Of a DNA stretch of 38,200 bases, positions 1-38,200 are shown in pieces. The notes beneath the pieces are model-generated. The model was not told the origin of the DNA. It saw nothing but the letters and a program-made list of their open reading frames with translations, and did not search any database. The DNA is from Hydrurus foetidus (Eukaryota): NCBI GenBank assembly GCA_900617105.1, contig UYFQ01000763.1, forward strand, positions 1-38,200, in the 5' to 3' direction. Positions within the stretch are counted from its first letter, which is position 1. The number at the start of each line of letters is the position of its first letter. Both the position numbers and the translations under genes were made by a program.

Positions 1-105
1 GCTTGTACACACAAGACTTGCAACTCTTCATGCGGGTGTTCTACAAGCTCAGCGACGGCAGTTGCTCAGCTTGCTTCCGATGAGTCCATACTACGCACCA
101 CCAAT

Positions 106-3100
106 TTGACAACACTAGTGTTGCCACTTCCGCGTCAGAATGGATCTGGTGTAAAAACCAAAAGGCGTAAGAGAGTAGCTACTCTTACACCCTCATCCAT
201 AACACCAACCGAAACGCGTGGTATTGCGGCAGCTCTACTTAGGGAGGAAGACGAAGACCTCCCTGAGGTCGGTCTTTCCGTGATAAGGAAGGGATCGACT
301 ACAAGTCGAAGGATACCTTCGCTCCTTTTCAAGACAATCAAAACAACGATTCGATGTACTTAATTGATTTAATACATATCGATGGTACACCAACTGAGAT
401 TGCCGAAATTAAAGCGATTTGCATAAAACACAAATCGCTTTTCAAAAACGAGCTGGGTCCAGAACCCGCTCGAATTCCTCCTTTTGATTTCAAAAAGGTA
501 AACATACCTCAATGGAAACACTTCCGTAATCGGGGTGCTCCCAGAGTCGCTTCAACGATGCGACAAGAGGAAATCAGAAAACAAATCGTAGCAATGCTCA
601 AAAAGGGAATAATAAAACCATCGGATGCCTCATATTACTCCCAAGTAATTCTTGCAAATAAACCAGACGGTTCACTCCGATTCTGCATAGATTACAGGAA
701 CCTCAATGAGGCAACTGAATCTGCAAGTTGGCCGATCCCAAATATAAAACAAATGTTATACAGACTTGGCGCCCAACGGCCAAACGTATTCGGCGTAATC
801 GACCTTACGGCCGGATACCACCAAGCCCCAATAACACTGGCGGCACAAGTATTTACCGCATTTATAACATTTATGGGTATATACCAATTCACATGACTAC
901 TATTCGGTCCCAAGATGGCCCCATCATACTTTCAACAGGTGATGGCGTCAATAGTACTACTTGGCCTTATATACAGCATCTGTGAAGTCTATTTAGACGA
1001 CATCATCATATATGCTGATGGACACATCCAATTCTGTGAACGTTTAGAAACATTGTTTCAACGTCTAGAAGATAAAAACATTTCACTCAAAGCTGCAAAG
1101 CTAAGACTTAACGTCAAAGTAGTTGAATATGTAGGTAGACAAATATCTAAGGAAGGTATATCAATGAGCTCCAAAAAGATAACGGGTGTGACTGACTTTC
1201 CGATGCCAAGAAAGACAACTGAACTACGTTCGTTCCTCGGTCTCACCAATTACTTTAGGGATCATGTACCAAATCACTCTAATGTGGTAGCACCGCTACA
1301 CAAAATGATAGATCACGCCGCCAAAAAGCAAACATTGCTTGTCTGGACAGACGAAGCGGCCGACGCGTTTACGTTAGTCAAAGATCTTATCTCTAAGAGT
1401 CCCTTATTATATTTCATCGACGATGTAGCACCTATTACCCTCATGACAGATGCGTCTGACTACGGCATAGGTGGTTATTTATATCAAGAAGTCGACGGAG
1501 TAAAACAACTCGTCGCTCTCGTTAGCAAATCTCTTACCAAGACCCAGTTGAAATGGTCCGTAATACAAAAAGAGGCTTACGCCCTTTACTTTTGCTGTGA
1601 CTATCTCGACGCCCTGCTACGAGATCGTAAGTTTACTATCCTGACCGATCACAAAAATCTTACTTTCCTGCACAAGGATAAAAATGAGATGGTCGGAAGA
1701 TGGCGCTGTGCGCTACAGGAATTAGACTTTACGATAGGGTATGTCCCTGGGAAAAATAATGAAGTCGCTGACGCAATGTCACGCCTATGTAAAAACAAGA
1801 TGCCGAAACACATCATAACAGCAATCCTTACTTGCAAACCGATTGCAGCGGAAATATATGCATACTTAATGCGTGCCCACAACTCTACCGTTGGGCACGG
1901 AGGATTCAATCGCACTTTGCGAAACCTAAAAAAAATAGGGAAAGTATGGGAAGGCATGAGACACGATATAAGAGCATACATTAAACAATGCCCGTGTTGC
2001 CAAAAGATGTCTGCTGACAAACAAAAACCCGTCACCCATCGTTTCACAACATCAACATATGCACCTATGGAATGCATAAACATAGACTTTATTGGTCCAT
2101 TCCCGGATAAAGGATACATCCTTGTTATGGTAGACACCTTCACAAGGTTTGTCGAACTATCAGCCACAACTGATAATACTGCAAAATCGGCCGTAACAGG
2201 CCTAATAGAACACATCGGTCGCTACGGAGCTCCCAAATTCCTGCGATCCGATAACGGTTCCCATTTCGTAAACAAAATCCTCGAGGAATTTGTAAAAGTT
2301 GCCGGTACAACACACAACCTTATTCTACCATACTCTTCGCAAGAAAACTCGATAGTAGAGCGTATGAATAAGGAAATTAACCGACACATCACGGCATTTA
2401 CATTTGACCGTGCAACTACGGAAAACTACCGAGAAATTTTACCATTCGTACAACGAATTATAAATACGACATTCAACGTACGGACACAGTCAACAGCAGC
2501 AAAGCTTATATACGGCAATGCTATTGACCTTGATGCCAACATCCTTCTCCCTCGAGATGAGATAAACTTAGACATGACTCATGTCACCCATTCTACTGAG
2601 AAAATTATGCAGATGCAAGATGAACTCATCAGAATCACTGCTGAACTACTCAAAGAAGCCGACGAGAAACGAAAAGCAGGCGGTTCCACCGACTACACAA
2701 CGTTCGAAATCGACTCGTTGGTGCTGGTTACCCACCGGACGTCAAAACCAACACACATGCACACTTTATGGAAAGGTCCCATGCAGGTGGTCGCTAACGA
2801 TCTCGAAGAGTATACCCTACTCGATCTTATTACCAACCGCGAAAGAAGATATGTATCAAATATTAAACAATTTGAGTTTGACCCCACGAAGGTCAACCCA
2901 ACCGATATCGCCCGACGAGATTATCTCGAGTTCTTTATCGAAGATATCCTAGCAATGGAAGGAAACATCCGAGTCGTGGGAACATTAAAGTTTCACGTCA
3001 AGTGGCTAAACTATCCCAACGACAGAAACACTTGGGAACCGTGGAAAAACATGCGTGACGCTGAAAAAGTCCACGAGTTCTTAATTGCTAAAAACCTAAA

Positions 3101-3140
3101 ACACTTGATTCCAAGTAAATTCGCTGAAAATTATCGTTAA
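106..3140 (+). pseudogene. pol: gypsy pol (RT, RNase H, integrase, chromodomain), disrupted
   Basis: Motifs LRFCIDYRNLN, IDLTAGYHQ, VYLDDIII, LMTDASDYGIGG, GHGG...CPCCQK, INIDFIGP/LRSDNGSHF/NSIVERMN and FHVKWLNY...TWEP. ORFs 354-896 and 915-3140 are in the same frame, split by TGA at 894-896 (expected R of the R-x-P-F-G motif). Probable frameshift near 275-280. Confidence 0.93.
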
Positions 3141-3277
3141 CCGATATACAGTATAACATATAGGTTTATAAAAAAAAAAAAAAAAAAACTCAATGTTCAA
3201 CGTGAAATAGTAGTTATATGTTAGTATTTAAGCATAGATAAATTGTTCATGAAAAATTTAGTACACCCTTTTTTTTC

Positions 3278-3289
3278 GAGAGAGGGAGA
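3278..3289 (+). other. polypurine tract of gypsy copy A
   Basis: GAGAGAGGGAGA ends 4 nt before the 3' LTR TG. Confidence 0.8.
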
Positions 3290-3293
3290 CCAT

Positions 3294-3510
3294 TGTGACC
3301 CGCACAGCTGTACAGCTGTACGGGTACCGGCGTACGTTCGGTTCGGATCGGGGACGATCCGAGCCATCCGATTCATGGCTTGCCTATCTCTGTGTTTATC
3401 TGTAAGCTAAACACATCTTTAGCCAATAGCACCAGCACCATAGCTGCCTTCCTCTTGCCCCCGCGCCCGTGTCCCATCAGTCCCACCGCCGAGCCCATAG
3501 TTAGGCCACA
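3294..3510 (+). repeat. 3' LTR of gypsy copy A (217 bp)
   Basis: Starts TGTGACC and ends GGCCACA (imperfect terminal inverted repeat). About 90% identical by eye to 34879-35095. Confidence 0.92.
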
Positions 3511-5623
3511 CCACGAATGGCTTTTGCGTATGTTAGCGGAGATTCGTCGGCCGCAAGGTTTAGGGATGACACAGCTGAGGCTGATGTTGCACTAGTTCTA
3601 CTTCGTGTCACCGGTGCTTCAGGTCGCGTTTTCAACAGCGGCATTTTCTGAGCGGGGAAAGGAATATCTGGTGCGATAACTTCTGTAACTGTCGCGACAC
3701 ACGGTGCATGGGTGCTGATAGGGCTAGGCTGCAGAGCAGCTTCTATGACCTGACTATCGGTCGAATCAGACACTGGTAGGGGTAGTGGCGGTACGCTCGT
3801 GGGCTCTGATGAAAGCACCCTCTGTTCCTCGGCCGTGTGCGCTATGCGATGTGGTAATAGGTCTGGCGTATTTTCAGTCGGAGTGATGTCGAGTGCAGGA
3901 ATAGGTTCATGTGTTGGGGCGATGTCGTTTCCTGTCGGTATTTCCCGAACGTCTTCAATTGAAGCTGTAGGTGACGCAGTGTGTGGACAGAACGATTGAA
4001 CGAATGCTGTCAGATCGGCGAGCATTGTGTGCGGCGGATCATTTAATTGTCGTAGGTGCGCTGTTTCTGGGTGCGCCGCTGCTAACGTTGATATTGCACC
4101 TGCCAGATCTTTGATTGCAGCGATTGCAATGTCGTGCGGTCCGATGTTTGGTAGCAATGGTTTGTCCAGTAACCACGCTAGTGTATCTGTAACTCGTATG
4201 GATTGGGTGTCTACTGCCCAAACGCTGAAGCAGTGATAATGCTGTTGTGCTGGTCCGAGATAAAAGCCGAGTACACCATGCGACGCCCATGTACCACGAG
4301 CAGTGGGCTTATCGTGGATGATGACCTTGGTTCCTGCGGGTTCTATCGGATGCGCTCGAAAGTCGAATTGGCGGCCATGAAGTCCTTCGTACGCAGAAAT
4401 GTTTGGATTTGGGCCGTAAGGTAGAAGGTGGTTCAGACAAAGTTCTGCTTGAGGAAGAAGTTTGTCCCACAAGGTCATCGGAAAATCATTTGCCACTGTG
4501 CATAGAGTCGAGATAAAATGGTTCTTAAACGTCCTGATGGCACGTTCCGCTTTCAGTGATCTGTGTTGACCTGGTGGGCAATATTGTATTTGAATGTTGT
4601 TCTTCGCTGCAAAGGTCTCTAGTGCTGTGGACGTTTCGTTGAAAAGTCTTTGGAACAGCGGTTTGTGGCCAGCTCTATCCCAGAAGTTCATTGTGTTCCT
4701 GTAAGCGTTCACGTAATTGGATTTGTGACGTGATGCGATGGGTTCACAATGGATATATCCATCTAGAACTGAGATAAATACGTATTCGGATCCGGATAAT
4801 GCCTTGATAGGAAATCTGCCCGTTAAATCCGAATGCGCCGTTTGTGACAGAGATAGCGTCTTTGTGAAGACGGTTCCGCGCGGTAGAGGTGGATTCTCAA
4901 CTTGATCTGCATCATCAGGGTGTTCGTCCTCCGAGGTAGAGTCGAGACCCTGACAGTGTTGATCGAGGTGTCCCCTGGCTGTTGCTGCTGTCAGGGAGAG
5001 GTATGAGGTAATCATGGTGCTTGTTAACCGTGGGTATGATGCCAGATAGCCTTTCGCACTGCGCGAAGTAGGGTGGACAGTACTGGGCTGCCGAGTGCAG
5101 TATGTATGAACGTTGCAAAAGCTGCATCAGTGTCACTGCGGAGTATGGCTGATGCTGATGTGGCGACTGTAGGTGTTCCGAGTTGGACGTTCCATAAGTG
5201 GTCGGACTTGTCTTTCCTGTGGTGCAGTACAGTGTGTCCATCCTTGGTGACGTGGACGTCCTCACTAGTGAAGGTGGCTATGCATCCATTGTTACACAGC
5301 TCTGAAATGCTGACGAGTGAAACGTCTAGAGTGGCGTCAGGAAATATATGCGCTGTAAGTGGAACAGATAGATTGGGCAACCACAAGTCTCCAGCCGACG
5401 TAGAGCAGATGGTGTCACCGTTAGGTAGTGCAACGCGGATGTTGTTGTCATGACGCACGTTACGTAGGTGTGCTGCGTCCGTTTCTCGGAGTAGAATGTG
5501 GGAAGAACCAGTGTCAGCACACGGTAGGTGGGGAGCAGAGTGGGCCGATGAAGGTAAGACTGTTGGATCTGAACGAGTTTGGTTTAAGTTACCGTCCAAA
5601 ATCTTACTTTCACGGCCTACTTG
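3511..5623 (-). pseudogene. pol: copia pol (protease-integrase), frameshifted and truncated
   Basis: In frame with gag after the TGA. A 1-nt frameshift near 5050 (VRK/GYLASYPRLT; compare IRAGYLSSWPRLT in the inner element) joins ORFs 5024-5599 and 3501-5015. Confidence 0.88.
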
Positions 5624-5626
5624 TCA
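5543..5626 (-). promoter_or_regulatory. putative stop-codon readthrough signal (UGA CAA GUA plus long 3' hairpin)
   Basis: In-frame TGA at 5624-5626, a 6-nt spacer, then arms 5594-5617 and 5543-5569 that are near-perfect reverse complements. Confidence 0.7.
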
Positions 5627-6673
5627 TAGTTTGTGTGTGGAGCCATTGGCTACGTCGGTGTGATTGTTGGCTGTTTTCATTGCCGCTGTGTATTCCGGTA
5701 AAGATGCCATTTGACGGCACTGTGCACTGCTGTGCGAGTTGTAACCGTGTTTGAAACAGTAAGGTCGATTGGATGAATTGCCTTGGTTGTTTGCTTTCAC
5801 CTTGTTAGGTAAGGCAGCTGAAATTCTTTTATCTATGTACGCTGCAAACGCCGCTGACTCGAAGTATGCTGGTGTTGTATCTGTTGTAGCCGATAATGAC
5901 GCTGCGTATCCGAGGTCGATGGGTACTGAAACAAAGTTCGGAGCTTGCTCGGTGATATGGTCGACGAGTTTCAAGAAGGTTTGCTGTGCGATATGTGGAT
6001 GAGCTGTCAAATATGACGTGGTTGCTGTTGTGTACGAGATGTTAGACCCAATGGCGGCCCGCAAGTATCGACATTTATCAACCTCGGAGAGTCCCTGGTT
6101 GGCGGAAGAGAACTGGACGTGGATCAAGCGATGCTGTGCTGCTAATTCAGAAAAGGTTCTCATGCCAATTTTGACGTTAAGCTCGGTGCGGAACGCATCG
6201 AAGTCGGATGCTAAGAAGGTTCCATAACGTTCCCGTAGGTGGTCTAGTAGCTGTTGACAAGATATTGCCACCAGGCCGAAGAAGGGGTCGCTGAGTTCGT
6301 TTCTGTCAGCGTCGGATAAATTGCTGATGATTGCATTTTTCAGGACTCGAAGTGCTTCCGAAATTGCCGAGTTGCGTCTCAAGGTGATTTCATATTGCTT
6401 TAGGTTGGCAGCTAATGCACCCAACTCTGGTGGAGGCGTGAAGATTATGGTCGGTCGATCTGCGATGATAATTTCCCCTTCGTTTTCAGGGTCATCGACT
6501 GCGTTTCCTGGAAGCATGGCCCTCTGTGCCTCTGAAACGCAAAATCCCAGAAGGCCGTTCGGCCCCATATTTTCCTGGCATCTACTGCCAAACGCTGTGT
6601 TGGTCGCTCTCAAAAAGGCTTGCATGCTCTGCCTTGTGCTTGCTTTGATGTCTGGTAGGCAGACTTCTGTCAT
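5624..6673 (-). CDS. gag: copia Gag (349 aa) with C-terminal C-X2-H-X4-H-X4-C knuckle
   Basis: Intact ORF starting 15 nt after the LTR. Shares DRNELSDP, HLRERYGT and YCFKHGYNSHSSAQC-type motifs with Gag at 19392-20528. Confidence 0.88.
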   Translation of the reverse strand: MTEVCLPDIKASTRQSMQAFLRATNTAFGSRCQENMGPNGLLGFCVSEAQRAMLPGNAVDDPENEGEIIIADRPTIIFTPPPELGALAANLKQYEITLRRNSAISEALRVLKNAIISNLSDADRNELSDPFFGLVAISCQQLLDHLRERYGTFLASDFDAFRTELNVKIGMRTFSELAAQHRLIHVQFSSANQGLSEVDKCRYLRAAIGSNISYTTATTSYLTAHPHIAQQTFLKLVDHITEQAPNFVSVPIDLGYAASLSATTDTTPAYFESAAFAAYIDKRISAALPNKVKANNQGNSSNRPYCFKHGYNSHSSAQCRQMASLPEYTAAMKTANNHTDVANGSTHKL

Positions 6674-6688
6674 TTGATCTCACTCAAC

Positions 6689-6989
6689 TGTTGATACTGA
6701 GGGATCAACTGGTCTGAATCGAAGATCGTGATTCAATTTGGTTGAGTTAGATTATGTCAAAATGGTGCAGATGATCATGTGATGCAGCAGAGAAGCAATT
6801 ACCAATCGGTGATTTGTCAGTTGTCCGTAAGTGTACAATGTTCAGTGGTTGCGTATACGACTTCTACATCGTGAGATTGCTCTCTACTGTGTTTGTCGTG
6901 CAGAGATTCAAGTCTTTGTCTTGGCGAAGAAAAGCGGATTGTTTCTCCAAGTTCCGCATGCGGTGCGTACAAGTCTTGTTGTATCAACA
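6689..6989 (-). repeat. 5' LTR of copia element 1 (301 bp)
   Basis: Bounded by a perfect 9-bp terminal inverted repeat TGTTGATAC...GTATCAACA, directly upstream of gag. The partner LTR is outside the window. Confidence 0.8.
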
Positions 6990-7430
6990 CCGGGAACCGG
7001 GAACCTCAGAGTGGGGCAAACTACAAACTATTTGAATAATATTTGCAAATGATGGTGGTGCTGGAATATTACTATTTGAATATTTATCATGAATAATACA
7101 GTTAATGACAGACATATCGGAAATCTGAGCTGCACAGCTTCTGAAGATGAGCCATGACATCAGGCAAGCAGACAAAGGCAACATCATTACGCACAATGAC
7201 ACGTCAAGTAGTGATGCAAATGATGGTGGTGCTGGCTACGGTCAACGGGCTGATTTTGCTATCCTCCTCCGAGAATTCGGTCGATGACACATTGGTGGGT
7301 CGATGGCACATTTGTGACGAAAAAAAAATGCAAGGGTTTACCCCTTTCCACGACGGAAACCAAGTTCAAAAATGGGTTAGAAGGCAAATATAAAAAGGAG
7401 TAGGCAAAAGTCCGTTGATTGCGCTATCTG

Positions 7431-7845
7431 GAAGCGAGGGAGGATTCGCCGAAGTGGAATCTCCCGTTGTAGACAGATGGCCGACGAGCGATGGCCAAAG
7501 AATTATGGCCAGAGAGTTCTAGCCAATAAATGATGGCGAAGAAATGACGGCGCTCTCCACGGACAACGTCGGAAGTTCATTAACGCGAACTTGATGGCCT
7601 CGGCAATTCTCGAAGAAGAATTGCCGGCAGTTGAATGATCTCGAAGCGAGGGAGGATTCGCCGACGTAGAAGCTCCCGTTGTAATAGGTGACCAAGAAAT
7701 GATGGCGCTTTCCATAGACAACGTCGGAAATCCGTTAACGCGGGGGAAGTTGATGGCCTCGGTAATTCTCGAAGATGAATTGCCAGCAGTTGGATAATCT
7801 CGAGGCGAGGGAGGATTCGCCGAGTTGGAATCTCCCGCTGTAACT
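7431..7845. repeat. imperfect tandem repeat (two ~157-bp units plus a partial third)
   Basis: GCGAGGGAGGATTCGCCGA-type core near 7434, 7646 and 7805. Segment 7541-7664 aligns with 7696-7823. Confidence 0.75.
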
Positions 7846-8533
7846 GACGATGGCGATGAGGCGTGGACGAAATTGGAGAAAGGCTCTTCGCGGAGAAAAG
7901 TCCAGCGGAGAAAGGCTTTTCGCCTCGACAGCTGCTGCCAGATATCACAGAGTTCGACACAGTATTTATAGCATCAAATCTCGGGATTTTGAGATCTGTG
8001 GAGTTTGGTGCTGCTAAACTACTTTTCGACTAAAGAGTCGAGTCACAGATTCCAGCTATGACTACTCGTGGACGGATGTCACGATGTCGTGGGATTCTCT
8101 GGATGTAAATGATTGAATGTTGCGCTGTAGCAGCTGCTGTAGGCTGTAGGGTAGTTAGCCATTGCTACGTCCACACAGTGGAGATGTACGTACAGAACCT
8201 GTGTGTGCAAAGTAGACACCAAAGTAGACATCTCTACATGGTCACTGGCCGAGGGGTCTCCAGATTTCTTGTCTAAATCCCAGAATCCCAGATTTTCAAA
8301 TCCTAAATCTGGGGGTCTGGGTTTCTGGGAATAAACGGTGTCACCCAATGAAAAGAATTTCAAAAATATAACCGGGGATATCACAAAGCCTACGGCAGTT
8401 ACGGTCGGTTCGTTATGCAAAGCATACACCAAATTATTACAACCCAACTCCGAACTCTTGTTTCTTGCGAGTTGGAAGAGGGCCAATTACGACGACAAAT
8501 GTAGCGATCATCAACTTCCAGCTGTCATGTTCG

Positions 8534-9060
8534 ATGGGTCTCAGGAATTATTTGATATCCGCGCGGTTTCTCACGACTGTTGGCCACATTACAAATGTGT
8601 TTCTTCTCTTCGCAACGATCGAAAACAACATCCAGGTCATTCTTGGTGATGGCGCATCGACAGCTCAGCAATCGTTGGCCTATCGATCATCTATGGCAGC
8701 TTTAGTATTCAGCATTATTTGCTTCGCCATTGACTTCAGCGGATTATTTTTTGGGACTTCTCTATTTAATCCAATGGTAAGTCAAACTCTGTCCATTCCT
8801 CGACCAAAAATGCAATTGTTACATGAATCAACTTGAGGGGTGAAATCAATATAACGGGATCGTTTGCATATGAAATGCAGGTCAATTTGATACAAATACT
8901 CTTTCATTTTGTCGGGGGTGTCTTCCTCTCACTGACTTTGACGGAGAATTTTGGGTACCAAGCTTTGTGGCCGATAGTCATCACTACAAACATTCCTCCA
9001 GCTCTAACGGAAATTTCAATGCTAATCCGGATATATGTCCTAAAATCAACACCTTACTAG
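8534..9060 (+). CDS. TMEM107: Transmembrane protein 107 (ciliary transition-zone protein), 2 exons: 8534-8776 and 8881-9060, 140 aa
   Basis: GT-AG intron 8777-8880. The spliced protein MGLRNYLISARFLTTVGH...NNIQVIL...FSGLFFGTSLFN...PALTEI...VLKSTPY follows the TMEM107 pattern (RFLT..H, NIQ, G.S.FN, PA.TE, C-terminal K..P[FY]), with four hydrophobic segments. Confidence 0.88.
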
Positions 9061-9512
9061 CTAGCAGTGATCGTCTGTCATTTGATGTATCGAAATCGCA
9101 TTGTAGAATGCTCGCCTCCATATGAAGTGGGGAGATGAAAAGAACATATCCAGACCGGACATTCACACTTTCGATTTATTAATTGCGGACTCGATGACTT
9201 TCCTAGATGTAATATGCCTATTTGTGAGAAGAGGTCGCAATGCACGTGCTAGTCGAGATGCCATCCGTCATCTAGTCCGTCCTTCACTGCGAACAGGGGA
9301 GGGGGAGGGAGGGGTCCAGGATGTGTATCTGCCTGTCATATCACATACTCAACAAAGTGTCTGGCATAATCCACGATATGTGAGACAAATAGAATACGGT
9401 GGATGTTTTGCAAAATGTAATTTTGTTGATACAAATTCGTGAAGACAAACTTACAAGAGAAGGAAGACCAGATTTTTCGACTTAAAACCATCCGCCCCGA
9501 TGTTGCGGGAGT

Positions 9513-12263
9513 CTATGAAGCATTCAAGATATCGGTGTGGGCGGGGGGATATTTTGAAAAGTAAAAAAGTGCAGCGCTCAGCTTGTCCAGCCCGATGTTG
9601 AAGACAGCTGAGGTGGGTCGAAGCAAATTGTCCACATCGCCGTACACCTGTGTGGATGAGCGTGGAAAGCAGACAGCATTAGAATTATTATCATATGATA
9701 GCCCATCATGCCTCTTAAGGAGCGCTACAGACTTGATGTTACCTGCGGTAGACCGACGCTGCCATGGGACCCAGGGGAGGTGACGTACGGCTGGATGTTC
9801 GTAGACTGAGAAATAGCGAGGCCGCTGAGAGCATAGCAGCTGGTGGTGGGGTGCAGATAGAGATAGTGGAAGGGAAGTAGTAGGTCAGTGTAAAGTGATT
9901 GTTCGATTAGCGAGATTAATAGATGAAGGATGGAGCAGAATAGGTAAGTTAAGTTGCCTTCATAGAGTTAAGGGCAGTGCAGTGTCTCATTAAATGGAGT
10001 GTCGCCTTTACCGGAGAGGCTCACCTGTGGTAATAGTCTCTACCCTTGCCTGGCTTGTCTGGTAGATTGAGGAGAAAACAGCCATGAATCAGAAATGCAA
10101 ACAACAAAATAGCAAATGTAGAGAATCCGCGACTAATCTCGAACACTTGTTTGCAAAATGTCATGAGCGCTTTTCGAATTATAAAGAATGCATGTAGATA
10201 TAGGCATACACACAATCTGACTCTCTCTCAGACACTCTCTCTCACACGCACACACATACACACAGCGTAAAGTGGTCTCACCTCTCAGTCCCCCTCCGTC
10301 TAGCTGTTGGCCGCAATGTAGGATGTACCGCTGAAGAGCTGTAGGGACAGACATGGAATAGAGATGAAGAAGGGGTGAGGTAGGAGATAAGATGTTTGAG
10401 AATGGAATATGATTATTGATTAGCAAAATGGATGAATTTTTTCCAAATTGGATTAAAATGGAGCAAATTTTATATGAGGGAAGGAGTTCTGGGTCAGGAT
10501 TCTGAATTCAAGTAATCGAAATTTGCACCGATTTCATTCTATTTGATCATCGATAACGACCACCACCATCCATATCAAATTAGATATACTTCACGGAAAC
10601 AATCAACACAGTTATTTGTCACGAAGAATTGTTGTGCTTGATTCCTAGTACTTTCGAATACCAGAAAACATAGTCATTATCGCTGGCCCACAATGATAAT
10701 AAAGAGTCTCACCTTTTTGATTGAAGGAGAGGGCGCCACTTGTGTCCTGCACTGCTGCTATTTGCTGCGACTCCACCACACCCTCCTCCACACAGGACTC
10801 ACAATACTGAGCAGCAGCCGCATTACCTCCTACTGAGCCCTTCACTGCACTAGTCTTCGCCTCCTTCACAACAGTGTCTACACTGTCGCATTTATTTTCC
10901 TTCCCTTTTAACCCTTCGAATGAAGTGTACTGCTTGATCGGCTGGCTCAGCAGATCTTGTACCGACACCTCTCCTATCTCCCAGTCAGATGATGTCGGAA
11001 TAGGAACAGAAAGAGGGTGACACAATTCTTCGTGTTCTTGCATGTCGTTCCCATTTCCTTCTCTAGTCGCACCGACACTCTCCCCTTCACTCAGTCCCAC
11101 ACTGCTGTCGCTGCTGGACATACCTACCGTGCGACATGGATGATGATAGAAAATAAACAGAATATGTTGGGAGTGAGGAAATACTGATCATACTACATGA
11201 GCTACCTACCTCAAGTCTCACGCACTGTAATTGATTCACCTCTCACATCATATGGAAGTAGTGCGTGCGTCAGTCAATGAGAGAAAAGATATGACGTAAC
11301 AGATATTGTCTGACATAATATGTATACCTGCAGCTGCTGCTGCTCCTCTAGTATTATTGATGTCAGACATAGGGGATGGGACCTCAGGCTGAGGGCGAAG
11401 GTTTTGGTGTGCATGTACGTGTTGGTCCATATCGAACGTGTCTCCCCCTCCGCACCTAACAATATTCACCAGAGCCAACGCTGCGCCCTTCATCAAGAAA
11501 TGCGATCGGAATAGAATGAGAATGGGAATGAGTGGTGGAAGGGTGATAAAGGTAAAGATGTAGTATGAAAAAAAAGAGAAATGAATCAGACAGAGGAGTA
11601 AAATCAATAGTATCGAAAGTCGTCTGACACACGTAAAGAGATCAACACTATCCCTACCGCTAGTACGATGCGATCTAGTTGGGACACACTTCAATCCCTC
11701 ACATAGAACAATAGAATTTCCAATGCGATTGACTGAATATCCGCTAGTCGTGTCACCTGCCAGAACGAGTAGCACGAGTCAACCAGTTTGTTGGTCCTCC
11801 CTTGGAACCCTCCCTCCAGTTTCACCTGTCTCCTGAGCAACCAGCCCTCCTGAGCGTCTATGTCACACTGATTGGCCTGAGTCAAGTGATGTGATTATAT
11901 GGGATATGGTATGGTGTGGTGTGATGTGAGGAGGAGCGTAAATAGGAGATAGGCTGATTGATGTAAAATTGTCATGTCAGACTACATTGAGTCAAGCCAG
12001 AGTAAGAAGGGTCTTCAGTCATCATTATTCTCACTAAGTCATCGATCCTATCTGTCCTGTCGATCTGTCTGGGTGTTGCATAGCGATCTCAACTACATTG
12101 TCTCCCTTCACTGCTCACCACGACTTCGTCTTCGAGTCACTTCCAACATAACAAACACGAGGCCTAGGATAGAATGCGAACATGAAGACGCACTCACTCA
12201 CTCCTTACATCCTCGATCTCCCTCCCTCCCTTCCTCCCTCAATCTCACTCTCTCTCAGACACA

Positions 12264-12315
<52 letters not shown>

Positions 12316-14844
12316 CACCGCATTCAGTATGAGCAGTCCTGCCAGAGTGCAGAAGTTGTAACCGCCATGCGCCTCGTTGCCCGGCTCTCCCCCGAACCCT
12401 CCCTCGTACGTCTGGCAGGAGAGCAGATACGAAGCACATCCTGACACTAGCTCTGGAGGAATCATAGTAGGGAATAGGGGTGGAGGGGAGTGTAAGATAT
12501 CAGTGATGGCTGAATGGGCGCATTAAGTAAGATATGTGTTTTCATACCAGTGACTCAAACCATGACAGAACACATCACAACGCAACACGGTGCAATATCA
12601 TATAGTACCATGGAAATAAAACATACAATATTCGATGTTACAGCCAAGGATATCACAGGAAAAAATAGGATAGCATAGATTGAAATGGGATAAGATAATG
12701 ATGGCGCACGTACTCCAGCGCATAGTGTACGACATACGTGGACTGAAATGACATAACCTAATCCGACCTAATCTGATCTTATCTGGCGTTACCTGGTGTT
12801 AGTATGTTGAGGATGCGAGCCACTGCAAGCACCGTGTATGTGGACCGACTGTCCACCTCCCCATCCCTTCAAAACAATGTTGAGTAGAACATAGTATAGG
12901 GCGGCACTTACAATTCACTAATTGCGAGCAAAGATGCACATGTGAAGAAACACATACAATGCAGACGCAGAGACACATTCCTCCACACACAAAAATCGTT
13001 CAGAGAAATTAGTTGAGGCCAGTATTTTGGTAGGTGGTAGGTGAGTAAGTCGGTAGTCAGCTGCACAGACAGACATACAGAGACACACACTGACAAACAG
13101 ACAGAGCACTGCTGCCAACACAAATATAAGGACGTACAAATGCAAAGTACCACACAGCACAGCACAGCACACAGACTGACAGACTCACTGATGTATTCTG
13201 AATCCCCCACACGTATCCTTGGCTCTCAAGAAGAATCGGTAGATGTTGCTCCGGTCTACGGACCCGAAGGCTTCGCCACTTCCGACAGTGCAGAGAGCCA
13301 GCACAGCGGCATACGTGGGGGCCCTGATTAATGTTCCGAATGGGTATGGGTATGGGATGTGATGAGAGGGCATGACAGGTAGTTAAATCATACAGCAGAG
13401 GAGCATGGCAGTTGTTCGGAGGGAGACAGAATATAGGAGCCTCAAAATATAGGAAGATGTGAGATATAAGGCAATGCAAGGCTATGCGACATTTGGTGTT
13501 TGATGGACAGCTAGCTCCACTTGGTCTCTCTTTCCCCAACTTCGATAACCTTCACCGTAACCCTATCCCCACCACACAATCTGACTTTCAAACCAACGGC
13601 CAGCACTACTAACTAGCGCGCCTAGTCTCTGCCTGTACGTCCACACACTACATCTCGACTCACCCGTGAGACAACTGGTTGGGACCCCCTCCATAGCCCC
13701 GCCCCCAGCTGTCCTTCTGTCCGTCCTCTTCCCAGAGGTGCAAAGGGCGGGACTGCATGGACCGCAGAGTGGTGATGACTCGTGCGTACAGATGTACGGG
13801 CTCCTTGTCGAGTAAGTACAGTGCGTGCAGAATCCAGTACAGGATCCAGGGTCGACTTTAAGGAACGGACGATGGATGATGAAAGGGAGGAGATATTAAA
13901 TCTGTTCTTCGGTAGAATGACTACGTAGAGATGAGACAAATAAGCGCACAAAGATGTCATCAATACCGAGTATTTAACATGACGTGACATTTATCACCTC
14001 GCATCGAGACTAACAAAGCCAGCAGGCAAGACACCCAGACCACCAGTGAGATATTTGCAGTGTGCGCTCCTTAGCAGTCTTATCTCGTCCTCGTCATTTA
14101 TCAACCAGTCGCTGTGCAGCTTCTCAATCACTTCCTAACACCCAAAAGAATATTTAAACAGCCATAGGAGTAAGGGGAGGAAAATGTGAACGCAGCTGCA
14201 GAGTTGTAAAAGACCGCAGATTAGTGGTCTATTCGTATTTATGGTTGACTGCGATGTTGACCCATTCAGCAATACCAAATTTACCTTTGAATAGGTATTG
14301 AAAGATACTAGGTAGTTGGCACACTCTTTCTCGCAAGCACACTAAAAGTTCAGAGGAGGAAGAAACTTTCATGAGATCTTCTTGCTGATCATATATATTG
14401 CAGCCTCATCGCATTATTTCTTCGCTACATGCGTGAGATTATGCGTTAGATGCGTCTACTAGGAACATTTGTTGAATATTAAAGTCGTCCCAACACCACT
14501 CGCTCCAAAGCTTATCAAAAACGATTAGGTCGTCTGAAAATGGCAGAATCAGCAAGTAGACCCCTCATAACTATCGATATTCTCAGCAAAGTATGTTTTC
14601 CTTGTCAGAGAAGTTCATAATAATTAATACAAGGTGAGACTCTGAATAAAAGACATTTGTCGAAATGTGGAACGCCAGTAGCCAAATAGTGTCATTATCG
14701 TGAAAGTAGCTACCGAATAAAGTCTCCCCGAATTAGCTGATGTGGCTGCTGCGTTACTGATGTGATTTGACTGACCTGTTCTTTCGCTGTGGTTCCTTCA
14801 TCACCATCCTCACACTGAAACCAAAGTCCCTCAAAGGCATCCAT
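9513..14844 (-). CDS. FNTB: Protein farnesyltransferase beta subunit, 14 exons, about 603 aa
   Basis: Exons read by hand, all introns GT-AG and phases consistent: 14776-14844, 14285-14341, 13998-14134, 13664-13855, 13189-13323, 12793-12866, 12319-12452, 11757-11876, 11328-11487, 10713-11123, 10282-10338, 10025-10058, 9743-9839, 9513-9647. Motifs LDASRPWILYW (FTase-specific Trp pair), APTYAAV, GEVDSRSTY, YEGGFGGEPGNEAHGGYNFC, GFQGRTNKLVDSCYSFWQG and DKPGKGRDYYHSCYALSGL (Zn ligands D, C, H). Confidence 0.93.
12245..12316. repeat. compound (TC)n/(CA)n microsatellite in an FNTB intron
   Basis: Directly visible dinucleotide runs. A similar shorter tract lies at about 10220-10265. Confidence 0.9.
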
Positions 14845-14958
14845 CAGCTCCTCCAAATGAAACTGAGTGAAAAAGGCACTCCAGAAAGTTCGGCAGAATG
14901 TTGTTGATATTGTCGTGGAAAAGCGGGAGATAATGGAGGCGAAATGAAGCCTAACCCG

Positions 14959-15230
14959 TGTTGTATATTACATACGTAGCACTGGTGTTGGTACGAGGTG
15001 TACGTGCACAGGCGACACTTCGTGGGTGATTTGTTACGTGCGCGACACTTTGAATGCGTGATCGAAAATACATATACTAGTTTGAAGTTGCGAACTGTAA
15101 ACTTTGTGGGCATGCTCGTGCGTCTTGCTCCACAAGTTTTAATAACAAGTCATTGATCACAGAGACCATTTTACGAGCCTTGAGAAGATTTCCGTGTAGC
15201 GAATCTTACAGAAATCCGAGTTTCTCAACA
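14959..15230 (+). repeat. 5' LTR of outer copia (272 bp)
   Basis: TGTTG...CAACA; duplicate at 25275-25546. Confidence 0.97.
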
Positions 15231-15240
15231 TATTAAAACT
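15231..15240 (+). promoter_or_regulatory. non-tRNA, self-complementary primer-binding site of outer copia
   Basis: TATTAAAACT is the exact reverse complement of AGTTTTAATA at 15135-15144 inside the LTR. Confidence 0.7.
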
Positions 15241-18200
15241 AGCAGGAGCCATTGTGATGCCTCCCAAACGCGCCGGTGAACCAAAGGAAGCGCCAGAATG
15301 CATTCTGAGAATTGGAAAGTACAACAATGTTGTAGCTTGGAACTTGGAAATGCGATCTGTTGTGGGAACCCTGTATGGGTCCACAGCCAACTTCCTCACC
15401 GATAACCTGAGATACGTCCCGCCCTTTCCTACGGAAGAGGACTATATTCCTGTCAACCCAGCACTCGCGGAAGGAGTGGCTCCTGCTTCCATGCCAGCTG
15501 CGCTACTTGCAAAGCTACGGGAGGACTGCTTCACTGGGAGACGCAAAGAGATTGCGCAGCAACGCAAAGACGAGCAGAAGATTTGGTCACTCATGTGGAC
15601 ACGCATGTCTCCTGCCTCGCAGAGCAAAGTCCAGGAGGAGCCTGGATACGCCGCCGCGCTATTGGCGCGTGACTGCGTACTGCTGTGGGAGTACATACGG
15701 CGTACTCACCTGACGCATATTTACGGGGAGGGAGACCCTATGCTTGCCCTGAACATTCAGGACCAGGAACAAAGGTACAATGCTATCAAACAGGGGGACA
15801 AAGAGTATGTGTCCAACTTCAAGCTGCAGTTCGACGCTCAAGTCCAGGCGTGCAGGGGTGCTGGGATGGCTGAAATCACAGAACCGAAACGTGCCCTAGA
15901 CTTCATATACAAACTAGACCCAAAGAGATTTAGCAAGATGGTCGCGTTCATGAGGAACAATGCACTATGCATGGAGGGCGAGGCCTTCCCACAGACCCTG
16001 GCGGCCGCGTGCCGTATAGCATCCGGCTGGGTAAACGAAGATACCGGCGGGCCCCAGATCCCAGGATCCGAAACCCACTCTGCTTTTGCCACTGAGGAAA
16101 CGAACTTGGTAACGAAGTCTAAGGACCCTGAGAAAGGCAAACGAAGTACGACCAAGAACGACACAACTGCCAAGAAGAAATCTTCCACGGATGTGGAGTG
16201 CTTCGTGTGCGGCGAAATCGGTCACTACGCTAGAGATTGTCCGCTGAAGAAAGGGTCTGCACGCGCTCTCATGGCAGCTACAAGCGCTGTGAACAACAAA
16301 CGAGACTCATCCGACGACGATGAGGTTGCCTATATCACCTCCGCGGAAATGGTGCTGTTCTCAAGAGACGACGTTCTGTTAGACAGTCAGGCGTCCGTCA
16401 ATGTTTTCTGCAACGAGAAGCTGCTCAAGAATATGAGAAAGTCTGAGAAGCGAGTCGTGCTAAACGGCGTCCAAGCCAAAGCCGACGGTGTGATCATAGA
16501 GCTCGAAGGAGATTTCGGTGTGGTTGGAAAAGTATACTTCAGTAAAGACTCGACGGCTAACATCCTGTCCTACGCTGTTATGGTTGATCAAGGCAACGAC
16601 GTCAGCTATGACAAAATCAACGATCGTTTCCTGTTGAAGCCACTCGGAAGTACAAACGTGTATTCCTTCAGTAGGAAGCAAGTAAGCGGAAGTGAAGGTC
16701 GGTTTTACTGCTGCAATGTTACTTCGATGATGGAAGATCGCACGATCAGATATCCTGTAGCAGAACATGCACTCATCGAAACAACGGCTGAAAACATGCA
16801 GAGGTACTCTAAGAGAGAAATTGATTGCGCCAATCGGGCTAGGAAGTTACTGAGCAAAATGGGATTCCCGCCGGTTATTCAAGCGATGAACATCGTGGGC
16901 CGAGGAAGGAAGTTCGATGTGACGGCTCGAGATTTCATAGTGGCGGATGCTATATATGGGAAGGATATTGCTTCTATGAAAGGAAGAACAACTAAGAGTG
17001 CTACGAAGATTGCTGACATTACAATTGGAGCAGCTATCGTACAACAGGAGCAAATACTTTCAATCGACATTATGTACGTAGACGGAGTGGCATCGCTGAT
17101 CGGTCTTGCCAGTCCGTTGGATCTAACCATGGCGGTATCGCTGCTGTCATTCGACACCCTGCAGAGTTCGAGATCAGCAGTAGTTGTAAAGAAGGGGTTG
17201 GATGGATTTATCTCCACTTTAGCATCAAGGAGTTTTGTCACGAGATTGATAATGAGTGATGGGGAGGGAGCCATCGGTGCTATCAAAGATGATCTGAACA
17301 ACCTTGGTATAGAGGTTGACGTCAGCGGGGCTGGCGGTCACGTGGCTAGGATCGAAAGAAGGATCCGAACGGTGAAAGAAAGAGTAAGAGCTTTCATATC
17401 ACATGAACTGCCGTTCACCCTCACTGCTCTGGGCGTAGCCATGCTGGTTCTATTCTGCGTGTCGAGAATTAATTATCAGACATCTGAGTCAAGACATGGT
17501 GAGGATTGTCCGCGCGTAGTATTTACCGGGAGACAAGTTGACGCTAGACTGGATTACAGGATCGGATTCGGAGAATACGCACAGTGTACTGTGCCCAACA
17601 CTGATGCGACGATGGCAGCGAGAACCGAGGATTGCGTAGCTATGCTGCCGACTGGAAATAGAACTGGTTCTGTGAAGATGATGTCAATCAGCACTGGCAG
17701 GCTGGTAACTCGCGACCAGTTCACGATACTTCCTATGCCATCATCAGTTATTGACAAGCTGAACGATATGGCTGTTGCCGAAGGAAGGAAGGTCGTCGTT
17801 AATAGAAACATGGTGTATGGTATACAGAGTGGATTACGAAAAGCAGATGATCCTACATACATGAGATCGTTTGAAGTCGTTACGGTAGACCCGGCGGTTA
17901 CGGCCAACAGTACTACAACAGAGGACGCGTATGAGTTTCCTCAGTTTCCATCGATAGATCAGCAAACGCTTGGGGACGACGTCGGCGTAGGACGAGAGGC
18001 GGAAGCGGAGATGCGGAATACAGACTATTATGACATGCCAGATTTAGATGTGGGACCACTGATTGAGTTTGAACCATATGTCGAATCCAACGCCAACCCT
18101 GATGCGTCAGTGCCAGTGACGCCACCGAGATCTGTTCTCACTCCTGTGTACACGAGATATAAAGCAGCTGCACAGCGGAGCCCACCACTGAATAGAGATC

Positions 18201-19223
18201 TAATGCACTACTACAACGCGAACGATGCTGTGCTGACGAGTGCACTTGCAGATACGGGAGTACGCAACGAGCATGTTATGAACATCTCAGTGAAGGAAGC
18301 ATTGAGAAGTAGGGGTGCGGAGGCCGAAAGGGTAATACTTATGGAGCTTTCCCAGATGATAGACAAAAAAGTATGGACGCCTGTACATATCGGAGTGCTG
18401 TCGGGTACGGAAAAACGCGGGATTATCCGTTCTCAAATGTTCCTGAAGGAAAAATACTTACCGACGGGGGTGTTCGAAAAGCTGAAGGCGCGTCTGGTTG
18501 CTGGCGGGAATCAGCAGGATAAGGACTTGTATGACGACTTGTCGTCTCCCACGGTCTCTACTAGCGCGGTGATGACCGTGTTCGCGATAGCGGCATATGA
18601 GAAGAGAAATGTGTCGGTTGTAGATATCGGAGGAGCTTTCCTGAATGCGACTATGGACACAGGAATTACAGTGTATATGAGACTAGACAAGACCATGTCG
18701 CTCATGGTGTGTAAGATCGATAAAGGATATGCAGATTACGTGGATGACAAGGGATGTGTCGTTGTCCGACTTGATAAAGCGCTCTACGGGTGTGTGGAAT
18801 CGGCAGCATTATGGTACGAGAACCTGTCAGAAGCGTTTAAGACGTGTGGATATGAGAAGAATAAGTACGAGGTATGCGTGTACAATAAACGGAACGAGAA
18901 GGGAATTCAGTGTACTGTGGCCGTGCACGTGGACGACCTTATCATATCCAGTGTAGATGGGGGGATGATTGATGCACTGTGTGACAACCTTAGGAGAAGA
19001 TATGGAATCATTACACGCGCTGATGGGCCTGTTGTGAATTATCTCGGTATGGTCTTTGACCTTACCGTACCTGGGGAAGTAAGAATGACTATGCGCGGAT
19101 ATGTGGAGGATACTATAGCGTATGCTGGTGTACCGGGTACGGCCAAGAGTCCGGCCACGGACGGCCTGTTTGATACTCGAGATGAGGCGGTTGCAGCTGC
19201 AGAGAATGAAAGCTTGTGGTTTC

Positions 19224-19381
19224 TGTTCATGTATGTACAATCATTCGATCTTGACCTCGATCTGCACTTCAATCTGTCTCTGTGCTTTCATTCTCGCTTC
19301 CTTCATAAGTTAATCTAAACCAACGTAAACTTGCCCATCAGTTTACTGAACGTTCTTCAGGTTGCTTCCACTGGTTCAACA
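19224..19381 (+). repeat. 5' LTR of inner copia (158 bp)
   Basis: TGTT...AACA; duplicate at 24364-24525. Confidence 0.96.
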
Positions 19382-19392
19382 GTTTAGATTAA
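19382..19392 (+). promoter_or_regulatory. non-tRNA, self-complementary primer-binding site of inner copia
   Basis: GTTTAGATTAA is the exact reverse complement of TTAATCTAAAC at 19310-19320 inside the LTR. Confidence 0.75.
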
Positions 19393-20528
19393 TGACAGAC
19401 ACAGTCCCGTTCATTACACTCACAAAAGAAAATTTTGCCGAATTTCAAAGGCAAGTCTATGACTATGCGTCAAGCATTTGCCTAGACAACGGTTTTCTAA
19501 CTCATCGGCATGGGCTGCTCTCTTTCGTTGTCACAAACGAAATATGGCAAAATTTGCCTGGAAACGCAGTTCAAGACGACGCAGTGCCGCCCAATATCAT
19601 TCTTCGCCCACGAGATGTTCTCACTCCTCCCGAAATTCCAGCTGAGAACGCCAATGCATGGCGAGTATTTGAATACAGAACAAAAGAATTCGACAAGGTA
19701 GCAGTCGCAGTCCTCCTCCTTACAAGACGCCTCAAGGATGCTTTACCAGCATCAGATCGCAACGAGCTTTCGGATCCGATATTGGGCATGGGCCAATTGA
19801 CCGCATTGCAACTCATGACCCACCTACGCACACAGTATGGTACATTAACATCTGAAGACTTCAAAGCTTTGCACGCACAGTTGACACACAAGCTGGACTC
19901 TGCAACTAACTTCACTGGGTTCGCTGCCGACCAGCGGTTCATTTTCCAACAATTAGCTGCATATGGTCAGCCAATTCCAGAACTCCAGAAATGTGATTTT
20001 CTCCGCAATGGAACTTGCCATCTGTTTCCAGTGCAAAAAGCCATCGATTCCTACCTTACCGCTCATCCGCACACGGCCAACCAAACTTTCAATAACTTGG
20101 TTGCCCACATCACACTGCATTCTCCAAACTTTTCCCAGTCCACTGGAGACATGGGATACACTGCCGCGGCAACCCACATCAATCCAGTTCCAACGTCTGA
20201 AATCTCCTCAACAGTTGCAACACTTCTACTCTCGCCTACCTTCCTCACTGCGTTGGCAACAGCTGCCGCAGCTGCAGCCATCTCTCCTCCACCACGGTCT
20301 CCACGCCCGTCCCGGGCAGGCCGTGGAGGGCGTGGTCAACTCAAAACACCTAACCCATCCACAACAGACTCACAACGTCCCTACTGTTACGCCCATGGAT
20401 ACAATGCTCACTCAAGTGCTGACTGCTACAAAATGCGCTATAGCCCTCTTGCCAAAAACTACACAGATGAGGCACGATTGGCCACCAGTCACACCTCAGT
20501 CGCTGGCGGATCAATTATGCGCTTGTGA
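19392..20528 (+). CDS. gag: copia Gag (378 aa) with C-X2-H-X4-H-X4-C knuckle
   Basis: ATG 10 nt after the LTR (MTDTVP, compare MTEVCL in element 1). Contains YCYAHGYNAHSSADC and ends at an in-frame TGA. Confidence 0.88.
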   Translation: MTDTVPFITLTKENFAEFQRQVYDYASSICLDNGFLTHRHGLLSFVVTNEIWQNLPGNAVQDDAVPPNIILRPRDVLTPPEIPAENANAWRVFEYRTKEFDKVAVAVLLLTRRLKDALPASDRNELSDPILGMGQLTALQLMTHLRTQYGTLTSEDFKALHAQLTHKLDSATNFTGFAADQRFIFQQLAAYGQPIPELQKCDFLRNGTCHLFPVQKAIDSYLTAHPHTANQTFNNLVAHITLHSPNFSQSTGDMGYTAAATHINPVPTSEISSTVATLLLSPTFLTALATAAAAAAISPPPRSPRPSRAGRGGRGQLKTPNPSTTDSQRPYCYAHGYNAHSSADCYKMRYSPLAKNYTDEARLATSHTSVAGGSIMRL

Positions 20529-20610
20529 CGGCTAGGCTTGAGAAGTGATGTGCCTGATGCCACTGTAACTAACACAGTCGATTGCAATCCACCACATCTT
20601 TCTTTCGCCT
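20526..20610 (+). promoter_or_regulatory. putative stop-codon readthrough signal (UGA CGG CUA plus long 3' hairpin)
   Basis: In-frame TGA at 20526-20528. Hairpin 20534-20610 with stacked helices AGGC/GCCT, GAGAAG/TTTCTT, GATGTG/CACATC and ACTGT/ACAGT. Confidence 0.7.
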
Positions 20611-23600
20611 TTTCAGCACCTAAGCTCGCATGCAGCGACACAGGATCCACAAACCTTTTAGTAAGACAATCTGATGCCTCTGCTGTCATCATCGATCCTC
20701 ACCTACAGCCTATTTCAGTAACTCTTCCCAATGGCTCCACCATTAGCTCAAGTTTCAGTGGGACGTTGCTCTTCCCAAATCTTCCTTACCCTATAAATGC
20801 CTACATTTTCCCCGACAAAGTCCTTCATACTTCGCTATTAAGTGTCAGTGAACTTTGTAATGTCGGATGCCTCGCCACATTTACCGACACGCAGTTTCAC
20901 GTTACATACAACAACTCAACAGTCCTACACGGCATCAAAGCAACGTCCGACACACTATGGACGGCCCAACTACCGACACAATCTGCAGCTGCATCGACGC
21001 ACACCACTTCATCTCACGCGGCACGCCTTACCGCAGACGCTGAGTTTGTTTTATTCGTGCACGCTTCCCTAGGCAGCCCGGTCTACTCTACCTTCTTGCG
21101 CGCCATTCGAGCTGGTTACTTATCGTCATGGCCCCGACTCACAACAAACATCGTCTTAGCCCATCCACCACACACAATCGCGACAGCCAAAGGCCACTTT
21201 AATCAATTGCGACAAGGTTTGGACTCTACCAAGACAGACGCAGTCTGTCCAACGACTGATAATGACGATAGTCCGGAGTTACCTCTTACAGCTGAGTCTG
21301 CTAACCATACTTACGTCAAGATGGTTCGTCTCCCACACACCGTCAGCTCCGATTTAACTGGAAAGTTTCCTGTTCAGGCTGACAGTGGCGCACAGTACAT
21401 CCTCATTTCGGAAATGGATGGATATATTCATGCGGAACCCTTAGCATCGCGCCATCACACAGCTTACATCTCAAGCTTTACGCGAACAATCTCTTTCTTC
21501 ACCGCCCTAGGCCGTATCCCCTTCTTCCTACGACTAGATAATGAAACGTCCGCACCACTCGATGTGTTCATGAAGCGGCAAAGCATCAAGATGCAATACT
21601 GTCCACCGGGTATGCATCGATCGAATAGAGCAGAAAGGAGCATCCAAACATTCAAGAATCATGCAATAGCAACACTCTGCACAACCTCAAAAGACTTTCC
21701 TCTCACGTTATGGGATCGTCTATTACCTCAAATCGAACTCTGTTTAAACCATTTACACCCTTATAAACCAAACCCAACGATCTCAGCATACGCCGGTCTG
21801 CACGGTGGAGCTCATGACTTTAGAGCCAATCCGATCGGACCAGCCGGTGCTAAAATTCTCATACATGATAAACCCAGCACTCGGGGATCGTGGGCTCCGC
21901 ATGGAGTTGCAGGTTTCTATCTTGGTCCTGCTCCACAACATTACAGATGCTTCACAGTGTGGTCATCATCAACAAATGCAGTGCGGATCACCGACACACT
22001 CGTCTGGTTTCTCGACAATCTACAGCTGCCGAATCCCTCTGTTCATGATCTACTTCTTGCCGCAATTCATGATCTCACCACCGCCATCAATACCATCACA
22101 AGTGCCCACCCCGCTCTCCATCACCATCGTCAGCTCAGCAATATTCCAAATCTCACTCAACAACTTCATGACATCGCATCTTTATACAATCCTCCTCCGA
22201 ACGTACCTATATTGCCGATCAATGCTGTCGCTGATCCTCCCGATGCCACGGAACAGAGGGTGCACATCCCTCAGGCACCACTTTTGACCCATCTCACTTT
22301 ACCGGCAGTCTCCCAACACCCACTTACACCCACTCCCACTACGGAACAGAGGGTACCTGTTACTGATAGTGTGCCCTCCCCTCCATCGAAGTCTCAGAGT
22401 TCCAACATCGACAATCTCCCAAATGTTCCTCTCCTACCTTCCCAAAACCCACCCACAGTACCAAAACCACCGTCCCCGCCAGTAACTCGACAGCACACTG
22501 CGCGTCTGCGCGCTCATGCTGCACTTAATTTGGCTGCAGATGGCAGCCCTCTTACATACTCTAAAGCAAAAGCTGGGCCTGATGCTGCACGGTGGTTACA
22601 AGCCGAGGCGGAAGAGTTTGATCGCCTGATTACGTCACACACGATAAAACCCATCCATCAGTGCGATCAACCACATGATCGCCGTCGGGATACTACCTAC
22701 TTCAATCCGCAAACAAAACAAAAGATAGATTCTGGTGGTTCCACTACCTATCGCATTCGTGGCACAGCTGGAGGAGACAAAATCAATTACACTGGACCTA
22801 CATCAGCGCAAACAGCTGCCATGCCAGTCGTCAAGCTTCTGCTTCATTCCGTCGTCTCCGAGCACAAACAATGGATGACAATTGATATCAAAGATTATTA
22901 CCTCAACACTCCCCTACTGCGTCCTGAATTCATCCGGATCCCATGTCGCATGATACCCGACACTACAATCGCTACCCACAGTCTCATACCGTATGTCCAT
23001 CAAAATGCGATTCTTTTTGAAGTCAATAAGGGTATGTACGGCCTGCCCCAGGCAGGACTATTGACACAGCAACGCTTAATTGCCCATCTCGCCAACCATG
23101 GCTACCATGAGACATCCACTCCCTGTCTGTTTAGGCACACCTCCAACGGCACTGCTTTCACTCTCGTGATCGATGACTTTGGAATAAAATATTCGTCTAA
23201 GGCTGGAGCTGACTATCTTATTCGCACCCTTCAACTTCTTTACGTTATCACCATCAATTGGACCGGGTCCACATACATCGGATTTACGATTGTTTTCAAC
23301 AATACATCCCGCCAAGTTTCCCTCACAATGCCCGGCTACATCAGCAAAGTATTAGAGCGATTTGCTCCGCACCTTTGTCTCGGTGCTGCCTCTCCAGCCG
23401 TCTACATTCCTCCATCATATGGTGCCCCTACACAAAACGTTACTTCCGACACCTCACCACTGTTACCGCCATTAGCCATCAAAAGACTTCAGGAGCAAGT
23501 CGGTTGCCTGCTTTACTATGCCAGAGGAGTTGATGCTACCATACTTCCAGCAGTCAACCACATCGCCTCCCTACAATCTCAACCTACCGACATCGTTGCT

Positions 23601-24258
23601 GCTGCTATGGATCGTCTTCTTCAGTATTGTGCTCGCTACCCCGACAACGCACTCGTTTTCACGGCCTGCGATATGCGACTCTTTATGCGCTTCATACCTT
23701 TCCCGTCCGAAGGCACGCTCCGTCGCAGGTGGCATTTTCTACCTTGGCAACAACAACCAACCAACAACTATCAACGGTCCCTGTCTAACTCTTAGTACCA
23801 TCATTCCTGTAGTCGTATCATCTGTTGCTGAAGCAGAGTATGCAGCAGTGTTTATGAATGCCAAAGAGGGGGCCTCTATCCGAGCTATTCTCGACAGTCT
23901 CGGCTACCCACAACCTACAACCGACATTCTGTGTGACAACATGTGCGCTGTTGGTCTCGCCTCCGATACTGTCACTCCCAAGAAAACAAAATCGATCGAT
24001 ATGCAGTTTCACTGGATAAGAGATAGAGTTCGTCAGAAACAATTCAGTGTCACTTGGCGTCAAGGAGCGCACAACTTGGCTGACTTCTTCACGAAGGCCC
24101 TCCCAGTGCATCTTCATCGCACCCTTATGCCTTTTCTCGTCAGCATCCCGCCAACACCTAGCACAAAGTTTCAAAGCTCACAAGCTCGTCGCTCATGTGC
24201 GTGGAAAATGCTTCGTCACTATGCGAGAAATCATGACTGCAAATTGCTATCTGAGTAA
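20529..24258 (+). pseudogene. pol: copia Pol (PR-IN-RT-RNase H), frameshifted at the start of RNase H
   Basis: SDTGST, SDLTGKFP/RLDNETS/RAERSIQTFKNH, YRIRGTAGGDKI, TIDIKDYYL, KGMYGLPQAG, LVIDDFG, SSVAEAEY, CDN and NLADFFTK. The frame changes near 23688, where the expected x-S-D before ASYLS is missing. Confidence 0.92.
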
Positions 24259-24363
24259 TATAACTAGTAATTTTGTTAAAGCACTTCACTTTGTTGATTA
24301 CGCTCAAAATTCCTTAGTATGGCTTATTCTTCATTCATTGGCACATTACAGCTTGAGAGGGTG

Positions 24364-24525
24364 TGTTCATGTATGTACATACAATCATCCGATCTTGACC
24401 TCGATCTGCACTTCAATCTGTCTCTGTGCTTTCATTCTCGCTTCCTTCATAAGTTAATCTAAACCAACGTAAACTTGCCCATCAGTTTACTGAACGTTCT
24501 TCAGGTTGCTTCCACTGGTTCAACA
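24364..24525 (+). repeat. 3' LTR of inner copia (162 bp)
   Basis: Direct repeat of 19224-19381, followed by TSD GTTTC. Confidence 0.96.
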
Positions 24526-25274
24526 GTTTCATAGTGTAGTTGCCAAACTGAGTTATCTAGCAAAACGTGCAAAGCCAGAGTGCCTGACCGCTGTTGCATA
24601 TCTGGCTACGAGAGTCACCAAGTGTACTGAGGATGACTTAGAGAAGTTGAAGCGTGTGCTGAGATATGTAGCGAATACTCGTGAAAAAGGGGTTGTGCTC
24701 AGACCAGGGGTGATGGGAATATGCGTGAGAGTATACGTGGATGCGGCGTACGGGGTGCACAGTGATGGGAAGTCACATTCGGGGAGTTGCATTGTCATAG
24801 GAGATGTTGGATCAGTGCACTGTAAATCGAGTAAACAGAGCATAGTTACTAAGTCCAGTACAGAAGCTGAGCTGGTAGCGTTATCAGACTCAGCCAATCA
24901 AGGCTTATACTTGCGCAATTTCCTGAAAGAGCAAGGACACTCGATGGGACCAGTAATCATATATCAAGACAACACGTCGTGCATGGCGCTTGTTGCTAGA
25001 GGGAGATCTGGTGCAGAGAGGACAAGGCATATCGGAATCAGATATTTCTGGTTACAAGAGAGAATCGAAACTGGAGAAGCGGTTGTGGAGTACAAGGGTA
25101 CAAAGGAGATGTATGCTAACATTCTCACTAAACATCTGCAGGGCTCTCAATTCATTTACGAAAGGGATTCCCTAACGGGGTGGATTTGAGGAGAGATATT
25201 TTGCCTGACGAGTAGGCCGCAATATAAATGATATGCTATGCAAACTGTTTGAATACTAGCCAGTACTAGGGGTG

Positions 25275-25546
25275 TGTTGTATATTACATACGTAGCACTG
25301 GTGTTGGTACGAGGTGTACGTGCACAGGCGACACTTCGTGGGTGATTTGTTACGTGCGCGACACTTTGAATGCGTGATCGAAAATACATATACTAGTTTG
25401 AAGTTGCGAACTGTAAACTTTGTGGGCATGCTCGTGCGTCTTGCTCCACAAGTTTTAATAACAAGTCATTGATCACAGAGACCATTTTACGAGCCTTGAG
25501 AAGATTTCCGTGTAGCGAATCTTACAGAAATCCAAGTTTCTCAACA
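25275..25546 (+). repeat. 3' LTR of outer copia (272 bp)
   Basis: Direct repeat of 14959-15230, preceded by AGGGGTG and followed by TSD ACCCG. Confidence 0.97.
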
Positions 25547-26279
25547 ACCCGCCGTTACTACAAGTTTAGTACGGCATTTATAGTTTATAGGTTGTAGGTG
25601 ATCGCGAAGATTTGCATTCCCACTGCAGCGCTGTCACCTGCCAGGTCCTCTGTGCGTAATCATTTCCGATTTAGAGAAACACCTTATGCTATCAGTTTCA
25701 TGACCGAGAAAGGGAACACGTTGAACAGCAGCGATTAGTTGATAAGAAACCAACTTTTTAGTGAGGTTCTTGGATCTGATTCCATCAAAGGGATCAGAAG
25801 GACAGAAGATTGACGCACGCTTCTTTCGTTCACGCCCCAAATGATGCCAACCTAGGCATAACTCACAATGATGCCTTCTGGTTGCTCCGGAGGATATCAT
25901 ATGAGTCGAGTGGGGATGTGTCGCAGAAGTGAAGTCACGTAGACCGATGACGCGTGGCAGAGTACTTTCACGACTTTCCGAACATACAGGTATGAAATAG
26001 GACAAAACTAGTTGAAGAAAAAAGTGTTTTGAAACAAATCAGTTCTAGTTACACTGTAATTGTAGGGAGCCATCGTAAACATGAAAATGCAAAATATTAA
26101 GGAAAATTGCTTCTATATAAAAAATGCGGACTGTCTGTATATCTAGAGCAACGTTACTAGCAACAATTGGTACAAATATACAAGTTTGTGCATCATCTCA
26201 TCTATCGGGAGTAACTTGTAATAAATTGATACACTTAAAATATAACATCTGTTCACATCACTTCACATTTGTCTCATAA

Positions 26280-28808
26280 CTATGGGGAGGTTAAGGTTTT
26301 AGTTTGACCCAAGGTCTTCCCCCTGAGGGCGTACCATTGCCGTTTAAAATAATTCAGTCGGGAGAAAATAGCGCGTTTAATGCGAGACCCCCACGTCCTC
26401 ACTATGTTAGTCGTGATTTCGAATAACAGCGCTTGACCGCCTCTGCTTTGAAGAAACTGCTTGCAAATCATAGATATTTGTTCGTCACCCATTTTATCTC
26501 CTTTTTTGACGTAGGACACGGTAGCCCCGGTGTCTTTCGACATACTGCCATCTGCCGCACATGCTAGGGGAGAGTTCATGTTGGCGTCCATGCTGGCCCT
26601 GGAGGCGTCTTTTAGGAACCGTCTGAGCCTCTTCCACCTAGGCAGGTACAGGCCGCTGTCCCTATCCAGGCGCAGTATGAGGGAGCGAAACACCGCCTTG
26701 GTCTTGCCTGACGCCACCTCCTGTCCTGCAGCAGACCCGAGTCGCTTGTCCGTGTCGTCATGCAGATTCACATACGCTCTCTCCACTACCGCTGCTGCTG
26801 CTGCAGTGTATGAGATGGTGATGGGTTTCACAGTCCTGGCCTGCTTATCCACGCCGCTGAAGTCGGACAGCACTTTGCGCAGAACGTACGGGTACACCAC
26901 TTCCAGTAGACTGAAGTTCGGATCAGCGGTCAGCGCCATGCCCTCCAGAGATCCGATGGCACGCACATTATTCAAGAAGTAAGGAGGAACGGTAAAGCTG
27001 AAACGAGTCGCTACGGCGAATAGCGCGGAAATGATTTCGTCGAATTTTACTCGGGGTATCGGTGTGGCAACATCTTCTTCCTCGTCCTCACCAAAAGCAG
27101 AGGAAGAAGAAGAAGTAGTGGAGTCTCCAGAACGTTTCTTGCTAGTGGTGCTCATTTCTAGGAATGCTAGAAAAGCAATGAAGACGCTCAAGAGAGGGTT
27201 CCTTAGGAACTTTCTCACGCCCTTGGACAGTCGTACTAAAAATGCTTCTGGCAGAATCTCCGTAGGAACAATTCTTCCGACCGCAACAGCAAAGTCTAGA
27301 GACACTTTGTCCTTTTCTTTCTGTGCGAATGTTTGCATTTGTTCGTTGTGTCTGGGAGAGAAGTCAAGGACTTGTTCTGCTACTTCGGAGAGAGCGATTT
27401 CGAATGCCTTGAGATCCACTTGAAGTGCGTCACTGGGCATGAGCATCAGTGAGTCGAACTCCCTCGCAAGTGCGCTGTAATTCCTCTCGATCAAATGCAC
27501 CACGCTGCACACTAGCGCTTCTCTGACAGATATGGGCACAGTCGCCACTAGTCCAAAGTCCAGGTAGGCGAGTTTGCCTCCGGGTCCTTTCAAGAGGTTC
27601 CCCCCATGGGGATCCGCATGCAGTACCCCGGTCTCTAATATCTGACTCAGAGTGCACTGTATTCCAAGCTGCACCAATGGGAGGTCTGACGCAGACACAG
27701 TTGCGTCCTTTCTGATCAGTTTTTCTCCTTCCAGCCAAGTCATCGTTAGAACTCTTTCAGAGCACAGTGTAGGGAGTAGTTTTGGCACCAGAATGCCTGG
27801 GGATGGAAGAGTTTCGGACGCAGTTCCATTTTCAGAGTACAAAGCAGAGAACTTAAGAAGGTTATTCGCTTCGTTGATGTAGTCCAGTTCCTCGAACAGT
27901 CTGGATGCGTACTCGTCCACTGCTCCTACTCCGTCAGATCGCAATATCCCAGTCTCCGTCAAAAATATTGCGCCCCACCGGGCCAGGAGAAAATCAGCAG
28001 CAACTTGCTCTCGTAATTTTGGCCTCTGAATTTTCACAGCAATGTCAATCCCGTTGACGCGCGCTCTGTATACCTGTCCCAGAGATGCTGCAGCTATCGG
28101 CAGGGCGGAGAGGGTGCTCAACAGCTGGTCCACCATGTCGTCACTCTCCCCAGCAGCTGTGAGATCCTGCCTAATAATCTCTCTAGCCTCCTCCGTAGAA
28201 AATGTCGAAGGTATCGCATCCTGCAACAACTGAAGCTGACTGATGCCTTCGAGTCCGATCAGGTCTTGTCTTGATGATAGCGCTTGGCCTAGTTTGATAA
28301 AAGTTGGACCCATTCGAATCATCGAATCTCTAACAGCGCCAGCTAGCTTCACCTTGCTTTTGTTCAACGCTGTTTTATCTAATAATGTGCGACTAGAAAC
28401 ACTTTCTTCCATAAAGACATCCATTCCAGCGACGAATATTGTCCCCACTTCACCCAGTATCTGTACTAGTCTACCAATCACCAAAGATGGATTGCGCGTA
28501 AAATATGAGGATATATCGCTTGAGTTGTAAACAACTGATAGCATCTTGTGTGGCTCAGCTCTCGAGTGTCTATCAGTCATGACGTGAGTATCATCTGCGG
28601 GAGAGAAAGACACCGCAGAAGGGGAGAGAGTCGCTCCATCATTTGCAGGTCCTACTGTCACCTCATTATTGGTCAGCGTTCTGGCACATCTTAATGGTTC
28701 ACTTTGCATAGATGGTAGAAAATGTCTGTATCCGTGAGCAACAAAAAGGATGTGCGCATAGATAATCGTTCTGAAGCAAGAATGGAATTTCATTTCGTAG
28801 GTGGGCAT
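26280..28808 (-). CDS. ABC1/UbiB-family atypical protein kinase (ABC1K), probably plastid-targeted
   Basis: 842-aa uninterrupted ORF with GPTFIKLGQ, PIAAASLGQVYRA, AVKIQRP, EELDYINEANN, LHADPHGGN and YLDFGLV. The true start could be the second Met (MKFHS). Confidence 0.93.
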   Translation of the reverse strand: MPTYEMKFHSCFRTIIYAHILFVAHGYRHFLPSMQSEPLRCARTLTNNEVTVGPANDGATLSPSAVSFSPADDTHVMTDRHSRAEPHKMLSVVYNSSDISSYFTRNPSLVIGRLVQILGEVGTIFVAGMDVFMEESVSSRTLLDKTALNKSKVKLAGAVRDSMIRMGPTFIKLGQALSSRQDLIGLEGISQLQLLQDAIPSTFSTEEAREIIRQDLTAAGESDDMVDQLLSTLSALPIAAASLGQVYRARVNGIDIAVKIQRPKLREQVAADFLLARWGAIFLTETGILRSDGVGAVDEYASRLFEELDYINEANNLLKFSALYSENGTASETLPSPGILVPKLLPTLCSERVLTMTWLEGEKLIRKDATVSASDLPLVQLGIQCTLSQILETGVLHADPHGGNLLKGPGGKLAYLDFGLVATVPISVREALVCSVVHLIERNYSALAREFDSLMLMPSDALQVDLKAFEIALSEVAEQVLDFSPRHNEQMQTFAQKEKDKVSLDFAVAVGRIVPTEILPEAFLVRLSKGVRKFLRNPLLSVFIAFLAFLEMSTTSKKRSGDSTTSSSSSAFGEDEEEDVATPIPRVKFDEIISALFAVATRFSFTVPPYFLNNVRAIGSLEGMALTADPNFSLLEVVYPYVLRKVLSDFSGVDKQARTVKPITISYTAAAAAVVERAYVNLHDDTDKRLGSAAGQEVASGKTKAVFRSLILRLDRDSGLYLPRWKRLRRFLKDASRASMDANMNSPLACAADGSMSKDTGATVSYVKKGDKMGDEQISMICKQFLQSRGGQALLFEITTNIVRTWGSRIKRAIFSRLNYFKRQWYALRGKTLGQTKTLTSP

Positions 28809-29064
28809 GCTATTTGCGGCGTCGAATTGCCACTCCCCGCTCTCACAATGGTGCGGCTGAGTAGCTGATGCCTCTTTGTACGTGCCCTGTCTCCGATATC
28901 ACTGTTATTAAGAGTTGAGTTGCAAGATATTCAGCGAACTTTGATTCTTCACAAGATCCGGGAGCCGACAACCAGGCCACTCAATATGGCGTGCCAAACT
29001 GTTCAAAATTATTTTTTCCCGGATTTTGAAAAAATTTCCCGGATTTTCATCTCGGTCAATTAGA

Positions 29065-29468
29065 GGGTGCGTTCGGTAAATTTCGTGGAAAAACCTTCAT
29101 TTTTTTCAAAGTTGAATATGACGGGGCGATTTCAACTTCTGAAAACTGCGATTTCCTCTGGAAACGGTTTACCGAACACACACCAGAAATTTGGGGGGTC
29201 CGAAATTTTTGAGGGGTCAAAAGTCGGACAACGGACAAACCACCGCACAAATTTTTTGGGGGGCCTAAAAGCTTCATCTCAAAACTTGCAGGTTTCAGGA
29301 TTCACCTAAAACATGAATCGTTTCAAACCACAACTTTCCGTGATTTCTCACGCTGCAACAAATTTACCGAACGCTCATTTCAGTAAAAAAACTTCAATCG
29401 TCGGAAATGAAAGATTTTCGCCGAAAATCGTCGGAAATACAGGTTTTCGAAGTTTACCGAACGCACCC
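29065..29468. mobile_element. Tourist/Harbinger-like MITE (404 bp)
   Basis: 16-bp TIR GGGTGCGTTCGGTAAA / TTTACCGAACGCACCC, 3-bp flanking duplication AGA, internal TTTACCGAAC copies. Confidence 0.78.
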
Positions 29469-29772
29469 AGAGTGTTTGCGATTTCCGTTTTTTTGAAAAA
29501 TTCGTCCCCTTCGACTTTGAGGCCGGTCCTTACGGTGTCGGATTTCAGGGAAAGTTAGGCCCTTCCTAGTGGAGTACAAATTACAAAATACAAAATTTGA
29601 AAATTTTTGAACTTTTATTTTTGTACTTTGTACCTCTACGGTTGTAGTGGTTGACAAAATACGAAAGCTCTGTTTTGTATCTTTTTTAAACCTCACGTTT
29701 GTAGTGGATGTCATTTTACAAAACACAAATTTCAACCTCCAAATTTTTTTGCCACCACCTCAATTCTGCAAG

Positions 29773-30527
29773 ATGGTCAAAAACAAGGTTATGCAAGCCA
29801 AATCCAAGTCCGTGAAGAAACTTCTCGAGAAACTCAAAGCTCCCCAGTTGAAGGCGTTGCAGTATCTTCTTGCTGCAAATGCCTATGTCTCAATTATTGA
29901 GGGATCTGCTCGGAGAAAGAAGACGCAGAAAGAAGACATGGAAATGTGAGTTGTTTAAACTCTGATTATAGCATTTTAACCTCTCAAGAACTCATCAATT
30001 TGATTGTCACTTGATAGATTATACCATGGTGATGGCGGCGACCAGCTTGGTCAAGTCAACCAACTGTTGAATAGGAATAATCGCTATAAAGTCTTATGGG
30101 ACGGAGATAAATTTGGTTCTGGGTTTGGGATTTTTAGCGGTGTTACCAAAAATTCCGTCAAGGAAATCATCAATATGCCGACCACTTGAGTTCATATGCA
30201 GAAACACTTGAGTTCATTCTGGGATCTAATGGAGAACCTGTACCTGAACCAGTGTATCAATCCTCCATTCCAATGCATCAGCCTACCATTGTGCCATCAG
30301 CATCTACTCACCTTTTCAGTAAGAAACCATCTCTACCTGTTGGACTCAAATGCTCTGCCCCCAGCGAGCTTCGTAAAGTTAAATAGAAGATTGCAGCTCA
30401 GGCCCCAGTGAACGCACTAGCAAACACCGTCATTGGCAGCAGCGGAAGCAGCAGCAGCAGAATGAGCAGCGGGAGCAGCAAAAGGGACAGCAACCAAGAG
30501 AAATCCAGCAGTAGCAGCAGTAGCAGT

Positions 30528-30567
<40 letters not shown>

Positions 30568-30614
30568 AGGAAGGCAAGAGGTTAGTGAAAAAGAGAACTA
30601 CTCATAGTGTTTAA
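29773..30614 (+). pseudogene. second (accessory) ORF of the Harbinger element, disrupted
   Basis: ATG at 29773 (MVKNKVMQAK, basic), plausible GT-AG intron 29946-30017, then stops/frameshifts and a Ser-rich, basic tail. The position fits the Harbinger DNA-binding partner gene, but no Myb/SANT motif is recognisable. Confidence 0.4.
30507..30563 (+). repeat. (AGC/AGT)n trinucleotide tract
   Basis: Directly visible. Confidence 0.9.
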
Positions 30615-30894
30615 TTGATTTATAACTTGCATTGTTACAATTGGTTTTTGTATTGTGTACTCCACTACGATCGAGAGGTACAAAAATCAGGATACAAAAA
30701 AAGGAAAAATAAATATGCTTCGAAAGTATGAGAATATAAGTTGAAACTTGTTAATATAATTATGTGAATAGATTTAACGATAAATAAAGTTTGAAATTTT
30801 GTATGTTTATTTTGTACTCCACTACAATCGAACGGATACAAAATAAGAATGAATAAATACAATACATGATAGACAAGGACTTAAAAACATTAAC

Positions 30895-31879
30895 CTAGAG
30901 CCATTTGACGGAAGATGAATCTTTGGAAGGGCATATCAGTGAGGTCCACGATGGATACCCTCCATCAACAAGAATCCAGGCACCTTTGTAGTTCTCCTCT
31001 ATACCCCTTTCATTATACAGAGAGAACACATTGTCAGCAAGATAATTACTTCTCTGAATGTCGGTAATGAAGTCATCAAATCGGACTGTAGTAGTATCGT
31101 TCCATCGTCCCGGGAAGCCAACAGTTGTTGCAAGTATCTGCCGGCGGTGATTGACAACAAGTTGATATGCACGAGTTATATGAGAATCCTTTCCCCAAGA
31201 TTCTGATTCTTTAAGCGCGCATAGCACTTCTCCATTATAATGTGAGTAACATCTGCAGACCCAATACATCCATCGAATGCCGCCGCCTTAAACTCTGACA
31301 TATGATCTCTGATTTCTTCTTCAGTTTCTGAGCGTTTCACCTACATGGGATAGGAAACTCCCTGCAAGCTTTGACAAACAAATTGAAGAAAACGCGATGT
31401 GACTCCTCAGATACCCCTGTAGCCTCGGCGATATCGTCAAAAGTCCACCCTCTTCCTAGATAGCGCAAAGCACCCAGAATGAATAAATCCAATGGAATCC
31501 CAGGTTGGTGACATGCATTCCGCCGTTCGTAAGTGGGAAACCATTTTTGCTCTCTCGCCAGTTTCACTAGACCTTGAAACTTGGCGTCGGGCATCCTGAA
31601 TCGTCGCCTGAACTGGGCGTATTGACTTTTATTTTTGAACCAACCGACTCCAGATACATATCTTCGGTACCATTCCGACTTCACAGCTTGGAATGGATCA
31701 TACCCTTGATAGTTCCTTGCAGCATATGGTCTTTTTTCTTTAACAACTACTTGTTTCTGTTCTTCTTTACCCTCTTCATCCTCCTCGTCATCATTTCTAT
31801 CTCGTTTCCTTCTATACGCAGCCCATTTATCAAATACGACGATTCCTTCATCATCAAAGATACTAGTGAACCTCTCCAT
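30895..31879 (-). pseudogene. PIF/Harbinger DDE transposase, frameshifted and C-terminally truncated
   Basis: FRRRFRM, ALRYLGRGWTFDDI, GCIGSADVTH (third frame, about 31240-31270), FPGRWND and WILVDGGYP. Two frameshifts and a TAG near 31341; the last catalytic motif (R..VE..FG) is absent. Confidence 0.88.
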
Positions 31880-33763
31880 CTCAAATCAACTTTCAGATGT
31901 TGAATTGATGTTGATTAGGAGGAGCTGTTAGTAATATAAATATTTTTTTTCTAATTATGTACCTGTACAATCGAGGTACAAAAAAGCTCAAGAATTTTGT
32001 CACAAGGGGCCTGTTTTGTACCTCGACAAAACAGGAAATTTACTTTTTTTTAATTTTTTTGTTTTTTGTACTCCACTACAATCAAGAATACAAGTAAGAG
32101 GTACAAAACAGGAATTTTGTATTTTGTATTTTGTACTCCACTGGGACCGACCTTAGAATCGGATTTCGGTTTTTGAAATCCAATTCTGACTTTTTCGATT
32201 TCCGACGCGGAGATTGTCGAAAAATAGGCCGAATTTCCGACAATCTCCGCGTCGGAAATCGAAATAGTCATAATTGGATTTCTGTTTTTGAAATCCAATT
32301 CTGACTTTCCCTGAAATCTGACACCGTAAGGACCGGCCTCAAAGTCGAAGGGGACGAATTTTAGTTTGTGTTTTTCTTTCCGGTTTGGAATGTCGTTCGA
32401 TTTTCAGTTTTTTTAGTACATATGGGTTTCTCCGGCCACTGGGATCTTGGACTGTACGGAGGGATCAGATGCATTTTTCAAATCATTAGATGTCAATTTT
32501 CTTTTTATCAGATCTAAAGTTTATCTGAGGTTCATGAGATGTCTCGCCTCGAAGTACCATCACGATGTCACCTCATGACCAATAACAATTCAGGGACAGT
32601 TCAGACGACTCTGAAAATTTGGAGGATTAAAAAGGATCATATTTTATACAGCGCCTACAGATTTCAGCGAGCAATTTCGACTACAAAGTGCGTAAATCGA
32701 TGCAACGGTGACATCAATCATGAATCTTGAAATGTCCATCCTATCTACGAATCCTCAGGTCACGTGCCTTTCTAATGAAGCCACTTCTTTTGTAATTCTG
32801 ATAATAGGTTTCAATACTGTACTCTTGCTGGTCAACAGGGATTGCTTGGCGTAGGCTGTTGAGTGAATTTTTAGAATCACGATGAGTAGGTCGCTGACAA
32901 TATTTTGTGTCGCGCCCGATCCGAATTTCATCTGCCGATTGCTTTCAAAACGATTGAGCTATTGTAATTCAACGATTCTCAAATTGTAATGAATTACTTA
33001 CCGCCCAATAAGTCATATTTATTTCATCTACCGGGAACTCTCCATCACCTTTTACTGACAAACTCTCCGTAATTTCATCTGATATAGTTTGGTTTATTTA
33101 ATTGGACTCATCATTAATTTGTTTGCTCATTTCCATCGCAAGGCATTCCTAATCCACATCTATTCCATTCACTATTGTCATGTCCTTATTGATTGTAACA
33201 GTATTTTCAATACTGTTGTCATCCATTATATGATCCGCTCCTTTTTCGTTATGATCACTATTTTTGCTAAATTGAAATCAATGTGATAATATAATAAATA
33301 AGAAATAGTCGAATTGATAAGAATTGACAAAAGTTATAACAATTGTTTAATACAGTTGGACAAAAAGTAACATGTAAGGCTTCTTGTCAGCGATCCCTAC
33401 AATTTGAGTTGTCAGCCGATTAAAATCTCCATCCAGCCAAAAAAAGTATTGCCCAAAGACGAACATAAAATTTCTGCCACCTGAGAGAAGATCGCTGGCA
33501 CCAAAGAATCTGATGAAGCCTCCGTCCAACTGCTAATCACGACTGACGCTCCGATTGAGGAATGATATTGTGTCGGATGTCGAATAGTTGACGCTTGCTG
33601 ACAACTTCGGCTGGTGGGACGCAGTCCGTACAGTCCATACAGCATCATGTTGGGGCGGAAATGGGGATCTTGGGACCGGTTACAGCGAGAAGCAAGGGAC
33701 CGGTTACAGAGAGAACAGCAAAATTCGTTTTATACGGTGTTTTTCGTTACTTTCGACCGATTT

Positions 33764-33939
33764 TACCTAGTACAACTTACGTTTTTAGAAAAAAGAACCT
33801 CCGGCACAAAAGGCCGGAAAAAATTCTACCGGGACCAGTTACAGCGAGAAGTACCTAGTACAACTTACGTTTTTAGAAAAAAGAACCTCCGGCACAAAAG
33901 GCCGGAAAAAATTCTACCGGGACCAGTTACAGCGAGAAG
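33764..33939. repeat. exact 88-bp tandem duplication in the subterminal region of the TIR element
   Basis: 33764-33851 = 33852-33939. The GGGACC[AG]GTTACAG[CA]GAGAA motif also occurs near 33672 and 33697. Confidence 0.92.
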
Positions 33940-34013
33940 TCGTCAAATCCGGGAAATTTTTTCAAAATCCGGGAAAAAATAATTTTGAACAGTTTGGCAC
34001 GCCATACTCAACG

Positions 34014-34499
34014 TAGGCATTTGTATGGCCCCCCCCTGCCAAAAAGGGGTCATTTTTGGCAGGATTTTGCCTGCCATTTTGCCAGTTTTGAAAAATCATC
34101 TCAAAACATCTTGAACTTGAAATCTGAATATGAGAAACGATCAGGTCAGTGGCCAAACGTCCAAAAACACAATAATAGAAGGTGTCGTGGCTGGCAACGA
34201 CCGATGATATGAGATATTACAGTACGAACGGTTGACGCCCGTACTGATATCACGTACGTATGGTTGAATTTCCCTCCGGTATACCCGGTAAATTTTTTAA
34301 CTTCACGGTATAGTAAATTGGCTGGCAGATTTGTACGGATTTACGGTCTACAAATTGGTGAAAATAGGCCTAATATTGGCCTAATATGACTTCTGACGAG
34401 TTGGCATAAGTTCCGGATAGTTGCCAGAAGCAGCCAATTCGCGCTTTTACGTTCTCTGCCAGAAAGGCTCTTTTTTTTTGCCAGGTGTACAAATGCCTA
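34014..34499. mobile_element. hAT-like MITE (486 bp)
   Basis: 12-bp TIR TAGGCATTTGTA / TACAAATGCCTA and 8-bp TSD ACTCAACG (34500-34507; the left copy is reconstructed from 28979-28984 plus 34012-34013). Confidence 0.85.
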
Positions 34500-34878
34500 A
34501 CTCAACGAGGCCAAAGTCTGATCGGTAAACCGTGTAGTTTGCTTCCGGTTCTATCAGGCGACTGGTGCAGTCAACCTATTCAGATAGAATATGCGTTGTT
34601 TATAACCCTTGCACTTGTAATATAAACTGTGAACTCCTTGCGAACAAGTCTTTGATTGCACAGGCGCGCTTTCCTGCACTCTCAAAAGCCTCGGGGAGAA
34701 GGAGCTCAGTAGATAAGGCTACTGCTTAATTACGTGGCAAAGAAATATAACAGTTGCAGTAGACTGCACTGTGTATTTCTAAAATTGCAGAATGTGCATA
34801 TACGTGGCATGCATCAATGATCTAGATCAACTACCTCAGATTCTCTACACATTCATTACCTATTGGATGCTATGAGCG

Positions 34879-35095
34879 TGTGACCCGCACAGCTGTACAG
34901 CTGTACGGGTACAGGCGTACGTTCGGTTCGGATCGGGGACGATCCGAGCCATCCGATTCATGACTTGCCTATCGCTGTGTTTATCTGTAAGCTAACCACA
35001 TCTCTTTAGCAACAGCACCAGCACACCAGCTGCCTTCCCCTTGCCCACGCGTCCCGTTCCATCAGACCCACCGCTGAACCCAGAGTTAGGCCATA
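34879..35095 (+). repeat. 5' LTR of gypsy copy B
   Basis: TGTGACC...GGCCATA (terminal CA appears as TA); aligns end to end with 3294-3510. Confidence 0.9.
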
Positions 35096-35633
35096 ATACT
35101 AGTATTTGGACCAACTTGGTGCTCTTTTTAGAGACCAGTTCCAAAAAGCGTTCCAAAAACATCGCCACGACCCACAAAACGGCGTGCAAACAAGCTAGTA
35201 ACTTGGAAACAACGTCGAAAGACACTACAAAGGCTACGTCTAATCGACAGCCTCTGAAACGCTTTCGTTAAAAAGTTCGAGTCGTCGATATTTTCGCGAC
35301 AAAATCGTGACGGCTTCAAAACTCGAAGCCTAACGAAGCAAGTAGCTCTGAGTCGAGCAAAAGCAAGTCCCATCGTTAGAGAAACGAAAGCTGGCCAAAA
35401 CGCCCGCAGTTTAGTTCCTTGAGAGGTTCAAAACGCCAGGCAACTTTTCGAGCGATTTCCGACGAAATCGCGCGAAAGTAAACCACCAACAGCTCCATCA
35501 GTTAAAGGATCCTACGATCCCACGACATCATAGCTGCGGGATATATCCTCAGCTCCATAGAGAGCCGCGTCCGAGTTCCGTCGCTGTCCAAGACCCCAAG
35601 ATCCAGACGTTTCAAGCTCAAGACAAAAGTCCC

Positions 35634-38200
35634 ATGACAAGGGCCCAAATAAAGAAGAAAGCGGCTGCTAGCGCAGCCGCCTCTGCTTCTTCAGCTCCAA
35701 GCGCTTCGCGCAGTGCTCCTCTCACTGAGAAGGAGAAGCACAAAGCGGAGCAGGCCCTTGTAAAGAAAAACATCGAGAAATCGATACAGGCTCTGGCCAA
35801 AGAAGCAATACATGTTTCGGCTACCCCAACTCGTCTTGAGGACGAACAAATTTTCTTCCAAAGCGTCTTAGCAGCAACAAAAGAAATGCAAGCAGCTCAC
35901 AAGCTAGAGCAAGCACAAATAGCTGCTGCACAAGCTGCTGCCGACGCTTTAGAGCCCTCAAACGACGAGCTCCTCGGGTTGGCACCCGAGGAAGCCGAGG
36001 GCGAGACAGACTCCCCTCTCGATACCCGCGGGTACCTAAAAAGAGGGGGAGAAACCTCGATACTCCCTCCGCGACTGCAACAGATCGGTGCAGAGGACGA
36101 TCTGTTCGAACCATCAGTCGACGCCAAAGTCACAACAAAAAGGCATCCGACACCGGCAAGGCCGAGGCCGACGCCGAGTCAGATCCGGAGGCTGACGCCG
36201 ACGGTGACGACAATGCCAACAACAACGACGACGACAAACCCCCCGACGAGTCCGACGACGACAACGACAGTAACGTCGACGACGTTAACGACACGGGAGG
36301 CGATGGTGGCAACCCCGACAGCTCCTCCGACGAGTCCGACGCAAGTAGTGGCGACGGGGACGACGGAGAGGGTGACGGGGACGACGACGGGAACGACAAC
36401 AGCGACGACGATGAGGCGAAAGCCGAAGTCGAAGTCGAAGTCGAAGACGACGAGGAGGTCGAACCCGAAAAGTCTAAGCCCAAGGACAAGAAGTCCCTTA
36501 AGATAAAACCCCTCGCCAAGAAAAAGTCCCCAAAGGCGGGTCCCAAACCCGCCCCAAAGGACAAAAAGGTGAAAACCAAAACCGATGCCAAATCCGGTAA
36601 AACACACCGCGCGCAAAAGGCGGAAAACTCGGAAGAGGATTCCCCTCCACAACGCAAAGCGGGTTTGCAAACCTCCATCATCAACATGAAGGAGGCGTAC
36701 TACCTCACTCGAGAAAAACTTCTCGACGACGCTGATAAAGCAGCAAGAGCGTTTTACGAACAAGCATACCGCCCCGGTATGTTAACCAGTTGGGAAATGC
36801 TAATCGAAATGGATGCCATCCAAACGATCCGCGACCAGTTGCTTCGATGCAAAAGCGAGACAGGTTACAACACCAAGACTTGTCTCGCCTGGCCAACGGT
36901 CGACGGCAAAACGTTAACGTTAAAGAACATTGCAAATGATCTTAAAAAGATCTTTTACAAAAACAAACGTACGTCTTCCCATTTCGACTTCGAAATGAAG
37001 TTGAAGAATTGCAAATTCCGCATCAGCTGGAAAGATCCTTCCGTTGAAGACAGAGCTCTCTCTGAGTTCCGTGACATCCTACTCGGATTCTGGACGTCAT
37101 ACGACAATATCGATGCCGACATGCAAAATGATATCTGTAAGGCCTTCTACAAGAAGCTGCCAAAGAACAACAAGTTTACAGACAATTTCATGGCAAAGAC
37201 AAAACGTAAGACGAAAAAGACCGGGAAAGATACCATCTTCAAAATGCTCACGCGTCTTGTCGTCATGCTGGGCGAAGCACGCCAGATGATCAAAGACGCG
37301 GAGGACATGGGAGGTCTCGACTTCGTCTTCGAGTCAAAGCTCACGCCAACCGACCAAGACGACGCTGAGGTCGCACCTCACCGTGACAGCCACTCGGCTA
37401 ACGCCTACAAGGCAATCCCAAAACGTCAGGTGGACCCTGAGTCGTCCGGCCTCAGCCGGGCGACCAACTTCTGTCACACCTGTGGCAAAAGGGACACAAC
37501 CGTTACGAATGCCAAAACCACATGAACCCTCACTGCAACCGTAGTCATCGCACTTGGTCGCATTCTGAGGAGGCAAAGGACTTCAAACGGATTGGTCACG
37601 AATTCTTCGTACCAAATGTGTACATCAACGGGGAACTTACCCGGGACACCAACAACCCCGGGGCAGCTACCTACGTGTACCCATCTGACGATGTGGAGAA
37701 CGACTTCTCTCCTCCAGGGAGAGCCCAAGACGACCGTCCGACCAAGAAACAAAAGCTGGCCACCAACAACAACACCAAGTACAACAAGTACAAGAGCAAC
37801 CAGACTCAACCGGATAGGGACAACGATCGTTCTAACACGAACAAGTTGAGCTCCAACTACAAGGGAAAAAGTAAGTCACAACTTGCTAACCCAAGTACGG
37901 ACATAATCGAGTACGCTCGAGAATTACCGTCAATGAAACAACTTCTATCAGCTGTACTAACTGAAAACATAGATGATTTCTTACAAGTTCACATATCTCT
38001 ACCACAGATCCGATCGCAAATTTCAAACCAAGTCGCGACCGACCTGACGATCGCAGGGACAACTCGCACCAGGCGGAGAGCAAGGAGGGGGATAGACACA
38101 AATCTTCCTCGTCTTCCTCCTCCTCCTCCAACCAATACGTACCAAACTAGAGGCATGGAAGCCCTAGCCCAAATCGACACTGGATGTCAAGTCGGCATAA
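35634..38200 (+). pseudogene. gag: gypsy Gag-protease polyprotein (partial; two 1-nt frameshifts)
   Basis: ORF 35634 shifts at an A-run near 36137 into a D/E-rich then K-rich frame continuous with ORF 36569. A second shift at about 37491 restores CHTCGKRGHNRYEC (CCHC), and the frame stays open to ALAQIDTGC (aspartic protease) at the window end. Confidence 0.85.

What the first reader, a model, noticed from the sequence alone, without database searches (positions are those of the whole stretch)
5543..5626. Independent second instance of the readthrough cassette (minus-strand copia)
Seen: mRNA-sense UGA CAAGUA is followed by GGCCGUGAAAGUAAGAUUUUGGAC (5617-5594), which pairs with GAUCCAACAGUCUUACCUUCAUCGGCC (5569-5543). 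That gives about 23 bp with three single-nt bulges, one mismatch and a 24-nt loop. Known: CAAGUA fits the CA(A/G)N(U/C/G)A leaky-stop context defined in yeast and is close to the TMV CARYYA motif. Inference: the stop is programmed rather than a decay mutation, because an accidental stop would not recur at the homologous codon with a flanking hairpin.
Basis: partly seen in the sequence, partly recalled or inferred. Interest (0 to 1): 0.75.

Follow-up and report, generated by a model that had tools for sequence, protein, structure and literature searches.

The report
Copia gag stop with conserved hairpin
A broken copy of a copia-type jumping gene, probably from an alga, has one UGA stop between its coat gene and its enzyme gene, followed six letters later by a predicted RNA stem that distant relatives keep with different letters, so the enzymes are likely made by occasional readthrough of that stop, a strategy already known from other retroelements.

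Summary
The TGA at 5626-5624 (minus strand) ends gag of a truncated, frameshifted Copia retrotransposon; pol follows in frame with no AUG before the protease. The lower 16 bp of the hairpin (5617-5601 with 5543-5560) is robust; the upper 7 bp is ambiguous. The stop is not decay: the second Copia in the window (41% identical) and all 7 distinct related gag-pol junctions fetched have TGA at the same codon, and 52 of 55 gag homologues end there. In these 9 junctions a stem starts 6-7 nt after the stop with different letters; each 5' arm fits its own 3' region better than other elements' (best of 720 pairings among 6 divergent junctions; shifted controls null). The CAAGUA/TMV-like hexamer is not conserved; UGA-C plus stem (alphavirus-like Type II) fits better. 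The two window copies are homologous, not independent origins. Readthrough itself is inferred (about 0.75); no RNA data. Closest known: Tca2, Tj1, MuLV, alphavirus readthrough. This scan noted the same gag-UGA-pol layout before on other DNA. New member of a known kind; the covarying fixed-spacer stem is the added evidence.

The parts
6689..6989 (-). Inferred 5' LTR of element A (301 bp, TG...CA ends, 9-bp terminal inverted repeat); no 3' LTR partner in the window
   Evidence: Sequence; three diverged sister contigs stop aligning at 6987-6990; self-blastn finds no second copy
6677..6688 (-). Primer-binding-site position; not tRNA-type (no TGG); 11 of 12 nt complementary to 6752-6741 inside the LTR (self-priming signature, inferred)
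5627..6673 (-). gag of element A, 349 codons from ATG, with a C-terminal Cys/His knuckle (YCxxHGY...H...C)
   Evidence: ORF list and translation; alignment with homologues; no Pfam hit
5624..5626 (-). In-frame UGA ending gag
   Evidence: same column in element B and 7 other distinct junctions; no variant in 11 of 11 listed sister contigs that span it
5618..5623 (-). 6-nt spacer CAAGUA (first base C kept in 7 of 9 junctions; rest variable)
5601..5617 (-). 5' arm of the robust lower stem (starts at +7 after the stop)
   Evidence: pair probabilities 0.91-1.0
5561..5600 (-). Upper region / loop with alternative folds; most variable part among sisters
5543..5560 (-). 3' arm of the lower stem (ends at +81)
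   Evidence: contigs of diverged sister families break at a shared word around 5536-5565
5054..5623 (-). Start of pol, in frame with gag: linker, aspartic protease motif DTG at codon 37, no Met codon in the 199 open codons
3510..5053 (-). Rest of pol after a frameshift near 5054 (integrase region); cut off at about 3510 just before reverse transcriptase, next to an unrelated repeat
   Evidence: tblastn frame change and end; near-identical contigs of other runs have a gap at this place and run on past 3510
19224..24525 (+). Element B, a young homologous Copia (LTRs 98% identical, 5-bp target duplication) inserted into element C; gag 19392-20525
20526..20609 (+). Element B cassette: TGA 20526-20528, spacer CGGCUA, predicted stem 20535-20552 with 20593-20609 (also +7 to +81)

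Best explanation
The UGA at 5626-5624 is the conserved gag stop of a Copia retrotransposon family, and ribosomes likely read through it at low frequency, likely helped by the C after the stop and by the predicted long RNA stem that starts six bases later, to make a little Gag-Pol and much Gag. Shown: gag and pol are in one frame, separated by this single stop; pol has no AUG before the protease; the stop and a stem of the same geometry but different letters recur across distant relatives. Inferred: that the stem forms on the translated RNA at the ribosome's mRNA entry, that it competes with termination, that a near-cognate tRNA (Trp, Cys or Arg in other systems) is inserted, and that this sets the Gag to Gag-Pol ratio. 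This window copy is itself frameshifted and truncated, so it cannot make a full Pol; near-identical longer sisters exist in other samples.
For: Stop in the same column in A and B at 41% identity. Of 9 loci fetched, 8 have TGA 39-47 codons after the knuckle (two of them, L003 and L005, share one junction); the ninth, L006, shows no pol after gag and was dropped. 52 of 55 gag-only proteins with a recognisable knuckle end 40-50 residues after it (73 gag-only of 173 proteins). Only 6 of 120 listed long pol homologues (of 257 found) have any gag match, two of them weak. No variant at 5622-5626 or 5614-5617 in sister contigs; 11 of the 21 listed pieces span the stop, 7 with 10-22 differences. All 9 junctions fold better than codon-resampled versions (z -0.9 to -3.7, mean -2.1). 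Own-arm versus other-element pairing: -18.0 versus -13.0 kcal/mol, 3 of 362,880 permutations as good for 9 junctions; best of 720 for 6 divergent junctions with any of 4 representatives of the related subgroup and for arm lengths 12-24; 2 of 120 without A and B; five shifted control offsets 161-695 of 720. The effect peaks at offset +6/+7 and is near zero upstream of the stop. No Met before the protease in A, B, L001, L004. UGA is not a general Trp codon here: 49 TGG and no internal TGA in 6053 codons of ten stop-bounded window ORFs (weak, since ORFs are defined by stops). Precedent: UGA-C plus a stem with a long loop raises readthrough 3- to 14-fold in alphaviruses (PMC3159437); the Tj1 gag stop is needed for transposition (PMC4600332).
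Against: No RNA, ribosome or protein data. In Tca2, the closest Copia precedent, 300 nt around the UGA gave no readthrough above control in a S. cerevisiae reporter (PMC2194720), so layout plus predicted structure does not prove structure-driven readthrough. Single-copy stability is modest under a protein-preserving null (A 8 of 150, B 14 of 150, L002 27 of 150), a helix at +7/+8 appears in 20-63% of resamples because the encoded Gly and Pro favour it, and B's 108-nt MFE failed my helix test (8 of 9 passed). The arm geometry for the cross test was chosen after seeing the folds. No phased two-sided compensatory change could be shown among close sisters; one frequent variant (5607) breaks a pair. 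Some relatives have gag fused to pol without a stop (10 of 173; 6 of 120), scattered on a poorly resolved quick tree. 2 of 9 junctions lack the C after UGA, and L002 and L009 have a Met in the linker. 4 of 9 junctions (L002, L003, L007, L008) lose the pol frame within 34-55 codons, so they are decayed copies.
Confidence: 0.75

Rival explanations
1. The stop is conserved and read through, but the stem has another job (RNA packaging, dimerisation, Gag binding, or protection from nonsense-mediated decay) and does not stimulate readthrough.
For: Tca2's junction with a predicted structure did not drive readthrough in a reporter; stronger folds exist elsewhere in gag; Tj1-like elements keep only a short UGA-CU context (PMC10085805).
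Against: The stem's start is fixed at +7/+8 from the stop in all 9 junctions while the loop length varies, as expected for an element acting on a ribosome at the stop; a 6-nt spacer is reported for SEPN1 and 8 nt for MuLV.
Confidence: 0.1
2. Pol is made by a bypass other than readthrough: rare splicing that removes the stop, RNA editing of UGA to UGG, or internal / non-AUG initiation from a subgenomic RNA.
For: Drosophila copia uses splicing, and Tca2 has a weak junction promoter. Five database proteins have Trp at the stop-equivalent place (by eye), which may be TGG variants or gene calls made with another genetic code.
Against: No GT donor at a shared offset in more than 4 of 9 junctions within 60 nt upstream, and those offsets come from Gly-Ser codons or the stop itself. 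No AUG before the protease in A, B, L001, L004. The UGA lies outside the robust stem, unlike a double-strand editing site. The linker stays open and in frame in the undecayed copies.
Confidence: 0.11
3. The UGA is recoded as selenocysteine, making Pol synthesis depend on selenium.
For: SEPN1 has a 6-nt spacer plus stem after its Sec UGA; many algae have selenoproteins (recalled, not checked).
Against: Fused homologues show Trp, Arg or other residues, not Cys, at that place; no Rfam match at 5300-7500; I did not search the 3' end of intact copies for a SECIS.
Confidence: 0.02
4. The TGA is a decay mutation in a dead copy and the hairpin is chance.
For: Element A is frameshifted and truncated; the gypsy element in the same window has an apparent decay TGA inside reverse transcriptase at 894-896.
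Against: Same stop in B, in 7 other distinct junctions, in all 11 listed spanning sister contigs and at the end of 52 of 55 gag proteins. The gypsy control TGA has no such arm pairing (-8.8 kcal/mol versus -22.4 for A; background mean -9.9).
Confidence: 0.02

Closest known systems
Tca2 (pCal) of Candida albicans, Ty1/copia (PMC2194720; abstract, Background and Discussion read)
   Same: Copia element; gag and pol in one frame separated by UGA; predicted RNA structure after a short spacer
   Different: Tca2 has an 8-nt purine-rich spacer and a predicted pseudoknot; here a 6-nt spacer and a long-loop stem, kept with different letters across a broad clade, probably algal. Tca2's junction gave no readthrough in a yeast reporter.
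Type II readthrough signals of alphaviruses and tobra/furo/pomoviruses (PMC3159437; abstract, Introduction, Discussion read)
   Same: UGA followed by C (element B and four loci have UGA-CGG) and an extended 3' stem with a long, poorly conserved loop
   Different: Those are RNA-virus replicase genes, tested for VEEV and SINV; here a retrotransposon gag-pol junction, untested; this copy has UGA-CAA, not CUA/CGG.
Tj1 / Tosmo / Tcry1 of fission yeasts, Ty3/gypsy (PMC4600332, PMC10085805; passages read)
   Same: gag-UGA-pol with no AUG for pol; self-priming primer site in the LTR
   Different: Gypsy superfamily; a conserved 8-nt context (GAA-TGA-CT) and no stem mentioned in the passages seen; stop shown to be needed for transposition.
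Moloney murine leukaemia virus gag-pol readthrough (as described in PMC2194720 and PMC3159437)
   Same: Structure 3' of the gag stop thought to set the Gag to Gag-Pol ratio
   Different: UAG-G, 8-nt spacer, compact pseudoknot; retrovirus.
CoDi (Copia from diatoms) elements (PMC2806351; passages and one methods section read, supplement not available)
   Same: [quoted passage not shown]
   Different: The passages seen propose no readthrough signal or stem; membership in a named CoDi group was not tested.

Membership tests
Ty1/copia LTR retrotransposons | pol order protease - integrase - reverse transcriptase - RNase H | tested here: met
   B: protease motif at codon 37, RVT_2 at 751-956 (E 3.5e-5, below Pfam's cut-off), RNase H region after; A aligns to the protease-integrase part of the same homologues and is cut before RT
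Ty1/copia LTR retrotransposons | LTRs with TG...CA ends and target-site duplication | tested here: met
   B has two LTRs 98% identical and a 5-bp duplication; A keeps only an inferred 5' LTR
gag-stop-pol readthrough retroelements (Tca2, Tj1, MuLV) | single in-frame stop between gag and pol, conserved in the family | tested here: met
gag-stop-pol readthrough retroelements (Tca2, Tj1, MuLV) | no AUG for pol before the protease | tested here: met
   A, B, L001, L004 have none; L002 and L009 have a Met in the linker
gag-stop-pol readthrough retroelements (Tca2, Tj1, MuLV) | measured readthrough or Gag-Pol fusion protein | not testable with these tools
   no translation data available
Type II readthrough signal (UGA-CUA/CGG plus 3' stem) | UGA followed by CUA or CGG | tested here: not met
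   This copy has UGA-CAA; CGG in 4 of 9 junctions (B, L001, L002, L003); C first in 7 of 9
Type II readthrough signal (UGA-CUA/CGG plus 3' stem) | conserved extended stem 3' of the stop with a variable loop | tested here: met
   (prediction and cross-pairing only; not probed)
Type I readthrough signal (TMV UAG-CAR-YYA; yeast CAR-NBA) | conserved CAR-YYA / CAR-NBA hexamer after a UAG | tested here: not met
   Stop is UGA; CAAGUA fits CAR-NBA but not CAR-YYA; only 2 of 9 junctions fit; sisters vary at +3 and +6
CoDi (diatom Copia) lineages | RT/RNase H tree placement with named CoDi references | not tested
   no reference CoDi sequences were returned by the tools; only a diatom-named homologue

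The most novel reading that the evidence does not exclude
A large, probably algal Copia clade sets its Gag to Pol ratio with a sequence-free, geometry-defined readthrough stimulator (UGA, 6-nt spacer, G-rich long-range stem with a 40-90 nt loop) and also self-primes reverse transcription from its own LTR, converging on the gypsy element Tj1's life cycle and on alphavirus-type recoding; it would be the first structure-stimulated readthrough signal for stramenopile-type ribosomes and would give a natural library of variants for testing how 3' stems act on termination.
Probability: 0.5. Interest if true: 0.6.

Novelty: new member of a known kind. Interest (0 to 1): 0.42.

Why it matters
Gag-stop-pol layouts are known but uncommon, and for the one studied Copia case (Tca2) the bypass signal was not found. 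Here the signal has a testable shape: a stem that starts a fixed distance after UGA and is rebuilt with different letters in elements whose junctions are only 45-66% alike. If confirmed it would show structure-stimulated readthrough in an algal retrotransposon clade, explain why annotation splits these elements into separate gag and pol genes or calls them broken, and give ready reporter constructs. It does not introduce a new kind of mechanism.

Tried and rejected
No whole genome is held for the window, so sister copies came from public runs and other loci. Search for longer (fused) gag homologues found none, which the tool calls weak evidence. Two viral-contig scans found no relatives. Searching the two genomes behind L008 and L009 gave only the same loci; these contigs sit in bacterial bins and are likely eukaryotic contamination (inference). 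No RNA holder listed for this stretch. Rfam: no match at E up to 1 in 5300-7500. No solved-structure match for B pol. MAFFT alignments of the junction DNA were too poor, and partly cut short of the 3' arm, for column-based covariation, so I used an alignment-free cross-pairing test instead. The gag tree is a quick, mostly unresolved tree and cannot order gain or loss of the stop. The host could not be placed: the protein atlas gave no answer; 'probably algal' rests on a neighbouring ABC1 kinase gene, a diatom-named homologue and freshwater/sediment holders. Gao et al. 2003 (survey of gag-pol recoding signals) is not held and the Maumus 2009 supplement could not be read; either may already list such junctions. 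Earlier notes filed under 'same genome' concern a bacterial piece of the same assembly and do not bear on this. Rejected: TMV-type hexamer as the conserved signal; global UGA=Trp code; decay.

Full report
What is there. The window is eukaryotic repeat-rich DNA with a gypsy element (1-3140), three Copia elements and an ABC1 kinase gene. The finding lies in element A on the minus strand: inferred 5' LTR 6989-6689, gag 6673-5627, TGA 5626-5624, then pol in the same frame with a protease motif at codon 37. A changes frame near 5054 and stops at about 3510, just before reverse transcriptase, beside an unrelated repeat. Contigs from other public runs are 99% identical to A, differ by one gap and continue about 1.4-1.5 kb past 3510 (records 9 and 14), so A is a damaged copy of a young family. 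Element B (19224-24525, plus strand) has LTRs 98% identical, a 5-bp target duplication and the same gag-TGA-pol layout. Element C, into which B inserted, has gag and pol in one open frame.

The observation. The quoted arms and the 24-nt gap are at the stated places. The region folds at -30 kcal/mol, z = -4.17 against dinucleotide shuffles, 0 of 200 as stable. With the protein held fixed the result is 3 of 1000 for 90 nt and 8 of 150 for 108 nt with another codon table. Six of 261 windows of the element, all in 5' gag, are more stable. B's junction gives z = -2.58 and 33 of 1000; its stem also runs from +7 to +81.

The stop is conserved. A and B are 41% identical and have the stop in the same column. 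Of 173 proteins from two searches, 73 match gag only, 90 pol only and 10 both. Of the 73, 55 have a recognisable knuckle and 52 of those end 40-50 residues after it; 18 without a match were left out. Of 120 listed long pol homologues (257 found), 6 have any gag match. These are gene-caller products, so they show a split but not its kind. DNA settles the kind: of 9 loci fetched, 8 have TGA at the homologous place; L003 and L005 share one junction, and L006 has no pol after gag and was dropped, leaving 7 distinct junctions plus A and B. In four public runs 29 contigs were laid on 5520-5655; 21 pieces are listed, 11 span the stop, 7 of these carry 10-22 differences, and no variant is listed at 5622-5626 or 5614-5617 (variants near contig ends are not reported and some contigs are the same family in different runs). 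Against this, some relatives are fused: five have Trp at the stop-equivalent place (by eye), which may be TGG or an artefact of gene calling with another code, and others have no sign of a stop; they are scattered on a quick, weakly resolved tree.

The stem is conserved in shape, not letters. The 100 nt after the stop are 45-66% alike between junctions by global alignment. All 9 fold better than codon-resampled versions (z -0.9 to -3.7), though individually several are not significant. An alignment-free test pairs each 5' arm (+7 to +24) with each element's +46 to +125 region: own -18.0, cross -13.0 kcal/mol, 3 of 362,880 permutations as good. Keeping one of the four related loci gives the best of 720 in every choice and for arm lengths 12-24; without A and B, 2 of 120; five shifted offsets give 161-695 of 720. 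The own-minus-cross gap peaks at +6/+7 and is about zero upstream. The geometry was chosen after seeing the folds, which the offset controls only partly offset. Among close sisters, 8 of 49 arm positions versus 12 of 26 loop positions vary (Fisher p 0.012); the commonest arm variants close the A-C mismatch at 5608, shift the bulge at 5613/5548 or give G-U pairs, and one (5607) breaks a pair. The hexamer is not the signal: CAAGUA, CGGCUA, CGGGUU (2), CGGUGC, UGUGUA, CAAGCA, CACAUA, GGGUUA.

How it most likely works. Shown: one frame, one stop, no AUG before the protease in A, B, L001 and L004, a stem fixed 6-7 nt after the stop. Inferred: most ribosomes end at UGA and release Gag; a few percent, slowed by UGA-C and the stem at the mRNA entry, insert an amino acid and make Gag-Pol, which the protease cleaves. 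Retroelements need about 20 Gag per Pol (PMC2194720 Background), and stems with long variable loops raise UGA readthrough 3- to 14-fold in alphaviruses (PMC3159437 Discussion). I put this at 0.75. Rivals: stem with another role (0.10), splicing, editing or internal initiation (0.11; no shared splice donor), selenocysteine (0.02), decay (0.02; a likely decay TGA in the gypsy element shows no arm pairing). The main caution is Tca2, whose junction gave no readthrough in a reporter.

Comparison and novelty. The layout matches Tca2 (copia), Tj1/Tosmo (gypsy) and MuLV; the signal works like a Type II alphavirus signal but this copy fails the CUA/CGG criterion, and it fails Type I. Maumus et al. noted one or no stop or frameshift between gag and pol in diatom Copia without proposing a signal in the passages seen. 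Searches for a description of readthrough or a stem in algal Copia listed none by title or abstract start; the library lacks most subscription journals, Gao et al. 2003 was not held and the Maumus supplement could not be read. Papers seen: PMC2194720 and PMC3159437 (abstract and two sections each); PMC2806351 (passages, one section); PMC5009743, PMC10085805, PMC4600332, PMC2774666, PMC6317226, PMC5445492, PMC3601003 (passages). Earlier notes of this scan report the same gag-UGA-pol layout in other genomes, one calling the hairpin unproven; they are unchecked and not counted as support.

Side result. In 6 of 6 elements with a recognisable 5' LTR end (A, B, C, L001, L004, L009) the bases right after the LTR are complementary to a stretch 52-86 nt inside their own LTR (7-14 nt exact; A 11 of 12), and not to other elements' LTRs (3-6 nt). 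This is the Tf1-type self-priming signature, proposed before for plant TAR copia (PMC6317226) and noted by this scan elsewhere.

Verdict. Real, conserved and probably functional; observation partly confirmed (16 rather than 23 bp), interpretation partly supported (programmed stop yes, TMV-type hexamer and independence no). New member of a known kind, interest 0.42.

Noticed in passing
window 6688-6677 with 6752-6741 (minus); 19382-19392 with 19310-19320; element C after about 15230; L001, L004, L009: No tRNA-type primer site; the bases after the 5' LTR are complementary to a stretch inside the element's own LTR in 6 of 6 elements, with different letters each time: Tf1-like self-priming signature.
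   Followed up: yes
window 14958-25546: Nested insertion: element B sits inside the reverse transcriptase of a second Copia (C) whose LTRs are 100% identical over 273 nt and whose gag-pol is one open frame, so both insertions are very recent and two Pol-expression strategies coexist.
   Followed up: partly
window 894-896: TGA-CTA inside the reverse transcriptase of a chromodomain-bearing gypsy element; leaky-looking context but at a position likely to be a decayed Arg codon; no downstream arm pairing.
   Followed up: partly
window about 23689-23795: Element B changes frame at the RT/RNase H boundary, so it too cannot make a whole Pol as it stands.
   Followed up: partly
window 20250-20340 and 5' part of gag A (about 6610-6500): The most stable 90-nt windows of each element lie in gag (B -45 kcal/mol in a GC-rich Ala/Pro/Arg/Gly stretch about 92 codons before the stop; A -33 about 320 codons before), stronger than the junction hairpin.
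   Followed up: no
window 3294-3510 and 34879-35093: High-copy repeat with an internal palindrome abutting the truncation point of element A; 90% identical second copy in the window.
   Followed up: no
window 28985-34006: Nested 62-nt terminal inverted repeats (28985/34006, 29497/32362) and a 108-nt palindrome at 32175-32282, suggesting DNA transposons or MITEs.
   Followed up: no
window 35415-38199: Long low-complexity acidic/basic ORFs with no Pfam match, possibly the gag of another retroelement.
   Followed up: no
L008, L009: Copia contigs lie inside two bacterial metagenome bins, likely eukaryotic contamination.
   Followed up: partly
proteins P0045, P0049, P0052, P0053, P0171: Trp at the place of the gag stop in fused gag-pol proteins: either natural TGG variants or gene calls made with a UGA=Trp code; DNA not available.
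   Followed up: partly

Follow-up and report, generated by a model that had tools for sequence, protein, structure and literature searches.

Predicted Self-Priming from the LTR in Two Distant Ty1/copia Lineages at a Locus of Hydrurus foetidus

A locus of Hydrurus foetidus raises the question of how a copia element whose predicted primer-binding site (PBS) lacks TGG starts reverse transcription. The window, meaning the whole stretch of DNA that was analyzed, is 38,200 nt long (assembly GCA_900617105.1, contig UYFQ01000763.1, positions 1 to 38,200, forward strand) and includes an outer copia element interrupted by an inner one. The original prediction, made from the letters of the window, held that the first bases after the 5′ LTR of the outer element pair with that LTR, that the inner element has the same geometry, and that priming without tRNA may be general across several stramenopile copia clades. 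To our knowledge, self-priming has been demonstrated only in the gypsy-type element Tf1; among copia elements, one plant lineage is predicted to use it. Here, LTR/PBS pairing was followed through relatives of both elements.

Results

The outer element is a Ty1/copia LTR retrotransposon, with LTRs, target-site duplication, polypurine tract and copia-type RT all present (Table 1). Its two 272-nt LTRs differ by a single mismatch, at 15218. The LTR limits, the duplication ACCCG and the purine tract define the boundary, so the LTR end is fixed independently of the pairing. The gag-pol is one frame, split between RT and RNase H by the inner copia insertion. Pfam domains zf-CCHC and RVT_2 (RVT_2 E 1e-23) were found in it, bearing out the single open reading frame with a CCHC knuckle and copia RT that had been described. 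No integrase domain was returned by the Pfam search of this gag-pol; motifs in the translation presumably place the integrase before RT. Membership of the Tf1/sushi group (chromovirus) was rejected, as that group is defined by RVT_1 and the order PR-RT-RH-IN and the outer element has RVT_2 and copia order.

Table 1. Positions in the window of the outer element, its predicted priming signals and other copia elements
Feature	Position	Strand	Remarks
Target-site duplication ACCCG	14954..14958 (left copy); 25547-25551 (right copy)	+ (left copy)	Flanks both outer LTRs
Outer 5′ LTR	14959..15230	+	272 nt, TG...CA, inverted termini
GCTCC	15128..15132	+	Complementary to GGAGC at 15245-15249; lies upstream of predicted start
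Predicted transcription start (inferred)	15133..15135	+	CA whose A is 15134, or A15135
Predicted self-primer	15135..15144	+	Reverse complement of PBS; predicted cut after 15144
U5 stem-loop adjoining primer duplex	15180..15228	+	z −1.64 alone (12/200 shuffles)
Predicted PBS, no TGG	15231..15240	+	First 10 nt after 5′ LTR
Outer gag-pol, 5′ part	15257..19223	+	CCHC knuckle, protease, integrase region, RT
Inner nested copia, second lineage	19224..24525	+	LTRs 19224-19381 and 24364-24525; TSD GTTTC
Outer pol, 3′ part	24531..25189	+	RNase H; phase matches 5′ part
Polypurine tract, ending GGGGTG	25263..25274	+	Precedes outer 3′ LTR
Outer 3′ LTR	25275..25546	+	
Putative 5′ LTR and PBS of third, truncated inner-type copia	6677..6989	−	7 nt perfect

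The motifs quoted in the original prediction were all located where it had placed them. Positions 15231–15240 are the exact 10-nt reverse complement of 15135–15144; the match begins at the first post-LTR base and does not continue into the LTR. Pairing of at least 10 nt arose in 19 of 20,000 dinucleotide shuffles of the outer LTR and is reached by 0.16% of 37,870 arbitrary positions in the window. The claimed exact pairing at the LTR boundary is thus confirmed, with the end defined by the duplication. The fold of 15126–15252 is stable (z −4.12; 0/200 shuffles as stable). An Rfam search around the PBS gave no tRNA-like match and nothing of note, and tRNA genes numbered zero in the window and in each of the 16 relative loci scanned. 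About 6% of two oligo-dT RNA runs was searched and gave no reads over 15075–15620, the outer R/U5/PBS region. Contigs from runs X1 and X2 contained several related variants of the LTR (window 14960–15230), including ones with other U5 sequences.

Relatives were collected through an alignment of 48 proteins, consisting of the window and 47 of the 120 integrase-region matches listed. From this, 79 metagenomic loci were retrieved, and 32 had a testable pre-gag interval (14 circular contigs read across the terminal overlap, 17 linear and one 5′-only). RT identity of the outer-lineage loci to the window is 25–53%, so they are not near-copies. Cluster look-ups yielded no host name for the outer lineage, whose metagenomic members may sit in stramenopiles. 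A viral contig search found no relative of the outer or inner lineage.

In a boundary-free test, the longest perfect complement 30–300 nt upstream was taken for each interval, with the LTR end not assumed. It begins right after CA, or at its A, in 26/32 intervals, against about 12% expected from CA frequency; some locus pairs are related, so counts in this lineage are not fully independent. Ends placed by hand at the terminal motif in five of the six other loci gave pairing of 8, 10, 10, 7 and 9 nt. Over 31 loci and the window, 30/32 pair over 9–20 nt (median 12). Pairing was also found in split contigs L074 (15 nt, end set by the 3′ LTR copy) and L041 (10 nt). Weak cases are L033, on a long branch, with no pairing, L058 with only 7 nt and L002 with 8 nt. 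An automatic LTR-end rule, poorer than the boundary-free test, called 21 of 34 intervals (15 of the 21 with at least 9 nt) and left 13 uncalled. LTRs end in CAACG or CAATA rather than CAACA in L049, L074, L080, L082 and L086, and the duplex begins directly after.

The window match is only 10 nt long and has 2 G-C pairs, which leaves room for a chance match between AT-rich sequences. The shuffles and the boundary-free test speak against chance, as does the pairing in the inner lineage described below. A swap control, in which the PBS of one element was set against the LTR of another, preserves AT-richness and any shared core; it reached at least 9 nt in 3 of 992 combinations and refutes chance, which we regard as barely worth entertaining. 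The PBS 10-mers are distinct in all 32 outer-lineage elements. The lineage therefore shows covariation: letters differ between elements and the pairing is kept.

An AT-rich core is shared at PBS positions 1–6 (T 21, A 25, A 22, T 25, T 18, A 20, of 32). The core reads mostly TAATTA. It lies where the primer 3′ end is predicted and could act as a signal for cleavage or processing. It also bears on another candidate primer, a tRNA fragment such as the half tRNA-Lys of the fungal copia FunCo1, with the LTR match secondary. The FunCo1 PBS is an internal tRNA-Lys match starting ATTAA (PMC5445492), and the window PBS has ATTAA at positions 2–6, within the clade-wide core. However, tRNA-primed lineages retain their PBS type (PMC6317226), whereas no two outer-lineage 10-mers are identical, and at least 8 of 10 letters agree in only 11 of 496 pairs. 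A tRNA fragment would also leave the perfect 9–20-nt matches of each PBS to its own LTR unexplained, and the Rfam result around the PBS gives it no help. We consider this primer very improbable.

The far end of the duplex was examined in the 31 elements with at least 8 nt of pairing, scoring CA within one base of that end. This three-position window was picked after the boundary-free results had been viewed, and the margin is large: CA occurs in 23/31 (4.3 expected), YCA in 20/31 (2.4 expected) and YCANT in 13/31 (0.7 expected), each count reached in 0 of 100,000 simulations. At the near end, used as a control, the counts for the 31 elements are 3, 2 and 0. The A of CA is the first paired base in 14 of the 31. 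In the window, the context is ACAAGT, with CA at 15133–15134; CA is present and YCANT is not matched. CA is also a common poly(A) cut site, but a poly(A) cut at the far end would put the partner into U5, and strand transfer would then have no R to use. In oomycetes, the initiator reads YCAYTYY, and in mammals transcription usually starts at the A of the initiator (PMC3599244). The initiator-like CA is an indirect sign that the LTR partner of the PBS may be the RNA 5′ end. In the outer lineage, the PBS would then predict the transcription start to within one or two bases.

These two ends also bear on a selected duplex that is not a primer, serving instead in RNA circularization (through the 3′ R copy), dimerization, packaging or PBS masking while another primer is used. 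Covariation demonstrates pairing rather than priming, and a partner within R would be present at both RNA ends. Against such a role, the duplex begins exactly at the LTR end, the required place of a primer 3′ end (26/32), and the outer-lineage duplex ends at the initiator-like CA (23/31). Nothing else resembling a conserved primer site is seen, and TGG occurs in none of the 32 PBSs. A duplex kept for a purpose other than priming is improbable, somewhat less so than a tRNA fragment.

Two additions to the pairing had been proposed, an extension through GGAGC/GCTCC and a U5 fold. Both are present in the fold of 15126–15252 and neither is general. As a clade feature, the extension was rejected, occurring in 1 of 31 elements, which equals the swap rate of 3.2%. 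Because the CA of the window lies at 15133–15134, GCTCC would sit upstream of the start, and the extension is probably incidental. A conserved U5 stem was likewise rejected for the outer clade (mean z −0.46; 5/31 below −2), and pairing within the final 12 nt is not enriched (4.7 vs 4.9 paired bases, 31 elements). Tf1 is said to need an inverted-repeat stem in U5 beside its primer duplex; the outer lineage differs in lacking a conserved one.

The inner element represents a second lineage. The RT cores of the outer and inner elements are 21% identical (profile comparison E 2e-31), so the word distant, as first applied to these lineages, is correct. The inner PBS (19382–19392, 11 nt) pairs with 19310–19320, a result reached in 1 of 20,000 shuffles. 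An alignment of 46 proteins led to 13 loci, all from prokaryotic genome bins. These thirteen copia-pol contigs (L080–L092) in bacterial bins are probably eukaryotic contamination. With an end-motif list that was broadened to CAATA and CATCA after the loci had been viewed, all seven testable loci of the 13 pair over 8–12 nt at the LTR end, each at no more than 2 of 500 shuffles. CA sits 3–7 nt beyond the duplex, unlike in the outer lineage, so the inner match stops short of the predicted start. For the third copia, pairing extends to 11/12 with one mismatch; its 7 perfect nt alone are not significant (48/500). The anticipated enrichment was thus positive in both lineages, far above shuffles and with letters differing per element. 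Of the proposal that such priming is general across clades, the geometry stands in both lineages (30/32 and 7/7), and the extension and U5 hairpin do not.

In a quick RT tree, the inner lineage clusters, at a support of 100, with three proteins of the diatom Fragilaria crotonensis. The same tree, which contains no tRNA-primed references, links the outer and inner lineages by a long branch. The inner family (19224–24360) shows weak sense-strand transcription, with low, 3′-biased read depth on pol, and some of its RNA reads cross the LTR end into other flanks. A single stop codon lies between inner gag and pol. The inner pol frame breaks near 23700, where reads carry extra letters. The last RNase H motif (window 25100–25189) reads A-N-x-x-T-K in 44 of 48 outer rows, four being without the motif, and the inner lineage has D at this position in 41 of 46 rows. 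The aspartate of the last RNase H motif is the fourth carboxylate of RNase H.

Other features of the window were recorded. For the neighbouring ABC1 kinase, the closest named relative was a protein of Ochromonas (70%), which makes a chrysophyte the likely host. A 10-nt palindrome, ATACTAGTAT, comes after the 5′ LTR of a gypsy-like element (34879–35110) and there is no TGG; this recalls the palindromic site of fungal GalEa. A gypsy pol with a chromodomain ends in a related LTR at 3294. Regions 7426–7843 and 33764–33939 contain a repeat family spaced 155–159 nt and an exact 88-nt tandem duplication.

Discussion

LTR/PBS pairing is a real, clade-wide feature of the outer lineage. From it, a known mechanism is inferred in two deep algal copia lineages. 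Judged from sequence, the outer element very probably primes reverse transcription with its own RNA 5′ end, by Tf1-like self-priming. Transcription would begin at 15134/15135, and the first 10–11 nt of the RNA would fold back onto 15231–15240. The RNase H of the element, whose frame is present, would cut after 15144, giving a 3′-OH paired beside U5. RT would then synthesize minus-strand strong-stop DNA from 15230 back to 15145, and this product would jump to the 3′ R copy; the poly(A) site would therefore have to lie downstream of 15145. A retained primer would be copied in plus-strand synthesis, and the PBS would be rewritten each cycle, which would explain a perfect match that stops at the predicted start. 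The Tf1 primer is reportedly retained.

What is new here is the pairing in two lineages, together with the initiator signal and the result that neither the U5 stem nor the extension is general. If true, self-priming in two deep copia lineages of one genome would make tRNA-independent priming far commoner than described, and annotation tools that demand a tRNA site would miss self-primed elements. The result is relevant to an earlier proposal in which hairpin priming preceded tRNA priming (PMC3601003). A broader reading takes self-priming as inherited and standard in a large, deep group of stramenopile copia (RTs 21% identical), independent of the U5 stem of Tf1 and older than tRNA priming in copia; it is tentative and on balance doubtful. 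A literature search that took in neither subscription papers nor Repbase found no report of self-priming for stramenopiles, diatoms or Phytophthora.

The closest described mechanism is that of Tf1, in which the RNA's first 11 bases anneal to the PBS and cleavage by RNase H falls between bases 11 and 12 (PMC7175516). Tj1 has been proposed to self-prime like Tf1 (PMC4600332). In Tf1 and Tf2 of Schizosaccharomyces pombe, in Tj1 and in the Tf1/sushi group of Ty3/gypsy elements, the PBS lies right after the LTR, as in the outer element (PMC7175516, PMC4600332). The Tf1 PBS complements the first bases of the RNA, whereas that of the outer element complements a stretch of its own LTR, the predicted RNA start. 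The primer is about 11 nt in Tf1 and is predicted to be 9–20 nt across the outer lineage. The Tf1 group is Ty3/gypsy and the outer element is copia, with RVT_2 and an integrase region before RT. Priming in Tf1 was demonstrated by experiment, whereas that of the outer element is read from its sequence.

Among copia elements, self-priming has been predicted for the plant Ty1/copia TAR lineage (Houba, Osr-1) where a complement of at least 10 bp starts 0–5 bp after the 5′ LTR (PMC6317226). The outer element, with 10 nt starting directly after its LTR, would be called self-priming on the same terms. Since self-priming was already predicted for TAR, the outer element is not the first copia case. TAR hosts are plants, another kingdom, and the likeness to TAR rests on the PBS criterion; no named plant copia occurs among the 120 integrase-region matches listed for either element. 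The diatom CoDi copia elements (CoDiI, CoDiII, CoDi6) are divergent stramenopile copia, a description that may also fit the inner lineage. The main text of the paper that defines them does not discuss primer sites; the term tRNA is absent and the sole PBS is a buffer (PMC2806351). The fungal elements GalEa, with its hairpin site, and FunCo1 are copia without the standard TGG primer site, like the outer element (PMC5445492). In GalEa, two 9-mers pair downstream of the LTR with no LTR complement, whereas the partner in the outer element lies inside the LTR (PMC5445492).

What the first reader, a model, noticed from the sequence alone, without database searches (positions are those of the whole stretch)
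19310..19392. Tf1-like self-priming PBS in the inner copia element
Seen: no TGG-starting tRNA PBS follows the 5' LTR. The 11 nt immediately after it (GTTTAGATTAA, zero spacer, overlapping the A of the gag ATG) pair perfectly with TTAATCTAAAC at 19310-19320, and the duplex stops exactly at the LTR boundary. The 61-nt loop holds two more hairpins (GTAAACT/AGTTTAC, CTGAA/TTCAG). Known: S. pombe Tf1, a gypsy element, primes by pairing its first 11 transcript bases with the PBS and cleaving them off in an RNase H-dependent step. From memory, a similar loop was proposed for the diatom copia Blackbeard, so the idea may not be new for CoDi-I and should be checked. Inference: the TSS is at about 19310 and C19320 supplies the primer 3'-OH.
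Basis: partly seen in the sequence, partly recalled or inferred. Interest (0 to 1): 0.75.

Follow-up and report, generated by a model that had tools for sequence, protein, structure and literature searches.

The report
Self-priming copia retrotransposons in a chrysophyte
Three copia-type jumping genes in what is likely a golden-alga (chrysophyte) genome each carry, where a host tRNA normally binds, a site that instead pairs with a piece of their own terminal repeat, and 21 of 22 testable relatives keep this pairing with different letters, so they likely start copying themselves with the front end of their own RNA.

Summary
Confirmed. The 11 nt after the inner element's 5' LTR (19382-19392) are the exact complement of 19310-19320; the duplex ends at the terminal CA, fixed by both LTRs and a GTTTC TSD. 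The outer copia (RT 22% identical) and a third, truncated copia in the window show the same geometry with different letters. Of 24 testable 5' ends (window and relatives), 23 have a 9-16 nt perfect LTR:PBS duplex starting at the LTR end; all 23 PBS 10-mers differ; 2 of 506 cross-element pairings reach 10 nt. An initiator-like CA sits 15-17 nt before the predicted primer end in 19 of 22, suggesting a TSS at 19305-19310. Best reading: Tf1-like self-priming (0.75), without Tf1's leader duplex. No RNA start, cleavage or host-tRNA set was available. The host is likely a chrysophyte. Self-priming is shown for Tf1 and predicted for plant TAR copia; the Blackbeard recollection was not found in print. 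This scan noted the same signature 32 times, the listed notes in diatom or diatom-type elements. New here: chrysophyte host and two very distant copia lineages.

The parts
19219..19223 (+). 5' target-site duplication GTTTC of the inner element (repeat at 24526-24530)
   Evidence: outer ORF is open across the empty site
19224..19381 (+). inner copia 5' LTR, 158 nt, TGTT...AACA
19303..19307 (+). initiator-like TCATA; predicted TSS at A19305 or T19306 (inferred)
   Evidence: CA at -15..-17 from the primer 3' end in 19 of 22 elements, null maximum 14 in 2000; fits the diatom TCAHW consensus of PMC4686930
19310..19320 (+). predicted self-primer, paired part; C19320 would give the 3'-OH
   Evidence: exact complement of the PBS; unchanged in a sister family with 16 differences in 19264-19396
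19325..19346 (+). 7-bp hairpin in the loop (GTAAACT/AGTTTAC)
   Evidence: in MFE and centroid; the common A19340G variant keeps a G-U pair
19382..19392 (+). primer-binding site, zero spacer, non-tRNA type, ends on the A of the gag ATG
19392..20528 (+). inner gag, 378 aa, ends in TGA followed by CGG and in-frame pol
20529..24258 (+). inner pol (PR-IN-RT-RH order); one frameshift near 23700 at the start of RNase H in this copy
   Evidence: RVT_2 match below Pfam's cut-off; two-frame match to P0370 at 96-98%
24355..24363 (+). polypurine tract GAGAGGGTG
   Evidence: GGGTG precedes the LTR in the uncut relatives
24364..24525 (+). inner 3' LTR, 162 nt
14959..15230 (+). outer copia 5' LTR, 272 nt; TSD ACCCG
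15135..15144 (+). outer predicted self-primer (paired part)
   Evidence: exact complement of 15231-15240; 1 of 100 shuffles reaches 10
15231..15240 (+). outer PBS; the variant A15241T seen in contigs of three runs would extend the duplex to 12 bp
15257..25189 (+). outer gag-pol, single ORF interrupted by the inner element (19224-24530)
25275..25546 (+). outer 3' LTR (one substitution against the 5' LTR)
6689..6989 (-). 5' LTR of a third, truncated inner-lineage copia (9-bp terminal inverted repeat; no second LTR found in the window)
6741..6752 (-). third element's predicted self-primer, 11 of 12 complementary to its PBS
   Evidence: 8 of 5000 shuffles reach 11 of 12
6677..6688 (-). third element's PBS, zero spacer, 3 nt before the gag ATG at 6673

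Best explanation
The 11 nt after the 5' LTR pair with a stretch of the same LTR that likely lies at the 5' end of the element's RNA, so the element likely primes reverse transcription with its own RNA rather than a tRNA. Steps: (1) transcription would start at the initiator-like TCATA (19305-19306, at the latest 19310) [inferred]; (2) the 5' end folds onto the PBS as an 11-bp duplex closing a 61-nt loop [complementarity shown, folding predicted]; (3) a cut after C19320, probably dependent on the element's RNase H as in Tf1, would free a 3'-OH [inferred from Tf1 only]; (4) RT would extend it from A19381, the exact LTR end, giving a minus-strand end at the terminal CA [register shown, synthesis inferred]. 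The same arrangement holds in a second, very distant copia lineage (the outer element). This copy is frameshifted at the start of RNase H and would need an intact family member in trans.
For: Exact 11-nt complement anchored at a two-LTR-defined end. Three window elements, three different PBS, each matching its own LTR at 11 of 12 and the other two LTRs at 6-9 of 12. 19 of 20 inner-lineage and 4 of 4 outer-lineage 5' ends have a 9-16 nt perfect duplex starting right after CA/TA; in 20 of 24 at most 1 of 100 shuffles matches it. All 23 PBS 10-mers are distinct, mean 3.7 of 10 letters shared; cross-element control: 2 of 506 reach 10 nt, none 11. In the 19 passing inner-lineage elements, PBS positions 1-9 pair in 19 of 19, the last two LTR bases in 4 and 1 of 19, and pairing drops after position 12. 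Sister pairs show changes on both sides: one in L007/L008, three in L013/L017. Initiator-like CA at -15..-17 in 19 of 22, TCA in 16 of 22; 0 of 2000 position-scanned nulls reach either. A sister family has 16 differences in 133 nt and none in the 22 paired bases (p about 0.05). The LTR end is independently backed by a terminal inverted repeat of at least 4 nt in 12 of 18 uncut elements.
Against: No RNA evidence: no raw RNA reads were offered, and the one RNA run has no contig over the LTR. The host tRNA set was not available. L024 fails (6 nt; broken gag), and L012, L018, L019 are weak against shuffles (4, 8, 30 of 100). One LTR-only contig in two runs carries two changes in the primer segment with no matching PBS seen. 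The leader:loop duplex that Tf1 needs is absent (mean 3.4 bp against a null of 3.8) and U5-end pairing is only slightly above null (4.6 against 3.9). If the TSS is the initiator A, 3-6 5' bases stay unpaired in the inner lineage (18 of 55 tail positions pair), unlike Tf1. For most relatives the LTR end was read as the CA/TA next to the stem, not from a second LTR.
Confidence: 0.75

Rival explanations
1. The primer is element-derived but works in trans: a short RNA or the 5' end of the second packaged RNA (or a transcript from a 3' or solo LTR) anneals to the PBS, with no cis loop or no Tf1-type cut.
For: Explains the covariation and the register equally well; no pretzel duplex; loop length varies from 36 to 205 nt.
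Against: The cis duplex forms with mean probability 0.86 or more in 20 of 22 folded elements; a free 3'-OH at a fixed 15-17 nt from the initiator still needs a cut or a precise stop.
Confidence: 0.11
2. The duplex is a regulatory or packaging hairpin (for example hiding the gag start), and priming uses another, unidentified RNA or site.
For: Here the PBS overlaps the gag AUG; no biochemical data.
Against: The AUG lies 10-110 nt from the LTR end in the 23 passing elements, while the duplex edge is fixed at the LTR end; such a hairpin would have no reason to respect that base.
Confidence: 0.08
3. Priming by a host tRNA 3' end or half-tRNA; the LTR match is secondary.
For: Half-tRNA priming is known in copia (Osser, Bryco, Bianca; PMC6317226 passages). 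The host tRNAs were not searched. TGG occurs within the first 8 nt in 2 of 23 PBS, and 2 of 23 fit a loose anticodon-loop pattern.
Against: 23 distinct PBS, none starting with TGG; the inner and outer window PBS fit neither pattern; tRNA priming does not predict a match in the element's own LTR.
Confidence: 0.04
4. Chance AT-rich complementarity.
For: The stems are AT-rich; the whole-region folding z-score is only -1.34.
Against: 1.2e-4 expected matches; 23 of 24 elements; cross control 2 of 506.
Confidence: 0.01

Closest known systems
Tf1/Tf2 (S. pombe), Tj1 (S. japonicus), Tosmo/Tcry and the Tf1/sushi group (Ty3/gypsy chromoviruses)
   Same: [quoted passage not shown]
   Different: Copia domain order and RVT_2-type RT; no leader:loop duplex of the three-duplex 'pretzel' described in bioRxiv 10.1101/2022.12.06.519325 (passages; tested); possibly 3-6 unpaired 5' bases; nothing shown experimentally.
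Plant TAR-lineage copia (Houba, Osr-1, Fourf)
   Same: Copia elements for which self-priming is predicted from a 10-nt or longer LTR complement starting 0-5 nt after the LTR (PMC6317226 passages); all three tested criteria of that rule are met by the inner and outer elements.
   Different: Plant hosts; relationship to either lineage here not tested (no named reference sequences were held); also a prediction only.
Diatom CoDi copia groups, including Blackbeard (PMC2806351)
   Same: Stramenopile copia; LTRs from 153 nt, some families with longer terminal repeats or without TG/CA; one or no stop or frameshift between gag and pol.
   Different: The paper's main text says nothing on priming (word searches); the host here is likely a chrysophyte; membership untested.
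Fungal GalEa copia with a Conserved Hairpin Site (PMC5445492)
   Same: Copia elements with no tRNA PBS (passages).
   Different: There the site is a conserved palindromic 9-mer and the authors found no LTR complement; here the site is variable and always complementary to the LTR.

Membership tests
Ty1/copia LTR retrotransposon | Two LTRs with TG...CA, TSD and PPT | tested here: met
Ty1/copia LTR retrotransposon | Integrase before an RVT_2-type RT and RNase H | tested here: met
   RVT_2 match at pol residues 751-956 (E 3.5e-5, below Pfam's cut-off); most close homologues carry PF07727; the integrase position is read from the translation, not from a Pfam match
Tf1-type self-priming mechanism | PBS complementary to an LTR segment instead of a tRNA | tested here: met
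Tf1-type self-priming mechanism | The complementary segment is the 5' end of the transcript | tested here: inconclusive
   Initiator-like motif at a fixed distance; no RNA starts available
Tf1-type self-priming mechanism | Three-duplex 'pretzel' (PBS-flanking sequences pair with the loop) | tested here: not met
   Leader:loop 3.4 bp against null 3.8; U5-end:loop 4.6 against 3.9, perfect helices only
Tf1-type self-priming mechanism | RNase H-dependent cleavage after the primer | not testable with these tools
   needs biochemistry; this copy's RNase H is frameshifted
Tf1/sushi group (as a clade) | Ty3/gypsy chromovirus with RT-RH-IN order | tested here: not met
   copia order and RVT_2
tRNA- or half-tRNA-primed copia | PBS begins with TGG or matches an anticodon arm | tested here: not met
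   0 of 23 start with TGG; the inner and outer window PBS fit neither pattern; pattern test only
tRNA- or half-tRNA-primed copia | PBS matches a real host tRNA | not testable with these tools
   no genome held; no tRNA in the window
CoDi-I / CoDi-II / CoDi6 or plant TAR clade | RT phylogeny with named members | not testable with these tools
   no named reference RT among the listed hits; motif search of PMC2774666 supplements found none; the tree holds unnamed relatives only

The most novel reading that the evidence does not exclude
Self-priming is the ancestral and prevailing priming mode of deep stramenopile copia lineages: two lineages with 22% identical RT share it, using a capped 15-17 nt primer measured from the initiator and a pretzel-free cut. 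That would make the hypothesis that hairpin priming preceded tRNA priming in LTR retrotransposons (PMC3601003 passages) directly testable in copia.
Probability: 0.2. Interest if true: 0.75.

Novelty: new variant of a known kind. Interest (0 to 1): 0.52.

Why it matters
tRNA-independent priming has been shown by experiment only in the gypsy-type Tf1 group and predicted for one plant copia lineage, as far as the papers read here go. Finding the signature in two very distant copia lineages of a chrysophyte, without the Tf1 pretzel, suggests either repeated invention or great age of the mechanism, and offers short, naturally varied substrates to learn what a copia RT/RNase H needs to cut its own primer. 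It also explains why PBS finders based on tRNA libraries would miss such elements.

Tried and rejected
No whole genome is held, so no copy census or host tRNA search. Four viral-contig scans gave no relatives. The run search offered Logan contigs only; the single RNA run has no contig over the inner LTR, which is not evidence either way. Loci left out of the counts: 9 of 28 inner-lineage loci (L004, L006, L015, L016, L020, L022, L025, L026, L027: no usable 5' LTR; L020 is the L019 family) and 13 of 16 genome-contig loci (12 without a usable 5' end; L033 duplicates L032 and served only to fix its LTR end). L034's LTR start was not located. The second loop hairpin and a conserved pretzel were considered and rejected. 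PDB and Pfam searches did not recognise the RNase H segments. The tree is the quick version; the careful search did not finish, and no named references or outgroup were included, so it shows distance, not origin. The primary Tf1 papers were not held; Tf1 details come from passages of secondary papers. Literature searches listed no paper proposing self-priming in stramenopile copia; one search was uninformative because 'codi' matched 'coding'; subscription papers and the supplement of PMC2806351 were not seen and may bear on this. Look-ups of earlier scan notes by outer RT sequence, by place and with 'chrysophyte' found none.

Full report
Anatomy. The finding lies at the 5' end of a 5.3-kb copia element (19224-24525) inserted in the RT region of a second copia (14959-25546). 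The inner LTRs (158 and 162 nt) differ by one substitution and a 4-nt indel and are flanked by GTTTC; the outer LTRs (272 nt) differ by one substitution and are flanked by ACCCG. The outer ORF is open across the empty site. Inner gag ends in TGA with pol in frame, and pol carries one frameshift near 23700 against a 96-98% identical relative. The neighbouring ABC1 kinase is 70% identical to a protein of Hydrurales sp. CCMP1899, and the one named close relative of inner pol is from Spumella vulgaris, so the host is likely a chrysophyte.

The observation. 19382-19392 is the exact complement of 19310-19320 with zero spacer and a 61-nt loop. About 1.2e-4 such matches are expected in this LTR, and 0 of 100 shuffles reach 11 bp. 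Whole-region folding is unremarkable (z -1.34), but the primer:PBS pairs have mean probability 0.96.

Within the window. The outer element has the same geometry: 15231-15240 pairs with 15135-15144, and contigs of three runs carry A15241T, which would extend the duplex to 12 bp. A third, truncated element on the minus strand pairs 11 of 12 (6688-6677 with 6752-6741; 8 of 5000 shuffles). Each PBS matches its own LTR at 11 of 12 and the other two at 6-9 of 12. Inner and outer RT are 22% identical.

Relatives. One metagenome scan gave 28 inner-lineage loci (34-48% identical in integrase), of which 19 had a usable 5' end; one scan of genome contigs gave 16 loci, of which 3 distinct ones had. With the two window elements, 23 of 24 show a perfect 9-16 nt duplex whose 3' arm starts right after a CA or TA (in 7 of the 23 the stem also includes the terminal A). 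L024, with a broken gag, fails; L012, L018 and L019 are weak against shuffles. All 23 PBS 10-mers differ and none starts with TGG. A PBS tested against another element's LTR reaches 10 nt in 2 of 506 cases, one of them a sister pair. In the 19 passing inner-lineage elements, positions 1-9 always pair, the last two LTR bases rarely do, and pairing falls off after position 12. The LTR end is fixed by a second LTR for the two window elements, L007 and L032/L033, and backed by a terminal inverted repeat of 4 nt or more in 12 of 18 uncut elements; for the rest it was read from the stem. Among close copies, a sister family differs at 16 of 133 positions and at none of the 22 paired ones (p about 0.05); one LTR-only contig, seen in two runs, has two changes in the primer segment with no matching PBS found. 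These metagenome loci may be the same ones that earlier scan notes used, so agreement with those notes is not independent support.

Where the RNA starts. CA lies with its A 15-17 nt before the predicted primer end in 19 of 22 elements (TCA in 16); none of 2000 position-scanned nulls reaches this. The motif fits the diatom TCAH(+1)W proposal (PMC4686930, passages) and resembles the oomycete INR YCAYTYY, which maps slightly upstream of the TSS (PMC3599244, passages). In three outer-lineage relatives the duplex starts at that A or one base later; in the inner lineage 3-6 bases lie between and pair about as chance would (18 of 55). So the TSS is predicted at 19305-19310, and 19305/19306 fits the motif best. 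No RNA data tested this.

Mechanism. Most likely (0.75): the RNA 5' end anneals to the PBS, is cut after C19320 and primes minus-strand synthesis at the terminal CA. Complementarity, register and covariation are shown; TSS, cleavage and the role of RNase H are inferred from Tf1 (PMC7175516, passages). Rivals: an element-derived primer in trans (0.11), a non-priming hairpin (0.08), tRNA or half-tRNA priming (0.04; host tRNAs not searchable), chance (0.01).

Comparison. It works like Tf1 but is not a Tf1/sushi member, and it lacks the leader:loop duplex of the 'pretzel' described for Tf1 and relatives (bioRxiv 10.1101/2022.12.06.519325, passages; tested, perfect helices only). Self-priming was already predicted for plant TAR copia (PMC6317226, passages). 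Fungal GalEa lack a PBS but show no LTR complement (PMC5445492, passages). The recalled Blackbeard loop is not in the main text of PMC2806351 (word searches, passages and section 18); its supplement could not be read. Also seen as passages: PMC4600332, PMC3601003, PMC3977881, PMC2774666 with a search of its supplements, PMC5029228. The original Levin papers were not held. CoDi and TAR membership could not be tested for lack of named sequences. The zero-spacer comparison with Ty1 and the readthrough context are recalled, not from a call.

Verdict. A real, well-conserved self-priming signature; a new variant of a known mechanism. The scan noted it 32 times in at least 6 other genomes, the listed notes in diatom or diatom-type elements; none was found with 'chrysophyte' or by the outer RT sequence. 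Added here: a likely chrysophyte host, three elements in one window, two lineages with 22% identical RT, and the missing pretzel duplex. Interest 0.52.

Noticed in passing
window 20526-20531; L001-L023 gag-pol junctions: gag ends in a stop with pol in frame in all 18 junctions printed (16 TGA, 2 TAG); 7 read TGA-CGG, which I recall as a readthrough context. The third window element also has TGA with in-frame pol. Suggests stop-codon readthrough in this copia lineage.
   Followed up: partly
L011, L017, L018, L019, L021: A subset of inner-lineage LTRs begins TATT and ends TA instead of TG...CA, with the same PPT and the same self-complementary PBS.
   Followed up: partly
window 19219-19223 and 19382-19385: The TSD (GTTTC) and the PBS (GTTTAG) share their first four letters, which makes repeat finders extend the LTR to 19385; probably coincidence.
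   Followed up: partly
window 3483-6989, - strand: Third copia of the inner lineage with gag, protease and integrase (about 45% identical to inner-family pol) but no RT; truncated.
   Followed up: partly
window 267-3140: Ty3/gypsy pol with chromodomain, one stop in RT; its 5' end was not located.
   Followed up: no
window 3294-3418 and 34879-35003: 125-nt repeat, 97% identical, 31.6 kb apart; nature unknown.
   Followed up: no
window 26280-28898, - strand: ABC1/UbiB kinase; closest named relative 70% identical from Hydrurales sp. CCMP1899, other named stramenopiles 36-47%.
   Followed up: yes
L029-L044: Eukaryotic copia contigs sit inside bacterial MAGs of the genome collection, presumably binning contamination.
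   Followed up: no
window 7426-7843, 30636-30857, 32052-32308, 33764-33940: Short dispersed and tandem repeats (159-nt period; 88-nt exact duplication; a TGTACTCCACTAC family).
   Followed up: no

Follow-up and report, generated by a model that had tools for sequence, protein, structure and literature searches.

The window, a stretch of 38,200 nt from contig UYFQ01000763.1 of Hydrurus foetidus, carries two related retroelements, here called B and C, in which gag is separated from pol by a single in-frame TGA. B lies on the plus strand and C on the minus strand, among other mobile DNA and an ABC1 kinase ORF. Positions preceded by a plus sign are counted from the nucleotide following the stop.

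Element B:
19224..19381, plus strand: 5' LTR, with TG...CA ends; GTTTC forms a 5-bp target-site duplication at the borders of the element
19392..20528, plus strand: gag, ATG at 19392, 378 aa, C-terminus ...GSIMRL
20385-20432, plus strand: Gag knuckle, C-x2-H-x4-H-x4-C, 48 residues upstream of the Gag end
20526..20528, plus strand: gag/pol stop, TGA, in frame
20529..20534, plus strand: spacer from stop to stem, 6 nt
20535..20609, plus strand: predicted extended hairpin, starting at GG (+7/+8)
20529..24258, plus strand: pol, with protease, integrase and RT as far as 23795
24364..24525, plus strand: 3' LTR, with a purine tract just upstream

Element C:
5624..6673, minus strand: gag, C-terminus ...GSTHKL, TGA at 5626-5624
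5759-5717, minus strand: Gag knuckle, C-x2-H-x4-H-x4-C
5543..5617, minus strand: predicted hairpin, +7 to +81, z -5.09
3501..5623, minus strand: pol, in the frame of gag at the stop, with a frameshift near 5100, truncated where the RT begins

Other features:
1-3468: gypsy-type element with chromodomain
14958-25546: single-ORF copia element with canonical CCHC knuckle, LTRs of 273 nt that are 100% identical, and a duplication of 5 bp
26280-28898, minus strand: ABC1 atypical kinase ORF, 872 codons, uninterrupted; the nearest atlas clusters are from eukaryotic algae
28985-34006: DNA-transposon-like arrangement, a pair of perfect inverted repeats of 62 nt separated by 4.9 kb and, inside them, further inverted and direct repeats

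The two LTRs of element B are 98% identical, and their TG...CA ends and the 5-bp duplication are those of Ty1/copia elements, as are the motif order in pol (protease, integrase, RT, RNase H) and the RVT_2-type RT. The match to PF07727 (E 3.5e-5) is under the curated cut-off here, and PF07727 is annotated on most relatives. Past the TGA, pol is open in frame for 1088 codons; the RNase H part lies in a different frame (23476-24258), and the copy is hence broken. The Gag ATG is found only 11 nt past the 5' LTR (19381-19392), and no usual primer-binding site is evident in that interval. The knuckle of the lineage to which B and C belong reads C-x2-H-x4-H-x4-C, not CCHC, and is missed by Pfam. An assignment to CoDi-I, a clade with diatom hosts, was suggested in the earlier note and is possible; named relatives come from the chrysophytes Spumella vulgaris and Dinobryon divergens, with RT 56% identical; the RT motifs presumably resemble those of diatom elements. 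A chromodomain following the integrase is a trait of CoDi-A (PMC2774666), and no match to a Chromo domain was obtained on either window Pol at E<=0.01.

Element B is inserted in the RT of the single-ORF copia element, to which it is unrelated, so that two gag-pol strategies are nested. A 125-nt repeat found near the end of the gypsy-type element recurs 31.6 kb away (34879-35054), before another gag-like ORF. The ABC1 kinase neighbour indicates a eukaryotic alga, and not a narrower host group.

B and C share 35% identity in Gag and 47% in the protease region. Their Gags end in the same alignment column, each at a single TGA with pol in frame beyond it, and neither linker has an in-frame ATG upstream of the protease active site, as the earlier note had claimed on both counts.

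Conservation and context of the gag/pol stop

The stop is a property of the family. In an alignment of 19 rows, made of the 18 Gag homologues (among 25) having a complete C-terminus plus the Gag of element C, all rows terminate in one column. Among 33 stored proteins with the Gag knuckle, 28 stop 44-48 residues past the knuckle, four (P0199, P0305, P0331, P0388) are fused to the protease, and one is cut short. The fused proteins carry W or R, and no Cys, at or beside the stop position; these residues would correspond to codons one base away from TGA. Looking from the other side, only one of 73 Pol relatives of at least 1100 aa has a recognisable knuckle, and a second is a gene model joining gag to pol without a knuckle.

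Nucleotide sequences were gathered in two metagenome scans. The first scan used a Pol peptide as key and yielded 34 loci. Three without junction and four duplicates were set aside, and an in-frame stop is present in 25 of the remaining 27. L021 has no stop and a short linker, and is sister of a TGA element in the tree; in L012/L013 pol is in the -1 frame. For L025 and L029, whose pol is broken further on, the end of the gag ORF was taken manually as the junction; in L002 gag is broken. The second scan served as a held-out set, with predictions fixed beforehand: 16 loci, 8 of them too short, leaving 8. Those belonging to the lineage have the in-frame stop (7/7) and GG at +7/+8 (7/7); L038 has the in-frame stop and a frameshift further on, and L050, placed on a long branch, is a distant element with a single ORF. 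Overall, and leaving the window elements apart, an in-frame stop splits gag and pol in 32 of 35 distinct related loci holding the junction. A sense codon in most intact copies, named in the earlier note as evidence against its own reading, is thus not what the family has, with 32/35 loci stopped and 4/33 knuckle proteins fused. Several related loci have 98-100% identical LTRs. No relative was found in scans of viral_contigs.

Contigs L035-L050, 16 in number, carry eukaryotic copia elements in prokaryotic species-representative MAGs, mostly as short stand-alone contigs, and likely represent binning contamination. One of them, L045, is a MAG contig of 162 kb on which a gag-TAG-pol element (4423-9339), its RT truncated and no LTR repeat present, lies between genes of bacterial type (DUF445, phosphate transporter, sigma-70 region 4, TPR); the element may be either a chimeric assembly or a real insertion.

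For the nucleotide context, 34 junctions including those of both window elements were considered, and 5 close kin were dropped to obtain 29 lineages. The median identity of their Pol N-terminal pieces is 27%, a figure somewhat lowered by frameshifted rows. The stop is UGA in 24 lineages, UAG in 5 and UAA in none. GG occupies +7/+8 in 27 of the 29, while Gly accounts for 18/1044 codons elsewhere in the linker, and a purine is found at +2 in 28/29. Of the 10 Arg codons at +1, 8 are CGG, whereas in pol the figure is 41 out of 364 (p 9e-7), which indicates that constraint acts on nucleotides. G follows the stop in 5/5 UAG and 5/24 UGA lineages (Fisher p 0.002, uncorrected for kinship); two UAG lineages are sisters, so that UAG-G occurs at 4 separate places in the tree. 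In the held-out set purines occupy +2/+3 in 4/7, and UAG is more frequent (3/7) than predicted.

The wider sampling reshapes the signal proposed earlier. The post-stop motifs quoted for the two window elements (TGA CGG CTA GGC in B and TGA CAA GTA GGC in C, followed in both by nnn nnA AGT) are present as described, but the nnA AGT part is lost in the wider family. UGA-CGG, which the earlier note took for the conserved signal, does not hold as such: CGG is found in 8 of the 24 UGA lineages, 14 of which have C at +1, UAG-G is used as well, and CGG is not fixed even among close copies of B. The CAR-YYA signal of Sireviruses (TMV type I) is rejected, as no full match was found among the contexts listed; C has CAA-GTA, and the nearest sequence, L031, has CAA-CTT.

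Close copies of B were looked for in contigs from four public DNA or unlabelled runs (7-16 per run) belonging to 3 studies, one of which is possibly the source of the window itself. No variant is listed at the stop, at +1 (C) or at +4..+8. Positions +2/+3 are variable, and CAT exceeds CGG by depth. Variation affects 5/32 of the basal paired positions and 18/45 of the others (p 0.025). A predicted pair is lost through four of the five basal variants, no two-sided change occurs among them, and the middle helix is not preserved. Both the CGG and the full five-helix model of the earlier note were therefore overstated.

A predicted stem anchored to the stop

The hairpin of B, with the helices listed in the earlier note, was reproduced by folding. 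Compared with 200 shuffles it has a z of -2.39 (4/200 as good), and that of C -5.09 (0/200). The B hairpin is only moderate, because 9 of 144 same-length windows along the element fold lower, and a single copy proves little by itself. Three basal pairs (+7/+81, +8/+80 and +9/+79) are identical in the two hairpins. Above them registers differ and only 34/87 positions match, hence compensation cannot be read pair by pair; the compensatory change between the arms of B and C proposed earlier is absent in its strict two-sided form. Rfam covariance models gave 0 matches at E<=1 over 20300-20900.

Support for the stem comes from the lineages taken together. Folds of +1..+130 have z < -1.7 in 23/28 junctions, and 3 of the 5 remaining close the stem from +7 given longer sequence. 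The mean probability of pairing at least 40 nt downstream, calculated over 29 lineages, is 0.10-0.20 before the stop, 0.30-0.39 at the stop and 0.36 at +6; it is 0.92, 0.89, 0.89 and 0.80 at +7..+10, falls to 0.46 at +11, and is 0.94 at +14. The predicted profile is that of a basal helix of 4 bp, separated by a small internal loop from a second helix. The outermost helix begins exactly at +7 in 14/29 lineages. The partner of +8 lies between +69 and +179 in 28/29, and positions +9 to +18 show various types of pair; partners and pair types were taken from each sequence's own fold, and are an illustration, not a test.

MAFFT alignments of such divergent junctions misplace the 3' arm, and covariation in alignments was consequently replaced by an arm-swap test, in which the match of each lineage's own +4..+24 arm to its own +45..+175 region is compared with row and column expectation. 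Own arms are 4.3 kcal/mol better, in 26/29 lineages (p 3e-7), and none of 7 control offsets shows an excess (p 0.10-0.99). Because the arm window was picked after the first folds, p values obtained in-sample err on the optimistic side. In the held-out set own arms average -18.7 versus -13.9 (one misplaced junction included), and the own arm is the best overall in only 1/6 of the correctly placed junctions. When codons were redrawn keeping the protein, 12/27 junctions had p<=0.05 (B borderline at 0.053, C 0.003), hence Gly/Pro content accounts for part of the pairing. In the trio L004/L007/L014 the stem arms are invariant and the loop diverges; L029, L023 and L043 fit the stem poorly. Taken as a whole, folding exceeds the controls in a manner specific both for arm and position, contrary to one outcome that the earlier note had set against itself. 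A fixed 75-nt hairpin is not retained; what is kept is the stop, a 6-nt spacer, and a basal stem initiated by GG.

L012 (452-700) and L013 (3911-4160), the records of which are 99% identical, stand apart. Gag ends at TAG, pol is in the -1 frame, a G/A/U-run heptamer is found immediately 5' of the stop, and a stem spanning ~185 nt is predicted from 5-6 nt past the stop. The two records may reflect a switch to -1 frameshifting, or a broken cassette one base short. The site may resemble that of a dianthovirus.

Proposed readthrough, its alternatives and known counterparts

The layout, the identity of the stop, its conserved context and the arm-specific complementarity are observed. They are best explained by structure-stimulated readthrough of the gag/pol stop, which would determine how much Gag is made relative to Gag-Pol, a reading to which we assign a probability of roughly 0.8. 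In the model proposed, termination at the stop, yielding Gag, would be the outcome for most ribosomes; in a small fraction, with the stem placed at the mRNA entry, a near-cognate amino acid would be incorporated instead, and the resulting Gag-Pol would co-assemble into the particle. The position of the 3' arm would be set by what the protein linker can accommodate, whereas the loop would be free to vary. The core of this reading, proposed in the earlier note, survives the sequence-based checks among those named there as able to refute it: the stop is kept, the predicted stem is specific, and neither a splice donor nor an AUG is conserved that would give an alternative route to Pol.

Another reading is that UGA-C or UAG-G suffices as local context for readthrough, and that the stem, though real, has a role in RNA packaging, dimerisation or protection from NMD. 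The stop context is itself conserved, and about 1% readthrough is observed in alphaviruses without structure (PMC3159437). Against this, the 5' edge of the stem is tied to the stop at +7 while the 3' arm floats from +69 to +179, as expected for a signal positioned on the ribosome, and we regard a purely local signal as improbable. Only slightly less probable is that Pol is made separately, whether by reinitiation, through transcription from an internal promoter, or by splicing that takes the stop out of the RNA. A weak promoter resides in the Tca2 junction (PMC2194720), the ratio is governed by splicing in copia of plants and of Drosophila (PMC5580714), and an in-frame ATG precedes the protease in 6 of 27 linkers scored, L018, whose linker was cut short in the scoring, being a seventh case; the protease-site pattern missed two loci. 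Yet 21 linkers as scored, those of both window elements included, contain none. Donor-like motifs before the stop number 8/29, against 7/29 in a control stretch; no conserved splice donor was found before the stop across the 29 lineages, and no donor-like motif at all in the window elements. Spliced or internal expression of pol, listed in the earlier note as a way to disprove readthrough, thus finds neither a conserved donor nor a conserved AUG at the sequence level. Separate synthesis of Pol, moreover, would not need the kept frame, the avoidance of UAA or the coupling of the stop to +1.

Hairpin-guided A-to-I editing, by which a Trp codon would replace UGA or UAG in some of the RNA, would account for the absence of UAA, which is two edits away from UGG while UGA and UAG are one, and for the W that some of the fused proteins have where the stop would be. 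The stop lies, however, outside the predicted stem (long-range pairing 0.30-0.39, versus 0.9 at +7), and to our knowledge ADAR-type editors are not known in ochrophytes; editing is very unlikely. The chance that the stops are decay mutations, or that UGA is a sense codon in the host, is close to nil. Both window copies are broken elsewhere, but lineages 27% identical have the stop at one position, and several loci have 98-100% identical LTRs, which leads us to reject decay. UGA as sense codon is rejected because four long window ORFs contain 33 TGG and 0 TGA, and TGA ends another window ORF. Selenocysteine is discarded too, on account of the UAG members of the family and of the fused forms without Cys at the position.

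Structure-stimulated readthrough has several counterparts. Type II signals (alphaviruses, tobraviruses, furoviruses) have UGA, CGG enriched at +1, and an extended stem whose long loop is poorly conserved, as here (PMC3159437). Their spacer is of 7-12 nt in RNA viruses and of 6 nt here, where GG is fixed at +7/+8 and CGG is found in a third of UGA lineages. Window copy B has UGA-CGG, and its extended 3' stem is a predicted one, supported across lineages by the swap test. Type III signals (gammaretroviruses, tombusviruses) combine UAG-G with a 3' structure, as the UAG lineages do here (PMC3159437, PMC3542737); the window copies have UGA, and the UAG-G trait belongs to those 5 lineages only. The different frequency of G after UAG and UGA matches the published division, in which UGA-CGG/CUA defines type II and UAG-G type III (PMC3159437; PMC3542737). 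MuLV has the same gag-stop-pol order (PMC8310308; PMC5580714), and readthrough sets its Gag:Gag-Pol ratio (PMC3159437, PMC3542737), but the signal is a compact pseudoknot after an 8-nt spacer, whereas here one stem type serves both UGA and UAG members. The spacing is that of the SEPN1 redefinition element, a stem 6 nt past UGA which stimulates readthrough; SEPN1 is, however, a cellular selenoprotein gene with a SECIS, and its stem is compact, of 16 bp (PMC3159437).

Among retrotransposons, the earlier note had looked to Sireviruses for readthrough in copia. In SIRE1, readthrough concerns pol-env (PMC2829016). A nearer copia parallel is found in Candida albicans: Tca2 (pCal) likewise has gag and pol in frame, separated by one UGA, with a predicted 3' structure (PMC2194720). 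Tca2 is also the main reservation about readthrough here: its Pol comes from full-length RNA, yet its UGA junction failed in a yeast reporter, the 300-nt junction giving in S. cerevisiae background readthrough only, and a weak internal promoter (PMC2194720). Tca2 is a single fungal element with a MuLV-like predicted pseudoknot, whereas here a simple extended stem, predicted family-wide and supported by comparison of lineages, follows a 6-nt spacer. In Tj1, Tosmo and Tcry1 of fission yeasts an in-frame UGA-C is conserved at the gag/pol boundary, and in Tj1 it is essential; they are Ty3/gypsy elements, and no downstream stem is described for them in the parts of that article used here (PMC10085805). 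In CoDi elements of diatoms gag and pol are separated by at most one stop or frameshift (Maumus 2009, PMC2806351); the word readthrough does not occur in the main text of that article, and neither a mechanism nor a signal for readthrough is described in the parts used here. No readthrough signal in algal copia was found in the literature covered; the survey of gag-pol recoding by Gao et al. 2003 or the supplement of PMC2806351 may list stop-separated elements of this lineage. The gag-UGA-pol layout was thus already known from Tca2 and Tj1, while the family-wide cassette with its 6-nt spacer and GG stem was not found in print. It is a known strategy in a new place, with a geometry of its own.

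Tentatively, and with well under even odds, a single cassette maintained across an old and widespread algal copia lineage may be regarded as a general recoding platform, in which UGA-C and UAG-G are repeatedly exchanged, and -1 frameshifting is adopted in L012/L013, over the same stem. Were it so, the series of cassettes would be a natural test set for the action of a 3' stem on the terminating ribosome. How such stems drive eukaryotic readthrough is still an open question (PMC3159437), and natural examples come mostly from few virus genera. The lineage adds about 30 independent versions of one signal, with fixed spacer, fixed GG, free loop and natural UGA/UAG switches, in algal hosts usable for reporters. 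Gene callers split or mis-splice ORFs of this kind, and a stop between gag and pol should not be read as the sign of a dead copy. Readthrough, if true, would explain the Gag:Pol ratio in a major retrotransposon group of these algae.
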